Source: Candidatus Omnitrophota bacterium
Lineage (GTDB): Bacteria > Omnitrophota > Gorgyraeia > Gygaellales > Profunditerraquicolaceae
Direction of reading: 5' to 3'
NCBI GenBank assembly: GCA_903852325.1
Contig: CAINQO010000035.1
Span: forward strand, 34,117 to 98,116
Length of the DNA stretch: 64,000 bases
Shown here: positions 1 to 64,000 of the stretch, one piece after another
Numbering within the stretch: position 1 is the stretch's first letter
Layout of the letters: every line of letters starts with the position of its first letter
Program-made: the position numbers and the translations under genes
The notes under the pieces: model-generated
What the model saw: the letters and a program-made list of their open reading frames with translations, nothing else
Told to the model about the DNA's origin: nothing
The model's database searches: none

Positions 1-308
1 TAAGTAATAATGCCGGCGGGGTGGAAGGTGGAATATCCAACGGACAGGAGATTGTTTTGCGCGCCTGCATGAAACCGATCGCCACGCTGCTTGATCCGCT
101 GGATTCAGTGCACATCCACACTAAAAAACCGGCCAAGGCGGCGGTAGAACGCTCGGACATCTGCGTAGTGGAATCCGCCGGGGTCGTGGCGGAAGCGGCA
201 TGCGCCCTGGTATTGGCGGACGCTTTCCTGGAGAAATTCGGCTCCGACGCTTTAAGGGACATTAAAAATGCCTACGCCGGATATCTGAAACGGATCCGTC
301 ATGCGTAG
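1..308 (+). CDS. aroC: Chorismate synthase, C-terminal fragment (5' end lies outside the window)
   Basis: Translation GGISNGQEIVLRACMKPIATL...RSDICVVESAGVVAEAACALVLADAFL matches the conserved AroC C-terminal block GGIS.GQ.I....KP..S....RHDPCVVPRA.PVAEAM.A. The ORF runs to the window edge. Confidence 0.8.
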   Translation, partial: SNNAGGVEGGISNGQEIVLRACMKPIATLLDPLDSVHIHTKKPAKAAVERSDICVVESAGVVAEAACALVLADAFLEKFGSDALRDIKNAYAGYLKRIRHA

Positions 309-561
309 CCTGATTTACCGGAATGTTAAGATCGAGCGGTATAAAAGCTCCAATCAGCTGCTCTTAAAAGGGGAGATCGCCAATGAGGCCGGGAAATATT
401 ATACGACGGTCGCGGTGCGGGTGATCCTGTTTATCCGGAATATAATCGTGGTCAATGAAGTTTTTTTGATCAATGATCTGCCGAACGGATCGACCAAGGT
501 TTTCGAGCGGCATATTTATGATCTGACTCCGGCCGATTCGATCAATGATCACCCGCTATGA
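301..561 (+). CDS. Hypothetical small protein (doubtful ORF)
   Basis: An 86-aa ORF with no recognisable motifs. An antisense 62-aa ORF (364..552) overlaps it. The region may instead be non-coding leader sequence for spoVG. Confidence 0.15.
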   Translation: MRSLIYRNVKIERYKSSNQLLLKGEIANEAGKYYTTVAVRVILFIRNIIVVNEVFLINDLPNGSTKVFERHIYDLTPADSINDHPL

Positions 562-749
562 GGTTTTTACGGAAAACTGCTATTAGCGGCTTTGTTCTTA
601 AATAATCCGGTTAGAAAAAATCATTCCTTTCGTCTATTTAAGTGAAGGCACGACTTAATGTATGGCGCCCGCCACAAAGATTGGCGGGTCTGCCGCGAAT
701 TGCGGCGGAACATAAGTTAAGTGCTTTAAACTTAAGAGAGGAGTGGGCG

Positions 750-1004
750 ATGGATGAAAATACCATCAGCGTCAGCCGCATTTTTAAGCTGGAAACCGAT
801 TCCAAGCTTAAAGCTTTTGCGGATGTTTCTTTTTCCGGAATCGTGATCAAGGGTTTTAGCGTAGTAGACGGAGAAAAAGGATTATTTGTGAGTATGCCGC
901 GCCATCAGGGTAAAGATGGGAAATGGTATAACACGGTAATTCCCGCCACTAAAGAACTGAAACAGCAGTTCTGCGATGTTGTCCTGGAAGCGTATAAAAG
1001 TTAA
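750..1004 (+). CDS. spoVG: Septation protein SpoVG
   Basis: MDENTISVSRIFKLETDSKLKAFADVSFSGIVIKGFSVVDGEKGLFVSMPRHQGKDGKWYNTVIP closely follows the SpoVG family pattern (V.D.RV..G.NGLFVAMPS.R..DG.....HP). RBS AGAGAGGAGTGGG precedes the ATG at 750. The track ORF starts earlier at 642. Confidence 0.85.
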   Translation: MDENTISVSRIFKLETDSKLKAFADVSFSGIVIKGFSVVDGEKGLFVSMPRHQGKDGKWYNTVIPATKELKQQFCDVVLEAYKS

Positions 1005-1069
1005 ATAAAGATGTGCCCGGGTAAGGGTGGGAAAGATATCCTATCCTTACCCGGTATTTTAACTATGCG

Positions 1070-1573
1070 ATGAATATTTATCTTGTCGGGTTTATGGGTA
1101 CCGGAAAAACTTCTGTCGGCCGGGTGCTGGCGGAACAGAAAAAATGGAATTTTGTCGACCTGGATGAATTGATCGAATTGCAGCAGCAGCGCAGGATCGT
1201 CGACATTTTTGCCAAGTACGGGGAAGCTTATTTCCGCAAGATCGAGAAGAAGGCTTTAAAGCAGGTGGCTACCCAGGATAAATTTGTGGTTGCTTGCGGC
1301 GGCGGGATAGTTTTAGATCCGCAGAACATTAAGCTGATGAAAAAAACCGGGACGGTAGTCTGCCTGTCGGCAAATTGTGAGACGATCTTAAAAAGAGTCT
1401 CCTCCAGCACGCAGCGCCCGATTTTAAATGTGGCCAAGCCCCGGGAGCGTATAGAGCATTTGCTGAAAATGCGCGCCCCTTATTATGCGCAGGCGCACGC
1501 CATTATCGATACTACCGGCGTTTCCGTCAAGCAGGTCGCCGCTAAGATCAGCAGGAAGCTTCTAAAAAAGTAA
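1070..1573 (+). CDS. aroK: Shikimate kinase
   Basis: N-terminal Walker A IYLVGFMGTGKTSVGRVLA, 167 aa. Sits downstream of aroC as in shikimate pathway clusters. Confidence 0.9.
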   Translation: MNIYLVGFMGTGKTSVGRVLAEQKKWNFVDLDELIELQQQRRIVDIFAKYGEAYFRKIEKKALKQVATQDKFVVACGGGIVLDPQNIKLMKKTGTVVCLSANCETILKRVSSSTQRPILNVAKPRERIEHLLKMRAPYYAQAHAIIDTTGVSVKQVAAKISRKLLKK

Positions 1574-2655
1574 TGAATGATTTTGAGGCTTTGGTAAGCT
1601 TGAATCTTATCCCGCAGATAGGCAGCGCGCGGCTGGAGCGGCTGCTTGAGCATTTCGGCCAGCCGGAGGCGATCTTCCGGGCCAGCCGGCAATCTTTAAC
1701 GGCGGTAGTGGGCGAACAGCTTGGCCAAAGTATCCTTGATTTTGATACCGGAAAACTAAAAGCGGATTTGGCTTTGGCGCAAAAGTCGGGGATAAAGGTC
1801 CTTACCCTCCTGGATCAGGAGTATCCTGCGGCGCTAAGGCAGATACCCGGGCCGCCGATGGTGCTGTATTGTTTGGGGCAGATAACTCCGGCGGATAATT
1901 TAGCGGTGGGAATCGTCGGTTCACGCCAGGCATCCTTTTACGGATTAAATAACGCCCAAAATTTTGCCGCGCAGTTAGCGGCCCGGGGGATTACCGTAGT
2001 TTCCGGAATGGCCCGCGGAGTGGATACTTTTGCCCACCGCGGCGCTTTAAAAGCAAAGGGGCGCACCCTGGCGGTGATCGGCAGCGGTTTTAAGCATATT
2101 TATCCGCAGGAAAATGCGGATCTGGCAGAAGAAATTGCTGCTTGCGGGGCGGTAATCTCCGAATTTCCCATGGAGGTAAAACCTTTGCCGCAGAATTTTC
2201 CCCGGCGCAACCGCCTGATCAGCGGCTTAAGCCTGGGAGTTTTGATCACCGAGGCAGCCAGGAACAGCGGGGCCCTGATCACCGCGGATTTCGCTTTGGA
2301 GCAGGGAAAAGAAGTTTTTGCTTTACCCGGAAGGATAGATTCAGCCGGTTCCCTGGGGACTAACGCTTTGCTTAAGCAGGGGGCAAAACTGGTCACCTGC
2401 TGCGAAGATATCCTGGAAGAGCTGAACTTGGTGGATGCGGGAGGCAAAGATATAGAACCGCCGCCGGAAAATAAAATCCCCGCGGACCGCCAGGAAAGAG
2501 AGCTTTACGGGCACATCGGAGACCAGCCGGTGGCGATCGACGAATTAGTGCAAAAATCATCCCTGGCCAGCAGCAGGGTATTGAACCTGCTTTTAAAATT
2601 ACAATTTAAAAAGCTAATCCGGATATTGCCGGGTAAACAGTATATGAGGAATTAA
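1573..2655 (+). CDS. dprA: DNA processing protein DprA/Smf
   Basis: Rossmann-like core GIVGSRQASFYG...GMARGVDTFAHRGAL, 360 aa. Start overlaps the aroK stop (TAATGAATG). Confidence 0.9.
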   Translation: MNDFEALVSLNLIPQIGSARLERLLEHFGQPEAIFRASRQSLTAVVGEQLGQSILDFDTGKLKADLALAQKSGIKVLTLLDQEYPAALRQIPGPPMVLYCLGQITPADNLAVGIVGSRQASFYGLNNAQNFAAQLAARGITVVSGMARGVDTFAHRGALKAKGRTLAVIGSGFKHIYPQENADLAEEIAACGAVISEFPMEVKPLPQNFPRRNRLISGLSLGVLITEAARNSGALITADFALEQGKEVFALPGRIDSAGSLGTNALLKQGAKLVTCCEDILEELNLVDAGGKDIEPPPENKIPADRQERELYGHIGDQPVAIDELVQKSSLASSRVLNLLLKLQFKKLIRILPGKQYMRN

Positions 2656-4713
2656 ATGCCTAAAAATTTAGTGATTGTCGAATCGCCGACCAAAGCCAAA
2701 ACCATCAGCAAGATCCTCGGGGATGATTTCAGGGTAGTTTCCTCGATGGGGCACGTCATCGACCTGCCGGCGAAAAAACTCGGGGTCAATGTTGAGGATA
2801 ACTTTACCCCGGATTATGTGGTGATCCCGGGAAAAAAGAAGATCCTGGCCCAATTGAAAAAAGAAGCCAAAGGAAAAGAAAATATTTATATCGCGACTGA
2901 CCCTGACCGGGAGGGGGAAGCGATCGGCTGGCAGATAAAAGAAAAATTATTCAAGGGTAAAGAAGTCAAGCGGGTCAGTTTCCATGAGATCACCCCGCAC
3001 GCGGTGGCGGAATCTTTTAAAAACGCCAGGGAGTTCGACCTGGAAATGATCCAGGCCCAGGTCGGCCGCCGGGTGCTGGACCGGATGGTGGGTTATTTTC
3101 TGAGCCCTTTACTCTGGAAGAAGCTTGCCCGGGGATTAAGCGCCGGCAGGGTGCAGTCTGTGGGATTGAGGCTGATCGTGGAGAGGGAGCGGCAGATCCA
3201 GGTTTTTGTGCCCAGCGAATATTGGCAGATCGGCGCGGAATTATTCAAGCCCCAGGTGTCCGGGGAGAGCGGTTTTTCCGCGGAACTGGAGAAGATCGGC
3301 GGCGAGAAAGCGCAAATCAAAAACGGCGGCCAGGCCAAGGAGATCTGCGAATTTTTGCGGGATAAAGAATTTAAGGTTCAGGGAGTGAAGAAGTCGGAGA
3401 AGAAGCGTTACCCGCCCGCCCCGTTTATTACCAGCACGATGCAACAGGAAGCGTTCAATAAATTAAGGTTCAACGCCTCCAAAACCATGTTGATCGCCCA
3501 GCAGCTTTACGAAGGGATCGATATCGGCGAGGATAACCCGGTGGGTTTAATTACTTATATGCGTACGGATTCTCCGCATGTCGCCGCCGAAGCGATCCAG
3601 GAGGTGCGCGAGCATATCGGCAGAAGTTTCGGCAAGGATTTTGTCCCGGAGAAGCCCAATGTTTTTAAAGCGAAGAAATCCGCGCAGGAGGCGCACGAAG
3701 CGATCCGCCCCAGCTATGTCTCCCGGAGCCCGGAGAGCCTTAAGGATTTTCTCAATCACGACCAGATCCGGCTTTATACGTTGATCTACAACCGTTTTTT
3801 GGCCAGCCAGATGAAACCGGCGGAGTTCTTAGCGACGGCGGTAGACATCCTGGCGGATAAATATTTATTCGCGGCTAACGGCAGCCATTTGCTTTTTGAG
3901 GGTTTTCTCGCCGCTTACAATAAAGAGGAGGAGGGGGAGGAAAAAGACGAGGAAGAGGAAAAAGAAAAAGATAAGAATAAAAATGTAATTCCTCCTCTGG
4001 AGCAGGGTGAGGTGCTGGGCTTAAAGGGGTTGAATCCTTCGCAGCATTTTACCAAGCCTCCGCCCCGGTATTCGGACAGCTCTTTGATCAAGGCGCTGGA
4101 AGAAGAGGGGATCGGCAGGCCTTCAACCTACGCCCCGATCATTTATACGATCATTTTGCGCGATTATGTGCGCCGGATCAAAGGCTACCTTAATCCTTCC
4201 GAGCTGGGTTTTAAGGTCAATGACCTTTTAGTGGAATACTTCCCCAAGATCCTCGACTTGAAATTTACCGCCGCTATCGAGGAGCAGCTGGATGAGGTGG
4301 AGGAAGGTAAATTGAGCCGGATAAAAGTGCTGGAAGATTTTTACCAGCCGTTTAAGGAAAGCCTGGATTTTGCCCAGGCCAACATCGTCAAGGAAGTGAT
4401 CACTACGGACCAGGTATGCGATAAATGCGGCAAGCCCTTGATCGTGAAGTGGGGCAGGCGCGGAAAATTCTTGAGCTGTTCCGCTTTTCCGGAATGCAAG
4501 AACTCCAAATCGATTACCTCCGGGGTCAAATGCCCGCTGGAAAATTGCGGAGGTGAGCTAATCGAGCGGCGCTCAAAGCGCGGATTTTTCTACGGCTGCT
4601 CGAATTTCCCCAAGTGCACGTTTACTTCGCGTAATTTACCGGATGACAAGGATGAGGCGGAGAAAAAACCCGAAGCACAGCCTGAAGCTAAACCAGAGGA
4701 TAAACAAGAATAA
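2656..4713 (+). CDS. topA: DNA topoisomerase I
   Basis: TOPRIM N-terminus MPKNLVIVESPTKAKTISKILG. C-terminal Cys4 zinc ribbons (CDKCGKPL..., CPLENCGGEL...CSNFPKC). 685 aa. Confidence 0.95.
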   Translation: MPKNLVIVESPTKAKTISKILGDDFRVVSSMGHVIDLPAKKLGVNVEDNFTPDYVVIPGKKKILAQLKKEAKGKENIYIATDPDREGEAIGWQIKEKLFKGKEVKRVSFHEITPHAVAESFKNAREFDLEMIQAQVGRRVLDRMVGYFLSPLLWKKLARGLSAGRVQSVGLRLIVERERQIQVFVPSEYWQIGAELFKPQVSGESGFSAELEKIGGEKAQIKNGGQAKEICEFLRDKEFKVQGVKKSEKKRYPPAPFITSTMQQEAFNKLRFNASKTMLIAQQLYEGIDIGEDNPVGLITYMRTDSPHVAAEAIQEVREHIGRSFGKDFVPEKPNVFKAKKSAQEAHEAIRPSYVSRSPESLKDFLNHDQIRLYTLIYNRFLASQMKPAEFLATAVDILADKYLFAANGSHLLFEGFLAAYNKEEEGEEKDEEEEKEKDKNKNVIPPLEQGEVLGLKGLNPSQHFTKPPPRYSDSSLIKALEEEGIGRPSTYAPIIYTIILRDYVRRIKGYLNPSELGFKVNDLLVEYFPKILDLKFTAAIEEQLDEVEEGKLSRIKVLEDFYQPFKESLDFAQANIVKEVITTDQVCDKCGKPLIVKWGRRGKFLSCSAFPECKNSKSITSGVKCPLENCGGELIERRSKRGFFYGCSNFPKCTFTSRNLPDDKDEAEKKPEAQPEAKPEDKQE

Positions 4714-4808
4714 GGATTAGCTGCAGCCAGGTGTCCTTGCGGGGAGTTTGTGATTAAAGGCGAATGACAACGGAGCAATCTTTTAGAGGCGCCTAAAGAC
4801 ACCAAATT

Positions 4809-5678
4809 ATGGATAAATACATCGAAAAATTCGCCCGCTATCTGGAAATCGAGAAGAATTATTCTTTGCATACGATCATAAATTATAAATTGGACCTGCA
4901 GGGGTTCAATAAATTTGTTTCCGGGACCGAGCTGGAAAAGATCGATTACCTGACCTTGAGAAAATATCTGGCGGTCCTGAAAGAAAAAAATTTCGGTAAC
5001 CGCACCGTCGGGCGCAAGCTTTCCACCCTGCGCAGTTTTTTCCGTTTTCTTTGCCGGGAAGGCCATCTGAAGACCAACCCGATCCTGATGCTTTCCAGCC
5101 CCAAACTGGATAAACGCCTGCCTTCTTTTATGACCGAGGATGAGGTTTACCGGTTGATCGAATCAGCTTTCGCTAAAACCGCCCGGGATGATCTGGGACT
5201 GCGTGACCGGGCGATCCTGGAAGTATTTTATTCCAGCGGCCTGCGTATCTCCGAACTGGTCGGTTTAAACCTGGAGGATATCGATTTTATCAGCGGTATC
5301 CTGAAGGTCAGGGGGAAAGGCAAAAAGGAGCGCATCGTCCCCATCGGAGAAACCGCGCTCTCGGCGGTAAGGAAATACCTGGATAAAAGGAAAAAACAAA
5401 CGGAGGCTTTATTCTTAAACAATCATTCCGTCCGGATCACCGCCCGCGGGGTGCGTTTTGTGCTGGCAAAATACCTTAAGTCCACCGGGATGAAGCCTGG
5501 GGTTTGCGCGCATACTTTCCGGCACTCTTTCGCTACGCATCTTTTAAATCGCGGGGCGGATTTGCGCACGGTGCAGGAGCTGCTGGGCCATGCAAACCTT
5601 TCTTCCACGCAGATTTATACGCATTTAACTACAGACAAATTAAAGAGCGTCTACGATAAGGCGCATCCGCACGCCTAG
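4809..5678 (+). CDS. xerC: Tyrosine recombinase XerC/XerD (CodV-like)
   Basis: C-terminal catalytic motif HTFRHSFATHLLNRGADLRTVQELLGHANLSSTQIYTH. 289 aa. Follows dprA-topA as CodV/XerC does in Firmicutes-like synteny. Confidence 0.85.
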   Translation: MDKYIEKFARYLEIEKNYSLHTIINYKLDLQGFNKFVSGTELEKIDYLTLRKYLAVLKEKNFGNRTVGRKLSTLRSFFRFLCREGHLKTNPILMLSSPKLDKRLPSFMTEDEVYRLIESAFAKTARDDLGLRDRAILEVFYSSGLRISELVGLNLEDIDFISGILKVRGKGKKERIVPIGETALSAVRKYLDKRKKQTEALFLNNHSVRITARGVRFVLAKYLKSTGMKPGVCAHTFRHSFATHLLNRGADLRTVQELLGHANLSSTQIYTHLTTDKLKSVYDKAHPHA

Positions 5679-5723
5679 AAGAACAGCAGTTAGCGGGTAG
5701 TGGTCAGCAGAAGAGGAAGGCCG

Positions 5724-6995
5724 ATGTTTATAATTTATGACTTTGTGTTTTTAATCTTCGCGGTCATTTGCCTGCCGGTTTATTTTATGCGCGGGAAATT
5801 AAGCGGCGCATTTTCCAGGCGCTTGGGTGTCCTGCCGGAACATTTGAATTTGGACCGGCCGATCTGGATCCATGCGGTAAGCGTGGGGGAGGTCAATGCG
5901 GTCAAAGGGCTCCTGTTGCAGCTGCGCCAGGCTTATCCCGGGAAAAAATTGGTAATTTCCACGGTCACCGCCACGGGGAATAAAGTCGCCAGAGAGGTAA
6001 TTAAAGAGGGGGATTTTTTGACTTATCTGCCCCTGGATTTTAGTTTTATCGTGCGCGGCGTATTAAAGAAGATCAACCCCTGCATGTTTATTATCGCCGA
6101 GACCGAGATCTGGCCGAACTTGATCAGCTGTCTGGATAAAGCGGGGATCCCGGTGATCACGGTCAACGGAAGGATCTCGGACCGTTCTTATCGCGGATAC
6201 CGCTTGATCAAATTATTTATCCGGCCGATCCTGCGCAAGGTCTCCCAATTCTGCGTGCAAACCCGGGAGGACGGACGGCGGCTGGAAAATTTAGGGGTGG
6301 AGGCAAAAAAGATCCGGGTGACCGGCAATGTAAAATTCGATATTAATCTTGGCGTTTCCGATGGCCTGGAAGCGAAAGTTTACCGGGATAAACTTTTACT
6401 GGGGGCCTCCGGGCGGTTGCTGGTTTGCGGAAGCACGCATCCGGGGGAAGAAGAATTGATCCTGGATGCCTACCGGAAAATTTTGCCGGCTTTTCCGGAT
6501 TTAAAAATCCTTATTGCTCCCCGGCATCCGGAACGCCGTAAAGAGGTTTGCCGGGTAGTGGAGCAAAAGGGATTTATGCCTTTGCTTATCTCCGCGCTGT
6601 CCGGATTCTGTCCTTCCTGCGTAAATAACCCGGTATTTATTTTGGATACGGTGGGAGAACTGTTCAATTATTATCGGGCCGCGGATATTGTTTTTATCGG
6701 CGGAAGCCTGGTAAAAAAAGGGGGGCACAATATCATTGAGCCGGCCAGTTTAAAGAAACCGGTAATTTTCGGCCCCTACATGTTTAATTTCCGGCAGATC
6801 AGCGAGTTGTTCCTGGCCAATCAGGCCGCGCTTGCCGTTTCCGGCAGCGGGGAATTATCCGAGCGGGTCAAGGAACTCCTCCAGGGCAGCCTTTTAGCCA
6901 AAGGGTTGGCGGAGCGAGCCTACGCATTAATTCTTAAAAATCAGGGAGCAACCCGGAAAAACATAGAGATCATTAAAGAAATAACTAAAACTTAA
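5724..6995 (+). CDS. waaA: 3-deoxy-D-manno-octulosonic acid (Kdo) transferase
   Basis: WIHAVSVGEVNAVKGLL, APRHPER, GGSLVKKGGHNIIEPA and FNF motifs align with E. coli WaaA/KdtA. N-terminal TM helix. Start moved to the internal ATG at 5724, which is preceded by AGAGGAAGG. Confidence 0.9.
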   Translation: MFIIYDFVFLIFAVICLPVYFMRGKLSGAFSRRLGVLPEHLNLDRPIWIHAVSVGEVNAVKGLLLQLRQAYPGKKLVISTVTATGNKVAREVIKEGDFLTYLPLDFSFIVRGVLKKINPCMFIIAETEIWPNLISCLDKAGIPVITVNGRISDRSYRGYRLIKLFIRPILRKVSQFCVQTREDGRRLENLGVEAKKIRVTGNVKFDINLGVSDGLEAKVYRDKLLLGASGRLLVCGSTHPGEEELILDAYRKILPAFPDLKILIAPRHPERRKEVCRVVEQKGFMPLLISALSGFCPSCVNNPVFILDTVGELFNYYRAADIVFIGGSLVKKGGHNIIEPASLKKPVIFGPYMFNFRQISELFLANQAALAVSGSGELSERVKELLQGSLLAKGLAERAYALILKNQGATRKNIEIIKEITKT

Positions 6996-7007
6996 GGGAG
7001 ACTACTT

Positions 7008-7478
7008 ATGGCCGCAGACATTTATATGACCCAGGAAGGTTATGAAAAACTGGTAGGTGAACTGGAATATTTAAAAACCGTCAAACGCCGCCAGCTGGCC
7101 AAAGCGATCGGAGAGGCCCGCGCTTACGGGGATATCAGCGAAAATGCGGAGTATGACGCGGCCAAGGACGCGCAAGCCCACAACGAAAAAGAAATTATGG
7201 AATTAGAGGATAAGCTTTCCCGGGTGCGCATCCTGGATAAAAATATTCCCAAAGACCAGGTTTTGATCGGGGCAAAAGTAAAATTATTGGATATGGATAC
7301 ACAGGAAGAGTTGGAGTATACTCTTGTGTCCGACCTGGAAGCGGATTATAACCAGGCCAAGATCTCCGTCAGTTCTCCGGTAGGTTCAGGTTTGCTGGGG
7401 CATAAAGTTAATGAGGTCGCCGAAATTAAAATCCCCGCGGGGATACTAAAGTATAAAATTATCGAAATAACCCGTTAA
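7008..7478 (+). CDS. greA: Transcription elongation factor GreA
   Basis: MTQEGYEKLVGELEYLKTVKRRQLAKAIGEARAYGDISENAEYDAAKDAQAHNEKEIMELEDKL is a canonical GreA coiled-coil plus FKBP-like C-domain. 156 aa. Confidence 0.95.
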   Translation: MAADIYMTQEGYEKLVGELEYLKTVKRRQLAKAIGEARAYGDISENAEYDAAKDAQAHNEKEIMELEDKLSRVRILDKNIPKDQVLIGAKVKLLDMDTQEELEYTLVSDLEADYNQAKISVSSPVGSGLLGHKVNEVAEIKIPAGILKYKIIEITR

Positions 7479-7497
7479 CTAAAAGGCTTGAGGAAAA

Positions 7498-8250
7498 ATG
7501 AAGATTAAAAAAATATTCAGTTGGCAGGTGGTGCTCGGGTTTAGTTTGATCATGCTTTCCGCCGCCGTTTACGGTATCCATTATCTGATTTTCCGGGATG
7601 CCCGGTATATTTTCAGTTATTTGATCAGCGATACCGCTTTTGTTTTCCTGGAAGTATTCCTGGTGACTATGGTCGTGCACAATCTCCTGGCGCAGCGGGA
7701 AAAACAGGCGCTGTTTAAAAAAATGAACATGGTGATCGGCGCTTTTTTCAGTCAGGTGGGCAAGGAGCTGGTTAAGTTTTGCGTGGCCTTCGACGCCCAG
7801 GGAGAAGAGTTGGCCGCTAAATTCATCGTGCGCAACGAATGGACGGCCAAGCAATTTAAAGACCTGCAGAAGGAGATTTCCGGTTTTTCCTGTGCGGTTG
7901 ACTGCCATAAAGGGGACCTGGAAGGCTTGAAACTATTTTTGGTAAAAAACCGGGGTTTTCTCCTGGCACTTTTGGAGAACCAGAACCTCCTGGAGCACGA
8001 GTCCTTTACCGACCTGCTTTGGGCGGTTTTTCATCTTACGGAAGAACTGGAAGGCAGGCAAACCCTGCAGGGGCTTGATCCGGCGGACTATAAACATCTT
8101 AACGGGGACATCCAGCGGGCTTACCGGCAATTGATCCGCCAGTGGCTCCTGTATATGGAGCATCTTAAGGCGGATTATCCGTATTTGTTTTCCCTGGCGA
8201 TGCGGACCAATCCTTTCGACCGTAAGGCGACGATCCAGGTGCGCGCGTAA
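7498..8250 (+). CDS. Hypothetical membrane protein (2 N-terminal TM helices plus cytoplasmic domain)
   Basis: 250-aa ORF with hydrophobic segments VVLGFSLIMLSAAVYGIHYLIF and FVFLEVFLVTMVVHNLL. No recognisable family motif. Confidence 0.55.
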   Translation: MKIKKIFSWQVVLGFSLIMLSAAVYGIHYLIFRDARYIFSYLISDTAFVFLEVFLVTMVVHNLLAQREKQALFKKMNMVIGAFFSQVGKELVKFCVAFDAQGEELAAKFIVRNEWTAKQFKDLQKEISGFSCAVDCHKGDLEGLKLFLVKNRGFLLALLENQNLLEHESFTDLLWAVFHLTEELEGRQTLQGLDPADYKHLNGDIQRAYRQLIRQWLLYMEHLKADYPYLFSLAMRTNPFDRKATIQVRA

Positions 8251-8253
8251 TTA

Positions 8254-8421
8254 ATGGAATATAAGATCGGGCATTTAAAAGTCGAAATTTTTAAGATCAA
8301 AAACCGGGAAGGTTTCGCCGCGGTTTGTTACGATCATCTTACGGAGGGCAAAACCGTCCAGGAAGCTTACCAGCGGATGGAAAAAGCGCTGCGGCGCAGC
8401 AGTAAAAAGGAAAATGTTTAG
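8254..8421 (+). CDS. Small UPF0150/HicB-like protein (55 aa), below the ORF-track size cut-off
   Basis: Manual translation MEYKIGHLKVEIFKIKNREGFAAVCYDHLTEGKTVQEAYQRMEKALRRSSKKENV. The block GFAAVCYDHLTEGKTVQEAYQRMEKAL matches the UPF0150/HicB-like pattern (G..A.vP.LPGc...G.T.EEA..n.kEA). No HicA partner was seen. Confidence 0.4.
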   Translation: MEYKIGHLKVEIFKIKNREGFAAVCYDHLTEGKTVQEAYQRMEKALRRSSKKENV

Positions 8422-8426
8422 TTTAG

Positions 8427-9344
8427 ATGAAAATTAAATACTGGTTTTTGCTTTCCCGGGTCCCGTTTTTAAGCGTCTTGGTCGCTCCGTATATTTTAGG
8501 TTCCCTTCTGGCCGGGCGCGCTTGCGGGATCTTTAATCTTCCGGTTTTTATCTTCGGATTATCCGGGGCAGTCCTGGTGCAGCTGGTCGCCCACTACAGC
8601 GGGGAAGTGCATGACCTGGCGGAGGACCGCCTGAGCGTGGTATTAGAAAAAAATTTCTTCAGCGGCGGGAGCGGGGTGCTGGTTGAGAACCGCCTTGTCC
8701 CTAAAAATGTAATAATTTTAAACCGGAGTTTTTTATTCCTGGCAGTGGCCGTGGGATTGATCCTGCAGGGTTATTTCCGGACGGGAAGCCTGACCTTGTG
8801 GCTGGGGATGACGGGAATATTCTGCGCTTATTTTTATTCCACCCCTCCGCTGCGCTTGGTCAGCCGGGGAATCGGGGAGCTGCTTATTGCTTACGCTTTC
8901 GGCTGGCTTTCGGTAAATGCCGGGTTTTATCTGCAAGCGGGGAGGTTCGCTATGTTGGGCACCTGGATCTCTATCCCGGTTGCCTGCAGCGTCGCCAATA
9001 TAATCCTGATCAATGAATTTCCGGATTATCTGGCGGATAAGCAGTGTTTAAAGAAGAATATGCTGGTGCGTATCGGTAAAGAGAACGGGTCGCGGGTTTA
9101 CGCGGCTTTAGCGGTGACCGGGGCGCTGGCCTTTATTTTTTCTTTGGCTAAAGGCGTGCCGCTTCAGACGGGGATTTTTTATCTTCCGGTTTTGTTTCTT
9201 TCATTAGGCCTGGCCTACCGGATGCTTAAGGGAGGATACCGGGAGCGGGTTGCGCTGGAAAAAATGTGCGGCCTGACTATCCTGGTAAACCTGGGGACGA
9301 CTTTAAGTTATCTGCTGGGATTATTATTCCGGTATAAATTTTAG
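8427..9344 (+). CDS. UbiA-family aromatic prenyltransferase (MenA-like)
   Basis: Polytopic membrane protein, 305 aa, with the YSTPPLRL motif characteristic of the UbiA/MenA superfamily. Confidence 0.7.
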   Translation: MKIKYWFLLSRVPFLSVLVAPYILGSLLAGRACGIFNLPVFIFGLSGAVLVQLVAHYSGEVHDLAEDRLSVVLEKNFFSGGSGVLVENRLVPKNVIILNRSFLFLAVAVGLILQGYFRTGSLTLWLGMTGIFCAYFYSTPPLRLVSRGIGELLIAYAFGWLSVNAGFYLQAGRFAMLGTWISIPVACSVANIILINEFPDYLADKQCLKKNMLVRIGKENGSRVYAALAVTGALAFIFSLAKGVPLQTGIFYLPVLFLSLGLAYRMLKGGYRERVALEKMCGLTILVNLGTTLSYLLGLLFRYKF

Positions 9345-9356
9345 GAGGAGATTAAA

Positions 9357-9734
9357 ATGTATCAGGTGGAGATTACCCATGATCAGGAGATGGCGTTTAC
9401 GGCCAGGGCCGGGGAAGCGCAGCTGGTGATCGACGCGCAGGGGAAAGGATTTACTCCGCTGGATGCGCTTTTTGCCGGATTAGGCAGCTGTGTCGGGGTG
9501 TATATTCGAAAATACGCCGTGGGCGCAAAATTAGATTTGAAAAATTTTAAGGTTAATGTTTCCGGGGAGCTTTCCGGATCCCCGCTTACTTTTAAACAGG
9601 TCAACGTGCAGATCGATCTTAACGGCTGTCAATTGGATGAACGCAGGCAAAAAGCGCTGTTGGAGTTTATAAAAAATTGCCCGGCGCATAATACTTTAAA
9701 AGGCAACCCAACAGTGGAGTTTAAAATATGCTAG
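9357..9734 (+). CDS. OsmC/Ohr family protein
   Basis: 125 aa with the paired cysteines and C-terminal CPAHNTL motif typical of OsmC-like peroxiredoxins. Confidence 0.8.
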   Translation: MYQVEITHDQEMAFTARAGEAQLVIDAQGKGFTPLDALFAGLGSCVGVYIRKYAVGAKLDLKNFKVNVSGELSGSPLTFKQVNVQIDLNGCQLDERRQKALLEFIKNCPAHNTLKGNPTVEFKIC

Positions 9735-10450
9735 AAATAAAATTAAGGCAATCCGGCAGTTGCATTATTTTGGATTTGTGCGGGCGCATCGACGTGGATT
9801 CGGCAAACCTGGTCGAGGTGGTCGGCCAGTGCGTGCGGGACGGTTACCCGGACCTGCTCTGCAACCTGGAGGAGGTTACCGGGATAGACTATATGGGGAT
9901 ATCGGTGATCGTCATCGCTTATAAAGAAGTAGTGAACCATCACGGGAGGATGAAATTCGTCAATATCCCGGCGCAATTACGCAGCGTATTCGCGGTTTCC
10001 GGAATGGACCGGGTAGTGGAGATTTACGGCAGCGAAGAGCTGGCGCTCAACAGTTTTAAGGAGGATAAAATTATCGAGGAAATCAAGCGGATGCAGCTGC
10101 GCCGCCGGTTCAAGCGCCTGCCGATCGATTTAAAAATAGAATTAAAATCCAAAACCGACTCTTCCGCCGCATGCCAGAAAGCGGACATCCTTAATTTAAG
10201 CGCGGTGGGGGCTTTTATTTTCGGTTGCGGCAAATTCAGGCTGAAGGATGAAGTGGTCATGAAAATGAAGCTCGGGCCCAAGCAGGAGGAGCTTCAGCTT
10301 GACGGGCGGGTGGTATGGGTACCGGATAAAGAGGTGCAGATCCACGAGTATCCGGGGATTGGAGTGGAGTTTTATGATATTTCTTCGGCCAATCAACAAA
10401 GGTTGATCGAGTTTATCGACCGGAACCTTTCCTCGCTGCCTCAGGAATGA
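9728..10450 (+). CDS. STAS domain (anti-sigma-factor-antagonist-like) fused to a C-terminal PilZ c-di-GMP-binding domain
   Basis: The N-terminal about 110 aa resemble SpoIIAA/STAS (ILDLCGRIDVDSANLVEVV...MGISVIVIAYKEVVNHHGRMKFVNIPAQLRSVFAVSGMDRVVEIY). The C-terminus has PilZ signatures QLRRRFKR (RxxxR) and DILNLSAVGAFIF (D/NxSxxG). Confidence 0.65.
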   Translation: MLEIKLRQSGSCIILDLCGRIDVDSANLVEVVGQCVRDGYPDLLCNLEEVTGIDYMGISVIVIAYKEVVNHHGRMKFVNIPAQLRSVFAVSGMDRVVEIYGSEELALNSFKEDKIIEEIKRMQLRRRFKRLPIDLKIELKSKTDSSAACQKADILNLSAVGAFIFGCGKFRLKDEVVMKMKLGPKQEELQLDGRVVWVPDKEVQIHEYPGIGVEFYDISSANQQRLIEFIDRNLSSLPQE

Positions 10451-10462
10451 TCCTAAAAAAAG

Positions 10463-11119
10463 ATGAAGAAATTAAAAGTAAGGCCTAAGGCGGTTATCTT
10501 TGACCTGGATGGAGTGATCGTTGATTCGATGCCGTATCACTTCATCGCCTGGTATGAAGCGCTTCGCCCCTGGGGAGTGCGCATCAGTTGTTTTGAGGTT
10601 TACGCGCAGGAGGGGGAACGCTGGCAGGAAACCCTAAAAGGCCTGCTTAAGCGTAACCGGATTAAGCCGGAGCGCAAGGTTTTAGAGGCTATTTTTGCCG
10701 CCCGGCAAAAGATCTTTAAGCGTTATTTTAAACGCTTTATCTTCCGGGGCGCCTACGAGCTGCTCCGGGACCTGAAAAAACAGGGTTTTTTATTGGGGCT
10801 GGTCACCGGCAGCCCGATGGAAGAGGTAAGGAAGATCCTGCCCGCCGGGGTGCTTAAACTTTTTGCCGCCACGGTCGCCGGAAATCAGGTCAAGAAAGGC
10901 AAGCCGCATCCGGAACCATATCTTAAAGCCGCCGCCGGCTTAGGCCTGGCGCCGCGGGACTGCCTGGTGATTGAAAATGCCCCTTTCGGCATTACCTCTG
11001 CCAGGCAGGCAGGAATGCCTTGCATTGCTGTTTCTACCAGCCTTCCCAAAGAATACCTGGCCGGAGCCGATTTTACGATCGAAAACCTGGGCCAGATCCA
11101 AGGATTGATCCCGCTTTAA
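10463..11119 (+). CDS. HAD-IA family hydrolase (beta-phosphoglucomutase-like)
   Basis: Motif I VIFDLDGVIVDS, motif II LVTGS, C-terminal motif IV IENAPFGITSARQAGM. 218 aa. Confidence 0.85.
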   Translation: MKKLKVRPKAVIFDLDGVIVDSMPYHFIAWYEALRPWGVRISCFEVYAQEGERWQETLKGLLKRNRIKPERKVLEAIFAARQKIFKRYFKRFIFRGAYELLRDLKKQGFLLGLVTGSPMEEVRKILPAGVLKLFAATVAGNQVKKGKPHPEPYLKAAAGLGLAPRDCLVIENAPFGITSARQAGMPCIAVSTSLPKEYLAGADFTIENLGQIQGLIPL

Positions 11120-11223
11120 TCAAAGGATTTTTTAACTTTTGCCGTCTCTTGAAATAAATACTTCCCAGTGGTTTATTTTTACATATCTCATTGCTAATCT
11201 TAGGTTTTAGTTTTGAAAATCAT

Positions 11224-11252
11224 TTGCCTGGCGAATGGCGGTGTGGTATTAT
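11224..11252 (+). promoter_or_regulatory. Candidate sigma70-type promoter for the UPF0016 gene
   Basis: TTGCCT, 17 nt, TATTAT, sited about 35 nt upstream of the ATG at 11289. Confidence 0.4.
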
Positions 11253-11288
11253 AGATGTTTAAATAAACCGATTTTATAGAGAGGAGCA

Positions 11289-11567
11289 ATGCCGATGGAT
11301 TGGAAAGTGTTTGCGGCTACATTTGCAGCGGTATTTTGCGCAGAATTAGCGGATAAAACTCAAATGGTCGGTATCGGCATGGCGGCTAAAACGGGGAAAC
11401 CTATTTCGGTTTGGGCCGGGTCAGTGGCCGCCTATGTTATCGTCACTGTAATTTCGGTGTTTTTAGGTTCACTGGCGGCCAGATTCATCCGGCCGGAAAT
11501 GATCCGCTATGTCGGCGCTTCATTATTCATTTTGATCGGCGCGCTTATGCTGCTTAAAATACTTTAA
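11289..11567 (+). CDS. UPF0016 (GDT1/TMEM165-like) single-repeat membrane protein
   Basis: 92 aa with three TM segments and the family signature ELADKTQ (E-x-G/A-D-K-T). A single repeat implies a dimeric cation transporter. Confidence 0.7.
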   Translation: MPMDWKVFAATFAAVFCAELADKTQMVGIGMAAKTGKPISVWAGSVAAYVIVTVISVFLGSLAARFIRPEMIRYVGASLFILIGALMLLKIL

Positions 11568-11573
11568 AAGCCT

Positions 11574-12635
11574 ATGTCCTTAGCCAGGGAGTATCTTTAT
11601 AATCTGGTTACCGGTAAGACCAAGGGTCCCGGAGCCGCATTTTTAAGAGGGATTTTATTTATTCTTTCCCTGATTTACGGTTTTATTGTCATTCTCCTTG
11701 CCGGTTTCTATAAAATAAGGCGCCGGCGCCTTCCGGCCAAGGTGGTCAGTGTCGGCAATATCACCCTGGGCGGGACAGGAAAAACTACTTTAGTCCAATA
11801 TTTATCGGTTAAATTGAGCGCCGCAGGCAATAAAGTGGCTGTCTTGACCCGGGGGTATAAACGTAACGCGCAGCTTGAGGGGACCAGGGGGATGGGGGAT
11901 GAGCCGTTAATGCTCGCGGAAAAACTTCCGCAAATTCCGGTGATCGTGAACAAGGACCGGCTAAAAGCCGCCAGGCAGGCGGTCAGGGATTATGCTTGCG
12001 ATACGCTGATCCTGGATGACGGGATGCAGCAGTGGAAACTGGATAAAGACCTGGAGATCGTGACCATCGACGCGGCAAATCCTTTCGGCAATTTACGCCT
12101 GCTTCCGGCGGGGTTTTTGCGTGAGCCGCTCTCTGCCCTTAAGCGTGCGGATATTTTTGTCATTACCCAAACTTCCTGCGTCCGGGATCCAGGCGCTTTA
12201 GCGGATAAGCTTACGCGGATCAACCCCCGGGCGCTGATCGTCGAATCCAACCACGCGCCAAAAGGGTTAAGTCCCCTGGAGGCCCCGGATAAAGAATTAG
12301 GGTTGCCGGCGCTTAAAGGTAAGACCGCGGCGGTATTTTCCGGGATCGGTAACCCGGAGGGTTTTGAAAAATGCCTGCGCGGGCTGGGCATTAAATATAT
12401 GAAAATTTACCGGTTCCCGGACCATCATGCTTATACCCAAAATGATATCCTGGAAATCCTCCAGGCAGCCCGGAAGGATAAGCTGGAGATGGTGATCACG
12501 ACGCAAAAAGACGCGGTGAAACTCCGCAAAACAGGGATCAAGGATTCCGGGATACTGGTCCTGGAGATAAAACTAGAGATCACTAAAAATGAAGCAGAAT
12601 TTGATCGTCGATTACTGCGCTTACATTCTATTTAG
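11574..12635 (+). CDS. lpxK: Tetraacyldisaccharide 4'-kinase
   Basis: N-terminal TM helix then P-loop VVSVGNITLGGTGKTT. 353 aa. Confidence 0.9.
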   Translation: MSLAREYLYNLVTGKTKGPGAAFLRGILFILSLIYGFIVILLAGFYKIRRRRLPAKVVSVGNITLGGTGKTTLVQYLSVKLSAAGNKVAVLTRGYKRNAQLEGTRGMGDEPLMLAEKLPQIPVIVNKDRLKAARQAVRDYACDTLILDDGMQQWKLDKDLEIVTIDAANPFGNLRLLPAGFLREPLSALKRADIFVITQTSCVRDPGALADKLTRINPRALIVESNHAPKGLSPLEAPDKELGLPALKGKTAAVFSGIGNPEGFEKCLRGLGIKYMKIYRFPDHHAYTQNDILEILQAARKDKLEMVITTQKDAVKLRKTGIKDSGILVLEIKLEITKNEAEFDRRLLRLHSI

Positions 12636-14592
12636 GGTAGTAAGTTTTTTTACTTATTTCCTCCCCTTGAATTTCAGCCTGTTCCTGGGCCGCCGGCTGG
12701 GGGACCTGGTATTTTTTTTAGACCGCAGGCACCGGGCGGTCGCTTACGCCAATATCCGCCGCACCGTCGCGGAAAAATTGGACACCGGGGCATGCGCCAG
12801 GATCGCGCGCAAAAGCTACCAGGCGTTCGGGCAAAATTTAATCGAGATTTCTTTTATTCCGCGCATCAATAAGCGGTATTTGCAGAAATATATCCGGATT
12901 GAAGATAAGGAATACGGCTATCAGGCTTTTGACCGGGGCAAAGGGGTAATTTTTTTGATCGTCCATGAAGGGAATTGGGAGCTTTCCAATATCATCATGG
13001 CAAATTTAGATGTGGCCTTTGTGTTGTTTGTCCGGGACCAGGGGTTACCCCGGTTAAACGCCCTGCTGAATAAATACCGGCTGGCCCATGGAGCTAAGAT
13101 CATGCATAAGGACGCCAGCCTCCGGCAGCTGATCGAAGTGCTTAAGAGTAACCAGTCCGTGGGGATGACCGTGGACCAGGGGGGGAAAATCGGGGTAGGG
13201 GTAAATTTCTTCGGCAAAGATGCCTCGATGTCTACGGGAGCGGTAAAGCTGGCGCTAAAATACGATTGCGCGATCATCCCTATTTTTTATACCCGGGTGA
13301 AAGGCCCCTATTCTAAAGTAATCTTAGACCAGGTTTTTACGGCTACCCGCACCGGGGATGAAGAAAAAGACCTCCGGGATAACCTGCAAAGACTGTTTGT
13401 CATTTATGAAAAATACCTGCGTAAATATCCGCATGAATTGCTCTGGACGTATAAGATTTATAAATACAGCCGGGAGCGGGATGTGCTGATCCTTAGCGAC
13501 GGCAGGACCGGCCACCTGCGCCAATGCGAGGCAATAGCGGAGTTGACCCGCCGGCAATTGGAGGAGCGGGGGATAAAAACGCACCTGGCGGTCCGGGAGA
13601 TAAAATTCCGCTCCAAGCCGCGCGCCTTTTTATTGGGTTTATTGGCGAAGTCCACCGGTAAATATGAATGCGGGGGGATTGGGGCGCGTTATTTACGCCA
13701 TGCCTTGACCCCGGAAAGCTGGGAAAGCCTGATGGGGGTCAACCCGGAGATCGTGATTTCCGCCGGCGGCTCGGCCGCGGCGGTAAATTATCTTTTGAGC
13801 GTTGAAACCCAGTCTAAGTCCATCGTCTTGATGCGGCCGGGCTTGCTGAGTTTGAATAAATTTAACTTAGCGCTTATTCCCCGGCATGACTGGCCAGAGG
13901 GCCGTGGTTTGCCATTTTTTTGGCAAAGCCATCTGGGAGGCGGCAAGCTCCCGGCTAAAAATACCATAATCACCGAAGGGGCGCTTAATTTAATTGATTC
14001 CCGGTACCTGATCCAAAAAGCTAAAAGTTTTTCCGGATCAGGATTATTGCGGGGGCCTTTGCATGACCCCTGTATCGGGGTATTGCTCGGCGGAAACAGC
14101 AGGGATTTTTCTTTAGAGCCGCAGGCTATCCGGGAATTGGCGCAGGAGGTCAAAAAAGCCGCCCGGGAGTTAAACGCGGATATCCTGATCACCACCTCCC
14201 GGCGCACTCCGGAAACCGTAGAGTCGCTGCTCAAGGATGAATTTACCGCAGAGCCGCGCTGCAAGCTGTTGGTGATCGCCCGGGAAAACAGTAATCCGGA
14301 TGTGGTGGGAGCGATATTGGGATCAAGCCGGGTTTTGATCAGCTCTCCGGAAAGTATTTCGATGATCTCTGAATCCGTAGCCGCGGAAAAATACGTGGTC
14401 GTGTTTCAGGCGGGCAAGCTGGGCGCAAAGCACACGCGTTTCCTGAAATATTATCAGGATAAGGGTTATATTTATTTAGAACAGATCCAAGGCGTTTCCC
14501 GGAGGATCAGTCAGTTGCTCAAAGACAGGCCGGCGGTGAATTTTCCGCAGGACAATTTAAAAGTCAGCGAGGGGTTAAAGAGGATATTGTAA
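12589..14592 (+). CDS. Bifunctional protein: LpxL/HtrB-family lipid A late acyltransferase (N-terminus) fused to an ELM1/DUF1022-like predicted GT-B glycosyltransferase-fold domain (C-terminus)
   Basis: The N-terminal 300 aa carry a TM anchor plus the H-x4-E catalytic dyad (IVHEGNWELS) and align with HtrB. The C-terminal 360 aa begin VLILSDGRTGHLRQCEAIAE, resembling the ELM1-family signature (V.SDGK.GHENQ). Overlaps the lpxK 3' end by 47 nt. Confidence 0.7.
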   Translation: MKQNLIVDYCAYILFRVVSFFTYFLPLNFSLFLGRRLGDLVFFLDRRHRAVAYANIRRTVAEKLDTGACARIARKSYQAFGQNLIEISFIPRINKRYLQKYIRIEDKEYGYQAFDRGKGVIFLIVHEGNWELSNIIMANLDVAFVLFVRDQGLPRLNALLNKYRLAHGAKIMHKDASLRQLIEVLKSNQSVGMTVDQGGKIGVGVNFFGKDASMSTGAVKLALKYDCAIIPIFYTRVKGPYSKVILDQVFTATRTGDEEKDLRDNLQRLFVIYEKYLRKYPHELLWTYKIYKYSRERDVLILSDGRTGHLRQCEAIAELTRRQLEERGIKTHLAVREIKFRSKPRAFLLGLLAKSTGKYECGGIGARYLRHALTPESWESLMGVNPEIVISAGGSAAAVNYLLSVETQSKSIVLMRPGLLSLNKFNLALIPRHDWPEGRGLPFFWQSHLGGGKLPAKNTIITEGALNLIDSRYLIQKAKSFSGSGLLRGPLHDPCIGVLLGGNSRDFSLEPQAIRELAQEVKKAARELNADILITTSRRTPETVESLLKDEFTAEPRCKLLVIARENSNPDVVGAILGSSRVLISSPESISMISESVAAEKYVVVFQAGKLGAKHTRFLKYYQDKGYIYLEQIQGVSRRISQLLKDRPAVNFPQDNLKVSEGLKRIL

Positions 14593-14597
14593 TTAAA

Positions 14598-14628
14598 AAG
14601 GAAGGGCGGATTGAATCCCGCCCTTCCT
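14598..14628 (+). promoter_or_regulatory. Perfect 11-bp hairpin AAGGAAGGGCGG-ATTGAAT-CCGCCCTTCCT (SD-mimic/anti-SD), a short-loop variant of the repeated leader element
   Basis: Lies 6 nt after the lpxL-fusion stop and 32 nt before the ATG at 14661, whose own SD is AAGGAAGGGTTGGG. The motif AAGGAAGGGCGG(G)AT(T)GAA recurs at 53550. Confidence 0.5.
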
Positions 14629-14660
14629 CAGCGATTTAAGTTAGCAAAGGAAGGGTTGGG

Positions 14661-16754
14661 ATGAAGATTTTACAAATTTTGCCGGAACTTAATGTCGGAG
14701 GGGTAGAGACCGGGACGGTGGACCTTTCCCGTCATCTGGTGCGCCTGGGGCATAAATCGGTGGTGGTTTCCGCCGGCGGAGCGCTGGTCAAAGAACTGGA
14801 GGAGGCGGGGGCTAAACACTATCAACTGCCGGTAAATAAAAAATCCATCATCTCCATGATCAAGCTGGTTCCGGAGTTAGCCGAAATTATCAAACGGGAA
14901 GGGATCGAGATCGTACATGCCCGCTCAAGGGCGCCGGCCTGGATCGCTTATTTTGCCTGCCGAAGGACCCAGGCGGTATTCGTTACCACTTGCCACGGTT
15001 ATTACCAGAAACATCTTTTTAGCGCGGTAATGGGCTGGGGCAAAAAAGTGATCGTTTTAAGCAACGTGATCGCCCGGCACATGATCGAGGATTTTGCCGT
15101 TCCCCATGAGCGGATCAAGCTGGTGCCGCGCAGCGTGGATCTGGAGAAATTTAAATACCGGGACCCTAAAAACAAAAGGAAAGAAGATTTTAATGTCGGT
15201 ATCATCGGCCGGATCACCCCGCTAAAAGGGCATTTGCATTTTATCAAAGCCATGGCACGCATTTCCCGCTCCGTCCCGCGCCTGAAGATCTGGATCGTCG
15301 GCGATGCTCCGGCTTCCAAGGAAGCTTATAAAGAAGAACTGCAAATTTTAGTGCGCCGCCTGGGTTTATGGCATTGCACGGAATTTCTGGGCACGCAGCG
15401 GGATATTCCGGGAATATTGGAGAACCTGGATCTGGTGGTTTTAGCCACGACTACTCAGGAGGCCTTCGGCAGGGTGGTTGTAGAGGCGCAGGCCTGCGGG
15501 GTACCGGTGGTGGCGACCAGGGTCGGAGGGGTGATCGATATTATCGAGGACGGCAAGAACGGGCTCCTGGTCCCTCCGGCGGATTCCAAAAGCATGTCGG
15601 AGGCGGTGATGCGTATTTTTAAGGACGCGGAATTCGCCCGCATCCTGGCGGAAAATGCCTACGCTAAGGTCAAAGAAAAATATAATGTGGAATTGATGGT
15701 CAAAAATACTTTAGAGGTTTACCGGGAGGCGCTGAATAATTTTAAGATCCTGGTGATCAAGCTCAGTTCTTTAGGGGACGTGATCCTTTCTACGGCGGCC
15801 TTAAGGGCGATCCGGGAAAAATTTCCCCAAAGTAAATACAAGATAAGTTTTCTGGTCGGGGAAGAATCCAAGGACCTGCTTTTGCGCTGCCCGTATATCG
15901 ACGAACTTCTGGTTTGCGACTTAAAAAATAAGGACCGCGGCCCCTTCGGTTTGCTGAGGATGGGTCAGCTTTTACGGAAGAAAAATTTCGACTCGGTGAT
16001 CGATCTGCAAAATAGCCGTTCCAGCCACCTGCTGGCTTATCTGAGCGGTTGCGTCCACCGCTACGGATATGACAATAAAAAGTTTTCCTTTTTGCTCAAC
16101 TACCGGATCCAGGATCAAAAAACCCCGCTGGACCCGGTAACCCACCAGTTCAGGATCCTTAAGCTGCTGGGGATCGACCTGTTGAATAATGCCCTTGAGC
16201 TTTGGCCTTCCGCGGAAGACCGGGAGAAGGTGGAGGAACTTTTTAATTCCCAATGGTTGAGCCAGGTGCAGAAAGTGGTGGGGATCAATATCAGCGCTTC
16301 CTCCAGATGGGAGACAAAACTCTGGCCGCTGGAATACGTGATCACCCTGTGTGAAGAACTGGAAGCCAGGGATATCCGGGTGGTCATTACCGGTAAGCAA
16401 GAGGATCAGCCGCGCGCCAACATGCTCGTCGATTCGCTTAAGAACACCAAGGTGATCAATGCCTGCGGCAAGACCAATATCAACGAATTGGCGGTGTTGA
16501 TCAAAAAATGCAATGTGTTCATCTCCGCCGATTCTTCTCCTTTGCATATCGCTTCCGCGGTGGGCACTCCTTTTGTCGCTTTGTTCGGCCCGACGGATCC
16601 TTTGCGGCACCTTCCCCCCGGGGCTAATTACGCGGTGATCGATAAGAAATTGAATTGCAGCCCTTGTTATAAAAATAGATGCCGCAGTAAGCGCTGCATG
16701 ATCGAGATCGATCCGGCGCAGGTTTTTGAAGCGGTAATGAAGTTATTGAAATAA
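14661..16754 (+). CDS. Bifunctional LPS-core glycosyltransferase: GT4 (RfaG-like) N-domain fused to GT9 (heptosyltransferase-like) C-domain
   Basis: N-terminal half has the GT4 E-x7-E motif region EAFGRVVVEAQACGVPVVATRVGGVIDIIEDGKNGLLVPP. C-terminal half has the GT9 pattern ILVIKLSSLGDVILSTAALRAIREKFP...ISADSSPLHIASAVGTPFVALFGPTDP. 697 aa. Confidence 0.8.
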   Translation: MKILQILPELNVGGVETGTVDLSRHLVRLGHKSVVVSAGGALVKELEEAGAKHYQLPVNKKSIISMIKLVPELAEIIKREGIEIVHARSRAPAWIAYFACRRTQAVFVTTCHGYYQKHLFSAVMGWGKKVIVLSNVIARHMIEDFAVPHERIKLVPRSVDLEKFKYRDPKNKRKEDFNVGIIGRITPLKGHLHFIKAMARISRSVPRLKIWIVGDAPASKEAYKEELQILVRRLGLWHCTEFLGTQRDIPGILENLDLVVLATTTQEAFGRVVVEAQACGVPVVATRVGGVIDIIEDGKNGLLVPPADSKSMSEAVMRIFKDAEFARILAENAYAKVKEKYNVELMVKNTLEVYREALNNFKILVIKLSSLGDVILSTAALRAIREKFPQSKYKISFLVGEESKDLLLRCPYIDELLVCDLKNKDRGPFGLLRMGQLLRKKNFDSVIDLQNSRSSHLLAYLSGCVHRYGYDNKKFSFLLNYRIQDQKTPLDPVTHQFRILKLLGIDLLNNALELWPSAEDREKVEELFNSQWLSQVQKVVGINISASSRWETKLWPLEYVITLCEELEARDIRVVITGKQEDQPRANMLVDSLKNTKVINACGKTNINELAVLIKKCNVFISADSSPLHIASAVGTPFVALFGPTDPLRHLPPGANYAVIDKKLNCSPCYKNRCRSKRCMIEIDPAQVFEAVMKLLK

Positions 16755-16819
16755 GCAATATACCTGGCGCTTAGTGGTATTGCGCCAGTACGCGCCACGT
16801 GGCGCGAGGGGCGGGATGA

Positions 16820-16894
16820 CCCCGCACCATCTTCTAATTCACGCTTTAAGTCCTAAGGTTTAATAACAATTAACTATAAGGATGGTGCGGGGTG
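16820..16894 (+). promoter_or_regulatory. Leader element copy A (anti-SD arm CCCCGCACCATCTTCT paired with SD/start arm AAGGATGGTGCGGGGTG) upstream of the GT4 gene
   Basis: The 5' arm at 16820..16835 is complementary to 16878..16894, which holds the RBS and the GTG start at 16892. An AT insertion is matched in both arms. The CGCGCCACGTGGCGCG palindrome lies upstream. Confidence 0.6.
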
Positions 16895-17992
16895 CGGATT
16901 TTATTTTTAGCCAATCATCTTAATGTCGGGGGGATCTCCAGTTACTTGCTGACCTTGGGTAGCGGATTGAAAGAAAAAGGGCATGAGGTTTATTTGGCCT
17001 CCGGGGGCGGTGAATTAGAGGAAAAATTCCGGCAGGCCGGAATAATCCTGATCAATGTCCCCTTGAAAACAAAAAGCGAGATCAGTCCGAAGATCCTGAT
17101 CAGTTACTGGAAATTAAAAAAGGCCGCTGCCGGTTTGCGGATCGAGCTTATTCATTCGCACAGCCGGACCACCCAGGTTTTGGGATGCTGGCTGGGCCGC
17201 TCCCTGGGCAGGCCGCATATTTTTACCTGCCACGGTTTCTTTAAACCGAAACTGCCGCGCAAGGTTTTCGGCTGCTGGGGCCAAAGGGTAATTGCTATCA
17301 GCTCCCAGGTCAAAGAGCACTTGACCGCGGATTTTAAATTCAGCGAAAATAAGATTAGCGTGATCCATAACGGCATCGACACGCAAAAATTCGGGGATTT
17401 TTCGGGAAGGGACCGCTTGCGCAGCAGTTTAGGGGTCGCCCCGGATGGTTTTTTGATCGGGATCATCGCCCGCCTCTCCGATGTGAAGGGGCATCTTTAC
17501 CTTATCCGGGCGATGCCGGAGATTTTAAAAAAATTCCCCGGGACCAAATTAGCGATAATCGGTCAGGGTAAGACCGAAGGCTCTTTGGTCAAAGAAACAG
17601 GGAATTTAGGGTTAGAGGGCAATATTTTATTTGTCCCGGAAGCAAAAGATACCCGGGAATGGCTTTGCGCCATGGATGTTTTTGCCATGCCTTCGCTGCA
17701 GGAAGGCTTGGGGCTGGCTTTGATGGAAGCGATGGCTCAGGGTTTAGCCGTGGCCGGATCGGCGGTAGGGGGGATCAAAACCCTGGTCCAGGATAAAATT
17801 ACCGGACTGCTGGTCCCGGCGCGGGATGCGGGGGCGCTGGCGCAGGCGATCATCTCTTTGCTTGGGGATCCGGATTTACGCCGTAATTTAGGGGATCAGG
17901 CGCGCGAATTTATCGCCGCTAATTTTTCTAAAAAAGAAATGGTGGAAAAGACCGAAGGCCTTTACCGGCAGGTTTTAAATCCCAATGAGTGA
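16892..17992 (+). CDS. GT4-family glycosyltransferase (GTB fold)
   Basis: MRILFLANHLNVGGISSYLL... with E-x7-E region LQEGLGLALMEAMAQGLAVAGSAVGGIKTLVQDKITGLLVP. GTG start. 366 aa. Confidence 0.85.
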   Translation: MRILFLANHLNVGGISSYLLTLGSGLKEKGHEVYLASGGGELEEKFRQAGIILINVPLKTKSEISPKILISYWKLKKAAAGLRIELIHSHSRTTQVLGCWLGRSLGRPHIFTCHGFFKPKLPRKVFGCWGQRVIAISSQVKEHLTADFKFSENKISVIHNGIDTQKFGDFSGRDRLRSSLGVAPDGFLIGIIARLSDVKGHLYLIRAMPEILKKFPGTKLAIIGQGKTEGSLVKETGNLGLEGNILFVPEAKDTREWLCAMDVFAMPSLQEGLGLALMEAMAQGLAVAGSAVGGIKTLVQDKITGLLVPARDAGALAQAIISLLGDPDLRRNLGDQAREFIAANFSKKEMVEKTEGLYRQVLNPNE

Positions 17993-19037
17993 AAAAACAG
18001 AAAATCCGCGGATTTTGATCTTTAATGTTAACTGGCTGGGGGATGTTTTATTCTCATCCGCCGCCATCAGGAATATCCGCAGGAATTTCCCGAAAAGTTA
18101 CATTGCCTGCGTGATCCCTAGCCGCTGTTACCCGGTGCTCAAGGATAACCCGTATCTGGACGAGGTGATCATTTTCGACGAGCATGACCGGCACAAAGGG
18201 ATACTGGAGAAAATGAATTTTGTCAGTCTCCTGAAGAAAAAGCAGTTCGATAAAGTGTTTTTACTGCACCGCTCCTTCAGCCGGGCGCTCATCTGCCGTC
18301 TGGCCGGGATAAAGCAGCTTATCGGCCACTATACCAAAAAACGGGCCTTCCTTTTGACGCACAAAATTTTTCCTCCGAAAAAAGATTCCCTGCATCGCAT
18401 CGATTATTATCTGGATATTATTGAAAAGTCCGGTTTAAGGGTGGAGGACCGGTACCTGGATTTTTTTGTCAGCCATGAAGACCAGGAGCATGTCGACAGC
18501 TTTTTTAAGAAAAATTCCCTTTCCGATAAGGATCTGGTCATTGCCCTTAATCCCGGAGGCAATTGGGTGCCGAAACGCTGGCCGCCGGAATACTGGGCGG
18601 CCCTGGCGGATAAATTGATCAGCCAAACCGGCGCCAAGGTAATTATTACCGGCAGCATTTCGGATTTGTTGCTGGCCGGCCAGATAAAAGAGAGGATGCG
18701 CGAAACGCCTTTGACCGGCTGCGGGGTTTTTAATTTAAAACAGTTAGGGGCGCTGGCCAAGAAAGTGGACCTGTTCATTACCGCCGATACCGGGCCGCTG
18801 CATATTGCCAATGCGGTAGGGGCAAAAAAAATAATCGCTATTTTCGGCCCTACCGCGCAAAAGGTCACCGGGCCGTTCCCTTCGACCAATGTGGTCATCC
18901 TGCAAAAAGATACCGGCTGCCGGATCCCCTGTTATAAGGTGAACTGCCCGGACAGCCACTGCATGCGGGCGGTTACGCCGGATGATGTCCTGGCTCAGGT
19001 CAAGCAAATATTTAATCCCCGGCGGGAAACCCCGTAG
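17985..19037 (+). CDS. GT9-family glycosyltransferase (LPS heptosyltransferase-like)
   Basis: ILIFNVNWLGDVLFSSAAIRNIRRNFP, NPGGNWVPKRWPPEYW, ITADTGPLHIANAVGAKKIIAIFGPT. 350 aa. Confidence 0.85.
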   Translation: MSEKTENPRILIFNVNWLGDVLFSSAAIRNIRRNFPKSYIACVIPSRCYPVLKDNPYLDEVIIFDEHDRHKGILEKMNFVSLLKKKQFDKVFLLHRSFSRALICRLAGIKQLIGHYTKKRAFLLTHKIFPPKKDSLHRIDYYLDIIEKSGLRVEDRYLDFFVSHEDQEHVDSFFKKNSLSDKDLVIALNPGGNWVPKRWPPEYWAALADKLISQTGAKVIITGSISDLLLAGQIKERMRETPLTGCGVFNLKQLGALAKKVDLFITADTGPLHIANAVGAKKIIAIFGPTAQKVTGPFPSTNVVILQKDTGCRIPCYKVNCPDSHCMRAVTPDDVLAQVKQIFNPRRETP

Positions 19038-19076
19038 GTTTACCTGGGGATAAACGGGGATTTCCTGATGGGGAGG

Positions 19077-19106
19077 AAGCCCCGGACTTTAGTCTAAAGG
19101 GGCTTC
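19077..19106 (+). promoter_or_regulatory. Perfect 8-bp hairpin GAAGCCCC-N14-GGGGCTTC whose 3' strand contains the SD (AAGGGG) of the following gene
   Basis: Ends 5 nt before the ATG at 19112. Conceptually the same SD-sequestering arrangement as the leader elements. Confidence 0.35.
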
Positions 19107-19111
19107 ACAAA

Positions 19112-21127
19112 ATGAAAATCCTTTTTGTCACCTTAAGCAATATCGGCGATTGCATCCTCACCTTGCCGGTGCTGGATGGGCTGCGGGAAAAATACCCGCA
19201 GGCCAAAATCACCTGCTTAGTCCCTCCGGGGCCCAAAGAAATCTTTACCGCTAACCCTGCCGTGGCCCGGGTGTTTATTTTTGATAAACACGCCAAATTG
19301 CAAGAGAAGGTCAAATTATTTTTTTCCTTAAGCCGGGAGGAGTTTGACCTGGTGATCGATCTGCGGAATAGTTTTTTCGGCGCTTTCTTACCGGCGAAAA
19401 AATGGAACTTGTTCAGCGGCCCCTTGCGCCGGATACCCGGAAAGATCAAGCACATGAAAGACCGGCATTTATACCGGGCATTAGGCCGGGATTATCCTCT
19501 CTTAAGGAAATACCGTTCTTTTAATATTAAGCCGCAGGATGATGATTATATCGAAAAAATATTGGGCCCGGCCGCAGGGAAGAAACTGATCGTGGTTGCC
19601 CCCGGGGCAAAAAGCCGGTCCAAGTGCTGGGCTAAGGAAAATTTCCGCCTGCTCTGCGGCCGGCTGGCGGAAGAGGGGAATCAAATCGTGCTGACCGGGG
19701 ATAAAGCGGATCAGGAGGCCTGTGCTTATATCCGCCGGGAGGGAATAATCGATCTGTGCGGCCGGACCGACCTGGCGCAATTAGGGGCCCTGCTTAAACG
19801 GGCGCGGCTTTTGATCAGCAATGACAGCGCGGCAATGCACCTGGCCAGTTACCTGAACGTGCCGGTGGCGGCGATTTTCGGGCCGACGGATGAAAAAAAA
19901 TACGGCCCCTGGTCGGATAAAAATATCGTGATCAAAAAAGAGGTTTTTTGCCGCCCCTGCGCCAAAGCCCAATGCCGCTCCCTGAGCCTTGATTGCCTGG
20001 AGGCGATCAAGCCGGAGGATGTCCTGCGGCAGATCGAGCCGTTGCTTAAAGAACAAAAGGATGCCGCACTTTCTTTGCAAAATGAAATCCGAAACGGATT
20101 CCGCCGGATCCTGGTGGTGCGCACCGACCGGTTAGGGGACGTGATTTTATCCACCCCGGCGGTAAAAGCCTTAAGGCAGGCGTTTCCGCAAAGCTATATC
20201 GCGATGCTGGTTTCTTCCTACGCTAAAGACGCGGTGGAAGGTAACCCGGATTTAGATGCGGTGCTCGTTTTCGATAAAGAAGCCAAAGATAAGGGCGTGT
20301 TCGGCAGTTTAAAGTTGGCGGGTGAGCTTAAACAAAAGCAGTTTGATCTGGCGGTGATCCTGCATCCCACGGTGCGGGTGCATTTATTGATGTTTATCGC
20401 CGGGATTCCCCGGCGCGTAGGTTATGACCGCAAATTTGATTTTTTACTCACCGACAGGATCCCGCACGTAAAACAAGAAGGGCAAAAACACGAATCCGAA
20501 TATACCCTGGATTTAATCCGCTACCTGGGGGTCGCTCCGCAAAGCCCCGCATTGTTTGTGCCGGTAAAACAGGAGTCGGAAAAGTGGGTGGAAGCTTTAT
20601 TCCGGCAAGAAGGGATCGGCCCCAAAGATAAATTGCTGGTGATCCATCCGGCGGCAAGCTGTATTTCTAAAATTTGGCCGGCAGAAAGGTTTGCCCTGGT
20701 CGCCGACAGGCTGGCGCAACAATACGGTTTTAAAGTCTGCATTATTGCCGGGCCGAAAGATATAAGTAAAGCGGAACTGGTGAGCAGGAGTATGCAGGTT
20801 CCTGCTCTGAACCTGGCGGCAAAAACAACGGTCAGTCAGCTGGCCAGTTTAATCAAAAGGGCGCAGCTATTTATTTCCACGGATTCCGGACCGGTGCATA
20901 TTGCTTCCGCTTTTTCTATCCCCCAGGTTACGATTTTCGGGCGCAGCCAGGCAGGGCTTAGCCCAGTGCGTTGGGGCCCGCAAGGGGAGAGGATCAGGAT
21001 TTTACATAAAGAAGTCGGCTGTACGGCTTGCCTGGCGCATGACTGCCTTCGGGAATTTGCCTGTATTAAATCCATTACGGTTGAGGATGTACTTGAAGCA
21101 GCGGAGGAACTGATTAGTGGATTCTAG
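19112..21127 (+). CDS. Tandem double GT9 (two heptosyltransferase-like domains in one polypeptide)
   Basis: Two full repeats. Each begins I(L)xVxLxxxGDxILxxP (MKILFVTLSNIGDCILTLPVLDGL and ILVVRTDRLGDVILSTPAVKAL) and ends with the ...DSxxxHLA/IASA...IFGPT core. 671 aa. Confidence 0.8.
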   Translation: MKILFVTLSNIGDCILTLPVLDGLREKYPQAKITCLVPPGPKEIFTANPAVARVFIFDKHAKLQEKVKLFFSLSREEFDLVIDLRNSFFGAFLPAKKWNLFSGPLRRIPGKIKHMKDRHLYRALGRDYPLLRKYRSFNIKPQDDDYIEKILGPAAGKKLIVVAPGAKSRSKCWAKENFRLLCGRLAEEGNQIVLTGDKADQEACAYIRREGIIDLCGRTDLAQLGALLKRARLLISNDSAAMHLASYLNVPVAAIFGPTDEKKYGPWSDKNIVIKKEVFCRPCAKAQCRSLSLDCLEAIKPEDVLRQIEPLLKEQKDAALSLQNEIRNGFRRILVVRTDRLGDVILSTPAVKALRQAFPQSYIAMLVSSYAKDAVEGNPDLDAVLVFDKEAKDKGVFGSLKLAGELKQKQFDLAVILHPTVRVHLLMFIAGIPRRVGYDRKFDFLLTDRIPHVKQEGQKHESEYTLDLIRYLGVAPQSPALFVPVKQESEKWVEALFRQEGIGPKDKLLVIHPAASCISKIWPAERFALVADRLAQQYGFKVCIIAGPKDISKAELVSRSMQVPALNLAAKTTVSQLASLIKRAQLFISTDSGPVHIASAFSIPQVTIFGRSQAGLSPVRWGPQGERIRILHKEVGCTACLAHDCLREFACIKSITVEDVLEAAEELISGF

Positions 21128-21250
21128 GTTGAGGAGTGGGGATTGGGTCGAGTAGTGGGATAGGTAGTGCGGGTGAGTTGTGGGGTAGACCAACTACTAA
21201 TCCACACAACCTAACGCACTACTTTACCTAACCCACACTACTCACCCTAT
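21128..21250. repeat. G-rich/C-rich imperfect long palindrome (GTAGTGGG / CCCACTAC / ACTACTAAT words); related copy at 58419
   Basis: GGATTGGGTCGAGTAGTGGGATAGGTAGTGCGGGTGAGTTGTGGGGTAG is followed by the near-complementary CTAATCCACACAACCTAACGCACTACTTTACCTAACCCACACTACTCACCC. Immediately 3' of the GT9-GT9 gene. Confidence 0.5.
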
Positions 21251-21281
21251 GCTCGATTTTGGCTATCCAGTAATGCTTGAT

Positions 21282-21310
21282 TTGTCAGCAAATTGTGTTA
21301 AAATCATTAT
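21282..21310 (+). promoter_or_regulatory. Candidate sigma70 promoter giving a (near-)leaderless transcript for the DHS-like gene
   Basis: TTGTCA, 17 nt, CATTAT, then 5 nt to the ATG at 21316. Confidence 0.35.
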
Positions 21311-21315
21311 CTATT

Positions 21316-22245
21316 ATGATCAACTTAAAGAAGGTTAAAAGATATTCGCTTAAAGCCCGTTTAAGCAAGGTAAATAAGGGGGATTTTGCCCTTAAACCGG
21401 CTAAAGGCAGGAGTTTTTCCGTTTTTTTTGACTCCTTACCTAATATTTTAAAAGCCAAAGATTTACGCTCGGTTTCTGCCGATATTATCGCGGCGCGCCG
21501 GAAAAATAAAGGGGTGATTTTAATGGCCGGGGCCCACGTGATCAAGTGCGGGCTTAATCCGGTTTTGATCGAGTTGTTGGAAAAAAAAGTGATTACCTGT
21601 ATCTGCCTTAACGGGGCCGGATTGATCCACGATTTTGAGATCGCCTACCAGGGGAAGACTTCGGAAGATGTGGCCGCCAACCTCAAAGACGGGAAATTCG
21701 GGATGGGGATCGAGACCGCGGATTTTATCAACGCCGCGGTCAAAGAAGGGACTGAGGCGGGCTTTGGATTAGGTTATGCCTTAGCCAATAAAATGGCCGG
21801 GGCAGCTTTACCCAATAAAGATCTAAGCCTGATTTATAATGCCTATAAGCGTAAAATCCCGGTTTGTGTTTTTGCGGCGATCGGTACGGATATAATCCAT
21901 CAGCACCCTTCTTTCGACGCTGCGGCAACCGCCGTGGGCTCATTGCGGGATTTCCATATCCTGGTGGAGAGGATCCGCTCCTTGAATCAGGGGGGAGTGG
22001 TTTTAAATTTCGGCTCCGCGGTGCTTTTGCCTGAAGTATTTTTAAAGGCTTTGAACCTTGCCCGCAACCTGGGCAGCAAAGTGAAAGATTTTACTTCCGC
22101 TAATTTCGATATGATTTACCAGTACCGCGCGGCACAGAATGTAGTGAGCCGTCCCACCGCTTCCGGGGGTAAAGGCTATTATATTATCGGTCACCATGAG
22201 ATCATGCTGCCGCTTTTAGCCCAAAGTATATTGGAAAAAATCTGA
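21316..22245 (+). CDS. Deoxyhypusine synthase (DHS)-like NAD-binding family protein, function unknown, embedded in the LPS/heptose locus
   Basis: Three blocks follow the DHS pattern. AGAHVIKCGLNPVLIELLEKKVITCICLNGAGLIHDFE matches SN.ISSG.RE.I..L.....VDV.VTTAGGVEED. IPVCVFAAIGTDIIHQH matches IPVF.PA.TDGS.GD. LNQGGVVLNFGS matches GGGVVKHH. Start moved from the track's 21277 to the internal ATG at 21316 because 21277 overlaps the putative -35 box. Confidence 0.5.
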   Translation: MINLKKVKRYSLKARLSKVNKGDFALKPAKGRSFSVFFDSLPNILKAKDLRSVSADIIAARRKNKGVILMAGAHVIKCGLNPVLIELLEKKVITCICLNGAGLIHDFEIAYQGKTSEDVAANLKDGKFGMGIETADFINAAVKEGTEAGFGLGYALANKMAGAALPNKDLSLIYNAYKRKIPVCVFAAIGTDIIHQHPSFDAAATAVGSLRDFHILVERIRSLNQGGVVLNFGSAVLLPEVFLKALNLARNLGSKVKDFTSANFDMIYQYRAAQNVVSRPTASGGKGYYIIGHHEIMLPLLAQSILEKI

Positions 22246-22246
22246 C

Positions 22247-22317
22247 CCCGCACCTTCTTCGTATTCGATCTGAAGGTCAGGGGTAAAAAATAGTTAATAA
22301 TAGGAAGGTGCGGGGTG
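22247..22317 (+). promoter_or_regulatory. Leader element copy B (CCCCGCACCTTCTTC ... AGGAAGGTGCGGGGTG) upstream of hldE
   Basis: The 5' arm starts 2 nt after the upstream stop. An internal GAAGGTCAGGGG can alternatively pair with the anti-SD. The 3' arm supplies the SD and GTG start (22315). Confidence 0.6.
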
Positions 22318-23328
22318 AAGAACCTAAAAGAGATTGTCCGCAAATTCAAGCGGGCTAATATTTTGGTCGTCGGAGACCTGATCCTGGATGAATACATCTG
22401 GGGCGCGGTGGAGAGGATCTCTCCGGAGGCTCCCGTGCCGGTGCTTTGGGCCAACAAACGTACTTTTGTTCCCGGGGGCACCGCTAACGTGGCCAATAAC
22501 ATCGGCTCCTTCGGGGCAAAAGTGACTCTTTTGGGGGTCACCGGTTCCGACGCGAACTCCAAGATTTTGCTGGGCGAATTAAAGAAGAGAAAGATCGATA
22601 CGCGGGGTATTTTTGTCGAAAAAAATCGGCACACTACGGTCAAGACGCGGATCCTGGCCGGGCATCAGCAGGTAGTCCGGGTGGATTGGGAACATACCCA
22701 TGATCTGTCTCAAGAGTTAAACGATAAGATTTTAAAATTCATCCAGAAGAATATCGATGATTTCGACGCGATCATTATCGAGGATTACGGCAAAGGGGTA
22801 ATCAATGTCCCGCTCTTGAAAACGCTGATCGCTTTGGCGAAAAACCATAAAAAAATCATTACCGTTGATCCGAAAGAGGAGAACTTTCAGTTTTATCGGT
22901 CGGTAGATTCGATCACTCCTAACCGCAAGGAGCTGGAAAACGCGATAAGGAATTTGAAGATCCAGGACACGACCAACGGTTTCAAGATCAATACGGATAA
23001 ACTCTTTACGGATAAGGATGTGGACCGGGCTGCCCGGGAGATCCTGGAATACCTGCGTCTTGATTCTATTCTGGTTACCCTGGGGGAGCACGGGATGAAA
23101 CTTTTGGAAAAGAACGGCCGCCTTACCCATATTCCCACGGTAGCCCAGGAAGTTTTCGATGTTTCCGGCGCGGGGGATACCGTAATCAGCACCTTTACCC
23201 TGGCTTTAAGCGTGGGCGCTTCCAAATTAGAGGCGGCGCACATCGCCAATTTTGCCGCAGGGATAGTGGTAGGTAAATTGGGCACGGCAGTGACCAACAC
23301 TAAAGAACTATTAGAAAGGATTAAATAA
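22315..23328 (+). CDS. hldE: D-glycero-beta-D-manno-heptose 7-phosphate kinase (HldE domain I / RfaE1, PfkB family); no fused adenylyltransferase domain
   Basis: ILVVGDLILDEYIWGAVERISPEAPVPVL and the C-terminal DVSGAGDTV ribokinase motif. 337 aa, GTG start. Confidence 0.85.
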   Translation: MKNLKEIVRKFKRANILVVGDLILDEYIWGAVERISPEAPVPVLWANKRTFVPGGTANVANNIGSFGAKVTLLGVTGSDANSKILLGELKKRKIDTRGIFVEKNRHTTVKTRILAGHQQVVRVDWEHTHDLSQELNDKILKFIQKNIDDFDAIIIEDYGKGVINVPLLKTLIALAKNHKKIITVDPKEENFQFYRSVDSITPNRKELENAIRNLKIQDTTNGFKINTDKLFTDKDVDRAAREILEYLRLDSILVTLGEHGMKLLEKNGRLTHIPTVAQEVFDVSGAGDTVISTFTLALSVGASKLEAAHIANFAAGIVVGKLGTAVTNTKELLERIK

Positions 23329-23329
23329 T

Positions 23330-24082
23330 ATGGACGTAATCGGGGTGATCCCGGCCAGGTATTCATCTACCAGGTTCCAGGGTAAGGTCCTGGCGGACAT
23401 TCTGGGCAAGCCGATGCTCCAGCATGTCTGGGAAAGGGCCAAACAATGCCGTATGCTGGACGATCTGGTCATTGCCTGCGATAACGAGTTGATCCTGAAA
23501 ACCGCCTTAGGGTTCGGAGCCAAGGCGCAAATGACCTCTAAAGAGCATTCCTGCGGCACCGACCGGATCAGTGAAGTAGTTAACCCGCTGGATGTGAAGG
23601 TGATCATCAATATTCAGGCGGATGAACCGCTGATCCACCCGATGATGATCGACAGTGTCGCCCGGGCTTTGCTCGAGGATAAAATGCTGAACATGGCGAC
23701 GTTAATGAAAAAGATCGACGATGTCCTGGAACTTTTGGACCCTAATGTGGTTAAGGTGGTCGTGGATAAAAATAATTTCGCTTTATATTTTTCCCGCGCC
23801 CCGATCCCTTACCTGGCGCCGAATGCCGAAATCGACCAGGTCACTTACTACAAGCACATCGGGCTTTACGGTTACACCAAGGATTTTTTATTTACTTACA
23901 AAAACCTTCCGGTTTCTAACCTGGAAAAAACGGAAAAATTAGAGCAGCTGCGCGTGTTAGCGGAGGGGTTCCGGATCAAAGTGCTCCAGACGCAGTTCGA
24001 CACCGTGGGAGTGGATACGCCTAAAGATTTGGAGAGGGTTTTGTGGCAATTAAAAAAGGGGAAGAACGATGCATCCGGTTAA
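23330..24082 (+). CDS. kdsB: 3-deoxy-manno-octulosonate cytidylyltransferase (CMP-Kdo synthetase)
   Basis: VIGVIPARYSSTRFQGKVLADILGKPMLQHVWERA. 250 aa. Confidence 0.9.
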   Translation: MDVIGVIPARYSSTRFQGKVLADILGKPMLQHVWERAKQCRMLDDLVIACDNELILKTALGFGAKAQMTSKEHSCGTDRISEVVNPLDVKVIINIQADEPLIHPMMIDSVARALLEDKMLNMATLMKKIDDVLELLDPNVVKVVVDKNNFALYFSRAPIPYLAPNAEIDQVTYYKHIGLYGYTKDFLFTYKNLPVSNLEKTEKLEQLRVLAEGFRIKVLQTQFDTVGVDTPKDLERVLWQLKKGKNDASG

Positions 24083-24881
24083 TGTGGGAAAAATAAAATT
24101 CGGAGACCGCTACCCGCTGGTTTTGATCGCCGGCCCTTGCGCGATCGAATCGGAAAGTTCCTGCCTTGAGGCGGCGGCAAAGCTCAAGGAGATTACCGCC
24201 GGCTTAGGCGTTCCGTTCATCTTCAAGTCCAGCTTTGATAAGGCCAACCGGCTTTCCGTGGGGTCTTACCGCGGTCCGGGGCTAAAAAAAGGGTTGGCTA
24301 TTTTAAAGAAAGTAAAGTCGAAACTGAAACTCCCCATTTTAAGCGATGTGCATTGCGTGCATGATGTCGAGCCGGCCGCGCAGGTCCTGGATATTATCCA
24401 GATCCCGGCGTTTTTGAGCCGCCAAACCGATATTGTTTTAGCCGCCGGGCGCACCGGTAAAGTGGTGAATATTAAAAAAGGCCAGTTCCTGGCCCCCTGG
24501 GATATTTTACCGATTATCAAAAAAGTGGAAAGCACGGGGAATAAACAGATTTTAATCACTGAACGCGGAGCAAGCTTCGGTTACAATAATTTAGTCACGG
24601 ATTTCCGGAGTTTAGCGATCATGCGGGATTTTGGCTATCCGGTAATTTATGACGCTACCCACAGCGTGCAGCTTCCCGGAGGCCAGGGCGGCTGTTCGGG
24701 AGGGCAGACCCAGTTTGTCGCCGGGTTGTCCCGGGCGGCGGTGGCTTTTGGCTGCGACGGTTTATTTTTGGAGGTGCACGCTAACCCCAAAGCCGCTCCC
24801 TGCGACGGGCCGAACATGATCAACTACCGGGAATTGGAAGAGCTTTTAAAGCAAATCAAAAGGATCAGCCAGGTAATATAA
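24069..24881 (+). CDS. kdsA: 2-dehydro-3-deoxyphosphooctonate aldolase (Kdo-8-P synthase)
   Basis: PLVLIAGPCAIES...KSSFDKANR...DVH DAHP-synthase-like fold motifs. 270 aa. Confidence 0.9.
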   Translation: MHPVNVGKIKFGDRYPLVLIAGPCAIESESSCLEAAAKLKEITAGLGVPFIFKSSFDKANRLSVGSYRGPGLKKGLAILKKVKSKLKLPILSDVHCVHDVEPAAQVLDIIQIPAFLSRQTDIVLAAGRTGKVVNIKKGQFLAPWDILPIIKKVESTGNKQILITERGASFGYNNLVTDFRSLAIMRDFGYPVIYDATHSVQLPGGQGGCSGGQTQFVAGLSRAAVAFGCDGLFLEVHANPKAAPCDGPNMINYRELEELLKQIKRISQVI

Positions 24882-24899
24882 ACTTTAATAAGGTGCGGG

Positions 24900-25868
24900 A
24901 TGAGTATTGATTTGATCAAACGGGCAAAAGAAGTTTTGGAAATCGAAGCGCAGGCAGTGCGCCGGTTAAAGGGGTGCCTGGATAAAGGTTTTATTAAAGC
25001 GGTTGAGCTGATCCTGAAGAGCAAGGGCAGGGTAGTGGTTAGCGGAATGGGCAAGACCGGAATTATCGCCCAAAAATTTTCCGCGACTCTTGCTTCGACC
25101 GGGACCCCCAGTTTATTCCTGCATACCGCCGAAGCTATTCACGGGGATTTAGGCAAGGTTACCGCGGATGATGTGGTGATCATCCTTTCTAACAGCGGTT
25201 CGACCGAGGAGATGAAACAGCTTTTGCCGATCCTCAAAAAGATCGGCGCTCCGATCATTTCTTTGACCGGCAACACCAAATCCATTCTGGCCAAATACAG
25301 CGATGTGGTCCTGGATGTCTCCGTGAAAAAAGAGGCCTGTCCGTTAGGTTTGGCCCCCACGGCTTCCACTACCGCGGCTTTGGCGATGGCCGATGCCCTG
25401 GCGGTCTGCCTGCTGGAACGTAAGGGGTTTAAAGAAAAGGATTTTGCATTTTTCCATCCTGGGGGCACTTTAGGCAAGCGCCTGCTTTTGAGCGTCGCGG
25501 ATATCATGCGCCAGGGGCAGTCTAATGCCATTGTCCGCGAGGATAAATTGGTGGCGGAAGTTTTGTTGGCGATTACCCGGGCCCGGGCCGGCAGCGCTAT
25601 TGTGGTGGATAAGCAGGGAAAACTGAAGGGGATATTCACCGACGGAGACCTGCGCCGGCATTTAGCCACCGACAAGTATTTACCGCAGCGGCCGATCAAA
25701 GAAGTAATGACCAAAAACCCCACGGTAGTGAGCAAAGATATGCTGGCGGCAGAGGCGATGCGGATATTACAGGCCAGGAAGATCGATGAAGTCCCGGTGG
25801 TGGATAAATTCAGGCGCCCGGTGGGCTTATTGGATGTCCAGGACCTGCTTAAAGCCGGATTAATTTAA
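24900..25868 (+). CDS. kdsD: Arabinose-5-phosphate isomerase (SIS plus tandem CBS)
   Basis: SIS motif VVVSGMGKTGIIAQKFSATLASTGTPS plus C-terminal CBS pair. 322 aa. SD AAGGTGCGGG precedes the ATG. Confidence 0.9.
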   Translation: MSIDLIKRAKEVLEIEAQAVRRLKGCLDKGFIKAVELILKSKGRVVVSGMGKTGIIAQKFSATLASTGTPSLFLHTAEAIHGDLGKVTADDVVIILSNSGSTEEMKQLLPILKKIGAPIISLTGNTKSILAKYSDVVLDVSVKKEACPLGLAPTASTTAALAMADALAVCLLERKGFKEKDFAFFHPGGTLGKRLLLSVADIMRQGQSNAIVREDKLVAEVLLAITRARAGSAIVVDKQGKLKGIFTDGDLRRHLATDKYLPQRPIKEVMTKNPTVVSKDMLAAEAMRILQARKIDEVPVVDKFRRPVGLLDVQDLLKAGLI

Positions 25869-25872
25869 TCGA

Positions 25873-25963
25873 GGCGCAGCAATCAATGACTGCGCCGAAG
25901 ATTATCCGCCAACGATCCAGTGGCGGATAAATTTAGAAAGAAACTCCGGGCTTAGCCCGGAGT
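25873..25963 (+). promoter_or_regulatory. Three consecutive perfect stem-loops between kdsD and kdsC
   Basis: GGCGCAG-N10-CTGCGCC (25873..25896), TTATCCGCC-N11-GGCGGATAA (25902..25930) and ACTCCGGGC-TTA-GCCCGGAGT (25943..25963). None has a U-tract. Confidence 0.4.
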
Positions 25964-25974
25964 GATCCATTAAA

Positions 25975-26517
25975 ATGCCCTGGGAATCCCTCAATCAAGA
26001 CCTAAAAACACGTTTCAGCAAGATCCGCCTCCTGCTTTTGGATGTGGACGGGGTTTTAACCGACGGCCGGATCGTTTATGATTCCCGGCGCCGCGACTCT
26101 AAATTTTTCGACGTGCATGACGGCCTGGGGGTTTATGTCTTGCATAAATTCGGGATCAATACGATCCTGATTACCGCCAAGAATTCCAAAGCGATCGCCC
26201 CGCGCTCTAAGGATATGCGGGTGGTGGAGGTTTTTGCGGGGATCACCCCTAAAAGCATGGTTTTAGATAGGATCCTCAAGAAATACGGGGTGGAAAAAGA
26301 GGCGGTTTGTTTTATGGGGGATGACCTGGTGGATCTGTCCCTGATGCGCAAGATCGGCCTTCCGGTGGCTCCCGCCAATGCCCGGGAAGAAGTCAAGGAG
26401 GCAGCAGTGTATGTCACCAGCTGTTCCGGCGGCAGGGGAGCGGTCCGGGAAGTGGCGGAGTTGATCCTGAAATCCCAGGATAAATGGAAAGATGTTTTAA
26501 AACTTTATGAAGCATAA
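25975..26517 (+). CDS. kdsC: Kdo-8-phosphate phosphatase (HAD-IIIA)
   Basis: LLLDVDGVLTDGRIVYDS, FMGDDLVDL. 180 aa. Confidence 0.85.
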   Translation: MPWESLNQDLKTRFSKIRLLLLDVDGVLTDGRIVYDSRRRDSKFFDVHDGLGVYVLHKFGINTILITAKNSKAIAPRSKDMRVVEVFAGITPKSMVLDRILKKYGVEKEAVCFMGDDLVDLSLMRKIGLPVAPANAREEVKEAAVYVTSCSGGRGAVREVAELILKSQDKWKDVLKLYEA

Positions 26518-27403
26518 AGATTTAGTTTTAACTTTTGTATTTTTATTCTTTGCCTGCGGTTCCTTGTTTGCGGCGGTAGAAGTCAAGGATCCCGGTGAAT
26601 CTGCCGGACAGGTGGGGGATTTTTCCCTTGCTGGTTTCGGGGACAAAGGAAAGAAAGCCTGGGACCTGGCGGGTAAATCCGCCAATATTTTCACCGATGT
26701 GGTTAAATTGCAGAAAGTCGTCGGTAATGATTACGCCCTCACCGATACGATCAACCTTACCGCCGATAACGGGGACTTTAACAAGAAAAGCGGCCTGGTG
26801 CATTTGCAGGACAATGTCGTCATCACTACCGCCAGCGGCGCCAAGATGACTACCGATACCCTGGATTGGGACAGGAAGCAGCAGATCGTCAAGACCTTGG
26901 ACAGGGTCAATCTGGCCAAGCAGGATATGAACCTTTCCGGCCAAGGCGCCCAGGGAAAGACGGAATTAAAGCAAATCAAGCTGGAAAAAGATGTGCGCCT
27001 GGATATTCAGACCCTGGATAAGCAGGTGAACAAAAAAGAAAAGATCGTCATTACCTGCGACGGGCCGCTGGACGTCGATTATGAAAAAAATATTGCCATA
27101 TTCAATAATAATGTTAAAGTAGAAAAGCCGGATATGACCATTTACAGCGATAAAATGGAAGTTTTTTTTACCCCTAAAGAGCAGCCGGCGCAGCCTAAAA
27201 CGCCTGCTCCCGGGATGGCGGCGCTCTCCAGTTCCGTGGATCGGATCGTCGCTTCGGGGAATGTGCGCATCGTGCGGGGGGAGAATACTTCTTTCAGCCA
27301 GCAGGCAATTTATACCGCCGCGGATAAAAAAATCACTTTGACCGGAAAGCCGCAAATTATCATTTACCAGACGGAGAACGCGAATGCAGCTTTTGGAAAC
27401 TAA
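26507..27403 (+). CDS. LptC/LptA-family (OstA-like beta-jellyroll) LPS transport protein, N-terminally anchored
   Basis: Signal/anchor [17 protein letters not shown], then two OstA-like repeat regions ([24 protein letters not shown] and [37 protein letters not shown]). 298 aa, so possibly a combined LptC plus LptA function. Confidence 0.6.
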
Positions 27404-28106
27404 GGGCCTGGCTAAATCCTATGACGGTCGCTGGGTGGTTAAGGGCGTGGATATCACGGTCAAGCGCGGGGAGATCGTCGGGCTTTTAGGCCCCAACGGA
27501 GCCGGCAAGACTACTACTTTTTATATGATCGTCGGGATCGTCCCCCCCAACAAGGGCACGATCGTTTTTGATAACCATGAAATCACCCGGATGGCGATCC
27601 ACGAGCGGGCGCGTTTCGGGATCGGCTATCTTGCCCAGGAACCCTCGATATTCCGGAAACTGACCGTGGAAGAAAATATCAACGCGATCCTGGAGACTTT
27701 GCCTTTGAGCCGCGCGCAGAGAAAAAACCGGCTGGCGTTTTTGCTGGAGGAGTTGAATATCGCGCACCTGGCAAAGCATAAAGCCTACACTTTAAGCGGC
27801 GGAGAGAGAAGGCGCCTGGAGATCACCCGGGCGCTGGTGACCAATCCTTCTTTTATCCTGCTGGATGAACCTTTCAGCGGGATCGACCCGATCGTCGTCA
27901 ATGAAGCGCAGGAGATCATTAAGGAATTAAAGGCCAAAGGCCTGGGTATTCTTTTGACCGACCATAATGTGCGGGAGACCCTGGCGATCACCGACCGGGC
28001 GTATTTAATTTCCGAAGGGGCGATCCTTATTTCCGGATCCGCGGAGGAGCTGATTAATCACCCTCAGGCCCGCCAGGTTTATTTAGGTGAGAAGTTTAGG
28101 ATGTAA
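27384..28106 (+). CDS. lptB: LPS export ABC transporter ATP-binding protein
   Basis: Walker [12 protein letters not shown], signature [11 protein letters not shown], Walker B ILLDEP. 240 aa. Confidence 0.9.
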
Positions 28107-28248
28107 CCCCGCACCTTCTTCTGTATTCGGAAGAAAAACGGATTGATTAAAGGCGCGGGACAATAATAACCATGGTCATTTCTTTAAACATCAAGGTTCA
28201 AAGCTTAGATGCAGGGAATGATATAATTAAGAAAGAAGGTGCGGGGTG
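28107..28248 (+). promoter_or_regulatory. Leader element copy C (CCCCGCACCTTCTTC ... AAGAAGGTGCGGGGTG) upstream of tig, with a 25-codon uORF
   Basis: The 5' arm begins at the first nt after the lptB TAA. The uORF at 28173..28250 ends with TGA overlapping the tig GTG (GGTGA). Confidence 0.6.
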
Positions 28249-29133
28249 AAAACCGAAGTTAAGAAATTAGACGGAACTAAACGTGAAATTAATGTCGCCG
28301 TGACCGGCGACTTGGTCAAAAATAAATTTGAAGAAGTTTTCGCACAGGTCGCCAAAGAAGCCAAGGTCCCGGGTTTTCGCCCGGGAAAAGCGCCCCGGGA
28401 TCTTCTGGAAAAGCATTACGGTTCCAGCGTCCATGAGCAGGTGTTAAAGGAGCTGGTCCCGGATGTGTATAACCAGGCGGTCGCGGCGGAAAAACTCGAT
28501 GTCATTGAGCTGCCCCAGATCACCGATGTGCAGCTGGATCGGGCCAGCCTTTCTTTTAAAGCGGTCGTGGAGGTCAGCCCGGAAATTACGCTGAAGAATT
28601 ATAAAAACCAGGTAATTAATTATAAGCTGCCGGTTGTTTCCGCGGATGAAGTGAAACGCCAGATCGACTCGGTCAAGGAATCGCGTAAGGCCGAAAACCT
28701 GGATGATAAATTCGCCCGCTCCCTGGGTTATCCTGATTTAGGGGAATTGGAAAAAGCGGTGGAAAGACAGATCTTTCTTACCAAGGAGAATCAGGAACGC
28801 CAGCGGATTGAAAATGAATTAATCGAAAATATTACCAAAGGGGTGGAATTTAAGCTGCCGCAAGGATTGGTGGACCGGCAGGTTCAGGATATGCTGCGGC
28901 AGACCAAGATCGATTTGGCGATGAAAGGGCTGCCCCGGGAGAAGATCGACGCGCAGGATAAATTGCTTTTAGAGGGGATCGAACCGGAAGCAAAAAAGCA
29001 GGTCAAGATTTACCTGATCCTGGCGCAGATCGCGAAAAAAGAGAATATCGCCATCGACGACCATATGCCGCGCAAGGTGATGGAGTTTCTGCTGGGTGAA
29101 GCAGAGTGGAAGGCTGCACAAGAGAATAAATAG
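28246..29133 (+). CDS. tig: Trigger factor lacking the central FKBP/PPIase domain
   Basis: N-terminal ribosome-binding domain (MKTEVKKLDGTKREINVAV..., GFRPGKAP signature) joined directly to the C-terminal chaperone arm. 295 aa versus about 430 typical. GTG start. Confidence 0.8.
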   Translation: MKTEVKKLDGTKREINVAVTGDLVKNKFEEVFAQVAKEAKVPGFRPGKAPRDLLEKHYGSSVHEQVLKELVPDVYNQAVAAEKLDVIELPQITDVQLDRASLSFKAVVEVSPEITLKNYKNQVINYKLPVVSADEVKRQIDSVKESRKAENLDDKFARSLGYPDLGELEKAVERQIFLTKENQERQRIENELIENITKGVEFKLPQGLVDRQVQDMLRQTKIDLAMKGLPREKIDAQDKLLLEGIEPEAKKQVKIYLILAQIAKKENIAIDDHMPRKVMEFLLGEAEWKAAQENK

Positions 29134-29152
29134 CGGTATTCATGTTGATTAG

Positions 29153-29260
29153 CTCCGCGCCTAAGCCTTGGATGTTACGCTTAGCATATATTCGAATATT
29201 GTAACGCGCGGAGTAAATTAAAAATTACCACTTATTATAAATAATTTTAAATTTAAGGAG
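29153..29260 (+). promoter_or_regulatory. Conserved structured element upstream of clpP (copy 1 of 2; second copy upstream of queH)
   Basis: 8-bp stem CTCCGCGC/GCGCGGAG enclosing CTAAGCCT..GTTACG..ATATATTCGAATATTGTAAC, then GTAAATTAAAAATTACCACTTATTATAAATAATTTT and the clpP RBS. Confidence 0.6.
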
Positions 29261-29266
29261 GCAAAA

Positions 29267-29881
29267 ATGGATATTAAGAACCAAATATTGGTCCCGATGG
29301 TTATTGAGCAGAACCCGCGCGGTTTTGAACGCGCATACGATATTTACTCGCGCCTGCTTAAGGACCGGATCCTGTTCATCGGCACCCCCATCGACGATTA
29401 TGTCGCTAATTTAGTGATCGCCCAGCTTCTTTTCCTGCAAATGGAGGACAAAGATAAAGATATTAATATCTATATCAATTCTCCCGGGGGTTCGGTAACC
29501 GCGGGCCTGGCAATTTATGACACGATGCAATTTATCAAATGCGATGTGGCCACCTATTGCGTGGGCCAGGCAGCCAGCATGGGGGCGGTATTACTGGCGG
29601 CGGGAAGAAAAGGAAAACGTTTCGTGCTCCCCAATTCCCGGGTAATGATCCATCAGCCCTGGGGAGGGGTGCAGGGAGCGGCCTCGGATATTTCCATCCA
29701 GGCCAAAGAGATCTTAAAGCTGCGCGATCGGCTCAATGAAATCCTGGCGCACCATACCGGCCAGCCGCTGGAAAAAATACAAAAGGACACGGACAGGGAT
29801 TATTTTATGTCCGCTCAGGAATCCAAAGATTACGGTTTGGTCGATGAAGTGATCTTGCCGGAAACACCGAAAAAGAATTAA
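29267..29881 (+). CDS. clpP: ATP-dependent Clp protease proteolytic subunit
   Basis: Catalytic Ser context [20 protein letters not shown]...[14 protein letters not shown] and His MIHQPWGG. 204 aa. No clpX follows. Confidence 0.95.
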
Positions 29882-29898
29882 AATATAACTAAAAGAAG

Positions 29899-29910
29899 CG
29901 ACAATTGTCG
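29899..29910. promoter_or_regulatory. Perfect 12-bp palindrome CGACAATTGTCG upstream of serC (candidate operator)
   Basis: Located 27 nt upstream of the ATG at 29937. Same architecture as the ATATTCGAATAT palindrome. Confidence 0.3.
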
Positions 29911-29936
29911 ACGATCATTATCAGGAGAGATATAAA

Positions 29937-31076
29937 ATGAAGAAAGAGTACTTATTGACCCCGGGTCCTACCCCTTTACCGCCGCAGGTCAGCCTGGCCA
30001 TGGCCAAACCGATCATTCATCATCGCACTCCGCAGTTCCAGGAGATCCTGAAGGAGGCCAGCGCCGGATTAAAATGGGCTTTCCAGACGGCTAACGACGT
30101 TTTTATTATTTCTGCATCGGGTACCGGAGCGATGGAAGCGGCGGTGGTCAATCTGCTTTCCTGCGGGGATGCCGCGTTAGTAGTCCAGGGCGGTAAATTC
30201 GGCGAAAGATGGACGGAGCTTTGCAAGGCTTACGGGATCAAGGCTGAGGTTGTTGACGTGGAATGGGGCAAAGCGGTCAGCCCGGAGGAGATTGCTAAAA
30301 GATTGAAAGCCAATCCGCAGATCAAGGCGGTATTTGCCACTTTATGCGAAACTTCCACCGGCGTGGACAATGATATCCAGGCGATTGCCGCCGTGGTCAA
30401 GCAGACTCCGGCAGTTTTAGCGGTGGACGCGATCAGCGGCCTGGGAGCGGTCGATCTTAAAACCGATGCCTGGGGGGTGGATGTGGTAGTGGCCGGTTCG
30501 CAGAAAGGCCTGATGCTTCCTCCGGGGCTAGGGTTTATTTCTTTAAGCGCCAAGGCCTGGAAATTGGTCGAGGAGTCCAAAACCGGCCGGTATTACCTTG
30601 ATTTGAGAAAAGCGAAAAAAGCCCTGGATAAAAATGATACGCCGTTTACTTCCGGGATCACCTTGATCATCGCTTTAAATGAAGCTTTAAAATTAATGCA
30701 GGCCGACGGCCTGGAAAACATATTTAAGCGCCACCGGGTAATGGCGGATGCCACCCGCGCCGCGGTTAAGGCTTTGGGGATGGAGCTGTTTGCCCCCACC
30801 GCTGCTTCTGACGGGGTTACCGCGGCTAAGGTGCCTGCCGGCCTTGACGGGGAAAAATTGGTCAAGACTATGCGGGATACTTACGGGGTAACCATTGCCG
30901 GCGGACAGGAAGAGCTTAAGGGCAAAGTCATCCGCATCGCGCATATGGGTTATATCGCCGAATCTGATATTATTTTAGGGATAACCTGCCTGGAAAAAGT
31001 CCTGGCCCAGATGGGCTATAAATTCAACTTAGGGGCAGGGGTCAAGGCAGCGGAAGAGGTATTTTTGAAGGGCTAA
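29937..31076 (+). CDS. Class V aminotransferase (AGXT/SPT family), probable phosphoserine aminotransferase
   Basis: LLTPGPTPLPPQV...ISASGTGAMEAAVVNLL...GSQKGLMLPPGLGF (PLP-Lys context). Directly upstream of serA. 379 aa. Confidence 0.75.
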   Translation: MKKEYLLTPGPTPLPPQVSLAMAKPIIHHRTPQFQEILKEASAGLKWAFQTANDVFIISASGTGAMEAAVVNLLSCGDAALVVQGGKFGERWTELCKAYGIKAEVVDVEWGKAVSPEEIAKRLKANPQIKAVFATLCETSTGVDNDIQAIAAVVKQTPAVLAVDAISGLGAVDLKTDAWGVDVVVAGSQKGLMLPPGLGFISLSAKAWKLVEESKTGRYYLDLRKAKKALDKNDTPFTSGITLIIALNEALKLMQADGLENIFKRHRVMADATRAAVKALGMELFAPTAASDGVTAAKVPAGLDGEKLVKTMRDTYGVTIAGGQEELKGKVIRIAHMGYIAESDIILGITCLEKVLAQMGYKFNLGAGVKAAEEVFLKG

Positions 31077-31091
31077 ATTTAGAGAAAGAGC

Positions 31092-31219
31092 AAATCCTAG
31101 GCACTAAATCCTAAACTCTAAACAAACTCAAAAAATTTAAACTCAAAACCCGAAACATGGGTTTGGAGTTTTGGATTTTGGATTTGTTTAGGATTTAGAG
31201 TTTAGTGTTTAGAGTTTAG
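31092..31219. repeat. Long imperfect hairpin built from inverted heptamer tandem repeats (CTAAAYN x3 ... NGTTTAG x4) between serC and serA
   Basis: The left arm CTAAATC CTAAACT CTAAACA AACTCAAAA...AAACCC and loop GAAACAT precede the right arm GGGTTTGGAGTTTTGGATTTTGGATTTGTTTAG GATTTAG AGTTTAG TGTTTAG AGTTTAG. The arms are A/C-rich versus G/T-rich. Confidence 0.5.
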
Positions 31220-31240
31220 AATAATAATGAGGGGTGAGAG

Positions 31241-32827
31241 ATGATCAAAGTTTTAGTCAGTGATGCGTTAAGCCAGGAAGGGCTCAAAATATTCAATGAT
31301 TGCAAAGAGCTTACCGTAGATGTCAAGACGGATTTAAAACCCGATGCGCTCAAAGAAATCATCAAGGATTATGACGCTTTGGTGGTCCGCAGTGCGACCA
31401 AGGTGACCAAGGAAATAATCCAGGCCGCCGAAAAACTAAAAGTGATCGGCCGGGCCGGAGTAGGTTTGGATAATGTGGATCTGGAAGCGGCGACCGCCAA
31501 AGGGATCATCGTTATGAACACCCCGGCGGGAAACACGATCTCTACCGCCGAACATACCTTCAGCATGATCCTGACCTTATCCCGGAATATCGCCCAGGCA
31601 AACGCCTCGATGAAGAAGGGGGAATGGAAACGTTCCAAATTCATGGGGGTGGAATTATACAATAAGGTTTTGGGGATCGTTGGGTTCGGCCGGATCGGTT
31701 CGGAGGTGGCTAAGCGCGCGCTTTCATTCGGAATGAAGGTGTTGGCGTATGACCCGTTTTTATCTGCCCAGGTTGCCGAGAGCATCGGGGTGGAGATTGC
31801 CGAATTGAAGAAGGTACTGCAGGAATCCGACTATATTACCGTGCACACTCCTTTAACCGAAGAAACCAGGCACATGATTTCGGATAAAGAATTCGCTTTA
31901 ATGAAAAAGAATGTGCGCATCGTCAATTGCGCCCGCGGCGGGATCATCGACGAACTGGCTTTAGTCAAAGCGGTTAAAGAAGGTAAGGTTTCCGGAGCGG
32001 CGATGGATGTTTTTGAAAATGAACCGCTGGCCGCCGACAGTGAACTTTTGAAGCTGGATAACGTGATTACTACTCCGCATCTAGGGGCTTCTACCGAAGA
32101 GGCGCAGATCAATGTCGCCATCGAAGTGGCGGAGATCGTGCGCGACGCGCTCCTGGGCCGGGGGATCCGTAACGCCGCCAATTATCCCTGCTTAGAAGCG
32201 GAGGTGTGCAAGATCCTTAATCCCTACATTAACCTGGCGGAAAAACTGGGGATGTTCAGCGCCCAGCTGGTTGAGGGCCGGTTCCAGGAATTAGTGATCA
32301 ACTATAGCGGACAGATCACTAAGTATGATTTAAGTTCGGTAACCATGGCCCTGGCCAAAGGACTGCTTACCCCGATATTAAAAGAGACGGTTAATTTCGT
32401 TAACGGCATCTCTTTGCTCAAAGAAAGAGGGATAAAGCTGCGCGAATCGAAATCCGCGGAAGAAGGAGAGTTCGTTAATCTTATTCAGTTGGAAATTAAG
32501 ACCGACAAAGAAAGCAAATCGGTTTGCGGGACCCTTTCCAGCAATAAGCAGCCCCGTATCGTAAAAATCGACGATTATTACCTGGAATTATACCCGATCG
32601 GAGAAATGGTGTTTATCCGGAATTGGGATAAGCCGGGACTGATCGGAAGCCTGGGGACATTCATGGGTAAGAACGGGATCAATATCGCCGCAATGACCTT
32701 CGGCCGGGATAAACCGGGCGGAAAGGCGATCAGCGTGTTGAACGTGGATAGCCTGGTCAGCCAGGAGATCCTGGACAAGATCAGGGAATTGGAAAATATC
32801 CTCACTGCTAAAATAATCCGGACGTGA
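31241..32827 (+). CDS. serA: D-3-phosphoglycerate dehydrogenase (long form with ASB and ACT domains)
   Basis: NAD-binding GIVGFGRIGSEVAKRA, catalytic ...CARGGIIDE...HLGASTEEAQ, C-terminal ACT domain. 528 aa. Confidence 0.9.
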   Translation: MIKVLVSDALSQEGLKIFNDCKELTVDVKTDLKPDALKEIIKDYDALVVRSATKVTKEIIQAAEKLKVIGRAGVGLDNVDLEAATAKGIIVMNTPAGNTISTAEHTFSMILTLSRNIAQANASMKKGEWKRSKFMGVELYNKVLGIVGFGRIGSEVAKRALSFGMKVLAYDPFLSAQVAESIGVEIAELKKVLQESDYITVHTPLTEETRHMISDKEFALMKKNVRIVNCARGGIIDELALVKAVKEGKVSGAAMDVFENEPLAADSELLKLDNVITTPHLGASTEEAQINVAIEVAEIVRDALLGRGIRNAANYPCLEAEVCKILNPYINLAEKLGMFSAQLVEGRFQELVINYSGQITKYDLSSVTMALAKGLLTPILKETVNFVNGISLLKERGIKLRESKSAEEGEFVNLIQLEIKTDKESKSVCGTLSSNKQPRIVKIDDYYLELYPIGEMVFIRNWDKPGLIGSLGTFMGKNGINIAAMTFGRDKPGGKAISVLNVDSLVSQEILDKIRELENILTAKIIRT

Positions 32828-34569
32828 AAAGTCTTAAGTACTTATTCTTGATTTTCGGCTTTCTGGCTTCCTGCGCCGGCAGCTTGCACGCTAAGGAGAT
32901 CACCGTAGTTTACAGCGGCCAGACGCATGCCGCCCTTTACCCTTGCAGCTGCCCGATCCGCCAGGACGGGGGGTTGACCCGCCGGGGGACGTTGATCAAA
33001 GAATTAAAGAAGCAGTATCCGGGGATGCTGCTTTTGGATTCCGGAAATTTTACCGCCGGCGGAAGGATGGACGAATATACCTTGAACACCCGCCTGGATA
33101 TGCAGCGCTCCGAGGTCAATTATAAAGCCATGGAGCTGATGGGTTACGACGCGGTGGGGGTGGGTCCGGAAGAATTTAATTTCGGGAAAGAGTTTTTTTT
33201 AAAAAACGTCAAGAAAAATAATCCCGTTTACTTGAGCGCTAATTTATCGCTCCAGACCGTTGTTCCTTATCTCATTAAGGAGGTCGGGGGGGTGAAGGTG
33301 GCGGTCCTGGGGTTGACCGGCTTATCCGCCAAGCAAAAGGCGGAAGGGATAAAGATCGATCTTCCGGAGATCAGCGGATTGATCGATGACTTAAGGCTTA
33401 AACAGGGGGCGCAGGTCTTGATCATCCTGAGTACCCAGGGGGAACGCGAAGATTTAAAACTGGTTTCTAAAACCAAAGGCATCGATATCATTATTATCGG
33501 CGACCAGCCGCTGAAAGAAGACCCTTTGACTAAGGTTGATTCGACCTTCATGTTCCGTCCGGCCTGGCAGGGCCGCCAGCTGGGAAGGATAGCCATATCG
33601 GTAGAAAACGGGAAACTGGCCGGTTGCCGCCTGGAAGAATTGCCTTTGATCCCGGGAATAAGCGATGATCCGGAAATCGGCGCGATCGTGCCGGCCTGTT
33701 ATGCCGATGCTAACTGTAAAAATAAGGAGCAGGTGGGGATTTGCCAGAATGCCGGTGCGCCCAACGCCTCCTGCAGGTTCGACAAACCCAATAAAGTAAA
33801 TTTAACGCTCATCACCAGGAAAGATTGCCGCATCTGCAACACCGGGCCGGAGGTTTTACGGTTAAAGAATAAATTTCCCGGGCTTTCCGTGGAAAGCCTT
33901 GAGCTGACGGATAAAAAAGCGCGCTCCCTGGTTAAAGAATTAGAGATCACTACTTTGCCGGCTTTTATCCTGGAGAAAAAGATCGAAGAGGAGAATAATT
34001 TCGAGAGCGTTAAGGATGATCTGCTGCTTAAAGGTGATTTTTATCTATTAAAGCCGCAAGCCAGCGGGATCTCCAACTTTATCGACCAGGAAACAAAGCC
34101 GGGAAAATTCGATTTATTTTTCAGCCTGTTCGATAAAGACGCGCCGTTATTATTAGCTACCGTAAAAGAGTTTAACCCGGCGCTGCATTTTCTGGCCGAA
34201 GAAATAAAAGAGGGTTTTACCGCCGGACAGGGGACCGCTGAGGTGGAAGAGGATTTGCGCGCGGTATGCGTGCAGAAGATCTATCCGGAGAAATTCTGGG
34301 ATTATCTGGCTTGCCGGGCTAAAAATATCCAGAGCACTTACTGGCAGGATTGCCTGGGCGCGCAGGAAAGCCAAAATATTTCCGGATGCGCCAGGGGCCC
34401 GCAGGGGGCGCAGCTGCTTAGGGAAAATACCGGCCTGAATAAAAAATTACAGGTTTCCTTCGGGCCAAGCTATCTCGTGGACAACCAGGAGATTTTTTCC
34501 TCCCGGGGCGTTCCGTCAAAAGAGAGGTTAAAAGAAATATTACAAAAGAAGCAGGGGGATAAAAAATGA
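32824..34569 (+). CDS. Lipoprotein with an N-terminal degenerate metallophosphatase/5'-nucleotidase-like domain and a Cys-rich C-terminal region
   Basis: Lipobox LASCAG. YDAVGVGPEEFNFG in place of the usual GNHEFD motif. Cys-rich segments (CQNAGAPNASCRF, CRICNTG, C...C) follow in the C-terminal half. 581 aa. GTG start overlapping the serA TGA. Confidence 0.5.
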   Translation: MKSLKYLFLIFGFLASCAGSLHAKEITVVYSGQTHAALYPCSCPIRQDGGLTRRGTLIKELKKQYPGMLLLDSGNFTAGGRMDEYTLNTRLDMQRSEVNYKAMELMGYDAVGVGPEEFNFGKEFFLKNVKKNNPVYLSANLSLQTVVPYLIKEVGGVKVAVLGLTGLSAKQKAEGIKIDLPEISGLIDDLRLKQGAQVLIILSTQGEREDLKLVSKTKGIDIIIIGDQPLKEDPLTKVDSTFMFRPAWQGRQLGRIAISVENGKLAGCRLEELPLIPGISDDPEIGAIVPACYADANCKNKEQVGICQNAGAPNASCRFDKPNKVNLTLITRKDCRICNTGPEVLRLKNKFPGLSVESLELTDKKARSLVKELEITTLPAFILEKKIEEENNFESVKDDLLLKGDFYLLKPQASGISNFIDQETKPGKFDLFFSLFDKDAPLLLATVKEFNPALHFLAEEIKEGFTAGQGTAEVEEDLRAVCVQKIYPEKFWDYLACRAKNIQSTYWQDCLGAQESQNISGCARGPQGAQLLRENTGLNKKLQVSFGPSYLVDNQEIFSSRGVPSKERLKEILQKKQGDKK

Positions 34570-35804
34570 CACATAAGCCGAAAATTTATCTTTTAGATGT
34601 GACTAATCGCGACGGGGTGCAGACCTCGCGCATTTGCCTTTCCAAGCTGCAAAAAACCATGATCAACTGGTACCTTGACCAGATGGGCGTATATCAATCG
34701 GAATTCGGATTTCCGCTTACCCGCCATGAGACAAATTATCTTAACGCTAACCTGGAACTGGTCAAATTAGGGGGGTTTTCCCGGATCCGCTTGAGCGGCT
34801 GGCTGCGGGCGACAAAAGAGGATGTCAAGGGGGCTTTGAAGCTTGTCCCGCATTTAAAATATCTGAACCTTTCTATCTCCACCAGCGACCAGATGATCGT
34901 GCATAAATTTAAAGGCAAGCTTGACCATCAGTCGGTGATCGCAGAGATGCAGGAAGCGGTGGCTGCGGCTAAGGAAGCCGGGGCGGAATGCATCGGGGTA
35001 AATGCCGAGGATGCCTCGCGGACTAACCTGGATTACCTGGTGGAGTTTTCCCTTAAAGCCAAAGAAGCGGGGGCCGACCGTATCCGCTACTGCGACACTC
35101 TGGGGTGCGATACGCCTTTTAGCATCTATGACCGGATCAAGTTCCTGGCGGAAAATGTTGGCCTGCCCATCGAAGTGCACTGCCACAATGATTTAGGACT
35201 GGTGGTGGCTAACTCCATCGCCGGGGCAAGGGCGGCGGCGGATGCCGGGCAGGATTCTTACATCAATACTTGCGTGAACGGGATGGGGGAGCGCGCCGGT
35301 AACGCCGATCTGGTTTCCGTGATCCTGGCGATTAAATACGGCCAGGGGATGAATGGTTATACCCTGGATGAAAAAGTGGATTTAAAGATGGCCTGGAAGA
35401 TCTGCAAATACGCTTCTTATGCTTTCGGGGTTCCTATCCCGATCAACCAGCCGGGAGTGGGGGCCAATGCCTTCGCCCATGAATCCGGGATCCATGCCGA
35501 CGGGGCTTTAAAGGACAGGCGCAATTACGAACTTTACGATTATGAGGAGCTGGGCCGCGGGGAACCGGAGATAATCGAAACCGGGCGCAAGATCACCGCC
35601 GGAGAATATTCGGGGATCAAGGGGTTCCGCAATGTTTATGAAAAACTGGAAGTGGCTTTCAAGGACGACGCAGAAGCAACGCGCATTTTGGAGCTGGTCC
35701 GCTACGCCAATGTGCATAACCAGAAACCGCTGGTCGACGATGAATTGAATTTTATCGCTAAATATCCGGATATCGCGCATAAGATATTTACGATGACCCC
35801 GTAA
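34566..35804 (+). CDS. DRE-TIM metallolyase (HMGL-like; isopropylmalate/homocitrate/citramalate synthase family) of unassigned specificity
   Basis: LLDVTNRDGVQ (variant of TLRDGEQ) and HCHNDLGLVVANSIAGARAAADAG...TCVNGMGERAGNADL. 412 aa with no LeuA-type regulatory domain. Confidence 0.7.
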   Translation: MTHKPKIYLLDVTNRDGVQTSRICLSKLQKTMINWYLDQMGVYQSEFGFPLTRHETNYLNANLELVKLGGFSRIRLSGWLRATKEDVKGALKLVPHLKYLNLSISTSDQMIVHKFKGKLDHQSVIAEMQEAVAAAKEAGAECIGVNAEDASRTNLDYLVEFSLKAKEAGADRIRYCDTLGCDTPFSIYDRIKFLAENVGLPIEVHCHNDLGLVVANSIAGARAAADAGQDSYINTCVNGMGERAGNADLVSVILAIKYGQGMNGYTLDEKVDLKMAWKICKYASYAFGVPIPINQPGVGANAFAHESGIHADGALKDRRNYELYDYEELGRGEPEIIETGRKITAGEYSGIKGFRNVYEKLEVAFKDDAEATRILELVRYANVHNQKPLVDDELNFIAKYPDIAHKIFTMTP

Positions 35805-35852
35805 ATATCGAACGAGAGAGTAGTTAGCAGGCTGAATGCGGGTTAGTTAACA

Positions 35853-37198
<1,346 letters not shown>

Positions 37199-37217
37199 GT
37201 GGTTGAGGATAAAACAC

Positions 37218-37246
37218 TTGACTAGTAAATTTGGTTATGGTATATT
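37218..37246 (+). promoter_or_regulatory. Strong sigma70-like promoter for the ompA-like operon
   Basis: TTGACT, 17 nt, TATATT, about 45 nt upstream of the ATG at 37292. Confidence 0.5.
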
Positions 37247-37291
37247 TAAACTTCAACAAAAAAATAAATCAATTTACGCATTGGAGGAAAA

Positions 37292-37942
37292 ATGAGGAAT
37301 AAATTTCTTAAATCAATATTCGTATTTTTTATCACTTTAAGTTTGGCCGGATGTACCTTTATTTTCCAGGCCGGTAAGCGCAGCGACGCGCAGAAAATCG
37401 AAGAATTAAGCGCGCAATTGGATGAACTGGCGCGCTCCAAGGGGCTTCTGGAACAGAAACTCGGCCAGGAAATCAATGATAAGCAGATCAAGCTCCAGAT
37501 GATGGAAAAGGGGCTGGTGATTACCGTGGTCGGGGACCTGATCTTTGATTCCGGTAAAGCCAAGATCCGCCCTGAAGCCTATTCTTTGCTGACCAAGGTT
37601 TCGGATGTATTAAAAGATAATATGGCCCAGTTCAATATCGGCATTGAAGGGCATACGGATAACGTTCCGATCAAACAAAGCGGCTGGAAATCTAATTGGG
37701 AACTTTCTACGGCCAGGGCTTTAAGCGTCCTGCATTATCTGGCCAAAGATCAGGGTATACAGCCGGAACGCTTGTCAGCGATCGGCTATGGCGAGTACCG
37801 CCCGGTAGCTTCCAACGAAACCAAGGACGGCCGCAAGCAGAACCGCCGGGTGGAGATAGTTATTTTACCCAACGTTACCAAGGTTAAGGGTGGCTCATCC
37901 GGCGCCGCGGAAGCGAAAGAACCGCAGGAAAACCTTAAATAA
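37292..37942 (+). CDS. OmpA/MotB-family lipoprotein (coiled-coil plus OmpA-like peptidoglycan-binding domain)
   Basis: Lipobox LSLAGCT. OmpA_C motifs GHTDNVPI...NWELSTARALSVLHYL...NRRVEIVI. 216 aa. Confidence 0.8.
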   Translation: MRNKFLKSIFVFFITLSLAGCTFIFQAGKRSDAQKIEELSAQLDELARSKGLLEQKLGQEINDKQIKLQMMEKGLVITVVGDLIFDSGKAKIRPEAYSLLTKVSDVLKDNMAQFNIGIEGHTDNVPIKQSGWKSNWELSTARALSVLHYLAKDQGIQPERLSAIGYGEYRPVASNETKDGRKQNRRVEIVILPNVTKVKGGSSGAAEAKEPQENLK

Positions 37943-37944
37943 AA

Positions 37945-38328
37945 ATGGATGAAGCTTTAAAAGACCGTATTTTAATAACTTTATCGGTATTAACGGCAAT
38001 CTTTTTTTTCAGCACCTTGAGCTCCTGCAATAGCGCGATGCGCCAGCGGTCGGCGCGCGATAAAGAGATGGCCGCCCGGTTAGCCTTGGAAGAGAAATCC
38101 GGCAAGTATTCGCAGGAAAAATCCGCCTTAGAAGAAAAGGCCAAGGCCAAAGAGAATGAAGTTGTCGAGTTAAAAGCCACCCTGGATGCAACCAAGAAAG
38201 CCTTACTTCAGGACCAGCTGGTCAGTCAAAGCTTGAAAGACGAGCTGCAAAAAGTTACCAAGCTGAAAGAAAATCTGGAAGAACAATTGCAGCAGGCTGT
38301 GTCAGACGGGAAGAAACCTAAAAAATGA
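37945..38328 (+). CDS. Membrane-anchored coiled-coil protein (hypothetical)
   Basis: N-terminal hydrophobic segment with LSSC, then a heptad-rich K/E region. 127 aa. Confidence 0.45.
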   Translation: MDEALKDRILITLSVLTAIFFFSTLSSCNSAMRQRSARDKEMAARLALEEKSGKYSQEKSALEEKAKAKENEVVELKATLDATKKALLQDQLVSQSLKDELQKVTKLKENLEEQLQQAVSDGKKPKK

Positions 38329-38374
38329 AATAAAGGGGGAAAATAGGGGTGAGGTCGGTAAGATTTTAAGTTTC

Positions 38375-38399
38375 AGGGGAGAGAATCCCCTTTTTTATT
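38375..38399 (+). terminator. Rho-independent terminator
   Basis: GGGGA-GAGAA-TCCCC followed by TTTTTTATT, 47 nt after the stop at 38328. Confidence 0.6.
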
Positions 38400-38417
38400 G
38401 GAAGGAGGCAGGCGGCA

Positions 38418-39401
38418 ATGAGAAAAATATTAAAGAAATCCAAAGAGGCCTTGATCAAAACTATTTCTAAGGCTAAATCCAAATTGCGGGCGGGTTTGAA
38501 AAGGAAGCCGGCAGCGGCTAAAGTTTCCGCAAGGCAGGCAGCCAAAACCGCCGTGGGTCTTGATGAGACCATCATTGCCAATACCAAATTTTACCAGGCC
38601 CCGCAGGCGCCTTTTATTCCGGTGCGCCCGCAGGAACTGCCGGCGTTTTACGACCAGGACAGGATCATCCTGCAGGTGCGCGATCCGCATTGGCTGCACA
38701 CTTATTGGGAGGTCAGGCAGAAGACGCTCGAAGATCTCCGGCATCGGCTGGGAGATGATTTTTCCCGCGCCAAAAAAGTTTTAAGGGTTTATGATGTTAC
38801 CAATATTATGTTTAACGGTTCCAACGCTAACCGCTTTTTCGATATCCAGATCAATGATTTTGCCAGCAGCTGGTATGTGGACACCGCCGGACCCGGCCGG
38901 GCCTGGTGCATTGATTTAGGTTTAATGCTGCCCGACGGGCGCTTTATTACCATTTTGCGTTCCAATGTTGTGCAAACCCCCCTGGACGGGCCATCCTGGG
39001 TCACCGATGAAGAGTGGATGATCCCCGATGAAATGTTTGCCCGGCTTTACGGGATGGGGTTTGGTTTGGGTAAAAGTTCCCCGGTGGGCGGTGCCTGGCA
39101 GCAGAGGATCAAAGAGGGATTGTTCAGTTCCGGGCTGTCCAGCGGAAGCCCGGTAAAAAAACAGGTCAAAGAAAGAAGCTTCTGGTTAAAAGTTGACTGC
39201 GAATTGATCGTTTACGGGGCCACCGAGCCCGACGCCAAAGTTACCGTTCAGGGAGCGCCGATCAAACTAAGGCCGGACGGCACCTTTACTTTGCGTTATT
39301 ATCTTCCCGATGGAAAACAGGTGATTCCGGTCAAAGCCGTTGCTGCGGATAAGCTGGAAGAACGCACCATCACTCCGATCGTAACCCGGGAAACCAAATA
39401 A
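38418..39401 (+). CDS. DUF4912-like protein (commonly found upstream of GH57 genes)
   Basis: 327 aa with a basic N-terminus and no enzymatic motif. Family assignment rests on the conserved W/Y-rich core and its adjacency to GH57. Confidence 0.5.
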   Translation: MRKILKKSKEALIKTISKAKSKLRAGLKRKPAAAKVSARQAAKTAVGLDETIIANTKFYQAPQAPFIPVRPQELPAFYDQDRIILQVRDPHWLHTYWEVRQKTLEDLRHRLGDDFSRAKKVLRVYDVTNIMFNGSNANRFFDIQINDFASSWYVDTAGPGRAWCIDLGLMLPDGRFITILRSNVVQTPLDGPSWVTDEEWMIPDEMFARLYGMGFGLGKSSPVGGAWQQRIKEGLFSSGLSSGSPVKKQVKERSFWLKVDCELIVYGATEPDAKVTVQGAPIKLRPDGTFTLRYYLPDGKQVIPVKAVAADKLEERTITPIVTRETK

Positions 39402-39406
39402 AAAAT

Positions 39407-40987
39407 ATGCCTAAAGGATACCTTTGTTTAGTCTTGCATGGCCACCTGCCTTTCGTGCGCCATCCGGAACATGAAAATTTTTTAGAGGAAGATTGGCTGT
39501 ATGAAGCGATCACCGAAACTTATGTGCCGTTGCTTTCCGTTTTTCAGGGGCTGGTCAATGAGGGGGTCGATTTCAGGATCACCATGACCCTTAGCCCTAC
39601 GCTGATTTCCATGCTCAGCGACCCGCTTTTGCAGGGCCGTTACCTAAAGCATATCAATAAGCTTATCGAGCTGACCCAAAAAGAGATCGAGCGGACAAAA
39701 TGGCAGCCGGAGTTCCGGGATCTGGCGCAGATGTATTTCGATAGATTTTCCCACGCCCGCAACATGTTCCAGCAGTATGATTCCAACCTGGTTACCGCTT
39801 TTAAAAAATTCCAGGACCTGGGAAAGCTGGAAATAATTACCTGCGGGGCGACGCACGGATTTTTCCCGCTGATGGATGTTTCCCGGGCTTCGGTGCGCGC
39901 TCAGGTAAAAGTGGCGGCGGACCATTACGAGCGGACCTTTGGCCGGCGGCCGCGGGGGATCTGGCTGCCGGAATGCGGGTATGCTCCGGGCCAGGATGAG
40001 ATACTTAAAGAAGCGGGGATCCGTTATTTTTTCACCGATTCCCACGGATTGCTGCACGGGACTCCCCGGCCCAAATACGGGGTATTTGCCCCGGTTTATT
40101 GCAAGGGCAGCGGCGTCGCGGCTTTCGGCCGGGACCTGGAGTCTTCTAAGCAGGTGTGGAGTTCCATCGAAGGTTATCCCGGCGATTATAATTACCGGGA
40201 ATTTTACCGGGATATCGGTTTTGACCTGGAGTTCGATTACATCAAGCCTTATATCCATCCGGATGGAGTGCGGATCAATACCGGGATAAAATATTACCGG
40301 ATTACCGGCACGACCAACCATAAAGAGCCTTATGTGGCGCAGTGGGCCAGAGACAGGGCGGCCGATCACGCCGGAAATTTTATGTTCAACCGCCAGAAAC
40401 AGGTTAGCTACCTTAATGACCTGATGGGTAAGGCCCCGATCCTGGTTTCCCCTTATGACGCCGAGCTTTTCGGGCATTGGTGGTATGAGGGGCCGATGTG
40501 GCTGGATTTTCTGTTCCGCAAGATCGCTTTTGACCAGAATGAGATCAGCCTGATCACTCCTTCAGAATACCTGGAGCAAAATCCGCGCAATCAGGTAGTC
40601 ACCCCGTCTTTTTCCAGCTGGGGATATAAAGGTTATTCGGAAATGTGGCTGCAGGGAAGCAATGACTGGATTTACCGCCACCTGCATGTCGCCTCCGAAC
40701 GGATGACCGAGCTGGCCAGGAACCATCCCTCATCCGACGGGCTTATGCGCCGGGCATTAAATCAGGCTTTACGCGAATTACTGCTGGCGCAAAGTTCCGA
40801 TTGGGGGTTTATCCTGGGCACCGGCACGCACACCAGTTACGCCATACGCCGCACCAAGGACCATCTTTTGAGGTTTACCAGGATTTATGAAGATATTAAA
40901 TCCAACAATCTCGATGGAAATTGGCTTGCTGATATAGAATATAAAGATAATATCTTCCCGGATATAAATTACCAGGTCCATCAGTAG
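39407..40987 (+). CDS. Glycoside hydrolase family 57 (alpha-glucan branching enzyme-like)
   Basis: N-terminal GH57 signature LCLVLHGHLPFVRHPE...EDWLYEAITETYVPLL. 526 aa. Confidence 0.85.
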   Translation: MPKGYLCLVLHGHLPFVRHPEHENFLEEDWLYEAITETYVPLLSVFQGLVNEGVDFRITMTLSPTLISMLSDPLLQGRYLKHINKLIELTQKEIERTKWQPEFRDLAQMYFDRFSHARNMFQQYDSNLVTAFKKFQDLGKLEIITCGATHGFFPLMDVSRASVRAQVKVAADHYERTFGRRPRGIWLPECGYAPGQDEILKEAGIRYFFTDSHGLLHGTPRPKYGVFAPVYCKGSGVAAFGRDLESSKQVWSSIEGYPGDYNYREFYRDIGFDLEFDYIKPYIHPDGVRINTGIKYYRITGTTNHKEPYVAQWARDRAADHAGNFMFNRQKQVSYLNDLMGKAPILVSPYDAELFGHWWYEGPMWLDFLFRKIAFDQNEISLITPSEYLEQNPRNQVVTPSFSSWGYKGYSEMWLQGSNDWIYRHLHVASERMTELARNHPSSDGLMRRALNQALRELLLAQSSDWGFILGTGTHTSYAIRRTKDHLLRFTRIYEDIKSNNLDGNWLADIEYKDNIFPDINYQVHQ

Positions 40988-40988
40988 G

Positions 40989-41711
40989 ATGCAGGAAAAT
41001 CCCGACAGAATTCCCAAGCATGTCGCTTTTATCATGGACGGCAACGGGCGCTGGGCGAAAAATAAAGGTTTGGCGCGCACCGCCGGGCACCGCCGGGGAG
41101 TGCAGCGGGTAAAAGAGATCATCCGCGGCGCCGCCGGACTGGGCATTGAAGCGGTGACCTTTTTTGCTTTTTCGACGGAAAACTGGAGCCGCCCCAAGGC
41201 CGAGGTCGCCGTGCTGATGCGTTATCTGGATAATTTTCTCGATAAAGAGATCGAGGCCTTGCATAAAAGTAATGTGCGTTTTACGGTGATCGGGCGGGCT
41301 GATCCGCTCCCCAAATATCTCCAGGCCAAGATCGCTAAGTGCGAAGAAAAGACCCGGAAAAATTCCGGGCTCAGGGTAATCCTGGCTTTAAATTACGGCG
41401 GCAGGCAGGAGATCGTGGATGCCGCCGAAAAATTTGCCCGGGAGGTACTGGAGAAGCGGGCGGATTTAGGGGGTTTGGATGAAGAAGGATTCAGCCGGTA
41501 TTTATATACCTCCGGGATCCCCGATCCGGACCTGTTGATCCGCACGAGCAATGAGATGCGGATCAGTAATTTTTTACTCTGGCAATTGTCTTACACGGAG
41601 TTTTACTTCCCGCATAAATTCTGGCCGGATTTCGGGATCGAAGATCTTAAGGAAGCGATAAAAGAATATCAAAAAAGGAATAGGAGATTCGGGGGATTAG
41701 ATGCTCATTAA
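40989..41711 (+). CDS. uppS: Undecaprenyl diphosphate synthase
   Basis: HVAFIMDGNGRWA and LNYGGRQEIV motifs. 240 aa. Confidence 0.9.
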   Translation: MQENPDRIPKHVAFIMDGNGRWAKNKGLARTAGHRRGVQRVKEIIRGAAGLGIEAVTFFAFSTENWSRPKAEVAVLMRYLDNFLDKEIEALHKSNVRFTVIGRADPLPKYLQAKIAKCEEKTRKNSGLRVILALNYGGRQEIVDAAEKFAREVLEKRADLGGLDEEGFSRYLYTSGIPDPDLLIRTSNEMRISNFLLWQLSYTEFYFPHKFWPDFGIEDLKEAIKEYQKRNRRFGGLDAH

Positions 41712-42489
41712 AAGGATATTTACTTCCGCCGCATTGATCGCCATCATTACCGGAGTGATTTTTTCCGAATGGCTCTGCAGCCTGACGATCATCGCCTTTA
41801 TTGTCCTGGGGCTGTATGAATATTTCGCGATGTTGGAGAAAAAAGGGATCTGTATTTATAAATATTTCGGCATCGGGGTTGGGGCGATCATTCCTTTATC
41901 GATCATGTTCCGGTTTGAGCCGACCAAGAGCTGGGAGCTGCTTTTTATCGTCCTGGCTTTGATCTTTCTTATTTTGATGCAATTTAAACGCCGGGACAAC
42001 TCCGGGGTGATCGTGGACATCTCCACCACTCTTTTCGGTATCCTTTATGTTTCCTGGTTCTTCAGTTTTATGATCAAGATCCGCTATCTTCCCGGCGGGT
42101 TGGGATTTTTAGTCGCCCTGCTCTCCATCACCAAATTGGGGGATATCGGAGCATATTTAGTGGGGAGCAAGTGGGGAAAGAAACTTTTAATGCCCCGGAT
42201 CAGTCCGAAGAAAACCGTGGAGGGTTCATTGGGGGGGTTGATTTTCAGCATCGCCGGAGGCTTGGTTTGCAAGCCGCTTTTGCCTTTTAATTTCGGCCAG
42301 CTTTTTTTTGTTTCCGCCTGCCTGGGTATCCTGGGGCAGCTTGGGGATTTGTCGGAATCTTTGCTCAAACGGGACTGCCAGGTTAAAGATTCCGGAAATA
42401 TTTTCCCGGGAATGGGGGGAGCCTTGGATGAAATTGACAGCTTATTGTTTACCGCTCCGGTTTTTTATTTTATCTTAGCGCGGTTATAA
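41701..42489 (+). CDS. cdsA: Phosphatidate cytidylyltransferase
   Basis: Polytopic protein with the C-terminal CTP-transferase signature SxxKRxxxxKDxxxxxPGHGGxxDRxD (ESLLKRDCQVKDSGNIFPGMGGALDEIDSLLF). 262 aa. Confidence 0.85.
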   Translation: MLIKRIFTSAALIAIITGVIFSEWLCSLTIIAFIVLGLYEYFAMLEKKGICIYKYFGIGVGAIIPLSIMFRFEPTKSWELLFIVLALIFLILMQFKRRDNSGVIVDISTTLFGILYVSWFFSFMIKIRYLPGGLGFLVALLSITKLGDIGAYLVGSKWGKKLLMPRISPKKTVEGSLGGLIFSIAGGLVCKPLLPFNFGQLFFVSACLGILGQLGDLSESLLKRDCQVKDSGNIFPGMGGALDEIDSLLFTAPVFYFILARL

Positions 42490-42492
42490 AAA

Positions 42493-43674
42493 ATGAATCC
42501 TGCTCCAAAAAATATTGCGGTTTTAGGTTCCAGCGGCTCTATCGGTCAAAGTACTTTGGAAGTGGTCAGGGGCCTGCCGCGTGAATTTAAAATTGTCGCC
42601 CTAAGCGTTAATTCCGATATTGTCCGGTTAGAACAACAGATCAGGGAATTTAGGCCGAAATTAGTCTGTGTCGGGGATCCCCGGCAAGCGGTAAAATTAA
42701 GCGCCCGGACCGGTCCAGGGGTAAAAGTTCTTTGCGGAAAATCCGGCCTGGAAGAATTGGCGCAGCATAAAGATATTCAACAGGTGATGGTGGCGATTAC
42801 CGGCGCAAATGCTTTAGCTCCGTTAATCAGCGCGATCAAAAGCGGCAAAGAAGTGGCTTTGGCTAACAAAGAAGCGCTGGTGATGGCCGGCTCGCTGGTG
42901 ATGCGTTTAGCCAGCCGGCATAAAGTTTTGATCCGTCCGGTAGATAGCGAACAGTCGGCGATCTGGCAGAGCCTGGGCGATAGCGGGGCGGAAAATATCA
43001 GGAAGATATACCTGACCGCTTCCGGCGGGCCGCTTCGGACCTGGCCGGCAAGTAAGTTTAAGCGGGTGTCGGTGGAAGAAGTATTGCGCCATCCGCGTTG
43101 GAAAATGGGCAGGAAGATCACGGTAGACTCGGCAACCTTGATGAATAAAGGGCTGGAGCTGCTGGAAGCGATGTTCCTGTTCGGCCTGGGGGAGGATAAA
43201 ATAAAAGTATTGGTCCACCCGGAAGCGTTGATCCATTCCATGGTCGAATTTAAGGATGGGGTGACCATGGCGCAGCTTTCCGTCACGGATATGCGCGTGC
43301 CTATCCAGTACGCCTTGACCTATCCCCGGCGCCTGCCGAATACGATCAGGGGAATAGATTTTTACCGTTTGCATAAACTGCATTTTGCCAAACCTGATCT
43401 ACAAAAGTTTCCCTGCCTGGCGCTGGCTTACCAGGCTGCCCGGCAGTTAGGCACCGTGCCGGCGGTTTTAAATGCCGCCAATGAAGCCTGCGTAGAGATG
43501 TTCCTTGAGCGCAAGATCGGTTTCTTAAGTATCGCCGGGATCGTGGAGAAAGTGATGCGCCGCCATACCAGGATTTCTTCTCCGGGATTGCGGGAAATAA
43601 TGGATGCCGATAGCTGGGCCAGGGAGGAAGTTTTGCGCATCGCCGCCGGCTCAAAAACTATGAGGGTTTTATAA
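42493..43674 (+). CDS. dxr: 1-deoxy-D-xylulose 5-phosphate reductoisomerase
   Basis: IAVLGSSGSIGQSTLEV, LANKEALV, HPRWKMG. 393 aa. Confidence 0.95.
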   Translation: MNPAPKNIAVLGSSGSIGQSTLEVVRGLPREFKIVALSVNSDIVRLEQQIREFRPKLVCVGDPRQAVKLSARTGPGVKVLCGKSGLEELAQHKDIQQVMVAITGANALAPLISAIKSGKEVALANKEALVMAGSLVMRLASRHKVLIRPVDSEQSAIWQSLGDSGAENIRKIYLTASGGPLRTWPASKFKRVSVEEVLRHPRWKMGRKITVDSATLMNKGLELLEAMFLFGLGEDKIKVLVHPEALIHSMVEFKDGVTMAQLSVTDMRVPIQYALTYPRRLPNTIRGIDFYRLHKLHFAKPDLQKFPCLALAYQAARQLGTVPAVLNAANEACVEMFLERKIGFLSIAGIVEKVMRRHTRISSPGLREIMDADSWAREEVLRIAAGSKTMRVL

Positions 43675-43677
43675 ATC

Positions 43678-44760
43678 ATGATTACTGTCCTGATTTTTAT
43701 TTTTATCTTGAGCCTGTTGATTATAGTGCATGAGTTCGGCCATTTTATCTGTGCCAGAGCCAACGGGGTGCGGGTGGAGCAATTTTCCCTGGGGTTCGGG
43801 CCGCTCATCTTTAAAAGAAAAAAAGGGGATACCGAGTATAGCCTGAATTTGATCCCTCTGGGCGGTTACGTCAAGATGGCCGGGGACACCCAGTCGGAAT
43901 ATAAAGGGAAAGGCGATGAGTATTTCGCCAAGCCGGCGGGAAAAAGATTTCAGATTATTTTTTGCGGGCCGCTCCTGAATTATTTCCTGGGATTTTTATT
44001 TTTCTGGCTGATCCTTTTTATCGGCTATCCCGGTTTGACCGCTAAAGTCGGCGGTCTGGTTGAAGGTTACGGCGCCCAAGCCGCGGGTTTGGCCGTCGGG
44101 GACAATATCCTTTCAGTGGATGGCAAGAAAGTTTTGCTTTGGGAGGAGCTGCAGCAGGCGGTACGGGAAAGAAAAAACCCCGGCAGCGTCGCTTTGCAGG
44201 TTTTACGCGGGGATAAGGAATTCAGTGTCAATGTTCCGATCAAATCTAAGGTGCTTGATGACCAATTGGGCGAGAAGCGCGCTTTGGGGATCATCGGTAT
44301 TTCTCCTTTTGATGAAGTAATCGAAGTCAGGCACGGCTTTTTAGAGTCGGCGGGGCTGGGATTTAAAAAAACCCTGGAACTGACGGCGATGACCTATACC
44401 GGTTTATGGAGACTGGTTACCGGAAAAATGTCGATGCGCGATTCGATGACCGGTCCGCTGGGGATATTTTTTATCACCTCCCAGGCGGCAAAATTAGGGT
44501 TGGTCGCCTTACTGCACCTGGTGGCCGTGTTAAGCGTGAGCCTGGCGATCTTTAATCTTTTGCCGTTGCCGATCTTAGACGGCGGCCACATTTTTTTGCT
44601 GGGGCTGGAAAAATTAAGGAAAAAAGCGCTGGGGGTAAAGGCGGAAGAAATTATCAATAATGTCGGGCTTTCCCTGATGATCACCCTGGCCTTATTTGTT
44701 ACTTATAACGATATCCTCAGGCTTTACGGGGAAAAGTTCAGCAAGCTGGCGGGTAAATAA
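43678..44760 (+). CDS. rseP: RIP metalloprotease RseP (site-2 protease, with PDZ)
   Basis: HEFGHFICAR zinc motif and C-terminal LPLPILDGGH. 360 aa. Confidence 0.9.
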   Translation: MITVLIFIFILSLLIIVHEFGHFICARANGVRVEQFSLGFGPLIFKRKKGDTEYSLNLIPLGGYVKMAGDTQSEYKGKGDEYFAKPAGKRFQIIFCGPLLNYFLGFLFFWLILFIGYPGLTAKVGGLVEGYGAQAAGLAVGDNILSVDGKKVLLWEELQQAVRERKNPGSVALQVLRGDKEFSVNVPIKSKVLDDQLGEKRALGIIGISPFDEVIEVRHGFLESAGLGFKKTLELTAMTYTGLWRLVTGKMSMRDSMTGPLGIFFITSQAAKLGLVALLHLVAVLSVSLAIFNLLPLPILDGGHIFLLGLEKLRKKALGVKAEEIINNVGLSLMITLALFVTYNDILRLYGEKFSKLAGK

Positions 44761-44762
44761 GC

Positions 44763-45839
44763 ATGGAAATAAAAAGAAGGAAATCCCGGGTAATTAAAAT
44801 CGGGAATTGCGCGATCGGAGGCAGGAATCCGGTAGCGATCCAATCGATGGCCAAGACTAAAACCGCCGACATTGATAATACTGTGGCCCAGATCCGGCAA
44901 TTGGAACTGGCCGGCTGCCAGATTGTCCGTTTGGCGGTTAAGGATGAGGATGACGCCAGGGCGATAAAGGCAATAAAGGCGCAGGCTAAAATCCCCCTGG
45001 TTGCGGACATCCATTTTTCCTACCGCCTTGCCTTGGCTGCGATTGAAAGCGGGGCGGATAAGATCAGGCTTAACCCGGGAAACATCGATAAGCCGCAGGA
45101 AATTAAAACGGTGGTCAGCGCCTTAAAATCCGCCGGGATACCTTTACGCATCGGATTAAACAGCGGTTCGGTAAAGGATGGGACGCGCAGGAATGCTTCG
45201 ATGACCGCTAAATTGGTCGCCGCGTGCCTGGATTATGTTAAAACGATCGAGAAATTAAAATATAACCGCCTGGTTATCTCACTCAAGGCCAATAATGTCC
45301 TGGATACGGTGGAAGCTTACCGTAAGGTGGCCAAGCTTTGCGACTACCCTTTGCACCTGGGTGTCACCGCTACCGGCAGCCCCTATAACGGGATAATCAA
45401 ATCCAGCATTGCTTTAGGGGCTTTGCTCCTGGAGGGGATTGGTGATACAATAAGGGTGTCCCTTACCGATAATCCCGTAGAAGAGATCAGGGCGGCCAAG
45501 GGTATTTTAGAGTCACTGGGGTTACGCCAGATTAAGGGGGTCCAGGTAATCAGCTGTCCGACCTGCGGGCGCTGCGAATTGGACCTGATCAATATCGTTA
45601 AAGAGCTGGAAACTAAATTAGCGCAGGAAAAATACCCGTCCTCCTTTAAAGGCTTAAAGGTTGCGGTGATGGGGTGCGTGGTTAACGGCCCGGGAGAGGC
45701 AAAAGAAGCCGATCTGGGAGTGGCCTTTGGCAGGGATACCGGGCTTTTGTTTGCGCGGGGTAAACCGGTTAAAAAAATATCCGCGAAAGATTGCGTGCGC
45801 ACTTTATTAAAAGAGATCGATTTAAGAAAAGCGCAATAG
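44763..45839 (+). CDS. ispG: 4-hydroxy-3-methylbut-2-enyl diphosphate synthase
   Basis: IQSMAKTKTADIDNTVAQI and the C-terminal CPTCGRC [4Fe-4S] cluster motif. 358 aa. Confidence 0.95.
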   Translation: MEIKRRKSRVIKIGNCAIGGRNPVAIQSMAKTKTADIDNTVAQIRQLELAGCQIVRLAVKDEDDARAIKAIKAQAKIPLVADIHFSYRLALAAIESGADKIRLNPGNIDKPQEIKTVVSALKSAGIPLRIGLNSGSVKDGTRRNASMTAKLVAACLDYVKTIEKLKYNRLVISLKANNVLDTVEAYRKVAKLCDYPLHLGVTATGSPYNGIIKSSIALGALLLEGIGDTIRVSLTDNPVEEIRAAKGILESLGLRQIKGVQVISCPTCGRCELDLINIVKELETKLAQEKYPSSFKGLKVAVMGCVVNGPGEAKEADLGVAFGRDTGLLFARGKPVKKISAKDCVRTLLKEIDLRKAQ

Positions 45840-45882
45840 TTTAATAACCGTATTTTTAGCTAACTGTCTAAGAGGAGAGAAT

Positions 45883-47145
45883 ATGGCTCAGCAGACATTA
45901 AAAGGCAGGGTCCGCGAAGATTTTCTGGCTAAATACAGCAGCGTTCTATTCAAAAGCGCCGGCAATAAGGGCGAGGTGGCCAACGTCGTGCGCAATATCC
46001 TGGAAGGGATCTTGAGCCAGCCGCGCAGTCCGCTTAAAGAAATTGAGCGGGACGCGATCATTAATGAACTGGTCGATGAATTCGCCGGACTGGGTCCGAT
46101 CGAACAATTAATGATGGATCCGGATGTTACGGAAATTATGATCAACGGGACGCATAATGTCTATGTGGAAAAGTTCGGCAAGAAAGTGCTCACCGGGATG
46201 CGTTTTGACAGCGATCAGCAATTAATGTATGTCATCCAGAAGATACTTTCGCCGACCAGAAGAAGGGTCGACGAATCGGTGCCCTATACGGACATCTGCC
46301 TTCCCGACGGCTCCCGCGTGAATATTATTATTCCGCCTTTGGCTTTAGACGGCCCGACGATCACCATCCGTAAGTTCCTGAAAAAGATCACTACCGCCGA
46401 AAACCTGATTGAATTAGGGACGCTGGACCGCAGGATGGCGGATTTTTTGATCGCCTGCATTAAGGCCAAGGCCAATATTATCTTTGCCGGCGCTACCGGA
46501 AGCGGTAAAACGACTACGGTGGGGGTGCTCTCCGGCTATATCGGTAATGACGAGCGGACGATTACGATTGAAGATACGGCAGAATTACATTTGGCGCAGG
46601 ACCATGTGGTCAGATTGGAAACCAAGCCGCCGAATATCGAAGGCAAGGGTGAAATTACCATCCGCGACCTTTTCCGCAATACCCTGCGTATGCGTCCGCA
46701 GAGAATAATCTTAGGAGAGATCAGAAGCGCCGAGGCGCTGGATATGCTTCAAGCAATGTGTTCGGGGCACAGCGGAGCGCTTTCGGTTATTCACGCTGAT
46801 ACACCGCAGGATGTTTTGCACCGGTTAGAGACGATGATCCTGATGTCCGGGATCCCGATCAGTTTGGAGGCAATCCACCGGCAGATCGTTTCGGCGCTGC
46901 ATTTGGTCATTCAGCAGGACCAGTTGGTTGACGGCGGCCGTAAGATCACCCGGATCAGTCAGGTTAACGGTTTAAAGGACGGCTGGGTAAATCTGGAAGA
47001 CCTTTTTTATTATGAAATTGAAAGCGTGGATAAGGAGGGCAGGGTCCACGGCCGTTTCCGGGCTACGGGTGTTGTCCCGGTATTCTACCCTATTTTTGCC
47101 AAAAGAGGGGTAGTGTTGAACAAGGATGTTTTTAATAAGGACTAA
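45883..47145 (+). CDS. CpaF/TadA-family type II/IV secretion ATPase (orphan)
   Basis: Walker A GATGSGKTT, then the Asp box and Walker B typical of CpaF. 420 aa. No other tad/pil genes in the window. Confidence 0.8.
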   Translation: MAQQTLKGRVREDFLAKYSSVLFKSAGNKGEVANVVRNILEGILSQPRSPLKEIERDAIINELVDEFAGLGPIEQLMMDPDVTEIMINGTHNVYVEKFGKKVLTGMRFDSDQQLMYVIQKILSPTRRRVDESVPYTDICLPDGSRVNIIIPPLALDGPTITIRKFLKKITTAENLIELGTLDRRMADFLIACIKAKANIIFAGATGSGKTTTVGVLSGYIGNDERTITIEDTAELHLAQDHVVRLETKPPNIEGKGEITIRDLFRNTLRMRPQRIILGEIRSAEALDMLQAMCSGHSGALSVIHADTPQDVLHRLETMILMSGIPISLEAIHRQIVSALHLVIQQDQLVDGGRKITRISQVNGLKDGWVNLEDLFYYEIESVDKEGRVHGRFRATGVVPVFYPIFAKRGVVLNKDVFNKD

Positions 47146-47152
47146 AATAAAA

Positions 47153-48403
47153 ATGAATTGGAGTAAAGTATTTATTCCCACGCTGAAAGAAACCCCTAAA
47201 GAAGCCGAGTCTACCGGCCACCAGTTGTTGCTGCGCGCCGGGTTTGTGCGGATGCTTATGGCCGGGGCCTACACTTATTTGCCGATGGGTTTAAGAGTGC
47301 TGGAGAATATTCAGGGGATCATCCGCCAGGAAATGAATGCCACAGGGGCAAGCGAGCTGCTCCTGCCGGCGCTGCATCCTTTAGAGCTTTGGCAGAAAAC
47401 CGGCAGGGATAAGGACCTGGGGGAAGTGATGTTTAAATTTAAGGACCGCCGGGGCAGGGAGCTGTCTTTGGGGCCGACGCATGAAGAAATAATCACCGAT
47501 CTGGTGAAAAATAATCTTTCCAGTTACCGGCAGCTTCCGCTGGTTTTATACCAGATCCAAACCAAATTTCGCGATGAGATCCGGCCGCGGTTCGGCCTGA
47601 TCCGCTGCTGCGAATTCATTATGAAGGATGCCTATAGTTTCGACGAGGATGAGGCGGGGTTGGATAAAAATTACCAGTTGATGTTTGAGGCGTATAAAAG
47701 GATATTCGCCCGGTGCGGATTAAAGGTGTTGATCACCGAAGCCGATTCCGGGGTGATGGGGGGCAAGGTCTCCCATGAATTTATGGTTGAGGCGCCTTTA
47801 GGGGAAGATGTGGTTTGTTTCTGCCCGCAGTGTAAGACCGCTAAAGCCGCCAAGGGCGGTTCCAGCCTTTGTTTTACCTGTAATACGGAAATGCGGCAGG
47901 TGAATACCATCGAGATCGGCCACATCTTTAAATTAGGCACTAAATACAGCCAGGCGCTGGAGGCGGTTTTTCCCGATAAGAGCGGCCAGTTGAAGCCTTT
48001 GATCATGGGTTGTTACGGTATCGGGGTATCCCGCCTTGTCTCGGCGATCATTGAACAGAACAATGACGCTGACGGGATCCTTTGGCCCAAAGAAGTCGCT
48101 CCTTTTCAAATTATTCTTTTGCCTTTGGACGTAACCAATCCGGAGATTATGGAGGCGGCCAACAGCCTGTACCGCCAACTGGCAGAAAACGGAATAGAGG
48201 TGTTGTTTGACGACCGTAATGAACGGGCGGGGGTAAAATTCAAGGATGCCGATTTGATTGGGGTCCCCTTAAGTATCGTCATCGGCAAAAAAAGCATCGA
48301 AGAAAAAAGTATTGAATTAAGGGTGCGCAAGGATAAAAGCTCCCAGCTGGTCCCGCAGGCGCAGGCCTTAAACATGGTAAAGAATTTATTGGCTAATCTT
48401 TAA
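47153..48403 (+). CDS. proS: Prolyl-tRNA synthetase (short form without the INS editing domain)
   Basis: Class II motifs (FRDE, GxGxGxxR) and C-terminal anticodon-binding domain. Start chosen at MNWSKVFIPTLKE (the track ATG at 47126 lies inside the cpaF 3' end). Confidence 0.85.
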   Translation: MNWSKVFIPTLKETPKEAESTGHQLLLRAGFVRMLMAGAYTYLPMGLRVLENIQGIIRQEMNATGASELLLPALHPLELWQKTGRDKDLGEVMFKFKDRRGRELSLGPTHEEIITDLVKNNLSSYRQLPLVLYQIQTKFRDEIRPRFGLIRCCEFIMKDAYSFDEDEAGLDKNYQLMFEAYKRIFARCGLKVLITEADSGVMGGKVSHEFMVEAPLGEDVVCFCPQCKTAKAAKGGSSLCFTCNTEMRQVNTIEIGHIFKLGTKYSQALEAVFPDKSGQLKPLIMGCYGIGVSRLVSAIIEQNNDADGILWPKEVAPFQIILLPLDVTNPEIMEAANSLYRQLAENGIEVLFDDRNERAGVKFKDADLIGVPLSIVIGKKSIEEKSIELRVRKDKSSQLVPQAQALNMVKNLLANL

Positions 48404-48417
48404 AAAGCGGAGCGGTT

Positions 48418-48876
48418 TTGGCCAACGAAGGATTAATTGAACAGTTAAATGATTTATTTTCCGGCTTTTTGGAGAACAAGGGGCTGGAGCTTGTGGAATT
48501 ACTCCACCAGTACGGCGGCCCGAAATTGATCCTGACCGTTTTAGCGGACAGGCCGCAGGGAGGGATAACCCTTGCCGAGTGCGCCCGGGTTTGCAAGGGA
48601 TTAAAAGAACTTTTGGAGGAAAAAAACCTGATTCCCGGCGACTATATCCTGGAGGTGGCTTCTCCGGGGCTGGACCGGCCGCTGAAAAGCGACAAAGATT
48701 TTAGCCGCGCGGTAAATAAAGAAGCGGTATTTTTCCTGAATGATCCGGTAAACGGCAAAATCCAGTGGCAGGGGATAATTCAGCAGGCCGATGAAAATTC
48801 CGTATCCATCCAGGTTGCAGGAGAAGCGATTGGGATCCCATTGATAAAAATAAATAAAGCAAGATTAGTAATTTAA
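48418..48876 (+). CDS. rimP: Ribosome maturation factor RimP
   Basis: Conserved position immediately upstream of nusA-infB, plus a typical RimP N-domain. 152 aa. Confidence 0.85.
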   Translation: MANEGLIEQLNDLFSGFLENKGLELVELLHQYGGPKLILTVLADRPQGGITLAECARVCKGLKELLEEKNLIPGDYILEVASPGLDRPLKSDKDFSRAVNKEAVFFLNDPVNGKIQWQGIIQQADENSVSIQVAGEAIGIPLIKINKARLVI

Positions 48877-48891
48877 TCGGAGAAATAAAAA

Positions 48892-50184
48892 ATGAGTCAG
48901 GAACTTTTGGCAATTATCGAACAGATTGAACGCGAAAAAGGAATTAAAAAAGAGATCATGCTTGAAGCCGTGGAAAGCGCGATGCTTTCCGCCGCAAAAA
49001 GGGTGATCGATTTAAAGCCGGATGAGGAATTTAAGGTGCAGATCGACCGGGTTACCGGAGAGATCCGCGCTTTCCGGAATAATGAGCCGGTGACCAATAT
49101 TGATTTCGGCAGGATCGCCGCTTCTACCGCGCGCCAGGTGATCATCCAGAAAATGCGGGAAGCGGAAAAGGATGTGGTTTTTATGGAATTTCAGGCCCGG
49201 GTCGGTGAAATTGTCAGCGGCACGGTGTACCGATTTGAAAAAGGGAATGTGATCGTGGATTTATTGGGCAAGGCTGAAGGGGTCCTTTTAAAACGGGAAC
49301 AATCCCCGAAGGAAGAATTTAAGCAGGGGCAGCGTATCCGCGCTTATGTGGTCGAAGTAAAAAAAGACACTAAGGGGCCGCAGATTATCCTCTCCCGGGC
49401 GCACCCAAATTTGGTTAAAGAGTTGTTCGAGCTGGAGGTTCCCGAGATCTATGAAGGGATCGTGGAGATTCGGGGGATTTCCCGTCAGGCCGGAGAGCGC
49501 ACCAAGATCTCCGTTTATTCCAAGAACGATAAGGTCGACGCGGTAGGGGCATGCGTGGGGATGCGCGGAAACCGGGTGCGCAATATCGTCAATGAATTGC
49601 AGGGAGAAAAGATCGATATCGTGCGTTTCAATGAAGATGTGCGTGAATATATCAAGGCGGCATTATCGCCGGCCAAGGTTTCGGAAATCAAGCTGGACCG
49701 GGATAAAATGAAGGCCGAAGTCGTCGTGGATGATGACCAGCTTTCTTTGAGCATCGGAAAACACGGCCAGAATGTTCGCCTGGCATCGCGCCTGGTCGGT
49801 TGGGAACTGGATATCCGCACCAAGAGTATGATCGCCGCGGAAGCGCTGGGCGGCACTGCGCCCGCTGCCGAAGCTGTTGCGGAAACAGGAGCGCCGGCCG
49901 GGGAAGAAGAAGCTAAGCCCAAGAAAGCAAAAAAAGCGGCTAAAAAATCCGCCAAGCCAGAGTCAAAAAAAGAAAGTAAAAAAGAAGCGAAAAAAGAAGA
50001 GGGCAAGGAAGCCTCTTTGGGGGAATCTCTGGGGGTAAGTGAAAAGATCGCCGAGAGCCTCAAAGCCTCCGGGGTTAAAAACGCCGCGGACGTGATTAAA
50101 TTGGGAGTGGAAGGGCTTACCCAAATCAAAGGGATCGGTGAAAAGAAGGCGGAAAAAATCATTGCGGAAGCAAAAAAATTGTAA
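48892..50184 (+). CDS. nusA: Transcription termination/antitermination factor NusA (with Lys-rich linker and C-terminal HhH)
   Basis: S1 and KH domains (GEIVSGTVYRFEKGNVIVDL, GMRGNRVRNIV). 430 aa. Confidence 0.95.
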   Translation: MSQELLAIIEQIEREKGIKKEIMLEAVESAMLSAAKRVIDLKPDEEFKVQIDRVTGEIRAFRNNEPVTNIDFGRIAASTARQVIIQKMREAEKDVVFMEFQARVGEIVSGTVYRFEKGNVIVDLLGKAEGVLLKREQSPKEEFKQGQRIRAYVVEVKKDTKGPQIILSRAHPNLVKELFELEVPEIYEGIVEIRGISRQAGERTKISVYSKNDKVDAVGACVGMRGNRVRNIVNELQGEKIDIVRFNEDVREYIKAALSPAKVSEIKLDRDKMKAEVVVDDDQLSLSIGKHGQNVRLASRLVGWELDIRTKSMIAAEALGGTAPAAEAVAETGAPAGEEEAKPKKAKKAAKKSAKPESKKESKKEAKKEEGKEASLGESLGVSEKIAESLKASGVKNAADVIKLGVEGLTQIKGIGEKKAEKIIAEAKKL

Positions 50185-50239
50185 TCGCTTTTATATAAAA
50201 TAAAGCTGCACTTTAAAGAGCGCAGAGAAAAGAGAAAAA

Positions 50240-52546
50240 ATGCCCAAAACAAAAAAAGAAAAACCCCCGGTAGAAAAAACAGCTAAACCTAAAAAAACCG
50301 CGGCCAAGGAAGCAGCTAAGCCTAAGGCGGTCAAAGCGGCCAAGCCTAAACCTTCCGCAGTAAGGGCGGTCAAGGAAAGTAAGCCAAGCCCGAAGCCGGT
50401 ATTTAAATCCATGCTTAAACCGGGGCCAAAGCCTGATTTTAGGCCCCTGGTTAAAACTCAGATTAAGCCGGTGGTAAAACCTGAAATCAAGCCGGAAATA
50501 AAGCACGAGGTTAAGCCGGCAATAAAACCCGAACTCAAACCCGAGCATAAGCCTGAAGTTAAGCATGAAATTAAGCATGAGGTAAAGCACGAAGCAAAGC
50601 ACGAAGCAAAGCACGAGGTGAAGCCTGAAATTAAACATGAGGTAAAACCGGAAACGAAATCTGATATAAAACCTGAGGTTAAAGTTGCGCATAAGCCGGA
50701 AGTTAAGGCTGAGCATAAGCCGGAAGTTAAGGTTAAAGTTTCGGCCCCGGTTCCGGTTGTTCCTGTCGAAGTTAAGGCTCCGGCGGCCCCAGAAAAAGAG
50801 ATTGAGCTGGAATTGCCGATTACCGTTAAAGATTTGGCCGTAAAATTGCAGGAAAAATCTTCAATCCTCATCAAGCACCTTATGGGGATGGGGATAATGG
50901 TGGGGATCAATCAGCCCCTGGACGAAGTTTCTTTAAATAAATTATGTTTAAAATATAATTTCAAAGTAAAAAAAGCGCTTAATGCCGAAGAGATAGTTTT
51001 GCAGGCGCACAGTAAAATAGACAAACCCCAGGATAAAAAGACCCGCGCTCCGATCGTCACCTTTATGGGGCATGTTGATCACGGTAAAACTTCTCTTTTG
51101 GATGCGATCCGTAATACTAAAGTAGCGGATAAAGAGCACGGAGGGATCACCCAGCATATCGGCGCCTACCGGGTGCAACTTCCCCAGGGGGAGATCACTT
51201 TCCTGGATACGCCGGGCCATGAAGCGTTTACCGCGATGCGCGCCCGCGGCGCCAGGATCACCGATATCGTGGTTTTAGTCGTCGCTGCGGATGACGGGAT
51301 TATGCCCCAGACGCAGGAAGCGATCGATCATGCCAAAGCCGCGCAGGTCGCGATCATTGTGGCGGTCAATAAAATCGATAAGGCGCAGGCAAATTTGGAT
51401 ATGGTCAAAAAACAGCTGGCCGCGGCCGGTTTAACTCCCGAGGATTGGGGAGGTAAAACCATTACCGTGCCGGTTTCGGCAAAGACCGGAGCGGGGATCG
51501 ATACCCTGCTGGAAATGATCCTGCTGCAGGCGGAAATGATGGAATTAAAGGCCAATCCTGACCGGTTGGCCAACGGAGTGGTAGTGGAAGCCAGGATGGC
51601 CAAAGGCCGGGGCCCGGTCGCCACCCTGCTTATCCAGAACGGAACTTTGCATCTTAATCAAAATATAATCGTCGGCAATCTTTACGGAAAGATCCGGGCG
51701 ATGCTTAATGACCGGGGGCAGGGAGTGACCGCGGTAGGGCCGGGAACTCCGGTAGAAATTTTAGGCATCAGCGGGATTCCTCAGGTAGGGGAGCAATTTT
51801 TCGCGATCGAAGATGAAAAGCAGGCCAAAGAATTGATCCAGGCGCGCCAGGAAAAAGAAAGGATCGCCCAGGTCAAGGAAGTAAAAAGGGTTAATCTGGA
51901 AGAGCTGCATGCCCAGATTGCCGCCGGTGAGATCAAGGAATTAAATTTGATTATCAAGGCCGATGTTCAGGGATCCCTGGAGGCGATTAAAGATACCCTG
52001 GAGAAATTGAATGTCTCTGAGATAAAGATCAATATCCTCCACATGGCTGCCGGCAACATCAATGCCTCCGACGTGATTTTAGCGGTAGCTTCCGATGCCC
52101 TGCTGGTGGGGTTCAACGTTTTATCCGATGAGCCGGCCAAGGAGCTGATCGCCAAAGAAAAGATCGAGGTAAAGATATACAACATTATTTATGAGCTGGC
52201 CAACGATATAAAAGCGGCGGTGGAAGGAATGCTTGACCCGAGGTTAAAGAAAATATTTTTGGGCCGGGCGGAAGTCAGGAAAATGTTCAAGCTTTCCCAT
52301 TCCGGAATTATCGCCGGCTGCATGATTACCAAGGGCAAGATCAACCGCCACTGCCAGGTTACCGTAATGCGTAACGGGGATGCGATTTTTGAAGGCAAAA
52401 TTTCCAGCCTCAAACGGTTTAAGGATGATGTCCGCGAGGTAGGGGAGGGTTTTGAATGCGGTATCGCCATCGGCGGTTTCGACCAATTAGCCGAAGGGGA
52501 TATCATTGAAGCCTACGATATCGAGAAAATAGCCAGGAAGCTGTAA
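50240..52546 (+). CDS. infB: Translation initiation factor IF-2 with a repetitive (KPEV/KHEV)n N-terminal region
   Basis: G-domain [25 protein letters not shown]. 768 aa. Residues about 75-165 are tetrapeptide repeats. Confidence 0.95.
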
Positions 52547-52566
52547 TTAAGCTGCGCAGAATAAAT

Positions 52567-53550
52567 ATGAATAAGAAGCGGATATTAAGCGGAATGCGTC
52601 CGACGGGCAAGCTGCACCTTGGGCACCTGGTGGGGGCGCTTTCCAACTGGATCAAGCTGCAGGATGAATACGACTGTTTTTTTATGGTGGCGGATTGGCA
52701 CGCGCTGATGTCGGAGTACGAAAATCCGGCTGAGCTTAAGGCGAACATGCTGGATAATGTGCTGGATTGGCTGGCCTGCGGGATTGACCCGGGAAAATCG
52801 GTGATTTTTATCCAGTCGCAGATCCCGGAGCATCTTGAGCTATATTTTATCCTTTCCCTGATCACCCCCCTGGGGCTGCTTGAGCGCTGCCCTACTTATA
52901 AGGAACAACTGCGCCAGGTAACCAACCGGGATTTAAGCACCTACGCTTTTTTAGGTTATCCGGTATTGCAGGCCGCCGACATCCTGCTTTATAAAGCCGA
53001 TAGCGTACCGGTTGGAGAGGATCAATTGCCGCATTTAGAGCTGACCCGCCAGATCGCGCGTAAGTTCAACCATATTTATAAAACAGATTGTTTTTCCGAT
53101 CCCAAGGCCTTGCTTACCCAGACTACCCGGCTTTTGGGTTTAGACGGCCGCAAGATGAGCAAGAGTTATAATAATTACATCGCTATTTCCGAGGCGCCGG
53201 AAGTGATCCGTAAAAAAGTGCAGGGGATGTTTACCGACCCGGCGCGCATCCGGGTCACCGACCGGGGGCATCCGGAAAAATGTAATGTTTATTATTATTA
53301 TGAAGCTTTTTTCCCCGAGATAAAAGACAAGGTCCATGACCGTTGTGTTAATGCCCAGATCGGCTGCACGGAATGCAAAAAAGAACTGGCGGACCGGTTG
53401 ATCGGATTATTGGCGCCTATTCAGGAAAAAAGGAAGGCTTTGGAAAAAGATAAAAAGTATATTCAAGAAATTTTATCCGTTGGACGGGAAAAGGCCGACC
53501 TTTCAGCCAAAAAAACCATCGCCCAGGTCAAAGGGCTTTTAAAGATATAA
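52567..53550 (+). CDS. trpS: Tryptophanyl-tRNA synthetase
   Basis: HIGH-type motif (GKLHLGHLVG) and KMSKS. 327 aa. Confidence 0.95.
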   Translation: MNKKRILSGMRPTGKLHLGHLVGALSNWIKLQDEYDCFFMVADWHALMSEYENPAELKANMLDNVLDWLACGIDPGKSVIFIQSQIPEHLELYFILSLITPLGLLERCPTYKEQLRQVTNRDLSTYAFLGYPVLQAADILLYKADSVPVGEDQLPHLELTRQIARKFNHIYKTDCFSDPKALLTQTTRLLGLDGRKMSKSYNNYIAISEAPEVIRKKVQGMFTDPARIRVTDRGHPEKCNVYYYYEAFFPEIKDKVHDRCVNAQIGCTECKKELADRLIGLLAPIQEKRKALEKDKKYIQEILSVGREKADLSAKKTIAQVKGLLKI

Positions 53551-53719
53551 AGGAAGGGCGGGATGAACCCTGCATTTTCTTGTTATTCAATATTAAAGTC
53601 TTAGGAATTTGATGATTAAACAGAAGGAAGGTGCGGGGGTGAATCCCGCTCCTTCTAATTGTTCAATGCTAAAACCCATACGTTTTAAAGAATTCAATAA
53701 GAAAGAAGGAGCGGGATGA
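53550..53719 (+). promoter_or_regulatory. Tandem (degenerate plus intact) leader element copies E1/E2 upstream of scpA, each with a uORF
   Basis: Pseudo-start AAGGAAGGGCGGGATGAA (53550..53567), then uORF1 MNPAFSCYSILKS (53563..53604). Second pseudo-start AGAAGGAAGGTGCGGGGGTGAA, anti-SD TCCCGCTCCTTCT (53644..53656) and uORF2 MNPAPSNCSMLKPIRFKEFNKKEGAG (53639..53719). Real SD AGAAGGAGCGGGA (53704..53716), exactly complementary to the anti-SD with two compensatory changes relative to the consensus. Confidence 0.6.
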
Positions 53720-54489
53720 ATTATAAAATCCGCTTAGAGATGTTTGAGGGGCCCTTAGACCTGCTGCTTTACCTGGTCAAGAAAGACCACCTGAATATCT
53801 ACGATATCCCCATCGCCAAGGTCACCCAGCAATACCTGGAATATATCAACCTGATGCAGCTTTTGGATTTGAATGTGGTCGGGGAGTTTTTGGTGATGGC
53901 GGCGACCCTGATGCAGATAAAATCCAAGATGCTTCTTCCGGCGGAGGAGTTGGCCGCGCAGGAGGAGGAAGAGGATCCGCGCGCTGAGCTGGTCAAGCGG
54001 CTTTTGGAATATGAAAAATTCAAACAGATCGCCGAAAATTTAAAACAGCGGGAAGCCAGCCAGCAGGAAGTTTTTAAACGCCCCAAGACCGAGACCCCGC
54101 AGGAGCTGCAGGTGCAGGATAAGGAAGAGGAAAAGTATTTTGAAGCCAGCATTTTTGACCTGATCGATGCCTTTTCCCGGGCGATCAAAGACATCCCCCG
54201 GGAAGTTTTTTACGAAGTGATTAAGGATCAGTTTACGGTCGAGCAGAAGGTGCATGATATTCTGCATTTATTGCTGGTAGAAACAAAAATCAAGCTTTCG
54301 GATCTTTTCTCCAAGAGCAAGGGCAAGCTAGAGATCATCGCCATATTTTTGGCGATCCTTGAGCTGGCGAAAATGAAGGAGATCCTTGCCCGCCAGGACG
54401 CCGATTTTGCCGACATTATCATTATCCGCAACAAGGAAAACATAATCCCTTATGAACGAAGAGACCAGACACCCGCTGCTGAAGGCTAA
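53716..54489 (+). CDS. scpA: Segregation and condensation protein A
   Basis: FEGPLDLLLYLVKKDHLNIYDIPIAKVTQQYLEYI. 257 aa. Confidence 0.85.
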   Translation: MNYKIRLEMFEGPLDLLLYLVKKDHLNIYDIPIAKVTQQYLEYINLMQLLDLNVVGEFLVMAATLMQIKSKMLLPAEELAAQEEEEDPRAELVKRLLEYEKFKQIAENLKQREASQQEVFKRPKTETPQELQVQDKEEEKYFEASIFDLIDAFSRAIKDIPREVFYEVIKDQFTVEQKVHDILHLLLVETKIKLSDLFSKSKGKLEIIAIFLAILELAKMKEILARQDADFADIIIIRNKENIIPYERRDQTPAAEG

Positions 54490-55504
54490 TTCCGTTATCA
54501 CCGACGTAAAAGAATCCGAAGAGGATATTGTTTTAAATATATCCCTGCGGCCAAATAAATTTACGGATTTTGTCGGGCATAAGGATATCGTGGATAACCT
54601 TAAAATTTCCATCCAGGCCGCCAAGCAAAGGAGCGAGCCCCTGGAGCATGTGCTTTTAAGCGGGCCTCCGGGTTTAGGCAAAACTTCCCTGTCGCATATT
54701 ATCGCTCACGAAATGGGGGCAAAGATCACCGCCACCAGCGGCCCGGCGATCGAGCGGGCCGGGGACCTGATCGGGATCCTTACCAACCTGGAAAGAGGGG
54801 ATATCCTGTTTATCGACGAGATCCACCGGATGTCTAAAGTCGTGGAAGAATTCCTGTATCCGGCGATGGAAAGTTTCCAGATCGATTTTATAATCGATAA
54901 AGGCCCTTACGCTAAAACGATTAAATTCAACCTCAAGCCTTTTACCCTGATCGGCGCCACCACCCGCACCGGGCTTCTGGCCGCTCCGCTCAGGGGGCGC
55001 TTCGGTTTGTTCTACAGCCTGGATTTTTATAAAGAGGAGGAGCTGGCCAGAATAATCAAAAATTCAAGCCAGCTGTTGACGATAAAGATCGATGACGCGG
55101 CGGCACTGGAGATCGCCAAGCGTTCCCGGGGGACTCCCCGGATCGCCAACCGCCTCCTGCGCCGGGTAAGGGATTACGCTCAGGTGTTGAAAATGGATAA
55201 AGTCGAACGGGCCTCGGCCTCCAAGATCCTGGATGACCTGGGTATCGACCAGGCCGGGTTTGATGACCTGGACCGTAAAGTTTTGAGATTAATTTTGGAA
55301 TCATTCGGCGGAGGGCCGGTGGGGATAGAATCTTTGGCCGCCAGCCTCAATGAAGAAGTGGATACGATCGAAGATGCGGTGGAACCCTATCTGTTGATGG
55401 CCGGATATTTAAAGCGCACTTCCCGGGGGCGCCTGGCCACCCGTAAAGCTTATGAACATTTCGGTTTAAAATTCAACCGGGAACAGCAGGAAGAGATTTT
55501 CTAA
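54452..55504 (+). CDS. ruvB: Holliday junction branch migration helicase RuvB
   Basis: LSGPPGLGKTSLSHIIAHEMGAKITATSGPAIERAGDLIGILTNLERGDILFIDEIHRMS. 350 aa. Confidence 0.9.
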   Translation: MNEETRHPLLKANSVITDVKESEEDIVLNISLRPNKFTDFVGHKDIVDNLKISIQAAKQRSEPLEHVLLSGPPGLGKTSLSHIIAHEMGAKITATSGPAIERAGDLIGILTNLERGDILFIDEIHRMSKVVEEFLYPAMESFQIDFIIDKGPYAKTIKFNLKPFTLIGATTRTGLLAAPLRGRFGLFYSLDFYKEEELARIIKNSSQLLTIKIDDAAALEIAKRSRGTPRIANRLLRRVRDYAQVLKMDKVERASASKILDDLGIDQAGFDDLDRKVLRLILESFGGGPVGIESLAASLNEEVDTIEDAVEPYLLMAGYLKRTSRGRLATRKAYEHFGLKFNREQQEEIF

Positions 55505-55544
55505 ATTAACAATTGCCACTGATTATAATAGGTAGTGGTTGAAA

Positions 55545-55645
55545 GCGTCGAACTAAGCCTATAGGTTACGGTTTATATATATTCGAATATTGAAACGTTC
55601 GACGTAAATTAAAAATTACCACTGATTATAAACAATTTTTAATTT
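55545..55645 (+). promoter_or_regulatory. Conserved structured element upstream of queH (copy 2 of 2)
   Basis: 8-bp stem CGTCGAAC/GTTCGACG (different sequence from copy 1 at equivalent positions) enclosing TAAGCCT..GGTTACG..ATATATTCGAATATTGAAAC, then GTAAATTAAAAATTACCACTGATTATAAACAATTTTT. Confidence 0.6.
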
Positions 55646-56203
55646 ATGGATATTCTGTTGCACATCTGCTGCGGGCCTTGTTTGATTTATCCTTTCGGCA
55701 AATTAAAAGAAAAAGGATTTAATATCCGGGGTTATTACTATAATCCCAATCTCTATCCGCAGGATGAATATCTTCGCCGCGTTGAGGCGCTGCAGCTCTT
55801 ATGCCGGGAATTTTCGCTGGAGGTCGCCTATCCCGGGCACAACCCTGAGGATTTTTCCCGGACAGTTAAATCCCTGGAAGATCCTTTGGCAAAACAGCGC
55901 TGCGTTTTATGCTGGTCATTGCGTTTGCGTAAGACCGCCCAGGCGGCCAGGGAAGCCGGCGTAAAAACGTTCAGCACTACTTTATTGGTCAGCCCGTACC
56001 AGGATCATGACGCGTTGCGCCGTTTAGGCACTCAGATCGCCCGGGAAACCGGCGTAGATTTTTATTATGAAGATTTCCGCCCCGGGTTTAAATGGGCGCA
56101 GCAGGAAGCGAAAGATAAAGGTATTTACCGGCAAAAATATTGCGGCTGCGAATATTCCATGGTGAAAACAAAACCGGCCGCACCGGTCCAGGCAAAAAAA
56201 TGA
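55646..56203 (+). CDS. queH: Epoxyqueuosine reductase QueH (DUF208)
   Basis: HICCGPC...YNPN...C..C Cys motifs of the QueH family. 185 aa. Confidence 0.85.
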   Translation: MDILLHICCGPCLIYPFGKLKEKGFNIRGYYYNPNLYPQDEYLRRVEALQLLCREFSLEVAYPGHNPEDFSRTVKSLEDPLAKQRCVLCWSLRLRKTAQAAREAGVKTFSTTLLVSPYQDHDALRRLGTQIARETGVDFYYEDFRPGFKWAQQEAKDKGIYRQKYCGCEYSMVKTKPAAPVQAKK

Positions 56204-57378
56204 AAGCTAAAATATTACTCTTAATTTTATTTTGCGTTTTAGGCGGGAGGCCCGGGGCTGGGGCTCAGGATGATGCGCTTGGCGTTAAAACGCAGGAACC
56301 GCGGGGGGTCTGGGTATCGGTTTTTTCCGGGAAGAAAATACTTTATTCCGAGCAGGGGGTTTATGACCTGATCGCCCAGTGCAAGAAGGCCAGGATCAAT
56401 GAAATTTACCTGCAAATCTTCCAATCCGGCAACGCTTATTATGATTCCCGGATCGGCGATAAAACAAAATACAGCCAGATGGTCGCTTCTGCCGGCTTAG
56501 ATACCCTGGATTTATTGCTGCGGGAGGCTAGCCAGAGCAATATCAAAGTTTTTGCCTGGGTGAATGTCCTGGGGCTGGGAAGGAATGACAAGGCGGATAT
56601 CCTGAAAAAATACGGTAATTCCATTCTTACCCGCGACCAATACCTGAGGCCGTCGAAGATCTCCACTACTACCGAGCTGGATAAATATTATCAAAGAGAG
56701 GATATGATATTCCTGGAGCCCGGAGACCCTAAAGTGGAAGCTTACGCGCTGACGATCATCAATGAAATCATTAACCGTTATCCGTTGTTCAGCGGAATAC
56801 ACCTGGATTATATCCGTTATCCTTCTCCGGTCCCGTTCCCTCCCGGTTCACGCTTTAATAAGTTCGGTTTAACCTACGGATACGGCCCGGCCAATATCGA
56901 AAGGTTCCGAGAAAAGACCGGGATCAATGTTTTAGATACCCTCAATAACGAGGATGAATATCTGGCTTGGGATAACTGGAAGCGCCAGCAGGTCACGGAT
57001 CTGGTGCGTAAAATTTCCAGCCTGGTTAGAGTCAAGTCTCTGGCTTTAACTGTTTCCTGCGCGGTGGTCCCGGTGGTTGAGCGCGCTTACGCTAATGCGT
57101 TCCAGGACTGGTCGGAGTGGCTGGATGAGGGGATCGTCGATTATGTGGTATTGATGTCCTATACTAAAGACAACCAGTTTGCTAAAGAAGTGGTCAAAAG
57201 CGCCCTGGGCCACCGCGGCAAAGGTAAGATTTATGCCGGGATCGGGGTATTTTTGATGAAAAACAATCCGGATCTGTTTTTTAACCAGTTACACGCGGTT
57301 ACCGCGCTGGCTCCCGACGGCATAGTTTTCTATTCTATCGATGACCTGAACGATCAGATCATCGGCTACCTGGATTAA
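56200..57378 (+). CDS. Secreted glycoside-hydrolase-like family 10 (GHL10/DUF187) protein
   Basis: Signal peptide MKAKILLLILFCVLGGRPGAGAQD. (beta/alpha)8-like core with conserved HLDYIRYP. Start set at the ATG at 56200 (ATGA overlap with the queH stop). The track ORF starts upstream, inside queH. Confidence 0.65.
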   Translation: MKAKILLLILFCVLGGRPGAGAQDDALGVKTQEPRGVWVSVFSGKKILYSEQGVYDLIAQCKKARINEIYLQIFQSGNAYYDSRIGDKTKYSQMVASAGLDTLDLLLREASQSNIKVFAWVNVLGLGRNDKADILKKYGNSILTRDQYLRPSKISTTTELDKYYQREDMIFLEPGDPKVEAYALTIINEIINRYPLFSGIHLDYIRYPSPVPFPPGSRFNKFGLTYGYGPANIERFREKTGINVLDTLNNEDEYLAWDNWKRQQVTDLVRKISSLVRVKSLALTVSCAVVPVVERAYANAFQDWSEWLDEGIVDYVVLMSYTKDNQFAKEVVKSALGHRGKGKIYAGIGVFLMKNNPDLFFNQLHAVTALAPDGIVFYSIDDLNDQIIGYLD

Positions 57379-57415
57379 ACCCAAAGCCACATTTAAATAA
57401 AATAAGACTATCGCA

Positions 57416-58408
57416 ATGTTAAAGCTTGCTGAATTTGACTATCTTCTTTCCAAGGAGCTGATCGCCCAATACCCTTTAGAAAAAAGGGAGGCGGCCAGGC
57501 TTTTAACGGTTAACCGCAAAGACGGCCGGATCAGCCATACGGTGTTCAGCCAGCTCGGGAGTTTTTTGGAAAAAAATGATTTACTGGTGCTTAACGATAC
57601 CAAGGTGCTGCATTGCCGTTTGATCGGGAAGAAGATCACCGGAGGTAAAGTGGAAATTTTGCTTACCCGCCGCTTAAACGGCACCGCTTTTTCCTGCCTG
57701 GTCCAGCCCAGCCGGACCAAGGTGGGGGAAAAGATCCTTTTTGCCGCGGGGGCGATCACCGGAATTTTAAGCGGACGGGGGCAGATCAGTTTTAAACAGG
57801 CGGATGCGGATGCGATTTACGGTTATGGAGTGGTTCCTCTTCCTCCCTATATCAAGCGGGAGCCGGAAGAGCTGGACACCCGGTATTATCAGACGGTTTA
57901 TGCCAGGAACGAAGGGGCGCTGGCCAGCCCCACTGCCGGTTTGCATTTTACGCCGGAAGGCTTAAAACAGCTTCAGGGCGCGGGGGTTAACCTGGCCTAT
58001 GTCACTTTACATGTGGGGTTAGGGACTTTTCGTCCGGTAAAATGTGAAAATATAACCGAGCATAAAATGGAGCCGGAAAGTTTCCTGGTTCCCGACGCGA
58101 CCATTGAGGCGCTGGCGACAGTAAAAGAGCATAAGGGCAGGGTGATTGCCGTGGGTACCACCAGCTTGCGGGCGCTGGAGACTTATGCCTCCGGCAGCAG
58201 GCAGGGGAATACCGATTTATTCATTTACCCGGGATATAAATTCAAATTAGTGGACGCTTTGTTGACCAATTTTCATCTGCCGATGACCACTCTTTTTATG
58301 CTGGTTTGCGCTTTTGCCGGAAAAGAGTTAATGCTTAAGGCGTATCAGGAAGCGGTGGAGCAAAAGTATCGTTTTTACAGCTACGGCGACGCAATGTTAA
58401 TAGTGTAA
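57416..58408 (+). CDS. queA: S-adenosylmethionine:tRNA ribosyltransferase-isomerase
   Basis: MLKLAEFDYLLSKELIAQYPLEKREAARLL and HVGLGTFRPV. 330 aa. Confidence 0.95.
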   Translation: MLKLAEFDYLLSKELIAQYPLEKREAARLLTVNRKDGRISHTVFSQLGSFLEKNDLLVLNDTKVLHCRLIGKKITGGKVEILLTRRLNGTAFSCLVQPSRTKVGEKILFAAGAITGILSGRGQISFKQADADAIYGYGVVPLPPYIKREPEELDTRYYQTVYARNEGALASPTAGLHFTPEGLKQLQGAGVNLAYVTLHVGLGTFRPVKCENITEHKMEPESFLVPDATIEALATVKEHKGRVIAVGTTSLRALETYASGSRQGNTDLFIYPGYKFKLVDALLTNFHLPMTTLFMLVCAFAGKELMLKAYQEAVEQKYRFYSYGDAMLIV

Positions 58409-58418
58409 ATAATTTTGG

Positions 58419-58490
58419 TTTAGTAGTGAGGGTTAGGCTAGGCAGTGTGTTAAGTAGTGGGGTTGGGTAGTGGGTAATACTCACTACTAA
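58419..58490. repeat. G-rich hairpin repeat (11-bp stem TTAGTAGTGAG/CTCACTACTAA around a G-run loop), related to 21128
   Basis: Loop GGTTAGGCTAGGCAGTGTGTTAAGTAGTGGGGTTGGGTAGTGGGTAATA contains at least 5 G-runs. Shares the GTAGTGGG and ACTACTAAT words with the 21128 repeat. Confidence 0.5.
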
Positions 58491-58517
58491 TACATTTCTG
58501 AATTTTAGGGTTAATAA

Positions 58518-60307
<1,790 letters not shown>

Positions 60308-60314
60308 GGAAAAG

Positions 60315-60432
60315 TTTCGCCTCAGATTCTGCGTCAAAATTCTCTGGAATTTTGACGCATTCGGCGAAATAAATTCGCAGACGGCCTGGCGGCCTACGAC
60401 TTACGTCGCTGCCGCTTCCGTAAGTCGTCTGC
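60315..60432 (+). promoter_or_regulatory. Highly structured 150-nt leader between trmD and rplS (candidate r-protein L19 autoregulatory leader)
   Basis: Hairpin 1 is TTTCGCC...GCGTCAAAATT-CTCTGG-AATTTTGACGC...GGCGAAA (11-bp perfect inner stem). Hairpin 2 is GCAGACG..CGACTTACG....CGTAAGTCG.TCTGC. The RBS GGGAAGGAG follows. Confidence 0.4.
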
Positions 60433-60461
60433 TCATTTAAGAAAGGGAAGGAGTAATAAGC

Positions 60462-60818
60462 ATGGACATTAAATCAATTGAGGCAGGTTTTACGAGAAAA
60501 GAGATGCCGGCGATCAATGTCGGGGATACGGTGAAGGTAATGACCAGGATCCCCGAAGGGCCGGATAAGTTCCGCTTGCACCCGTTTGAGGGAGTGGTGA
60601 TCGCTAAAAGCGGTTCGGGCACCAAGCTTAATTTTACGGTGAGAAAAGTTTCTTCCGGCGAGGGGGTCGAAAGGGTGTTCCCGCTGTATTCGCCGGTAAT
60701 CGACCGGATCGAGATCATCCGTTTAGGTAAGGTTAAACGCGCCAAGCTCTACTACCTAAGAGAGAAAATCGGCAAGCATGCCACTAAGATCGAAGTCAAA
60801 GAAGAAAAAGTCCAGTAG
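60462..60818 (+). CDS. rplS: 50S ribosomal protein L19
   Basis: Close overall match to bL19. 118 aa. Confidence 0.95.
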   Translation: MDIKSIEAGFTRKEMPAINVGDTVKVMTRIPEGPDKFRLHPFEGVVIAKSGSGTKLNFTVRKVSSGEGVERVFPLYSPVIDRIEIIRLGKVKRAKLYYLREKIGKHATKIEVKEEKVQ

Positions 60819-61434
60819 CCCCATATCCTACGAAAAAAAACTTAAGCACCAGGGCTATGATTTAATTATCGGCTTGGATGAGGTAGGGCGCGGTTCTTTA
60901 GCCGGCCCTGTAGCCGCGGCTGCGGTCTGGTTGAAAGATTTTAAATTCAAGCACCGGGTAGATGATTCCAAAAAATTGACCCCGGAAAGAAGAGCGCGCG
61001 CTTTTTCCGAAATAAAAAGCAAATCTTTATACGCCATTGCCCTGATCAACCACCGCAAGATCGACCAGGTCAACATCCATCAGGCGACCATTTTAGCCAT
61101 GCAAAAAGCGGTGGCGCAGCTGTCCCGGCAATTAAGCGCTGAAGAATTAAAACGCGCTTTTGTGCTTATCGACGGCAACTTGCGGATCGAATTAGAGCTG
61201 CCTTACCGCAGCATCGTCGGGGGGGATGCCAAATCGCGCAGTATCTCCGCGGCGAGCATCCTGGCTAAGGTGTACCGGGACCAAATTATGGGTATCTTTG
61301 ACGGGCTTTACCCGGAATACGGATTTATCAGGCACAAAGGTTACGGGACTGCCCTGCATTTAAGGGCGATCAGGGAAAAAGGCCCGGCAGCCATCCATCG
61401 CAAAAGTTTTATCGAGTGGGCAGGGAAAACTTAG
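60778..61434 (+). CDS. rnhB: Ribonuclease HII
   Basis: LIIGLDEVGRGSLAGPVAAAAV with a Lys/Ser-rich N-terminal extension. The true start is uncertain (41-nt overlap with rplS). 218 aa as drawn. Confidence 0.8.
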   Translation: MPLRSKSKKKKSSSPISYEKKLKHQGYDLIIGLDEVGRGSLAGPVAAAAVWLKDFKFKHRVDDSKKLTPERRARAFSEIKSKSLYAIALINHRKIDQVNIHQATILAMQKAVAQLSRQLSAEELKRAFVLIDGNLRIELELPYRSIVGGDAKSRSISAASILAKVYRDQIMGIFDGLYPEYGFIRHKGYGTALHLRAIREKGPAAIHRKSFIEWAGKT

Positions 61435-61796
61435 ATTTCGCAAAAACCGCGGAAGACGCGGCCGCCGGATTTATAAAGGCTAAAGGATATAAGATCCTTG
61501 AGCGTAATTATAGAAATAAATTCGGGGAGATCGATATTATCGCCCGGGAGAAGGGGGTGATCTGTTTCCTGGAGGTTAAGGCCAGGCGCAGCCGGCAATG
61601 CGGGGCGCCGGAAGAAGCGGTTGGCGCCATGAAACAAAAGCAGATCTGCCGGGTGGCGGTCAGTTATTTAAAATCCAAAAACTCCCTTGCGCTTCCGGCG
61701 CGTTTTGATGTCGTAGCGCTTTTATATTCCGGGAATCTCCCGGAGATAGCGTTGATCAAAAACGCTTTTGAATTAAACCCGGATTTTACCATTTAA
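61416..61796 (+). CDS. yraN: YraN-family (UPF0102) endonuclease
   Basis: FGEIDIIAREKGVICFLEVKARRS. 126 aa. Confidence 0.8.
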   Translation: MGRENLDFAKTAEDAAAGFIKAKGYKILERNYRNKFGEIDIIAREKGVICFLEVKARRSRQCGAPEEAVGAMKQKQICRVAVSYLKSKNSLALPARFDVVALLYSGNLPEIALIKNAFELNPDFTI

Positions 61797-61799
61797 ATT

Positions 61800-62363
61800 A
61801 TGAAATATAAAACCCAGAGCCTGACTCAGTACTTAAAAGACCTTTCCGCCAAGCTTCCCGCTCCGGGAGGCGGATCCGCGGCGGCATTTACCGCCGCGAT
61901 GGGGTCAGCGTTGCTGAGCATGGTGGTGAATTTTACTTTAGGCAAACCTAAGTACGCGCGTTTTGAGAAAGAATTAACTCTGATCCTGTCTAAGACAGAG
62001 GCTTTCCGGAAAGAATTCCTGGAATTGGTGGATGCGGATGTCGCCGCCTACCGCAGTAAGAATATCAGAAAAGCTTTGGCCGTGCCCCTGAAAGTGGCGC
62101 GGCTTTGTATCCGGGCGCTGGATTTGTGCCTGCCGCTGGCAAAAAAAGGAAATGTTAATTTGGTCAGTGATGTGGCGGTAGCGGCTGATCTTCTGGAGTC
62201 CGCTTTTTCCGCCGCCGCTTTTAATGTTAGAATTAACCTGAAAAATTTAGGGGACCAGAAGCTTACGCAAAAGACGCGCCAGGAACTTGAGCGGATGCAT
62301 AAGATCGCGCGTGAGATCCGCAAGGATACGGAGGAGAGGGTTGGCAAAGTTATTAGAGGGTAA
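61800..62363 (+). CDS. Cyclodeaminase/cyclohydrolase family protein (FTCD C-terminal-like, methenyl-THF cyclohydrolase-type)
   Basis: LPAPGGGSAAAFTAAMGSALLSMVVNFTLGK matches the FTCD_C signature. 187 aa. Adjacent to folD and metF. Confidence 0.7.
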   Translation: MKYKTQSLTQYLKDLSAKLPAPGGGSAAAFTAAMGSALLSMVVNFTLGKPKYARFEKELTLILSKTEAFRKEFLELVDADVAAYRSKNIRKALAVPLKVARLCIRALDLCLPLAKKGNVNLVSDVAVAADLLESAFSAAAFNVRINLKNLGDQKLTQKTRQELERMHKIAREIRKDTEERVGKVIRG

Positions 62364-63186
62364 GGAAGTCGCGGATAAGATCAAACAGGAGCTTAAAGCC
62401 AGCGTCCCGGGCTTAAAAAATCCTCCGGTATTGGCCAGCATTTTAGTGGGAGATAATCCCAGCGCGGTAGCTTATGTAAAGACCCAGGCTAAAACCGCTG
62501 CCAGCCTGGGGATTGTTTATAAACTGCATCAGTTTCCTACGATCAGCGAGGAACAATTAATCGATTTTGTGCTTAAGCTTAATGATGACCCCTCGGTTAA
62601 CGGGATCATTCTTCAGGTTCCGCTGCCTAAAGAGATCGACTATATGACCGTTTGCGAATTTATCCTTCCCCATAAAGATATTGAAGGGATGCATCCGACC
62701 AATATCGGTAAAGTGCTTTTTGGCCGGGCCAGGATCGCTGCCTGCACCGCTAACGCCGTAATTGAGCTTTTGAATTCTACCGGAGTGGATTTATACGGGA
62801 AAGAAGTAGTGGTCGTTGGCCACAGCGAGATCGTCGGCAAACCTTTAGCGATGCTCCTTTTGGAAAAGTTTGCCACGGTCACTATCTGCCATATCGCTAC
62901 CAGTCAGGCCGGTAAATTAAAAGAGCACGTGCAAAGGGCGGAAATCCTGATCGTGGCGGTGGGCCATCCGGGTTTAATCAAGGGGGAATGGGTAAGGCCG
63001 GGCGCGATTGTCGTGGATGTGGGCATGAATCATGTGGAGAATGATAGGATCGTCGGGGACGTGGAGTTTGATGCGGCCAAGGAACGCGCTGCCTACATTA
63101 CCCCGGTGCCTGGCGGAGTGGGCCCGATCACTGTCGCGATTTTAATGCGTAACCTTGTGGAAGCAGCCAAAGAGCAGCAGTCCTAA
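62341..63186 (+). CDS. folD: Bifunctional methylene-THF dehydrogenase / methenyl-THF cyclohydrolase
   Basis: LLEGKEVADKIK...ILVGDNPSAVAYVKTQAK...GHSEIVGKPLAMLL...PVPGGVGP. Start proposed at TTG 62341, preceded by GGAGGAGAGGG. The track ATG at 62287 lies deep inside the previous gene. Confidence 0.8.
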   Translation: MAKLLEGKEVADKIKQELKASVPGLKNPPVLASILVGDNPSAVAYVKTQAKTAASLGIVYKLHQFPTISEEQLIDFVLKLNDDPSVNGIILQVPLPKEIDYMTVCEFILPHKDIEGMHPTNIGKVLFGRARIAACTANAVIELLNSTGVDLYGKEVVVVGHSEIVGKPLAMLLLEKFATVTICHIATSQAGKLKEHVQRAEILIVAVGHPGLIKGEWVRPGAIVVDVGMNHVENDRIVGDVEFDAAKERAAYITPVPGGVGPITVAILMRNLVEAAKEQQS

Positions 63187-63221
63187 GGGAACATCTCCTT
63201 AAATCACCCAAAATTAAGCCA

Positions 63222-64000
63222 ATGACCTTTAAAGAAAAAATCCAGGCGGGTAAATTTTTACTTACTTCCGAGGTGGGGCCGGAAAAAGGGATTCACGCAG
63301 ACAGGTTATTAAAAGACGCCGAGCTGATCCGCAATAAAGTCGACGCGATTAACGTTACGGACTTGCAGAGCTCGGTAATGCGCCTGGGCTCATTGACCGT
63401 AAGTTTCCTGCTCAAACAAAAAGGTTTTGAACCGATTTATCAGCTGACCTGCCGGGACCGCAACCGCCTGGCGCTGCAATCCGACCTGCTTTCGGCCGGC
63501 GCTTTGGGGATCCAGAATATCCTTATTGCTACCGGAGACCATCCCAGTTTAGGTGACCATCCCCAGGCAAAACCGGTGTTTGACCTGGATTCGGTGCAAT
63601 TGATCCAGGTGGCTAAAAAACTGGAATCAGGTTTCGATATGCAGGGGCATAAGTTAGACGGAGAGCCTCCGGAATTCTGCGTGGGGGCGGTGGTTAATCC
63701 CGGCTCCGACCCTTTGGAGCCGCAAATAATGAAAATGGAGAAAAAATTTGCCGCCGGCGCGGAATTTTTCCAGACCCAGGGGGTTTTTGACCTGGCTGCT
63801 TTCGAAAACTTTATCTCTCGGACCAGGCATATCAAGGCCCCGGTGGTGGCCGGAATAATTTTACTCAAGTCGGCGGCGATGGCCCGTTATATGAACAAGC
63901 ACGTTGCCGGAATCAGCGTTCCGGATAATTTGATCCAGGAAATGCAGGAAAGTAAGGACAAAACGGCAACTTCTATCCAAATTGCCAGCCGACTGATCAA
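63222..64000 (+). CDS. metF: Methylenetetrahydrofolate reductase (3' end beyond the window)
   Basis: MTFKEKIQAGKFLLTSEV...AINVTDLQSSVMRLGSL...QLTCRDRNRLALQSDLL. TIM-barrel MTHFR signature. The ORF runs to the window edge. Confidence 0.8.
   Translation, partial: MTFKEKIQAGKFLLTSEVGPEKGIHADRLLKDAELIRNKVDAINVTDLQSSVMRLGSLTVSFLLKQKGFEPIYQLTCRDRNRLALQSDLLSAGALGIQNILIATGDHPSLGDHPQAKPVFDLDSVQLIQVAKKLESGFDMQGHKLDGEPPEFCVGAVVNPGSDPLEPQIMKMEKKFAAGAEFFQTQGVFDLAAFENFISRTRHIKAPVVAGIILLKSAAMARYMNKHVAGISVPDNLIQEMQESKDKTATSIQIASRLI

Follow-up and report, generated by a model that had tools for sequence, protein, structure and literature searches.

ADP-heptose is a building block for the inner core of lipopolysaccharide (LPS) and also the bacterial ligand recognized by the ALPK1-TIFA pathway of the host; its own biosynthesis is regarded as complete with five enzymes. 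One of these, HldD (also RfaD or GmhD; TIGR02197), is encoded in Escherichia coli beside heptosyltransferase genes, in the order rfaD-waaF-waaC, and in Helicobacter pylori in the order gmhA-hldE-rfaD-gmhB (PMC5531669). These places in the cluster are equivalent to that of the GSU2086 family, whose namesake in Geobacter sulfurreducens stands in the order gmhA-GSU2086-hldE-gmhB (GSU2087-2084). Our literature search found no paper that assigns a function to this family (NF052581) and none in which "deoxyhypusine synthase" and "heptose" occur together; "DHS-like" wording led only to polyamine and HDAC topics, and GSU2086 itself was named in a Tn-seq study only. In that study of Geobacter, insertions in GSU2086 impaired growth on electrodes just as insertions in hldE and gmhA did (-3.2, compared with -3.1 for hldE and -3.7 for gmhA). 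Polarity on hldE may account for the GSU2086 phenotype.

Two further systems are related in structure. Human and Pyrococcus horikoshii deoxyhypusine synthase (DHS; PDB 1dhs and 7cmc, respectively) have the fold and the order of eight motifs that we describe here. The nearest solved relatives by sequence profile are the C-terminal domain of ArgZ/AgrE, which binds NAD (PDB 6juy and 6lrg; PF21570), and 3c2q, a protein of the LOR/SDH-like type. The enzymatic activity of the AgrE domain depends on NAD+, which serves as a transient hydride acceptor.

An LPS locus of Candidatus Omnitrophota encodes a GSU2086 family protein

The 64-kb stretch of DNA analyzed here, referred to as the window, represents an LPS locus of Candidatus Omnitrophota that includes the genes below.

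14661-16754, + strand: glycosyltransferase, GT4-GT9 fusion (PF00534 and PF01075)
17985-19037, + strand: WaaF-like GT9 heptosyltransferase (TIGR02195, 149 bits against a cutoff of 134.6)
19112-21127, + strand: heptosyltransferase of 671 aa with two GT9 domains (PF01075 in two stretches, 257 bits; TIGR02201 and TIGR02195, about 255 bits)
21316-22245, + strand: GSU2086 family gene, 309 aa, predicted DHS-like fold (NF052581 match, AF2 model, and Foldseek)
22315-23328, + strand: heptose-7-phosphate kinase (TIGR02198 rfaE_dom_I, 375.8 bits against a cutoff of 345; Pfam PfkB)
23330-28106, + strand: kdsB, kdsA, kdsD, kdsC, an lptC-lptA fusion, and lptB (the kds genes and LptC match NCBIfam/Pfam models above cutoff; the LptA-like part of the fusion reaches 37 bits, below its cutoff of 72)

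The gene at 21316-22245 is real, and its product is a full-length member of the GSU2086 family. The frame translates, as the preliminary description had it, into 309 aa, and it has no internal stops. A program-made list of open reading frames offers an alternative TTG start at 21277; we place the start at the ATG at 21316 because most homologues are 309 aa long and cover the query in full. A database protein identical to it (P0001) is present on 14 contigs. The match to NF052581 ("GSU2086 family protein") reaches 392.3 bits against a cutoff of 250 and covers residues 2 to 303 (profile positions 2 to 300 of 301). The family comprises 2,432 cluster representatives (50% identity) at an E value of ≤1e-3, occurs in more than 15 lineages, and shares its heptose operon context between Geobacter and the window. 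Of its 53 columns that are at least 85% conserved, the window protein matches 51, the exceptions being H186F and G206A. His186 is 93% conserved in the family, but Phe or Tyr takes its place in the subclade of the window protein, which might therefore differ in activity. The window protein and the Omnitrophota proteins close to it have Cys184-Val-Phe186, where the family has Thr-Val-His. We propose that the product is a cytoplasmic enzyme.

The heptose kinase (hldE domain I) named in the preliminary description was confirmed by the TIGR02198 match above cutoff. Its statement that GmhA, GmhB, and HldE-II are absent from the window also held: Pfam scans (to position 58408) and phmmer searches of every open reading frame of at least 70 aa, with the E. 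coli proteins as queries, found no GmhA, GmhB, HldE-II/HldC, or HldD in the 64 kb. A HAD hydrolase at 10463-11119 was rejected as GmhB, as it had no match to E. coli GmhB at an E value of 1e-5. The gmhA, gmhB, and HldE-II genes presumably lie elsewhere in the source genome.

Promoter-like motif and flanking hairpins

Three elements flank the gene.

21128-21260, + strand: long imperfect G-rich/C-rich hairpin followed by TTTT, terminator-like, immediately 3' of the stop codon that ends the upstream GT9 gene
21277-21304, + strand: promoter-like TTGATT-N16-TG-n-TAAAAT with extended -10 (found by scanning), 11 nt before the ATG
22245-22316, + strand: hairpin with 21-nt arms (86% complementary), its 3' arm lying over an SD-like GGAAGG and the GTG start of the kinase gene

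The gene had been thought to be driven by a promoter-like TTGTCA-17-CATTAT. This sequence is present at 21282-21310 (9 of 12 matches), but sites of its type are not above chance in the scan (3 found against 1.9 ± 1.5 expected). The conserved motif is the TTGATT-N16-TGnTAAAAT that it overlaps, which recurs 8 to 12 nt before the ATG in Omnitrophota loci L002 to L010. From its sequence, we infer that this motif acts as the promoter. Since no Shine-Dalgarno sequence precedes the ATG at 21316, the transcript is probably near-leaderless. The gene would then be cotranscribed from its own promoter with the heptose kinase and the kds and lpt genes, downstream of the heptosyltransferase genes.

A G-rich repeat was likewise said to flank the gene; hairpins do lie on both sides, but they are two different elements. 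The upstream one (minimum free energy, -64.7 kcal/mol; z score, -7.3 against shuffles) is single copy in the window, and relatives differ in how long the spacer that holds it is and in its sequence. The downstream one (-32.3 kcal/mol) belongs to a family of four copies in the window. In several relatives (L002, L004, L005, and L010) the family gene and the kinase gene overlap as ATGA instead.

The GSU2086 family is linked to ADP-heptose genes across phyla

We surveyed the neighborhoods (±10 kb) of family genes in 161 loci, which amounted to 2.05 Mb from more than 15 lineages. In 87 of them, a core heptose gene was the immediate neighbor and lay on the same strand. Among these adjacent genes gmhA was the most common (56), followed by hldE-I (28), hldE-II (13), and gmhB (4), and where gmhA was the neighbor, stop and start codons often overlapped. 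GT9 genes were present in 38 of the 161 loci. Several loci hold complete modules, given here with X for the family gene.

L066: GmhA-X-HldE-GmhB
L025 and L129: X-HldC::GmhB-GmhA-HldA-GT9-GT9
L097: HldE-GmhB-X-HldC::GmhA-GT9
L113 and L088: further complete modules

The family is also fused to pathway enzymes. Among 150 cluster representatives (50% identity) we found the following fusions.

P0136, P0138, P0159, and P0194: with an HldE-II-like domain
P0168: with an HldE-I-like domain
P0229: with a whole HldE
P0214 and P0225: with a GmhA-like domain, in both orders
P0238: with a GmhB-like domain
P0166: with an ARMT1-type phosphatase and HldC

The identities of the fused domains were checked against E. 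coli proteins (64 to 153 bits). Fusions to adenylyltransferases were the most common (6 of 11), and no SDR domain was found in the fusions of the 150 representatives. The pathway enzymes are also fused to one another regardless of the order of their steps, as in HldC::GmhA and HldC::GmhB.

Neighborhoods and fusions thus make it very probable that the GSU2086 family is a fifth member of the ADP-heptose module, linked to it across phyla. The connection to LPS heptose, first suggested from the window locus, is strong and general beyond it (87 of 161 loci plus the fusions). As a module member, the family would help supply the ADP-heptose that GT9 heptosyltransferases use for the LPS inner core.

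Other recurrent neighbors were considered as partners and rejected as lineage housekeeping genes. By eye, these included genes for an SprT-like protein, DinB, Mfd, a signal peptide protein, a CPBP protease, CdsA, and a MiaB/RimO-type enzyme.

The protein is predicted to share the fold of DHS and a motif with ArgZ/AgrE

The AF2 model of the window protein has a pLDDT of 98 and a pTM of 0.93. In a Foldseek search of the PDB its best matches were deoxyhypusine synthases (7cmc, E value of 9e-10 and TM of 0.59 to 0.67; 1dhs, E value of 7e-8), followed by 3c2q and the ArgZ/AgrE NAD-binding domain. The structural DHS matches share 12 to 16% identity with the window protein. In sequence the likeness is weak and partial: the Pfam DS profile (PF01916) reached 29.9 bits (cutoff, 27) in residues 55 to 116 only (profile positions 20 to 83 of 288), and the DHS equivalog TIGR00321 scored 18 bits (cutoff, 304).

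In a profile of the family, residues 56 to 119 matched the ArgZ/AgrE NAD domain (E value of 4e-6) and DHS (E value of 0.012), and several family members have weak PF21570 matches. The family and the ArgZ/AgrE domain share the motif G-x-x-V-I-x-x-G ... h-D-x-E, in a sequence alignment that spans only about 65 residues. The substrates of ArgZ/AgrE-type enzymes are amino acids, whereas the context of the GSU2086 family is heptose nucleotides. Serine acetyltransferase matches, the sole result of a single-protein PDB sequence search (E value of 0.03), were dismissed as spurious.

Residues were mapped to human DHS by a BLOSUM global alignment with eight colinear motifs, which is motif based and not structural; hhalign of the family profile with human DHS aligned only 40 columns. 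By this mapping, six of the eight DHS NAD contact motifs are conserved in kind, and the positions kept are loop 72-77, N99-G100-A101, T191-D192, G233, S/T261-A262, and D265. Two acidic NAD contacts are replaced (E137 by H105 and D342 by H293). The equivalent of the DHS nucleophile Lys329 is position 286, which is Lys in the window protein but Lys in only 31% of the family (Arg in 23% and Gln in 11%). The equivalent of His288 is Leu, Met, or Ile in 97% of members, the spermidine site residues are not conserved, and an eIF5A or polyamine context is absent around the family.

The preliminary description had likened the protein to DHS, with three conserved blocks that follow the DHS family fold. 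The fold stands, as modeled, but by the TIGR00321 score and the Lys329 and His288 equivalents the protein is not a DHS; by the motif alignment, the NAD contact positions are mostly retained and the nucleophile position is not conserved in the family. Because the NAD contact positions are mostly kept, it is more likely that a heptose intermediate undergoes an NAD-dependent reaction. Conserved basic residues (K77, K244, R271, and R279) and several His residues would suit a phosphorylated substrate.

HldD is absent from the neighborhoods, and the family is a candidate 6-epimerase

A true HldD was found in none of the 161 loci, judged within ±10 kb of the family gene, and in no fusion; HldD may be encoded elsewhere in the surveyed genomes. 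Six SDR proteins in these loci matched E. coli HldD with 28 to 76 bits (phmmer). Four of them were scanned with NCBIfam and rejected as divergent HldD: they scored 74 to 123 bits with TIGR02197 (cutoff, 274.6; E. coli control, 458), so that heptose_epim was far below cutoff, and GalE, dTDP-glucose dehydratase, or LegB fit equally well or better. The SDRs of L090 and L091 (35 to 36 bits by phmmer) are by eye close to the SDR of L066 and were also rejected. The window protein itself had no SDR, Epimerase family, or heptose_epim match in Pfam or NCBIfam. Among the rows covered of the G. sulfurreducens Tn-seq supplementary gene table, no 6-epimerase is listed, and the passages covered on Akkermansia LPS do not state the heptose configuration (L,D versus D,D).

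HldD is the sole pathway enzyme that was never found beside or fused to the GSU2086 family, and for this reason we tentatively propose for the window protein the role of an NAD(P)-dependent heptose 6-epimerase, analogous but not homologous to HldD. HldD has an SDR Rossmann fold and the GSU2086 family a DHS-like one, and sequence similarity between them is absent; the likeness would be one of reaction, proposed by analogy. According to the motif alignment, from which cofactor binding is read, the family would have kept the dinucleotide pocket of DHS and ArgZ/AgrE and lost the amine-handling residues. A tightly bound NAD(P)+ would transiently take up a hydride from a heptose intermediate, which would be oxidized and then rereduced. 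The substrate would be ADP-heptose or, given the frequent coupling to gmhA, possibly the earlier heptose-7-phosphate. Points that weigh against a 6-epimerase include the two replaced NAD contact acids, the chance that HldD lies outside the ±10 kb surveyed, the possible polarity of the Geobacter insertions, and the replaced His186 of the window protein. In addition, ADP-D,D-heptose is directly usable by bacteria, so that a fifth step is not strictly needed, and gmhA, the most common partner, is as compatible with an early step as with a late one.

For the family as a whole, it is possible, if somewhat doubtful, that it is an NAD(P)-dependent, DHS-fold replacement for HldD, producing the L-glycero-D-manno-heptose of LPS in many nonproteobacterial phyla, among them Omnitrophota, Nitrospirota, Thermodesulfobacteriota (with Geobacter), Verrucomicrobiota (with Akkermansia), Bacteroidota, and Planctomycetota.

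Alternative functions

The strong coupling to gmhA (the immediate neighbor in 56 of 161 loci, in many of them so close that stop and start codons overlap, and fused in both orders in P0214 and P0225) could instead point to a pathway step absent from textbooks, carried out beside GmhA on D-glycero-D-manno-heptose-7-phosphate or sedoheptulose-7-phosphate and distinct from the job of HldD. A different epimerase, an oxidoreductase, or anomer or substrate conditioning would be examples, and the conserved H74, H105, D106, E108, H186, H294, and E295 could form a metal or acid-base site for it. We consider such a step somewhat less likely than a 6-epimerase. Four enzymes suffice for ADP-D,D-heptose, and another is not known to be needed; moreover, it is the adenylyltransferase to which the family is most often fused, and adjacency does not fix the step, since HldC::GmhA and HldC::GmhB fuse regardless of order.

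Tight linkage to, and fusion with, pathway enzymes would also be expected of a noncatalytic part, such as a dinucleotide- or ADP-heptose-binding scaffold or a feedback regulator of GmhA and HldE, and the DHS/Sir2-type fold is one that binds ADP-containing ligands. The conservation pattern makes this improbable: the 53 columns conserved across more than 15 lineages, among them one invariant Glu and numerous positions with His, Asp, Lys, or Arg, resemble an active site, and about 50% identity between phyla suits an enzyme.

The absence of GmhA, GmhB, and the HldC adenylyltransferase from the window had suggested that the protein stands in place of one of them. This is very improbable, because the family shares operons with all three (L066, L025, L088, L097, L113, and GSU2087-2084, where gmhA, a bifunctional hldE, and gmhB lie beside GSU2086) and is fused to each (P0214, P0238, P0138, and P0229).

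Finally, the suggestion that a DHS-type aminobutyl transferase adds a spermidine-derived group to a sugar nucleotide or to LPS is favored by the structural match to DHS, the marginal Pfam DS hit, and the LPS locus, but the TIGR00321 score, the Lys329 and His288 equivalents, and conserved partners that are all heptose nucleotide enzymes, with no polyamine gene among the identified recurrent neighbor clusters of the 161 loci, make it extremely unlikely.

Implications for heptose biosynthesis

A sixth gene family linked to the pathway would mean either that L,D-heptose is made by an unrelated enzyme in many phyla or that the pathway has an unrecognized step. Either outcome would alter pathway annotation for thousands of genomes, including those of Akkermansia muciniphila and Geobacter. 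If the proposed 6-epimerase activity is true, the family would add sugar-directed chemistry to the DHS fold, as the first member of the DHS and ArgZ/AgrE clade to act on a sugar hydroxyl and not on an amine, and it may offer a target outside the SDR family.

Location and coding sequence of the GSU2086-family gene

The region around the GSU2086-family gene is a lipopolysaccharide (LPS) locus. Every large ORF in the window lies on the + strand, and, judging by the names of the protein relatives, the window belongs to Candidatus Omnitrophota. The features are as follows.

Features of the LPS locus
5700-6995, +, waaA, upstream
11574-12635, +, lpxK, upstream
12589-14592, +, lipid-A acyltransferase fused to an ELM1-like (PF06258) domain, an unusual fusion, upstream
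14661-16754, +, GT4-GT9 fusion, unusual, upstream
16892-17992, +, GT4, upstream
17985-19037, +, GT9, upstream
19112-21127, +, double GT9, an unusual fusion with two domains in one 671-aa protein, upstream
21316-22245, +, GSU2086-family gene, an intact ORF of 309 codons
22315-23328, +, heptose-7-P kinase (hldA), downstream neighbor (TIGR02198, 376 bits; cutoff, 345)
Downstream of the kinase, +, kdsB, kdsA, kdsD, kdsC, then an lptC-lptA fusion and lptB
26507-27403, +, position of that lptC-lptA fusion (LptC with an LptA-like domain), unusual

A mechanical ORF list started the gene at TTG at 21277. We take the ATG at 21316 as the start, because an identical 309-aa protein is recorded on 14 contigs and most of the 120 best relatives have 309 aa and full coverage. 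The preliminary description, a heptose kinase without GmhA, GmhB or HldE domain II in the window, was factually correct, since none of these, nor HldD, was found by Pfam scans (up to 58408) or by phmmer with the Escherichia coli proteins against every window ORF of at least 70 aa.

Upstream and intergenic sequences

The promoter previously proposed, TTGTCA-17-CATTAT, is present as a sequence, but the region shows no enrichment of such sites. The interval 21277-21315 holds a different promoter-like motif, TTGATT-N16-TGnTAAAAT, which a comparison with eight related loci (within L002-L010) showed to be conserved, ending 8 to 12 nt before the ATG. No Shine-Dalgarno sequence was found between this motif and the ATG in the window and the compared Omnitrophota loci, which together with the position of the motif suggests that the predicted GSU2086-hldA operon of Omnitrophota would produce a near-leaderless mRNA.

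Directly 3' of the GT9 stop codon is a 133-nt imperfect G-rich/C-rich hairpin (21128-21260; -64.7 kcal/mol, z -7.3), found once in the window and followed by TTTT. Related loci have different inserts of 80 to 511 nt in the equivalent spacer; these are rich in hairpins or repeats and unrelated. A second type of element, an intergenic long-range hairpin, occurs four times.

Four-copy hairpin
16819-16894, next gene GT4
22245-22316, next gene hldA
28106-28250, next gene tig
35857-35934, next gene purA

The 5' arm, ACCCCGCACC(T/A)TCTTC, lies just past the upstream stop codon (about 50 nt past it in the last copy), and the 3' arm, (G)AAGGTGCGGGGTG, holds an SD-like sequence and the GTG start of the next gene. 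Loops vary from 30 to 110 nt, and the surrounding stretches have minimum free energies of -32 to -56 kcal/mol. In the copy at 22245-22316, the sequence just past the GSU2086-gene stop pairs with the kinase gene's GTG start and SD-like element. Several relatives have an ATGA overlap of the two genes instead. A similar element lies between homologous genes in locus L009. The hairpin could sequester ribosome-binding sites or be a REP-like repeat.

The protein has a deoxyhypusine synthase-like fold

Over its whole length, the window protein scored 392 bits (cutoff, 250) against NCBIfam NF052581, "GSU2086 family protein", a family already catalogued by NCBI without a function. The Pfam DS match was marginal and partial (29.9 bits; cutoff, 27; aa 55-116), and the deoxyhypusine synthase (DHS) equivalog TIGR00321 scored 18 bits against a cutoff of 304. 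Clustered at 50% identity, the family comprises 2432 representatives with E<=1e-3, of which 465 reach E<=1e-30, and species-representative genomes hold at least 599 matching stretches.

An AlphaFold2 model built from an alignment of 105 members was very confident (pLDDT 98, pTM 0.93). The DHS-like fold claimed earlier was upheld by the profile and structure searches: the top Foldseek matches in the PDB were DHSs (7cmc, E 9e-10, TM up to 0.67; 1dhs, E 7e-8). Next came 3c2q, a LOR/SDH-like protein, and the C-terminal NAD-binding domain of ArgZ/AgrE; identity was 10 to 17% throughout. A PDB sequence profile search covered aa 56-119 only, with ArgZ/AgrE best (E 4e-6) and DHS at E 0.012. The Foldseek matches, membership in NF052581 and a TIGR00321 score far under cutoff mark the protein as DHS-like in fold, yet not a DHS. 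A full-text literature search revealed no paper tying a DHS-like protein to heptose.

The human DHS sequence, confirmed against the PDB, was mapped to the family by hhalign and global alignment; eight motifs are colinear. The position roles follow UniProt.

Human DHS positions and their family equivalents
105-109, NAD contact: 73-77 (H74 96%, K77 98%)
T131-T132-A133, NAD contact: N99-G100-A101
E137, NAD contact: H105, changed
T237-D238, NAD contact: T191-D192
G283, NAD contact: G233 (99%)
H288, spermidine site: Leu/Met/Ile
T308-A309, NAD contact: S/T261-A262
D313, NAD contact: D265 (98%)
K329, nucleophile: position 286 (K 31%, R 23%, Q 11%)
D342, NAD contact: H293, changed

Of the eight NAD-contact motifs aligned, six are conserved in kind and two have His instead, and the Lys329 equivalent is not conserved. 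As judged by alignment, the predicted dinucleotide crevice is largely conserved and the amine-transfer machinery is not, which speaks against the polyamine-derived modification suggested earlier. E108 is the single invariant residue of the alignment; approximately 40 others are nearly invariant, and His, Asp, Glu, Lys and Arg are abundant.

The window protein agrees with the family at 51 of its 53 best-conserved columns. It has Phe186 (His in 93% of the family) and Cys184 (Thr in the family), encoded at 21865-21873 (aa 184-186). A CVF or CVY motif is common to close Omnitrophota relatives (L002-L009); L011 has CVH and more distant Omnitrophota have TVH. Since positions 184 and 186 are two apart on one strand (183-186) of the model, our guess is that Cys184 might take over the role of His186. 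The change may mean that a functional residue has shifted position or that the activity differs.

The family is linked to ADP-heptose genes

We surveyed 161 loci (2.05 Mb in total): 80 from genomes spanning more than 15 lineages, 80 from metagenomes, and the window. In 87 loci an immediate neighbor on the same strand was a core heptose gene, namely gmhA in 56, hldE-I in 28, hldE-II in 13 and gmhB in 4; GT9 genes were present in 38. Complete heptose modules recurred with shuffled gene order.

Modules (X, GSU2086-family gene)
L066: GmhA-X-HldE-GmhB
L113: GmhB-X-HldE-GmhA
L088: X-HldE-GmhB
L025 and L129: X-HldC::GmhB-GmhA-HldA-GT9-GT9
L097: HldE-GmhB-X-HldC::GmhA-GT9
L047 (MAG labeled Akkermansia muciniphila), 9947-12400: X-HldA-GmhB

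The HldC::GmhB fusion (368 aa) lies at 7264-8370 in L025 and from 7265 in L129, and HldC::GmhA begins at 10966 in L097. The HldA of L047 is kinase-only, and its cluster lies apart from Amuc_0415, the bifunctional HldE for which ADP-heptose synthesis was shown experimentally; the same paper names GmhA, HldE and GmhB as the only ones annotated in the genome (PMC9427033). In Geobacter sulfurreducens the order is gmhA (GSU2087), GSU2086, hldE (GSU2085) and gmhB (GSU2084), and transposon insertions in any of the first three caused the same defect in growth on electrodes (PMC5585712).

In 14 loci, including L143 (4149-4802), an approximately 220-aa SprT-like protein, called by eye from HExxH and a Cys-rich C terminus, is encoded directly downstream of the GSU2086-family gene. 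Several of these have gmhA directly upstream, and dinB-like and mfd-like genes often follow. These neighbors appear to be lineage housekeeping context rather than functional partners.

Among the best 150 of the 2432 cluster representatives, the GSU2086 domain was fused to partners that scored 64 to 153 bits against the E. coli enzymes.

Fusion partners
HldE-II/HldC-like adenylyltransferase: P0136, P0138, P0159, P0194
HldE-I-like kinase: P0168
Whole HldE: P0229 (836 aa)
GmhA: P0214, P0225
GmhB-like HAD phosphatase: P0238
ARMT1-type phosphatase plus HldC: P0166

In P0166, the DUF89-type "damage-control" phosphatase may stand in for GmhB. The domain is tandem-duplicated or split within one polypeptide in P0125 and P0217 (also P0187 and P0250, the latter with a GH38 fragment), which could be a sign that the working unit is an oligomer. 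Some copies may be assembly or gene-calling artifacts.

Adjacency and fusions bear out the proposed link to LPS heptose. GmhA, GmhB, the heptose kinase and the adenylyltransferase are each found both alongside the family and fused to it. The family therefore replaces none of these enzymes, contrary to the idea that it sits in place of GmhA, GmhB and HldE-II.

HldD is absent from the surveyed loci

HldD was found in none of the 161 loci (+/-10 kb) and in no fusion, the sole canonical pathway enzyme never found with the family. Six SDR genes in these loci matched E. coli HldD weakly (28 to 76 bits). Four, scanned with NCBIfam, were rejected (TIGR02197, 74 to 123 bits; cutoff, 274.6; E. coli HldD control, 458), GalE, dTDP-glucose dehydratase or LegB fitting equally or better. 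Those of L090 and L091 also were rejected (phmmer, 35 to 36 bits; by eye close to the L066 SDR). The GSU2086-family gene occupies the canonical position of hldD, which in E. coli lies beside heptosyltransferase genes (rfaD-waaF-waaC). In Helicobacter pylori, hldD lies within a gmhA-hldE-rfaD-gmhB cluster (PMC5531669).

Proposed role

We are highly confident that the GSU2086 family belongs to the heptose pathway. NAD+ is a transiently reduced cofactor in the solved relatives, DHS and the AgrE C-terminal domain, and inversion at C6'' by HldD is the sole step of this type known in the pathway. The fold, the retained dinucleotide motifs, the lost amine site, the conserved basic residues and the genomic pattern would be explained most simply if the GSU2086 protein were a nonhomologous analogue of HldD. 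The analysis shows the family, the fold, the fusions, the synteny and the local absence of HldD; we infer the cofactor retention, substrate and reaction, and regard the epimerase assignment as tentative. The main rival, an unrecognized pathway step close to GmhA, draws on gmhA as the dominant neighbor and on conserved His, Asp and Glu residues that cluster together; we consider it somewhat less likely than the epimerase. We give lower probability to a regulatory or scaffold role, to a polyamine transferase and to replacement of GmhA, GmhB or HldC. The outcome is a functional prediction, well supported and open to testing, for a widespread family of unassigned function.

Follow-up and report, generated by a model that had tools for sequence, protein, structure and literature searches.

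The segment at 28104-28250 of the window, that is, of the whole 64-kb stretch of Candidatus Omnitrophota DNA that was analysed, joins lptB (27384-28106) to tig, whose product carries the Pfam domains Trigger_N and Trigger_C. According to the sequence and the list of open reading frames (ORFs), lptB ends in TAA, and the nucleotide that follows this stop, 28107, opens an arm directed against the Shine-Dalgarno (SD) sequence of tig. Indeed, CCCCGCACCTTCTT at 28107-28120 and AAGAAGGTGCGGGG at 28233-28246 are exact reverse complements of each other, and an additional A28106-T28247 pair extends the inverted repeat to 15 bp, with 112 nt separating the arms; the anti-SD/SD repeat is thus perfect over 14-15 bp. 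The start codon of tig is the GTG at 28246-28248, in agreement with the tig orthologs, which begin at the same residue (MKTEVKKL). The segment also holds a local hairpin made of TTCTTC (28116-28121) and GAAGAA (28130-28135), as well as a 25-codon upstream ORF (uORF) with the translation MVISLNIKVQSLDAGNDIIKKEGAG, whose TGA (28247-28249) overlaps the tig GTG and whose frame and ending are identical to those of the uORFs of two further copies of the element, D and E2, and of the uORFs in 19 of 69 copies elsewhere. Much of this layout had been recognized in a first-pass annotation: the anti-SD arm does start directly after the lptB stop, and the complementary arms bracketing a long spacer, the uORF with its TGA over the GTG and the local hairpin are all present, although the gap had been given as 110 nt, the uORF had been placed at 28173-28250 rather than 28172-28249, and the loop of the hairpin had been counted as 9 nt instead of 8. 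Its reading of ATGTAA at the end of lptB as the mimic of a pseudo-start had to be abandoned, since ATG followed by TAA or TGA is the conserved C-terminus of LptB (..KFRM, then stop) in dozens of orthologs that lack the element; LptB orthologs terminate in this way via TAA, TGA or TAG.

The region between lptB and tig, hereafter copy C, folds at -50 kcal/mol (z = -4.3), and its long-range stem is present in both the minimum free energy and the centroid structures. From its sequence, copy C reads as two decayed units, C1 and C2 (Table 1). In C1, a covariance model pairs CCCGCACCUU with AAGGCGCGGG (local fold of -20.6 kcal/mol), whereas in C2 the 5' arm is decayed and the spacer and the 3' arm are intact. 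The final 40 nt or so of copy C are identical in the syntenic locus L111. No tRNA or tmRNA was found near copy C, and a sigma-70 consensus scan of copy C returned no promoter at the element. A possible extended -10 motif, TGATATAAT, can be seen by eye at 28219-28227, but it is not conserved in L111 and is therefore probably due to chance. A terminator scan found none at the element, where the 3' arm is followed by GUGAAAAC with no U-tract and hence does not qualify as an intrinsic terminator or attenuator.

Table 1. Features of copy C between lptB and tig, and the other copies of the repeat in the window.
Feature	Position	Strand	Remarks
lptB stop TAA	28104..28106	+	directly before the 5' arm; may be the 5' copy of the TGA(A) direct repeat
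5' arm (anti-SD) CCCCGCACCTTCTTC, unit C1	28107..28121	+	exact complement of 28233-28246
Local hairpin TTCTTC-N8-GAAGAA	28116..28135	+	alone folds at -8.7 kcal/mol
Decayed 3' arm of C1, AAGGCGCGGG	28150..28159	+	decoy partner for the 5' arm, one mismatch
Unit C2	28161..28254	+	R1 model 21.4 bits, full length (1-91 of 91)
uORF, 25 codons, ending ..KKEGAG-stop	28172..28249	+	TGA overlaps the tig GTG
3' arm	28230..28248	+	extended SD AGAAAGAAGGTG, CGGG spacer, tig GTG
Copy A	16819..16893	+	before GT4 glycosyltransferase (GTG 16892); 57.9 bits; -29.7 kcal/mol
Copy B	22245..22316	+	before hldE-like PfkB kinase (GTG 22315); 65.6 bits
Copy D	35857..35931	+	before purA (GTG 35930); 80.1 bits; -31.7 kcal/mol, z = -5.6
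Copy E1	53567..53640	+	first of a tandem pair; 30.4 bits
Copy E2	53643..53717	+	before scpA (ATG 53716); 73.9 bits; -32.7 kcal/mol, z = -6.3
Decayed variant copy	14607..14669	+	before 697-aa glycosyltransferase (ATG 14661); 26.6 bits
Solo 3' arm AATAAGGTGCGGG + ATG	24887..24902	+	serves as kdsD SD and start

Copy C belongs to a family of repeats of about 75 nt, at least 8 units of which lie in the window. The arm motif occurs 11 times there against 0.98 expected, a number reached in none of 100 shuffles. About 80 copies are found in some 27 Omnitrophota metagenome-assembled genomes (MAGs), with MAGs or metagenome contigs making up the comparison set throughout: a pattern scan returned 69 copies, and a covariance-model search returned 81 distinct elements in 478 kb. 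Each unit has a 5' arm CCCCGCACCTTCT and, beyond some 45 nt of AT-rich spacer, a 3' arm AGAAGGTGCGGGG; the latter is preceded by a conserved AAGAAAG, and the two together form a near-perfect extended SD, in which AGAAAGAAGGUG putatively pairs with the 3' tail of 16S rRNA at 11/12 positions. Unit lengths range from 57 to 118 nt and the coding content is at most a uORF of 25-27 codons. The units fold at -28 to -33 kcal/mol (z of -3.1 to -6.3), and 98.3% of the arm cells are paired over 74 copies with arms of 14-15 bp. Pairing is kept where the arms change, as 25 arm cells carry double changes (0/500 shuffles as high) and the free closing pair is C-G in 42 cases and T-A in 15. Compensated variant arms occur in L032, L034 and the first unit of L031, and in the window in copy A (CACCATC/GATGGTG) and copy E2 (CGCTCC/GGAGCG, inverted repeat I17); single arm mismatches are about equally U-G (18) and C-A (14), a balance as compatible with selection on the DNA palindrome as with selection on the RNA, and the 5' arm of copy E1 has decayed to U-G wobbles. 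The ortholog of the 697-aa glycosyltransferase in L010 is preceded by a canonical copy. Searches with Rfam covariance models gave no match over the window at the gathering score and only chance-level matches at E values up to 10.

The position of the repeat relative to genes is equally regular. Nearly all of the roughly 80 copies terminate at the start codon of unrelated genes, and all of the pattern copies (69/69) end on the RTG that opens a long ORF, the N-termini of these ORFs matching known proteins, among them alaS, rpmJ (5 times), rpsF, rplR, hldE and purA. The start codon is GTG in 47 of these genes and ATG in 22. At the other end, a start codon is kept at position -6 in 55/69 copies and is in frame with TGA in 30 of those 55 (p = 0.001); an open uORF is present in 19/69 copies against 5.2 +/- 2.1 expected, a 3.6-fold enrichment; in copy D, for example, it is open as MNPAPS..KKEGAG-stop. 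A conserved peptide-coding leader was considered as the primary constraint and rejected, as the MNPAPS codons are invariant at the nucleotide level and the uORF is out of frame or interrupted in at least a third of the copies. In 28/65 copies the stop of the upstream gene lies at most 2 nt from the 5' arm or inside it, and in 25 further copies it lies 5-28 nt upstream; the 5' arm of copy B, for instance, comes after the TGA of the upstream ORF.

Comparison of related loci identifies both empty and filled sites. The aroK site is empty in the window (ATGAATATTT) and filled in L031, where the arrangement is ATGAA[unit]TGAA[unit]TGAATATTT. The hldE site is empty in L077, with an ATGA overlap, and the window, L046 and L111 have TGA[unit]TGAAG there. 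kdsD is found in three states: a solo 3' arm in the window, a full element in L111 and none in L046. At tig, L137 is filled as AAGAAAGGGAAAAATGAA[unit]TGAAGACT, yet the element is present in only 3 of about 77 tig orthologs listed; these are the 3 GTG starts among them, the other 74 or so having an element-free ATG start. Overall, the related loci hold only 3 elements in 354 kb, in contrast to the 8 units of the window. TGA(A) direct repeats of 3 or 4 nt flank the insert on both sides at aroK, hldE and tig of L137, the insertion point being an ATGA(A) start or a stop/start junction, and the flanks on the 5' and the 3' side vary together as direct repeats (TGAG-TGAG in three cases, TGGA-TGGA in two). 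Within genomes the copies resemble each other: for 21/59 copies the spacer that is the nearest neighbour comes from the same MAG, against 2.2 expected. Gain and loss between related genomes, the TGA(A) repeats and this within-genome likeness together point to an inserted repeat family and not to a conserved regulon.

Other definitions of the mobile unit were less successful. A 30-nt palindrome made of 3' arm, TGAA and 5' arm is contradicted by the comparison of empty and filled sites. The terminal repeat of IS5, which begins GGAAGGTGCG, resembles the 3' arm of the repeat, but IS5-like ends would have their polarity inside-out, and the empty and filled sites define the insert as 5' arm-spacer-3' arm. 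Integron attC sites were dismissed by eye, as the core motifs GTTRRRY and RYYYAAC are absent. No candidate for an autonomous element or transposase with these ends was found among the solo arms, and a scan of viral contigs gave only 2 matches, both high in GC and attributable to chance. A literature search by sequence and by topic found no description of this start-codon repeat.

Collectively, these data make it probable that 28104-28250 represents a double insertion, lineage-specific and partly decayed, of the palindromic Omnitrophota repeat of about 75 nt, with an inferred consequence for coupling. Units sit inserted where an ATGA(A) start or a stop/start junction has its TGA(A), which is found on both sides of them, and the G or A that closes a unit forms a new start codon, usually GTG, with the duplicated TG. 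Since the 5' arm exactly complements the segment from the SD to the start codon, the transcript is predicted to form a very stable hairpin that hides both. The downstream gene would then be translated mainly once a ribosome arriving from upstream melts the 5' arm, either while terminating on the stop that adjoins the arm (the lptB TAA in the case of tig) or while translating a short uORF opened by the ancestral ATG and in many cases closed by the TGA over the new start. The outcome would be enforced translational coupling or termination-reinitiation, and an inner decoy arm, such as those of copy C and many other copies, could pair with the 5' arm instead and free the SD. Judged by geometry, coupling of the downstream gene by the hairpin is likely, as base pairing covers the distal gene's SD and start codon and the stop of the proximal gene falls within the ribosome footprint of the stem. 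The sequences show the family, its place at gene starts, the insertion polymorphism, the paired arms and the upstream stops next to them; the coupling mechanism and the mode of spread are inferred. Tentatively, the repeat may represent a previously undescribed class of mobile palindromes that home to start codons and ATGA junctions and neutralize their own insertion, since they carry a replacement SD along with the first base of the start codon. Its terminal inverted repeat would act as an anti-SD/SD switch, and dozens of housekeeping genes per genome (ribosomal proteins, tRNA synthetases, chaperones) might thereby come under obligatory coupling to upstream translation; on present evidence this wider claim is possible, short of probable.

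The same insertions could be purely selfish or neutral palindromic DNA whose hairpin has no regulatory effect, each unit being tolerated because it rebuilds the SD and the start codon, with ribosome standby, helicases, the decoy arm or internal promoters maintaining normal expression. The spectrum of insertion and decay, which includes solo 3' arms, scrambled arrays in L111 and the decayed copy C, is what such DNA would leave behind, as are the lineage-specific expansion and the minimal palindromes lying away from starts (L100:2871-2913 and L011:6284-6340). However, solo arms are far rarer than paired elements, and both the retention of the ancestral ATG and the enrichment of open uORFs would decay if the RNA context were irrelevant. 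Moreover, a stem of -30 kcal/mol over the SD and the start codon is expected to block the binding of free 30S subunits. An absence of any regulatory effect is thus unlikely.

The presence of the same leader before unrelated genes had also been noticed in the first-pass annotation, and the leader is indeed a repeated unit whose 5' arm is an anti-SD against the SD and start codon; it had been taken to imply a global signal, such as temperature, growth rate or translation status. In this form, the repeat would be a conserved cis-regulatory leader, a riboregulator or thermosensor defining a regulon whose cue would be temperature, growth rate or some RNA or protein acting in trans. Identical arms stand before many housekeeping genes, the orthologous hldE and GT4 sites keep their arms in three genomes while the spacers diverge, and the inner decoy arm gives a two-state architecture. 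In addition, the arms are nearly invariant over the 81 copies, an invariance in part imposed by the search pattern and the model, and a trans-acting factor that recognizes the arms, and not just their pairing, could account for it. Against this stand the variable presence at aroK, hldE, kdsD and tig among related genomes, the rarity of the element among tig orthologs and in the related loci, the direct repeats around filled sites, the homogenization of spacers within genomes and the lack of any Rfam family match even at E = 10. As for temperature, the stems are perfect and G+C-rich, and in silico the pairing of the SD never drops below 85% between 10 and 80 C, the SD and start having a mean unpaired probability of 0.07-0.22; hairpins that remain closed over this range make a thermosensor unlikely. 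Thus, a common global signal is not supported for a unit that is gained and lost between related genomes and behaves as an inserted repeat, and translation status survives only as coupling to upstream translation. A conserved regulatory leader is accordingly quite improbable.

Two further explanations concern the fate of the transcript and of the ribosome. The Correia elements of Neisseria are reported to be cut by RNase III or to stabilize transcripts, and a rod-like hairpin of about 75 nt placed between cistrons, right after an upstream stop, might similarly serve as an RNase III cleavage site or as a 3' stabilizer of the upstream cistron; this is very improbable, given a perfect stem of only 14-15 bp, the lack of a U-tract and the fact that processing would leave the SD and start codon within the 3' arm unexplained. 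Programmed translational bypass, known from T4 gene 60 and the yeast mitochondrial byps elements, would have ribosomes from the ancestral ATGAA hop the palindrome to the matching RTGAA, in keeping with the ATGAA...RTGAA direct repeats around a G+C-rich palindromic insert at coding 5' ends, but it is scarcely conceivable, as a strong, optimally spaced SD comes with the unit, the uORF continues into the arm with no stop at the take-off site, and in copies B and C the 5' arm follows the upstream stop with no start codon there and hence no take-off ATG.

Within the preferred reading of an inserted, coupling repeat, some features fit less easily. In nearly all copies the spacer points the same way with respect to the gene, an arrangement that does not follow from a simple cut-and-paste element whose ends are symmetric. 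Tig is normally an abundant protein, and this abundance fits poorly with expression that depends strictly on translation of lptB; the block on tig may be bypassed via the decoy arm or the possible extended -10. If the reading holds, a repeat element writes part of the translation-initiation landscape of an uncultivated phylum, in that ATG starts become GTG, native SDs give way to that of the repeat, uORFs arise and essential genes may be forced into coupling. This bears on start-codon calls and on predictions of conserved leaders in Omnitrophota MAGs, as well as on the reading of comparative RNA-motif screens, where a motif common to unrelated genes does not by itself amount to a regulon. As a natural self-compensating insertion, the unit could also serve as a portable coupling cassette.

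Several known systems share individual traits with the repeat. RNA thermometers such as ROSE and fourU also mask the SD in a 5' leader, but they do so with weak, imperfect stems instead of 14-15 perfect G+C-rich pairs. The palindromic elements of Rickettsia are selfish and persist within genes, where they are translated in frame as part of the protein. The Omnitrophota insertions are likewise compatible with gene function; unlike the Rickettsia elements, however, they replace the initiation region and in no case become part of the protein, since the uORF is closed by the TGA. Long-range hairpins that sequester the SD are classic devices of translational coupling in phage MS2 and in operons. 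As in those cases, the anti-SD pairs with the distal SD and start, and the stem starts inside the footprint of the terminating ribosome; ribosome standby has been discussed (PMC5934652). The putative Omnitrophota device differs in being a mobile cassette that recurs at dozens of unrelated junctions, instead of a structure evolved at one particular locus.

By its structure, the start-codon repeat of Omnitrophota is MITE-like or REP2-like. It is short (under about 300 bp) with no transposase coding, its 14-15 bp arms are terminal inverted repeats, empty and filled sites reveal a target-site duplication, and its copies are dispersed (8 units in the window) and similar within genomes. Bacterial MITEs and palindromic repeats, such as the Correia elements of Neisseria and the enterobacterial ERIC sequences, share these properties, being short, non-coding and bounded by terminal inverted repeats and short flanking direct repeats, with many dispersed copies, lineage-specific expansion, tandem and decayed copies and co-transcription as hairpins. 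In contrast to them, the Omnitrophota units sit exactly on start codons or ATGA junctions in one orientation relative to the gene, and the inverted repeat itself consists of the SD-to-start segment and its complement; we know of no parent insertion sequence for them. A closer parallel in position is offered by REP2 of Neisseria and the IR of Borrelia, dispersed repeats that lie directly upstream of ORFs and contribute a ribosome-binding site together with an initiation codon fused to the ORF (Delihas 2011, PMC3184786), REP2 having two internal stem-loops and a promoter and no terminal inverted repeats (PMC3184786). Unlike REP2 as described, the Omnitrophota repeat has ends that pair and mask the SD, is flanked by TGA(A) repeats and, in copy C, carries no promoter consensus, whereas, like REP2 and the Borrelia IR, its 3' arm and RTG start every one of the downstream ORFs of the pattern copies.

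The lptB-tig spacer of the window carries an inverted repeat, here called copy C, whose anti-Shine-Dalgarno (anti-SD) 5' arm and SD-bearing 3' arm are extended to 15 bp by an A28106-T28247 pair and enclose 112 nt. This repeat, first described in the first-pass annotation, is real and not due to chance, since its arms are exact, the window contains the arm motif 11 times where 0.98 occurrences are expected, and the predicted fold of the region reaches -50 kcal/mol (z = -4.3), its MFE and centroid structures both including the long-range stem. The upstream open reading frame (uORF) translates exactly as annotated, with coordinates corrected from 28173-28250, and the local hairpin is present with a loop of 8 nt, not 9; ATGTAA, previously read as the mimic of a pseudo-start, corresponds to the conserved LptB C-terminus (..KFRM*). 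The window trigger factor has no central PPIase domain (Pfam), and its metagenomic orthologs, which share its first residue, align across the same ~290 residues.

Features of the repeat family and of the lptB-tig region in the window
Feature	Coordinates	Strand	Remarks
Decayed variant unit	14607-14669	+	Added by the covariance model
Copy A	16819-16893	+	Visible without the covariance model
Copy B	22245-22316	+	Visible without the covariance model
Solo 3' arm	24887-24902	+	Serves kdsD as SD and start
lptB ORF	27384-28106	+	ABC_tran domain, 240 aa; TAA stop 28104-28106
Copy C, 5' arm	28107-28120	+	CCCCGCACCTTCTT, first 14 bases after the lptB TAA
Copy C, first unit	28108-28159	+	Covariance model; 5' arm intact, 3' arm decayed (AAGGCGCGGG)
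Copy C, second unit	28161-28254	+	Covariance model; full-length match, 5' arm decayed
Copy C, uORF	28172-28249	+	Its TGA overlaps the tig GTG
Copy C, 3' arm	28233-28246	+	AAGAAGGTGCGGGG, exact reverse complement of CCCCGCACCTTCTT
tig	28246-29133	+	GTG start 28246; 295-aa trigger factor, Trigger_N and Trigger_C (Pfam)
Copy D	35857-35931	+	Visible without the covariance model
Copies E1 and E2	53567-53717	+	Visible without the covariance model

Copy C is a decayed, lineage-specific example of a family of ~75-nt units, of which the window holds at least eight; a covariance model with 74 copies as input splits it into two units. Searching a single genome from each species for a pattern with several free arm positions gave at least 117 matching stretches, of which the high-GC half (Streptomyces and similar) are chance matches and not family members, while the low-GC half, among the matches listed, derives from ~27 Candidatus Omnitrophota MAGs, some few of them labelled Planctomycetia or Phycisphaerae. 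All 69 low-GC copies among the matches listed terminate on the RTG (ATG or GTG) of a long ORF, including alaS, rpmJ (five genomes), rpsF, rplR, rpmC, radA, tsaB, tsaE, aroK, hldE and glycosyltransferases, and are preceded nearly throughout by ATGAA(C/T). The arms show next to no variation among copies, and the orientation of the spacer relative to the gene is near-uniform, which requires strand-specific insertion or selection. Arms in minimal form also occur as bare palindromes unfused to a start codon at two comparison loci (L100 2871-2913 and L011 6284-6340), one being ATCCCGCACCTTAT|ATAAGGTGCGGGAT with no spacer and the other a 57-nt hairpin ~20 nt before rplP; these may be founder or residual forms.

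Four orthologous comparisons (aroK, hldE, kdsD and tig) display both empty and filled sites. In particular, aroK is empty in the window (..gcgATGAATATTTATC) and filled in the MAG locus L031 (ATGAA[unit]TGAA[unit]TGAATATTTATC), with the same SpoVG-family gene upstream (Pfam, window copy) and a terminator-like hairpin likewise placed; hldE has a plain ATGA stop/start overlap in L077 (..AATATATGAAG) and TGA[unit]TGAAG in the window, L046 and L111; and kdsD has no unit in L046, a filled site in L111 and only the solo 3' arm in the window. For tig, the upstream regions of ~77 metagenomic orthologs (58-86% identity) retain the adjacency to lptB, and the start is an element-free ATG behind AAGAAAGGG except in three loci, which are also the sole GTG starts: L137, with AAGAAAGGGAAAAATGAA[canonical unit]TGAAGACT, and L191 and L196, with variant arms. 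Apart from these three, the covariance model finds no element in 354 kb of tig-ortholog loci, whereas the 64-kb window contains eight units. The flanks covary as direct repeats, 5' with 3' (TGAG-TGAG three times, TGGA-TGGA twice), and GTG is the start codon of 47 of the 69 element-bearing genes, and in the window of 4/5 such genes versus 4/~54 others. Taken together, these flank repeats, the GTG excess and the empty and filled sites indicate that the last base of the unit and a duplicated TG make the new start codon. On these sequence comparisons, the unit is an insertion at gene starts, and the ATGAA on its 5' side is the ancestral start codon. The spacers support this further: they are more similar within than between MAGs, 21 of 59 copies having their nearest neighbour in the same MAG (2.2 expected), and in one MAG the aroK and kdsD units have a common long-spacer subtype.

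At the syntenic MAG locus L111 (6313-7192), an inserted Xre-antitoxin/RES-toxin pair separates lptB from tig, and next to it comes a scrambled array of fragments of the element that includes a tandem-duplicated 3' arm. In many tig orthologs without the element (L120, L130, L135, L150, L160 and others), the lptB-tig spacer, ~170 nt upstream of tig, carries unrelated palindromic repeats (for example GTGAGTGAGG..CATAACTTATGGAGCG..GACATAAGTTAT..GAACTCATACCCGCG), and this junction appears to be a hotspot where several repeat families settle. In the window, the dxr start (42493-42520, ATGAATCCTGCTCCAAAA, MNPAPKN..) is close to the element 5' end ATGAATCCCGCTCCTTCT (MNPAPS), which may be coincidence or reflect a 5' arm that became part of the coding sequence after loss of the rest of the unit. 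The tig-clpP spacer (29152-29215) holds a separate palindrome (GCTCCGCGC ... GCGCGGAGT), scored weakly by the element model (12.4 bits), which could represent either a terminator or another kind of hairpin repeat. The window's longest inverted repeat (31092-31222), made up of short repeats in both inverted and tandem arrangement (AAATCCTAAACTCTAAAC / GTTTAGGATTTAGAGTTTAG), separates an aminotransferase gene from the ORF that follows.

In silico, each unit folds into a rod-like structure (-28 to -33 kcal/mol, z -3.1 to -6.3) in which the SD is hidden together with the start codon's first base. Across the 74 copies, 98.3% of cells are paired, partly as a consequence of the many arm positions fixed by the search pattern, and 25 cells are changed on both sides (0/500 shuffles as high). 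The informative evidence for pairing thus comes from the unconstrained closing pair (C-G 42, T-A 15, T-G 5, C-A 7) and from compensated arm variants, found in L032 (CCCAGCCCCTCC/GGAGGGGCTGGG), L034 (TCACGC/GCGTGA), unit 1 of L031 and, in the window, copies A and E2 and the 14607 unit. U-G and C-A mismatches in the arms are balanced, so that RNA-level selection on the arms is not proven. Window genes without the element have canonical GGAGG-type SDs. With the usual 16S tail, CACCUCCUUUCU, AGAAAGAAGGUG would pair at 11/12 positions, and the 5' arm would closely mimic that tail.

The most likely working mode of the unit is a relay from upstream translation. Among 65 copies, the upstream stop is the TGA inside ATGAAC in 17, abuts the 5' arm with one base between in 6, lies inside it in 5 and is 5-28 nt upstream of it in 25 more, so that a terminating ribosome would occupy or melt the arm. 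A start codon is kept at position -6 in 55/69 copies, and the uORF beginning there shares its frame with the TGA overlapping the real start in 30 (p = 0.001) and open in 19, versus 5.2 +/- 2.1 with shuffled spacers, probabilities that are indicative only because the copies are related by descent. Ribosomes coming from the upstream cistron or, as in L137, from an ancestral start that still has its native SD would unwind the 5' arm and so expose the new SD, or else they would reinitiate at GUGA/AUGA. In copy C, the ribosome finishing lptB would open the hairpin. Alternatively, the 5' arm can pair with a decoy arm (28150-28159) in a local fold (-20.6 kcal/mol), with the tig SD left single-stranded; the long-range fold is more stable by ~11 kcal/mol, but the local one is predicted to form first during transcription, and a comparable inner arm (AGAAGGYGTRGGG) is present in many other copies. 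A perfect extended -10 (TGATATAAT) lies at 28219-28227, 6 nt upstream of the copy C 3' arm; a transcript begun there would be without the 5' arm. L111 does not conserve this motif, and the promoter scan missed it as it has no -35. The earlier interpretation of the copy C leader holds in part: it is a unit shared by unrelated genes, but a global signal such as temperature or growth rate behind this sharing is not supported, and translation status would matter only as coupling to upstream translation. The unit does not fit a thermometer, its SD remaining paired to 85% or more in silico between 10 and 80 °C, nor a terminator.

No Rfam family matches the unit, the main Omnitrophota genomics paper makes no mention of it, and a literature search by its sequence was also empty. 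The unit is MITE-like in its size, its terminal inverted repeats, the duplication that flanks it and the dispersal of its copies. The nearest published precedent found is the class of Neisseria REP2 and Borrelia IR repeats, which supply ORFs with a fused ATG as well as an RBS and a promoter (Delihas 2011, PMC3184786); REP2 is described as being without terminal inverted repeats (PMC3184786), whereas the unit has them.

Follow-up and report, generated by a model that had tools for sequence, protein, structure and literature searches.

Small interspersed repeats that form hairpins, REP, ERIC and MITEs among them, are well known in Proteobacteria and Firmicutes. ERIC sequences, also called IRU, are imperfect palindromes of ~127 bp in transcribed intergenic regions of enterobacteria, and we know of no established account of how they move. 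The hairpins of HUH endonucleases, at IS200/IS605 ends and rolling-circle origins, place variable GC stems around a conserved A/T-rich loop. REP sequences are palindromes of 20-40 nt that bear an unpaired GTAG/CGTC tag on one end (PMC3733652), and REPINs are hairpins preserved through compensatory changes (PMC3116915). A literature search found no description of small interspersed hairpin repeats in the uncultivated phylum Omnitrophota.

The element described here is a multi-copy, insertion-derived repeat whose orientation is independent of its neighbours. It falls into stem-defined subfamilies that extend across species, and its pairing is kept by compensatory change. It is probably an undescribed interspersed non-coding repeat of the MITE/REP/ERIC kind, ~105-140 nt long and present in a few Candidatus Omnitrophota genomes, with copies inserted into short gene junctions.

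The double hairpin before clpP and queH

The window, the 64,000-nt stretch of DNA analysed here (1-64000), is from a Candidatus Omnitrophota bacterium, and its proteins have their nearest relatives in entries with this annotation. Its + strand carries all long ORFs judged to be genes, and short overlaps of a few nucleotides between neighbours are common. The first gene on the opposite strand is a helicase ~3 kb to the left of the window (L042:2290-4170). The non-coding segments 29153-29255, before clpP, and 55546-55646, before queH, are homologous. A sequence-only reading had reported shared sequence at these two places, and it is located as claimed: the alignment covers ~135 nt, from ~20 nt 5' of the stem to the start of the downstream gene, and includes an 86-nt stretch without gaps at 85% identity. 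Pfam bears out the gene identities given there, ClpP (PF00574) and QueH (PF02677), and likewise confirms Tig and RuvB. The trigger factor (window 28246-29133) has 291-295 aa in the window species and all close relatives, with Trigger_N and Trigger_C domains and no match to a PPIase domain.

Each copy consists of three parts, a short leader, a stem-loop (SL1) and a second hairpin (hp2). The features of the tig-clpP copy (w1) and the ruvB-queH copy (w2) are as follows.

29134..29152, + strand: w1 5' leader, between the tig stop TAG (29131-29133) and SL1; weak likeness to the w2 and w3 leaders (..GTTGATTAG)
29153..29213, + strand: w1 SL1, stem type A, CTCCGCGC (29153-29160) / GCGCGGAG (29206-29213)
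Within w1 SL1, + strand: conserved core of 45 nt, CTAAGCCTTGGATGTTACGCTTAGCATATATTCGAATATTGTAAC, holding the inner helix GTTAC/GTAAC
29188..29199, no strand: w1 palindrome ATATTCGAATAT, 12 bp, at the SL1 apex
29214..29255, + strand: w1 hp2, arms TAAATTAAAAATT / AATTTTAAATTTA, loop of 16 nt
55502..55528, + strand: extra partial hp2 5' arm and loop of w2, TAAATTAACAATTGCCACTGATTATAA, beginning with the ruvB stop TAA
55529..55545, + strand: w2 leader TAGGTAGTGGTTGAAAG; its AGTGGT is complementary to ACCACT of the hp2 loop
55546..55604, + strand: w2 SL1, stem type B, CGTCGAAC (55546-55553) / GTTCGACG (55597-55604), core of 43 nt
55579..55590, no strand: w2 palindrome ATATTCGAATAT, 12 bp, at the SL1 apex
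55605..55646, + strand: w2 hp2, arms TAAATTAAAAATT / AATTTTTAATTTA

SL1 has a total length of 59-61 nt, with an 8-bp, GC-rich, variable stem around a conserved core of 43-45 nt. The outer stem is stacked on an inner helix of 5-6 bp, GTTAC(G)/(T)GTAAC; a conserved 5' bulge of 11-13 nt (TAAGCCTAGGAT) is unpaired, and the apex is A/T-rich and contains the palindrome in w1 and w2. An additional unpaired C separates stem from core in w1. Directly 3' of SL1 follows hp2, an A-tract/T-tract hairpin of 13-15 bp with arms TAAAWYAAAAA.. / ..TTTTTRWTTTA. Folding as RNA and as ssDNA gives an identical double hairpin, with fold z-scores of -1.7 to -4.8 and -3.5 to -5.6, respectively. The end of w1 hp2 abuts the clpP Shine-Dalgarno (SD) sequence AGGAGG (29256) exactly, and the final A of w2 hp2 is the A of the queH ATG (55646).

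A 20-mer of hp2 matches the window three times at up to three mismatches, compared with no match in 100 shuffles. The third match, at 55510 immediately 3' of the ruvB stop, had been overlooked in the sequence-only reading. The hp2 3' arm (55633-55645) is matched in inverted orientation, at 12/13, by the first 13 nt of the extra partial hp2 copy of w2, so that this extra copy is a candidate left terminal inverted repeat. The perfect 12-bp palindrome is indeed present in both copies, and these are its two exact matches in the window, at 29188 and 55579; with up to two mismatches, the 12-mer alone occurs six times against 3.9 expected, which is no enrichment.

Known RNA classes gave no identification. 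Searched at the gathering threshold, Rfam 15 matches nothing anywhere in the window; the two 200-nt regions, searched at E<=10, give chance matches only, at 10-20 bits against thresholds of 43-100 bits. ARAGORN finds no tRNA or tmRNA in the window; at a locus of a second species, L009, where a copy lies among tRNA genes, it calls the neighbouring true tRNAs and not the element. Two readings made by eye were rejected: a conserved small ORF through SL1, which is 20 codons long in w1 and shifted in frame elsewhere by indels, and a T-loop or tRNA-like reading of UUCGAAU, for which the closing pair is missing. A scan for intrinsic terminators, defined as a GC-rich stem with a 3-8 nt loop followed by a U-run, calls nothing at the w1 and w2 elements. 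SL1 encloses 43-45 nt and is without a T-run, and the A- and T-tracts of hp2 make up the stem itself. The hp2 hairpins of the window species have energies of -1.9 to -7.8 kcal/mol; those of the copies L013, L014 and L017 described below reach -12 to -14.5 kcal/mol.

Copies, stems and base pairing

Copies were sought by a genome pattern scan, by local reading and by nhmmer over 421 kb of loci. The genome scan, with an exact pattern and one genome per species, gave four further copies in two Omnitrophota MAGs, PPR_0475 (loci L017 and L009) and STB_134 (loci L013 and L014). Two more, w3 and w4, lie on contigs of the window species at loci extending beyond the window (L036 and L042). Altogether there are eight full copies and one truncated copy in three Candidatus Omnitrophota genomes, at least four of them (w1-w4) in the window species. 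Beyond w1 and w2 they are located as follows.

L036:12333-12391, sense: w3, between metF and cdhC/ACS
L042:2191-2248, convergent neighbours: w4, between a Macro/NUDIX gene and a DEAD helicase gene
L017 and L013, antisense to the genes: directly after the ftsA stop
L014: divergent from recG
L009: within a tRNA spacer array, without hp2; a truncated copy is also present here

These numbers are lower bounds, because the exact-pattern scans demanded a perfect palindrome and would pass over diverged copies, of which w3 and w4 are examples; the source genome was covered over ~100 kb, so that the window-species count is likewise a minimum. The other 12 of the 16 genome-scan loci were discarded as chance matches in non-Omnitrophota genomes (Bacteroidota, Wolbachia, others), as were three metagenome loci found with TAAGCC..GTTAC..TATTCGAATA, all inside unrelated sequence. 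Viral contigs gave no copies, and blastn against plasmids and phages just 40-nt A/T-rich chance matches. In the ~100 kb examined of close relatives there is no copy. The strains seen offer no case of a missing copy (L001-L005 and L036-L038 are identical), and none of the orthologues of the L009, L013, L014 and L017 genes sought for site comparison is present in the window.

The eight full copies carry six different stems.

Stem A: CTCCGCGC / GCGCGGAG, in w1 and L017
Stem B: CGTCGAAC / GTTCGACG, in w2 and L013
Stem C: CATCGAGC / GCTCGATG, in L009
Stem D: TACCGGCC / GGCCGGTG, in L014
Stem E: CTCCGAAC / GTTCGGAG, in w3, a hybrid with its outer half like A and its inner half like B
Stem F: CGCCGAAC / GTTCGGCG, in w4

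The stem alignment (A3) was made after removal of the single bulged C of w1 and L017 and of an insert in L014. In it, 64/64 outer-stem cells are paired: four of the eight pairs show double changes, three are invariant and one shows U-G. Positions 2, 3, 6 and 7 are variable and positions 4, 5 and 8 fixed, giving the pattern CNYCGNNC. When the 3' partner is slid by 1-3 columns as a control, pairing falls to 27-45%. The sequence-only reading had inferred covariation from w1 and w2 and had described their stems as completely different. The stems differ at four of eight positions (2, 3, 6 and 7) and agree at 1, 4, 5 and 8, so that this description was too strong; the covariation itself is real, all four differences being compensated, and complementary arms in additional copies, a check set in advance, were found throughout.

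Compensation extends beyond the outer stem. The inner helix of w4 has changed from GTTAC/GTAAC to GATAC/GTATC, and the hp2 arms covary (C-G in TAAATC../..GATTTA; TTGC/GCAA versus TTACC/GGTAA). Two changes are one-sided, U1-G60 (L014) and G37-U44 (w3), and each of them is a G-U when read on the + strand. The compensatory changes in stem, inner helix and hp2 indicate that pairing is under selection. The remaining SL1 core is too invariant for a covariation test; a pseudoknot CTAAGC/GCTTAG, paired in 80% of cells with zero double changes, was not retained.

The palindrome is perfect in 6/8 copies, matches at 11/12 positions in w3, and at 10/12 in w4, where it is also asymmetric. Because w4 keeps both helices, with compensated stems, despite its broken palindrome, the palindrome is not the essential feature, which argues against the suggestion that it is the site of a dimeric regulator. 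The AT-rich second block ("block 2"), taken in the same reading for a promoter, is the hp2 5' arm and loop and has no -35. A scan for sigma-70 promoters (-35 and -10 hexamers at 16-18 nt spacing) finds in w1 only TTAAAA-16-AATAAT (9/12) and in w2 nothing on the + strand, and TATAAA is absent from hp2 of L013, L014, L017 and w4.

Stem types also group the SL1 cores. Core identity within a type is 93% for w1-L017, 91% for w2-L013 and 95% for w3-L013, compared with 78-89% between stem types, and cores are closer across species within a type than across types within a genome; hp2 and the leader, unlike the SL1 cores, are species-specific. The neighbours of the element comprise clpP, queH, cdhC, the 3' ends of a helicase gene and of ftsA, recG and tRNA spacers. 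Orientations are mixed: three of the eight copies are sense (w1-w3), two antisense after ftsA, one convergent, one divergent from recG and one in the tRNA spacer array.

Stem-defined paralogues conserved between species and an orientation independent of neighbours would suit a multi-copy family of small RNA genes, with SL1 as RNA body, hp2 as intrinsic terminator and a promoter for each copy; a structured domain followed by an A/T-tract hairpin also resembles the 3' part of an sRNA gene. We nevertheless consider such a family very unlikely. No copy has a conserved promoter 5' of SL1, the flanks are unrelated between species, and the + strand promoter scans are negative, while canonical sigma-70 promoters are readily seen elsewhere, e.g. 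TTGCTT-17-TATAAT before yggS. The L009 copy without hp2 and the negative Rfam result also count against it.

Filled and empty sites at gene junctions

Four of the occupied junctions have empty counterparts in related genomes.

tig-clpP: 2-14 nt in relatives, SD only (Tig 85-87% identical); 133 nt in the window species
ruvB-queH: 6 nt, overlap (CTAGTGATG) or 20 nt in relatives (QueH 67-73% identical); 141 nt in the window species
metF-cdhC: overlap as TAATG in relatives; 154 nt in the window species
3' of ftsA: filled in L017 and L013; empty in L039, a closer relative, and in the window species

The L039 ftsA-yggS junction has a canonical terminator followed by the TTGCTT-17-TATAAT promoter before yggS. 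Dispersed copies with filled and empty sites between genomes are what is expected of MITEs. Since the relatives are without the element and have almost no intergenic space at the orthologous clpP and queH junctions, it is a lineage-specific insertion there and not an ancestral control region.

This bears on the proposal that the element is private to clpP and queH and marks a common regulon. Two copies do lie directly upstream of these genes, and the palindrome is perfect in six of eight copies, as would fit a shared cis-regulatory site, either an operator with its promoter or a leader RNA with a common regulator. Other copies, however, stand before cdhC, between convergent genes and in the different contexts and orientations of the other species; both junctions are without the element in relatives; and w3 and w4 combine a degraded palindrome with intact stem pairing. 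A dsDNA operator offers no reason for compensated flanking arms, and block 2 has no -35 and shows no promoter conservation in other species. The constant position and orientation, coherent genes and orthologous upstream conservation that define a regulon were not found, and we regard this explanation as extremely improbable.

Comparison of empty and filled sites at ruvB-queH, tig-clpP and metF-cdhC shows no direct repeat of the target-site duplication type, and the TA..TA around hp2 is inseparable from the palindrome of hp2 itself. The stop codon is TAG at the empty ruvB sites of L025 and L028 and at the empty ftsA site of L039, and TAA at filled sites; L029, also empty at ruvB, has its own earlier TAA. 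The pattern hints at insertion at or within the stop codon. Upstream of SL1, an inverted match to the hp2 3' arm is found at 12/13 in w2 (0/1000 shuffles), 10/13 in w3 (46/1000) and 12/15 in L013 (26/1000), in each case 27-32 nt upstream; in w1, w4, L014 and L017 it is not significant. Judged by these sequence matches, a terminal inverted repeat is possible, and convincing in w2 only among the copies tested. No transposase or other partner gene occurs in the 7-8 kb that surround any copy, and no RAYT gene in the window, beside any copy or in the 421 kb of loci.

At the ftsA site, stem type A is present in the L017 species and type B in the L013 species. Simple vertical descent does not explain this. 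Here, and for the SL1 cores that follow stem type when hp2 and leader follow the species, two routes are possible: a preferred target may have been entered independently, or copies may have undergone conversion. The L014 copy carries a 45-nt insert nested within SL1, with the outer stem undisturbed. A different hairpin module of 139 nt (CACCTRGCCCAGAKAGGWATTGGGCYAG..GCC..GGCGA; L035:7817-7955) occupies the tig-clpP junction of a relative, and its core is homologous to the L014 insert (L014:243-290). The tig-clpP junction has thus been struck independently by two different elements.

Further intergenic repeats were noted in the same genomes. A second family (window 16817-16894, 22243-22319, 28104-28250, 35854-35935, 53581-53637 and 53640-53721) has a GC-rich stem of 13-16 bp. 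Its 5' arm, (T)GAMCCCGCNCCTTCT, includes the stop codon of the upstream gene in two copies, and its 3' arm, AGAAGGNGCGGGRTGA, contains GAAGGTG, which resembles an SD, as well as the GTG/ATG start codon of the gene that follows (tig, scpA, others). Covariation is seen between the arms (ACCCCGCACC/GGTGCGGGGT versus ATCCCGCTCC/GGAGCGGGAT), and in relatives trpS and scpA overlap and a plain AAGAAAGGGAACAAATG precedes tig. This family looks like an inserted cassette that sequesters RBS and start codon, and it could enforce translational coupling. A third family (window 21128-21276 and 58409-58520; L041:8496-8727) comprises imperfect hairpins of 110-230 nt with GTAGTG/GGGTGAG-type motifs, GTAG-rich as REP tags are; one member, a GTAG-rich long hairpin, fills the ftsA-yggS junction of the window species, the SL1/hp2 site elsewhere. 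A fourth (window 31077-31240; L042:5345-5450) consists of TTTAGAGTTTAGTGTTTAGGATTT-type repeats between genes, long hairpins of ~160 nt with an RNA fold of -52 kcal/mol.

In a relative, a RAYT-like ORF (L032:2040-2760; NF047646, 63.9 bits, E=1.4e-17, below the 80-bit cut-off) has eight tandem ATCGGGCAACCAC copies upstream and a partial self-duplicate after it (2931-3164). Its position corresponds to the window hairpin 21128-21276, and it is not flanked by the SL1/hp2 element. The spacers of tRNA-Val, tRNA-Leu and tRNA-Cys at L009:5290-6100 are filled with at least five hairpin modules that have 8-bp CNYCGNNC stems as in SL1 and different conserved loops (e.g. TTAGACTGGATATTCTCTAAGGTAGC), which suggests a superfamily of hairpins with exchangeable loops. 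An RNA gene that has escaped annotation may lie at L014:1-160 on the - strand, where a non-coding stretch ends, downstream of the element, in a well-formed intrinsic terminator, CCCCGGTAACATTCGGGGCTTTTTTG.

At its outer end, hp2 frequently coincides with a gene boundary. This end lies at the SD of clpP (w1) and of cdhC (w3) and overlaps the ATG of queH (w2); in w4, L013 and L017 it shares bases with the stop codon of a gene on the other strand. The element could be a domesticated mRNA module at operon junctions, serving the upstream gene as a 3'-end stabiliser or partial terminator, or acting as an RNase site, or as a rod fold that joins the stop codon to the downstream start so that genes without an SD, such as queH, stay translated. 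The three operon-internal copies of the window species are all sense, with hp2 ending at the SD or overlapping the ATG; queH is without an SD here and in relatives, where it overlaps or abuts ruvB; w2 folded with its flanks pairs TCTAAATTAACAATTG with CAATTTTTAATTTATGGA; and both one-sided stem changes give G-U on the + strand. Published REP families, too, are found chiefly downstream of ORFs, with action as RNA supposed for many of them (PMC3733652). Against this, L013, L017 and w4 are antisense or convergent to their neighbours, so that the conserved core would be present on the transcribed strand as its complement. The hp2 hairpin of the window species is weak and made of A/U pairs alone (-1.9 to -7.8 kcal/mol), no terminator-like site scored at the element, and w2 folded without its flanks exchanges the rod for local hairpins of equal energy. 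As a general account, a domesticated mRNA module seems to us rather unlikely; for the three sense copies of the window species, an acquired role in mRNA (insulation, stabilisation or kept translational coupling) is a serious rival.

Mobility and comparison with described elements

The origin that we favour, an interspersed repeat inserted into short junctions, has its own difficulties. There is no transposase near the copies and no clear target-site duplication; a conserved loop with a variable stem is the reverse of the classical REP/REPIN; and at the ftsA site two species differ in stem type, A against B. That all three operon-internal copies of the window species are sense and end at the next SD or start codon could reflect a selected function rather than tolerance.

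If the element is such a repeat, the hairpin would be the form under selection, most likely as an ssDNA (or RNA) substrate of a trans-acting protein that mobilises or processes it. This protein would read the bulge and core by sequence and the stem by shape alone, comparable to REP/REPIN, ERIC and IS200-type ends, and stem variants would then mark subfamilies. Effects on clpP, queH and cdhC may be by-products: the insert would part genes that are adjacent or translationally coupled in relatives and set an A/U-rich hairpin against the SD or start codon of the next gene, or against the stop codon of an opposite-strand gene. More specifically, and quite doubtfully, the mobile modules of Omnitrophota might include a new, hairpin-borne class defined by SL1, in which the unpaired 43-45 nt core would be the substrate of a putative single-strand-specific enzyme (HUH/Y1-like or other) and the variable positions of CNYCGNNC would give subfamily identity. 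The occurrence of the stem pattern on other loops in L009, together with a module nested in SL1 in L014, would then point to a general 'loop-swapping' hairpin system that colonises the stop/start junctions of compact operons.

With six stem variants that are all paired and with clear filled and empty sites, the family is a clean natural example of selection on base pairing. It also illustrates that compact operons with overlapping genes tolerate insertions of 120-150 nt exactly at stop and start codons. For annotation it is a caution: what is taken for a 'conserved upstream motif with covariation' may belong to a repeat element and not signal a regulon.

Among described systems, HUH substrates share the variable, compensated GC stem and the sequence-conserved unpaired region, and the SL1 core contains a TTAC motif. 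The unpaired region of SL1 is far larger, at 43-45 nt, and has no linked HUH gene and no identified nick site. ERIC sequences resemble the element in size (here ~105-140 nt), in lying within operons and between genes in either orientation, in their presence or absence among related genomes, and in longer variants that arise by internal insertion of a module, as in L014. They differ in having no sequence relation to it and in forming a single long imperfect palindrome instead of a double hairpin with stem-defined subfamilies.

Bacterial MITEs (Correia/NEMIS, RUP, BOX) are, like the element, non-autonomous, ~100-150 nt long, A/T-rich at their ends and polymorphic for insertion, and they can separate or rewire adjacent genes; w2 in particular is bounded by 12/13 inverted 13-mers. 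In contrast to MITEs, most copies of the element have no demonstrable terminal inverted repeats, and neither a target-site duplication nor a parent IS is seen.

REP/REPIN sequences are likewise short, non-coding, intergenic, hairpin-forming and present in many copies per genome (PMC3116915; PMC3733652). Unidirectional as well as convergent gene pairs have them in between, most often immediately 3' of an ORF (PMC3733652), and the element likewise sits mainly at ORF ends. REP/REPIN sequences combine a compensated hairpin with an unpaired conserved motif beside the stem (PMC3116915; PMC3733652). The hairpin kept by compensatory changes that characterises REPINs (PMC3116915) is found here as well, whereas the unpaired GTAG/CGTC tag on a 20-40 nt palindrome (PMC3733652) is not: the element has no consistent tag, SL1 flanks vary among copies, and CGTC occurs solely as the paired start of stem B. 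REP sequences conserve the palindrome itself within 20-40 nt, whereas SL1, at 59-61 nt with a 43-45 nt interior, conserves loop and bulge and varies the stem. REP/REPIN are mobilised by RAYT tyrosine transposases, whose genes as a rule have the repeats on their flanks; the window and the surroundings of the copies contain no RAYT gene. Because the tag is missing and the evidence from terminal repeats and duplications is not decisive, we file the element in no named family, but as one that works in the manner of REP, ERIC and MITE sequences.

Follow-up and report, generated by a model that had tools for sequence, protein, structure and literature searches.

A hairpin of inverted heptamer arrays upstream of serA in Candidatus Omnitrophota is probably an ORF-less member of a dispersed element family

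The Aminotransferase–serA Spacer Holds a Long Hairpin of Inverted Heptamer Arrays

The ORF list of the window (the whole 64-kb stretch of Candidatus Omnitrophota DNA that was analyzed) and the NCBIfam models placed two neighboring genes on the + strand, one for a class-V aminotransferase (Aminotran_5) of 379 aa at 29937–31076 and one for D-3-phosphoglycerate dehydrogenase (serA/PGDH) of 528 aa at 31241–32827. The serA product matched TIGR01327 at 685.7 bits (cut-off 454), and the serA stop codon overlapped the start of the next gene in an operon-like arrangement. All NCBIfam matches of the upstream aminotransferase were under cut-off, and the SerC models matched it weakly; the name serC is therefore a functional guess. 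An earlier reading made from the sequence only had located the hairpin between serC and serA. The serA part of this setting was confirmed, whereas the upstream gene is better called a class-V aminotransferase.

The spacer between the two genes measures 164 nt and is largely occupied by a hairpin with an A/C-rich 5′ arm (31092–31151, + strand), a terminal loop, GAAACAT (31152–31158, + strand), and a G/T-rich 3′ arm (31159–31222, + strand). The 5′ arm was delimited by the sequence, the MFE structure, Tandem Repeats Finder, and two family alignments (A1 and A2, described below); the loop by the MFE structure and the comparison with ORF-bearing copies; and the 3′ arm by the sequence, the fold, a third alignment (A3), and nhmmer. 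In the 5′ arm, the period-7 units CTAAATC, CTAAACT, and CTAAACA (31104–31124) were followed by units of the AAACTCA/AAACCC type. The 3′ arm contained ~9 period-7 units (TTTNNNN), with TTTGGAT-type units at 31162–31185 and then GTTTAGG, ATTTAGA, GTTTAGT, GTTTAGA, and GTTTAG at 31186–31219; Tandem Repeats Finder reported period 7 with 3.3 copies at 31162–31185 and 5.0 copies at 31186–31220. The motif GTTTAGNGTTTAG (≤1 mismatch) occurred six times in the window, every time inside the hairpin, compared with 0.16 occurrences expected.

The + strand RNA of 31092–31217 folded into a single hairpin of ~53 pairs with an energy of −49.1 kcal/mol (z = −5.5), which none of 200 shuffles equaled. The − strand RNA gave −44.7 kcal/mol (z = −7.9), and the hairpin as single-stranded DNA gave −25.2 kcal/mol (z = −5.4). 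These results agree with the earlier description of a long hairpin built from inverted tandem heptamers. The serA RBS (GAGGGG, 31229–31234) and the start codon (ATG, 31241–31243), both on the + strand, were unpaired in the MFE structure. The stem ended 6–11 nt before the RBS and 18–23 nt before the ATG (31241), so the distance of 20 nt that had been given for the RBS is in fact the distance to the start codon.

At gathering thresholds, Rfam returned no match in the whole window, including no rRNA. In a permissive Rfam scan, plant miRNA-precursor models matched at 45 bits (cut-off 90), and these sub-threshold matches were rejected as a generic hairpin resemblance. An intrinsic terminator or attenuator was also considered and rejected, because no terminator-like site was found, the G+C content of the hairpin was 31%, and most relatives lacked it.

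The Hairpin Is Absent From Most Relatives That Share the Gene Pair

The exact serA protein sequence was traced to MAGs of Candidatus Omnitrophota. A metagenome scan provided 80 related loci with serA identities of 72–96%, and 76 of them retained the aminotransferase–serA pair. The spacer in these 76 relatives had a median length of ~13 nt, often 0–20 nt, and most of the relatives carried no hairpin in it. The nearby relatives L126 (serA 95% identical) and L127 (94%) had spacers of 11–13 nt. The sequence-only reading had stated that absence of the hairpin from close relatives with the same arrangement would speak against it, and these two loci are such relatives. In L125 (serA 96%), the spacer held a single-armed 72-nt array whose heptamers were different (CTTACNN), and in L129 (serA 91%), a GTTTAG-type arm as in the window was present at the same junction, with the contig starting within the arm. 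A leader conserved for serA would not be missing from the majority of loci that share the gene pair, and the hairpin is therefore not of that kind. The comparison of these loci indicates that the window hairpin is a recent insertion that only some of the relatives have.

Hairpins unrelated to that of the window were seen at the same junction in other relatives, several of them made of short repeats with other units (L173, L192, L193, and L168).

These data bear on the alternative that the hairpin is a conserved cis-regulatory leader of serA, serving as an attenuator or as a processing or stability determinant and maybe read by a heptad-binding protein. The position of a strong hairpin just upstream of an unpaired serA RBS is in line with this alternative, and the (UAG-N4)x5 series readable in the 3′ arm at 31189–31219 resembles the HutP type of site, which has at least three UAG triplets at 4-nt intervals and goes with a HutP protein and a hut-type operon. 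However, most relatives with the gene pair lack the hairpin, the same sequence family precedes unrelated genes in unrelated phyla (see below), and neither a terminator-like site nor an Rfam family at threshold was found. We consider a conserved leader very improbable, and the comparison with the 76 relatives does not support the earlier proposal of an attenuator or processing element devoted to serine synthesis. The HutP-like reading of (UAG-N4)n was dropped as well, since family members stand before unrelated genes in many phyla and the heptamers of other families are different.

The empty sites of the relatives read ...TTTCTAAAATAAGGAG...ATG. Compared with them, the window carried a left junction, GGCTAAATTTAGAGAAAGAGC (31071–31091, + strand), that holds an additional Gly codon of the aminotransferase gene as well as its TAA stop. 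The encoded C terminus accordingly ended in ...FLKG instead of the ...FLK found in most relatives. This altered end may have arisen because the arm repeats hold stops in all three frames, TAA or TAG being present in every frame of (CTAAAYN)n and (NRTTTAG)n. The left junction may be a degenerate outer portion of the 5′ arm with an uncertain boundary; the nhmmer family match begins at 31089, within this junction. Judged against the empty sites, the insertion point would be the stop codon of the aminotransferase gene.

Copies of the Family Are Dispersed Over Intergenic Sites and Phyla

An nhmmer profile was built from alignment A1, which comprised 18 copies. In the window, the profile matched exactly one copy (31089–31222, E = 6e-34). 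Further copies were found in the tig–clpP spacer of L146, L155, and L165, and copies at other sites in L189 and L188 gave the stronger match on the − strand. Family copies thus occupied other intergenic sites in the relatives and did so in both orientations.

The family core TTTAGGATTTAGAGTTTA, an 18-mer located at 31188–31205 inside the 3′ arm, was found at at least 118 loci in one-genome-per-species contigs, compared with ~17 chance matches expected under uniform composition (2 x 596 Gb / 4^18). Its hosts included Omnitrophota, among them the complete genome of Ca. Velamenicoccus archaeovorus, as well as Patescibacteria, Planctomycetota, Chloroflexota, Bacteroidota, Desulfobacterota, Saganbacteria, and gammaproteobacterial MAGs, together with one archaeal host (Methanophagales). 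Two-armed hairpins of the window design made up 64 of the 123 occurrences (arm-alignment score ≥30, arms <200 nt apart). The other occurrences were single arms, ORF-bearing copies, and coding coincidences, the last including L291, L299, L313, and L332; the 18-mer can encode LGFRV. Because the loci were picked by the exact 18-mer, the core is invariant by construction. Several genomes contributed 2–4 loci each to the scan, such as JAPLLZ01 (L241, L244, and two in L275) and CAKKRH01 (L231, L261, and L278).

About half of the 14 viral contigs with the 18-mer also held the element. A looser pattern (TTTAGNN x4) gave >120 matches in viral contigs and was too unspecific, and the 18-mer core was used in its place. 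Contigs broke inside an arm in the Logan contigs L002 and L004, which end in the 3′ arm, and in L129; for L002 and L004, this is the expected assembly behavior of a multi-copy repeat.

The family design was 5′ (CTAAAYN)n ... (NRTTTAG)n 3′ with the consensus AAACnCTAAACnCGAAATCCTAAACTCTAAACAAACTCAAAAC ... TTTTGAGTTTTGGATTTTGGGTTTGTTTAGGATTTAGAGTTTAGTGTTTAGAGTTTAA, and the termini TAAACTCTAAAC and GTTTAGAGTTTA were perfect inverted repeats. The comparison of filled with empty sites gave no clear target-site duplication, the repeats blurring the boundaries so that no sharp insertion edge could be drawn.

Tests for RNA-Level Selection and for a Promoter

In 32 copies with co-oriented neighbors, the reading frame upstream extended as far as the 5′ arm, from which its end was a median of 0.5 nt away, and the 3′ arm was followed by the next start codon at a median of 21.5 nt. 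The arm-versus-arm mismatches read on the + strand comprised 112 G.U and 90 A.C, giving no clear signal of a G.U excess over A.C. With regard to co-directional neighbors, 27 copies had the same orientation and 16 the opposite one, a difference that was not significant. Covariation in the RNAalifold analysis was weak, with compensatory changes in 2 of 23 pairs of an alignment whose core was fixed by sequence selection. The comparison of MFE values between strands favored the + strand by 63 to 18; it was confounded by sloppy boundaries and was not relied on. With neither a G.U excess nor a significant orientation bias, and with scarce covariation, these tests did not reveal RNA-level selection.

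An outward-facing promoter supplied to serA by the element was also weighed. A sigma-70-like site, TTTAGA-17-TAGAAT, lies at 31194–31222 on the + strand and agrees with the consensus at 9 of 12 positions. However, the match is weak, three such sites were counted in the 800 nt scanned versus 1.0 ± 1.0 expected, and transcripts from this site would begin within the RBS. Moreover, the sigma-70 consensus may not be that of Omnitrophota, and the distance of 0–20 nt between the two genes in relatives implies co-transcription. We give the promoter next to no credence.

Full-Length Copies Carry a Single Four-Helix-Bundle Gene Between the Arms

The order of 5′ arm, ORF, and 3′ arm was found at eight loci (L316, L223, L242, L285, L248, L249, L320, and L246), of which L223 is an Omnitrophota MAG copy and L246 has an interrupted ORF. 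These full-length copies carried a single gene between the arms, encoding 116–126 aa and belonging to PF05635/TIGR02436. In L316, the 5′ arm ran into the start codon of a 119-aa ORF, and the 3′ arm followed directly after its stop codon. This ORF matched PF05635 (23S rRNA intervening-sequence protein) with E = 9e-12 and TIGR02436 (four helix bundle protein) with E = 6e-17, and its nearest solved structure was 2RLD, which has five chains. To our knowledge, the four-helix-bundle protein is not an established transposase or nuclease. At least 7,997 homologues of the L316-type protein were counted, and the best 120 were all ≥80% identical and mostly located on short contigs. Two of these best 120 shared one 92-kb contig.

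The window copy was then compared with the full-length copies half by half. Its 5′ half aligned with the arm and the ORF start in alignment A2 (L223, L316, L246, and L242), where the inner 5′ arm (31125–31151) and the opening codons of the four-helix-bundle ORF were homologous, with the ATG lost from the window copy. Its 3′ half aligned with the ORF end and the arm in alignment A3, and the 7-nt loop stood where the full-length elements carry the ORF. Two other ORF-less copies, L235 and L296, kept the ATG and ~11 codons. On the basis of these codon remnants and half-by-half alignments, the simplest reading is that the short ORF-less hairpins would be internal-deletion derivatives of full-length elements. 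The window copy had the inverted stem arms, the 7-nt tandem units, the arm homology, and the dispersal of the ORF-bearing family but not the ORF, and no four-helix-bundle ORF was found anywhere in the 64-kb window. As it lacks an ORF between its arms, the window copy was filed as an ORF-less derivative.

The short-period tracts of the window and the 80 related loci (81 sequences) were surveyed by an autocorrelation scan. Period 7 accounted for 40 of the 51 tracts detected and was spread across 29 sequences, and each group of period-7 tracts had its own unit. Half of the period-7 tracts fell in the ~2% of sequence outside long ORFs, with ORFs crudely defined. This predominance of period 7 could also be expected if low-complexity hairpins formed locally and independently at each site by replication slippage and template switching, with no mobility involved. 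The different repeat units at the same junction in L173, L192, L193, and L168 point in the same direction, as do the strain-variable copy number of the Coxiella heptamers and the polymerase slippage proposed for the heptamer excess (PMC4692102). However, the alignment of copies from different sites and phyla spans all ~135 nt and takes in the non-repetitive inner part and the ORF remnants, a result that slippage alone would not reproduce. Independent local origin is therefore quite unlikely, and slippage probably remodels the arms after insertion.

The copies are homologous and dispersed to different sites and phyla, most relatives lack the insertion, and the arms are linked to the ORF. We conclude that the hairpin of the window is probably, though not certainly, an ORF-less member of a dispersed family of elements with heptamer arms and a PF05635 gene.

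Inverted Period-7 Arrays Enclose Plasmid Four-Helix-Bundle Genes

Eight plasmid four-helix-bundle genes, selected on protein similarity alone, came from Nostoc, Pseudanabaena, Chondrinema, Bernardetia, Anabaena, Chlorohelix, Planktothrix, and Treponema. Period 7 was the strongest period in 16 of the 16 flanks, with values of 0.61–0.93 compared with a 95th percentile of 0.57 in shuffles. The upstream and downstream arrays were inverted relative to each other, and their units were specific to each gene family (TTCAAAA; CAGTNAA/TAACTGA-like; GTAAAAA; GAAGGAT; AATCCCC and AATCGTA; GGTGAAA/CCGCTCT). Plasmid four-helix-bundle genes lay between operon partners, namely an RND adaptor and permease, a helicase and methylase, and cas2 and cas1; the cas2/cas1 placement fits the 23S_rRNA_IVP genes noted inside cas operons (PMC3936711). 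Inverted period-7 arrays thus enclose eight of eight plasmid genes as well as the eight full-length family copies, a unifying observation that can be tested. Beyond the Coxiella intervening sequence, no link of PF05635 proteins to heptamer arrays was found in the literature covered, which was incomplete, and an earlier description is possible.

The constant company of arms and ORF, with separate heptamer units for each protein subfamily, would also suit an array that binds a pentameric four-helix-bundle protein. In that case, the protein would come from full-length copies elsewhere and act in trans on the window hairpin, modulating the translation or stability of serA. The five chains of 2RLD and the homopentameric state of the Xanthomonas four-helix-bundle homologue, as cited in PMC4990558, are consistent with such binding, and a pentameric four-helix-bundle protein is an obvious candidate for the heptad-binding protein that had been postulated. 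Against this, the 64-kb window contains no four-helix-bundle gene, and arms and ORF may occur together simply by shared descent. We regard trans-regulation of serA through the array as unlikely.

A broader proposal follows the same association. The inverted heptamer arrays could be the cis-acting ends of an unrecognized class of small mobile elements whose sole gene encodes a PF05635 protein, with the protein recognizing its cognate array and mediating either spread or RNA processing. This proposal is put forward tentatively, and we hold it to be less likely than not. [quoted passage not shown]

Proposed Origin and Consequences of the Insertion

Under the preferred reading of the window hairpin as an ORF-less family member, the element would have spread between phyla, and the window copy would be non-autonomous, having lost the gene and had its arms joined by the 7-nt loop. 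The insertion would have gone into a spacer of ~13 nt at the aminotransferase stop codon. With only 0–20 nt between the genes in relatives, the pair is surely co-transcribed, and the inserted hairpin would thus be part of the aminotransferase–serA operon RNA. This RNA is predicted to form a ~50-bp double-stranded stem without engaging the serA RBS, and the insertion may be tolerated for that reason.

The Coxiella rRNA intervening sequence suggests by analogy that RNase III might cut the stem, a possibility that we rate as reasonable although somewhat short of even. After such a cut, the two cistrons would no longer be coupled, and the new ends would be capped by stems. Any effect on serine synthesis would then be incidental to a selfish insertion that is tolerated and not an evolved control. 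The interpretation offered by the sequence-only reading can thus be kept in part: a substrate for RNase III is plausible in view of the Coxiella precedent, whereas a regulation specific to serine does not fit a hairpin missing in most relatives. For this locus, the data suggest that the hairpin is not a riboregulator of the serine pathway, and the insertion may incidentally split or stabilize the operon transcript.

Several consequences extend beyond the locus. ORF-less derivatives of one family occur in many phyla with near-identical arms of ~60 nt. Hairpin elements of this kind interrupt metagenome assemblies, and annotators may confuse them with riboswitches, small RNAs, or miRNA-like hairpins. 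If the link between arrays and gene holds, it would provide a common origin for the STRR (used in cyanobacterial fingerprinting since 1990), for heptamer arrays described as regulatory, and for rRNA intervening sequences. It would also supply the first functional context for a very large protein family, one subfamily of which has the at least 7,997 homologues counted above.

Comparison With Known Systems

Avd is a pentameric four-helix-bundle nucleic-acid binder. As the accessory protein of diversity-generating retroelements, it is a relative of the full-length ORF at the protein level, and PF05635 is mentioned in a review of these retroelements (PMC10053308). Unlike Avd systems, the elements have no adjoining reverse transcriptase, template repeat, or variable repeat, and the window copy encodes no protein.

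The window copy shares with MITEs and REPINs a short, ORF-less, multi-copy structure with inverted ends, a probable origin by internal deletion, and a patchy presence among close relatives. The element differs from them in that its parent ORF is not a transposase or a RAYT and its arms are tandem heptamers instead of unique terminal repeats. The only ORF of the full-length copies is PF05635/TIGR02436, so no MITE transposase is present.

The 23S rRNA intervening sequences of Coxiella burnetii and Leptospira resemble the element in having stem-forming terminal inverted repeats and heptamers that adjoin an ORF (PMC4990558). In Coxiella, the sequence encodes a PF05635-family protein (S23p) and has a 28-bp terminal stem that RNase III cuts in vitro; it also contains tandem GACAGAT heptamers, present in different numbers in different strains, and has been proposed to originate from a mobile element (PMC4990558). 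The ORF family is that of the full-length relatives of the window copy, ORF decay or deletion occurs, and the intervening sequences are regarded as selfish. In contrast to the Coxiella sequence, the window copy has no ORF and is located in an mRNA spacer instead of helix 45 of 23S rRNA, and its units are CTAAAYN/NRTTTAG instead of GACAGAT, with repeat arms of ~60 nt instead of a 28-bp stem. Strictly defined, a 23S rRNA intervening sequence sits in a helix of that rRNA and is removed from the precursor by RNase III; the window hairpin, located between two protein-coding genes, is not one.

Tandem heptamers in inverted arrays were described as absent from the standard bacterial motifs in the sequence-only reading, a statement contradicted by the hairpin-forming STRR (PMC2670836) and by the heptameric repeats over-represented in the intergenic DNA of Xanthomonas and Nostoc (PMC4692102). 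Published examples include GGGAATC, an intergenic heptamer array of Xanthomonas (PMC4692102), TAACTGA arrays that closely precede start codons in Beggiatoaceae, Cyanobacteria, and Bacteroidetes (PMC4679880), and the heptanucleotide "regulator sites" of Geobacter metallireducens (PMC2700814). Like the element, these arrays are intergenic tandem heptamers that often stand just before start codons and sometimes form inverted pairs, and their patchy distribution across phyla suggests horizontal transfer. They have been read as regulator-binding, G-quadruplex, or translational sites, and no ORF is mentioned with them (PMC4679880, PMC4692102, PMC2700814). Their units differ from those of the window, whereas the Chondrinema four-helix-bundle gene is flanked by units of the TCAGTTA/TAACTGA type.

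Finally, the cyanobacterial STRR consist of repeated 7-bp units and form hairpins in the spacers of co-transcribed genes, for example that of hupS and hupL (PMC2670836), and GGGGATT repeats lie between pecE and pecF (PMC4692102). A role in transcript stability or translational coupling has been proposed for repeats of this type (PMC2670836, PMC4692102), and these two papers make no link to a four-helix-bundle ORF. The window hairpin is like the STRR in its tandem 7-bp units, its hairpin-forming capacity, and its position between co-transcribed genes; it is unlike them in its host, which is Candidatus Omnitrophota and not a cyanobacterium, and in its units, which are CTAAAYN/NRTTTAG and not those of STRR1-3. 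The four-helix-bundle genes of Planktothrix and Nostoc are flanked by AATCCCC and TTCAAAA arrays, suggesting that the STRR arrays are the same kind of element.

Reading-frame effects and features of the heptamer arms

In every frame of either strand, the heptamers of this element family contain TAA (5′ arm, window 31104-31124) or TAG (3′ arm, 31186-31219), and any reading frame that enters an inserted copy is therefore halted within 21 nt of the entry. The aminotransferase gene upstream of the element encodes one extra C-terminal residue, Gly (31071-31076), compared with most relatives. Inside the 3′ arm, a weak sigma-70-like match facing serA (TTTAGA-17-TAGAAT; 9 of 12 positions) was also found at window 31194-31222.

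In the Omnitrophota relative L155, the heptamer element has a G+C-rich mini-hairpin (CCTGCCTGCCGGTAGGCAGG) within its 3′ arm (~630-655), and this is one insertion inside another. Furthermore, a heptamer arm forms the contig end in independent assemblies, namely, two Logan contigs (L002 1-40 and L004 1-40), the relative L129 (1-20), and three loci of the core-18-mer genome scan (L271, L284, and L287). These ends fit a repeat present in multiple copies, or a varying number of heptamers, which breaks de Bruijn graphs.

Other hairpins at the aminotransferase-serA junction

The spacer between the aminotransferase gene and serA holds unrelated hairpins in other Omnitrophota relatives (L173, L192, L193, and L168; also L147, L153, L156, L157, and L181). 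Some are built of different short repeats, AGCTNNN or AGGTAAA/ACCTNT, and others are G+C-rich, of the 'GCGCCAGTGT' type. In L186, the junction contains an insert of 204 nt with three hairpins. Hairpins seem to insert preferentially at this junction, making it an apparent hot spot.

Other repeats of the window

A second hairpin family, unrelated to the heptamer element, was found in five copies within the 64-kb window, at 16819-16893, 22245-22316, 28106-28247, 35857-35931, and 53627-53717. Nearly perfect inverted repeats of 13-15 bp (ACCCCGCACCTTCTT ... AAGAAGGTGCGGGGT) flank a variable A+T-rich interior of 30-110 nt, and the fold energies of the copies range from -30 to -50 kcal/mol. The motif of this family had 13 matches in the window, compared with 2.0 expected. 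At window 49966-50734 lie tandem repeats (units AAAAAAGAAGCG, TAAGCCGGAAGT, and similar) whose periods are 12, 24, and 48 nt; this region shows a strong A-skew and looks to be coding.

Heptamers in other contexts

Plasmid four-helix-bundle genes with heptamer arms, picked by protein similarity, sit between functionally coupled genes in Chondrinema (L325), Chlorohelix (L328), Planktothrix (L329), and Anabaena (L327), the neighbor pairs being RND adaptor/permease, helicase/DNA methylase, and cas2/cas1. The arms of the Planktothrix gene are arrays of AATCCCC, which we take to be the unit of STRR1, one of the cyanobacterial 7-bp-repeat hairpins. In the Omnitrophota relative L127, (CAGATGT)n followed by (TTCTGTC)n lies directly 3′ of serA (4091-4179), and the complementarity of the two arrays is only partial. 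Except at one base, the unit CAGATGT matches a rotated form of GACAGAT, the heptamer of the Coxiella intervening sequence in 23S rRNA (PMC4990558).
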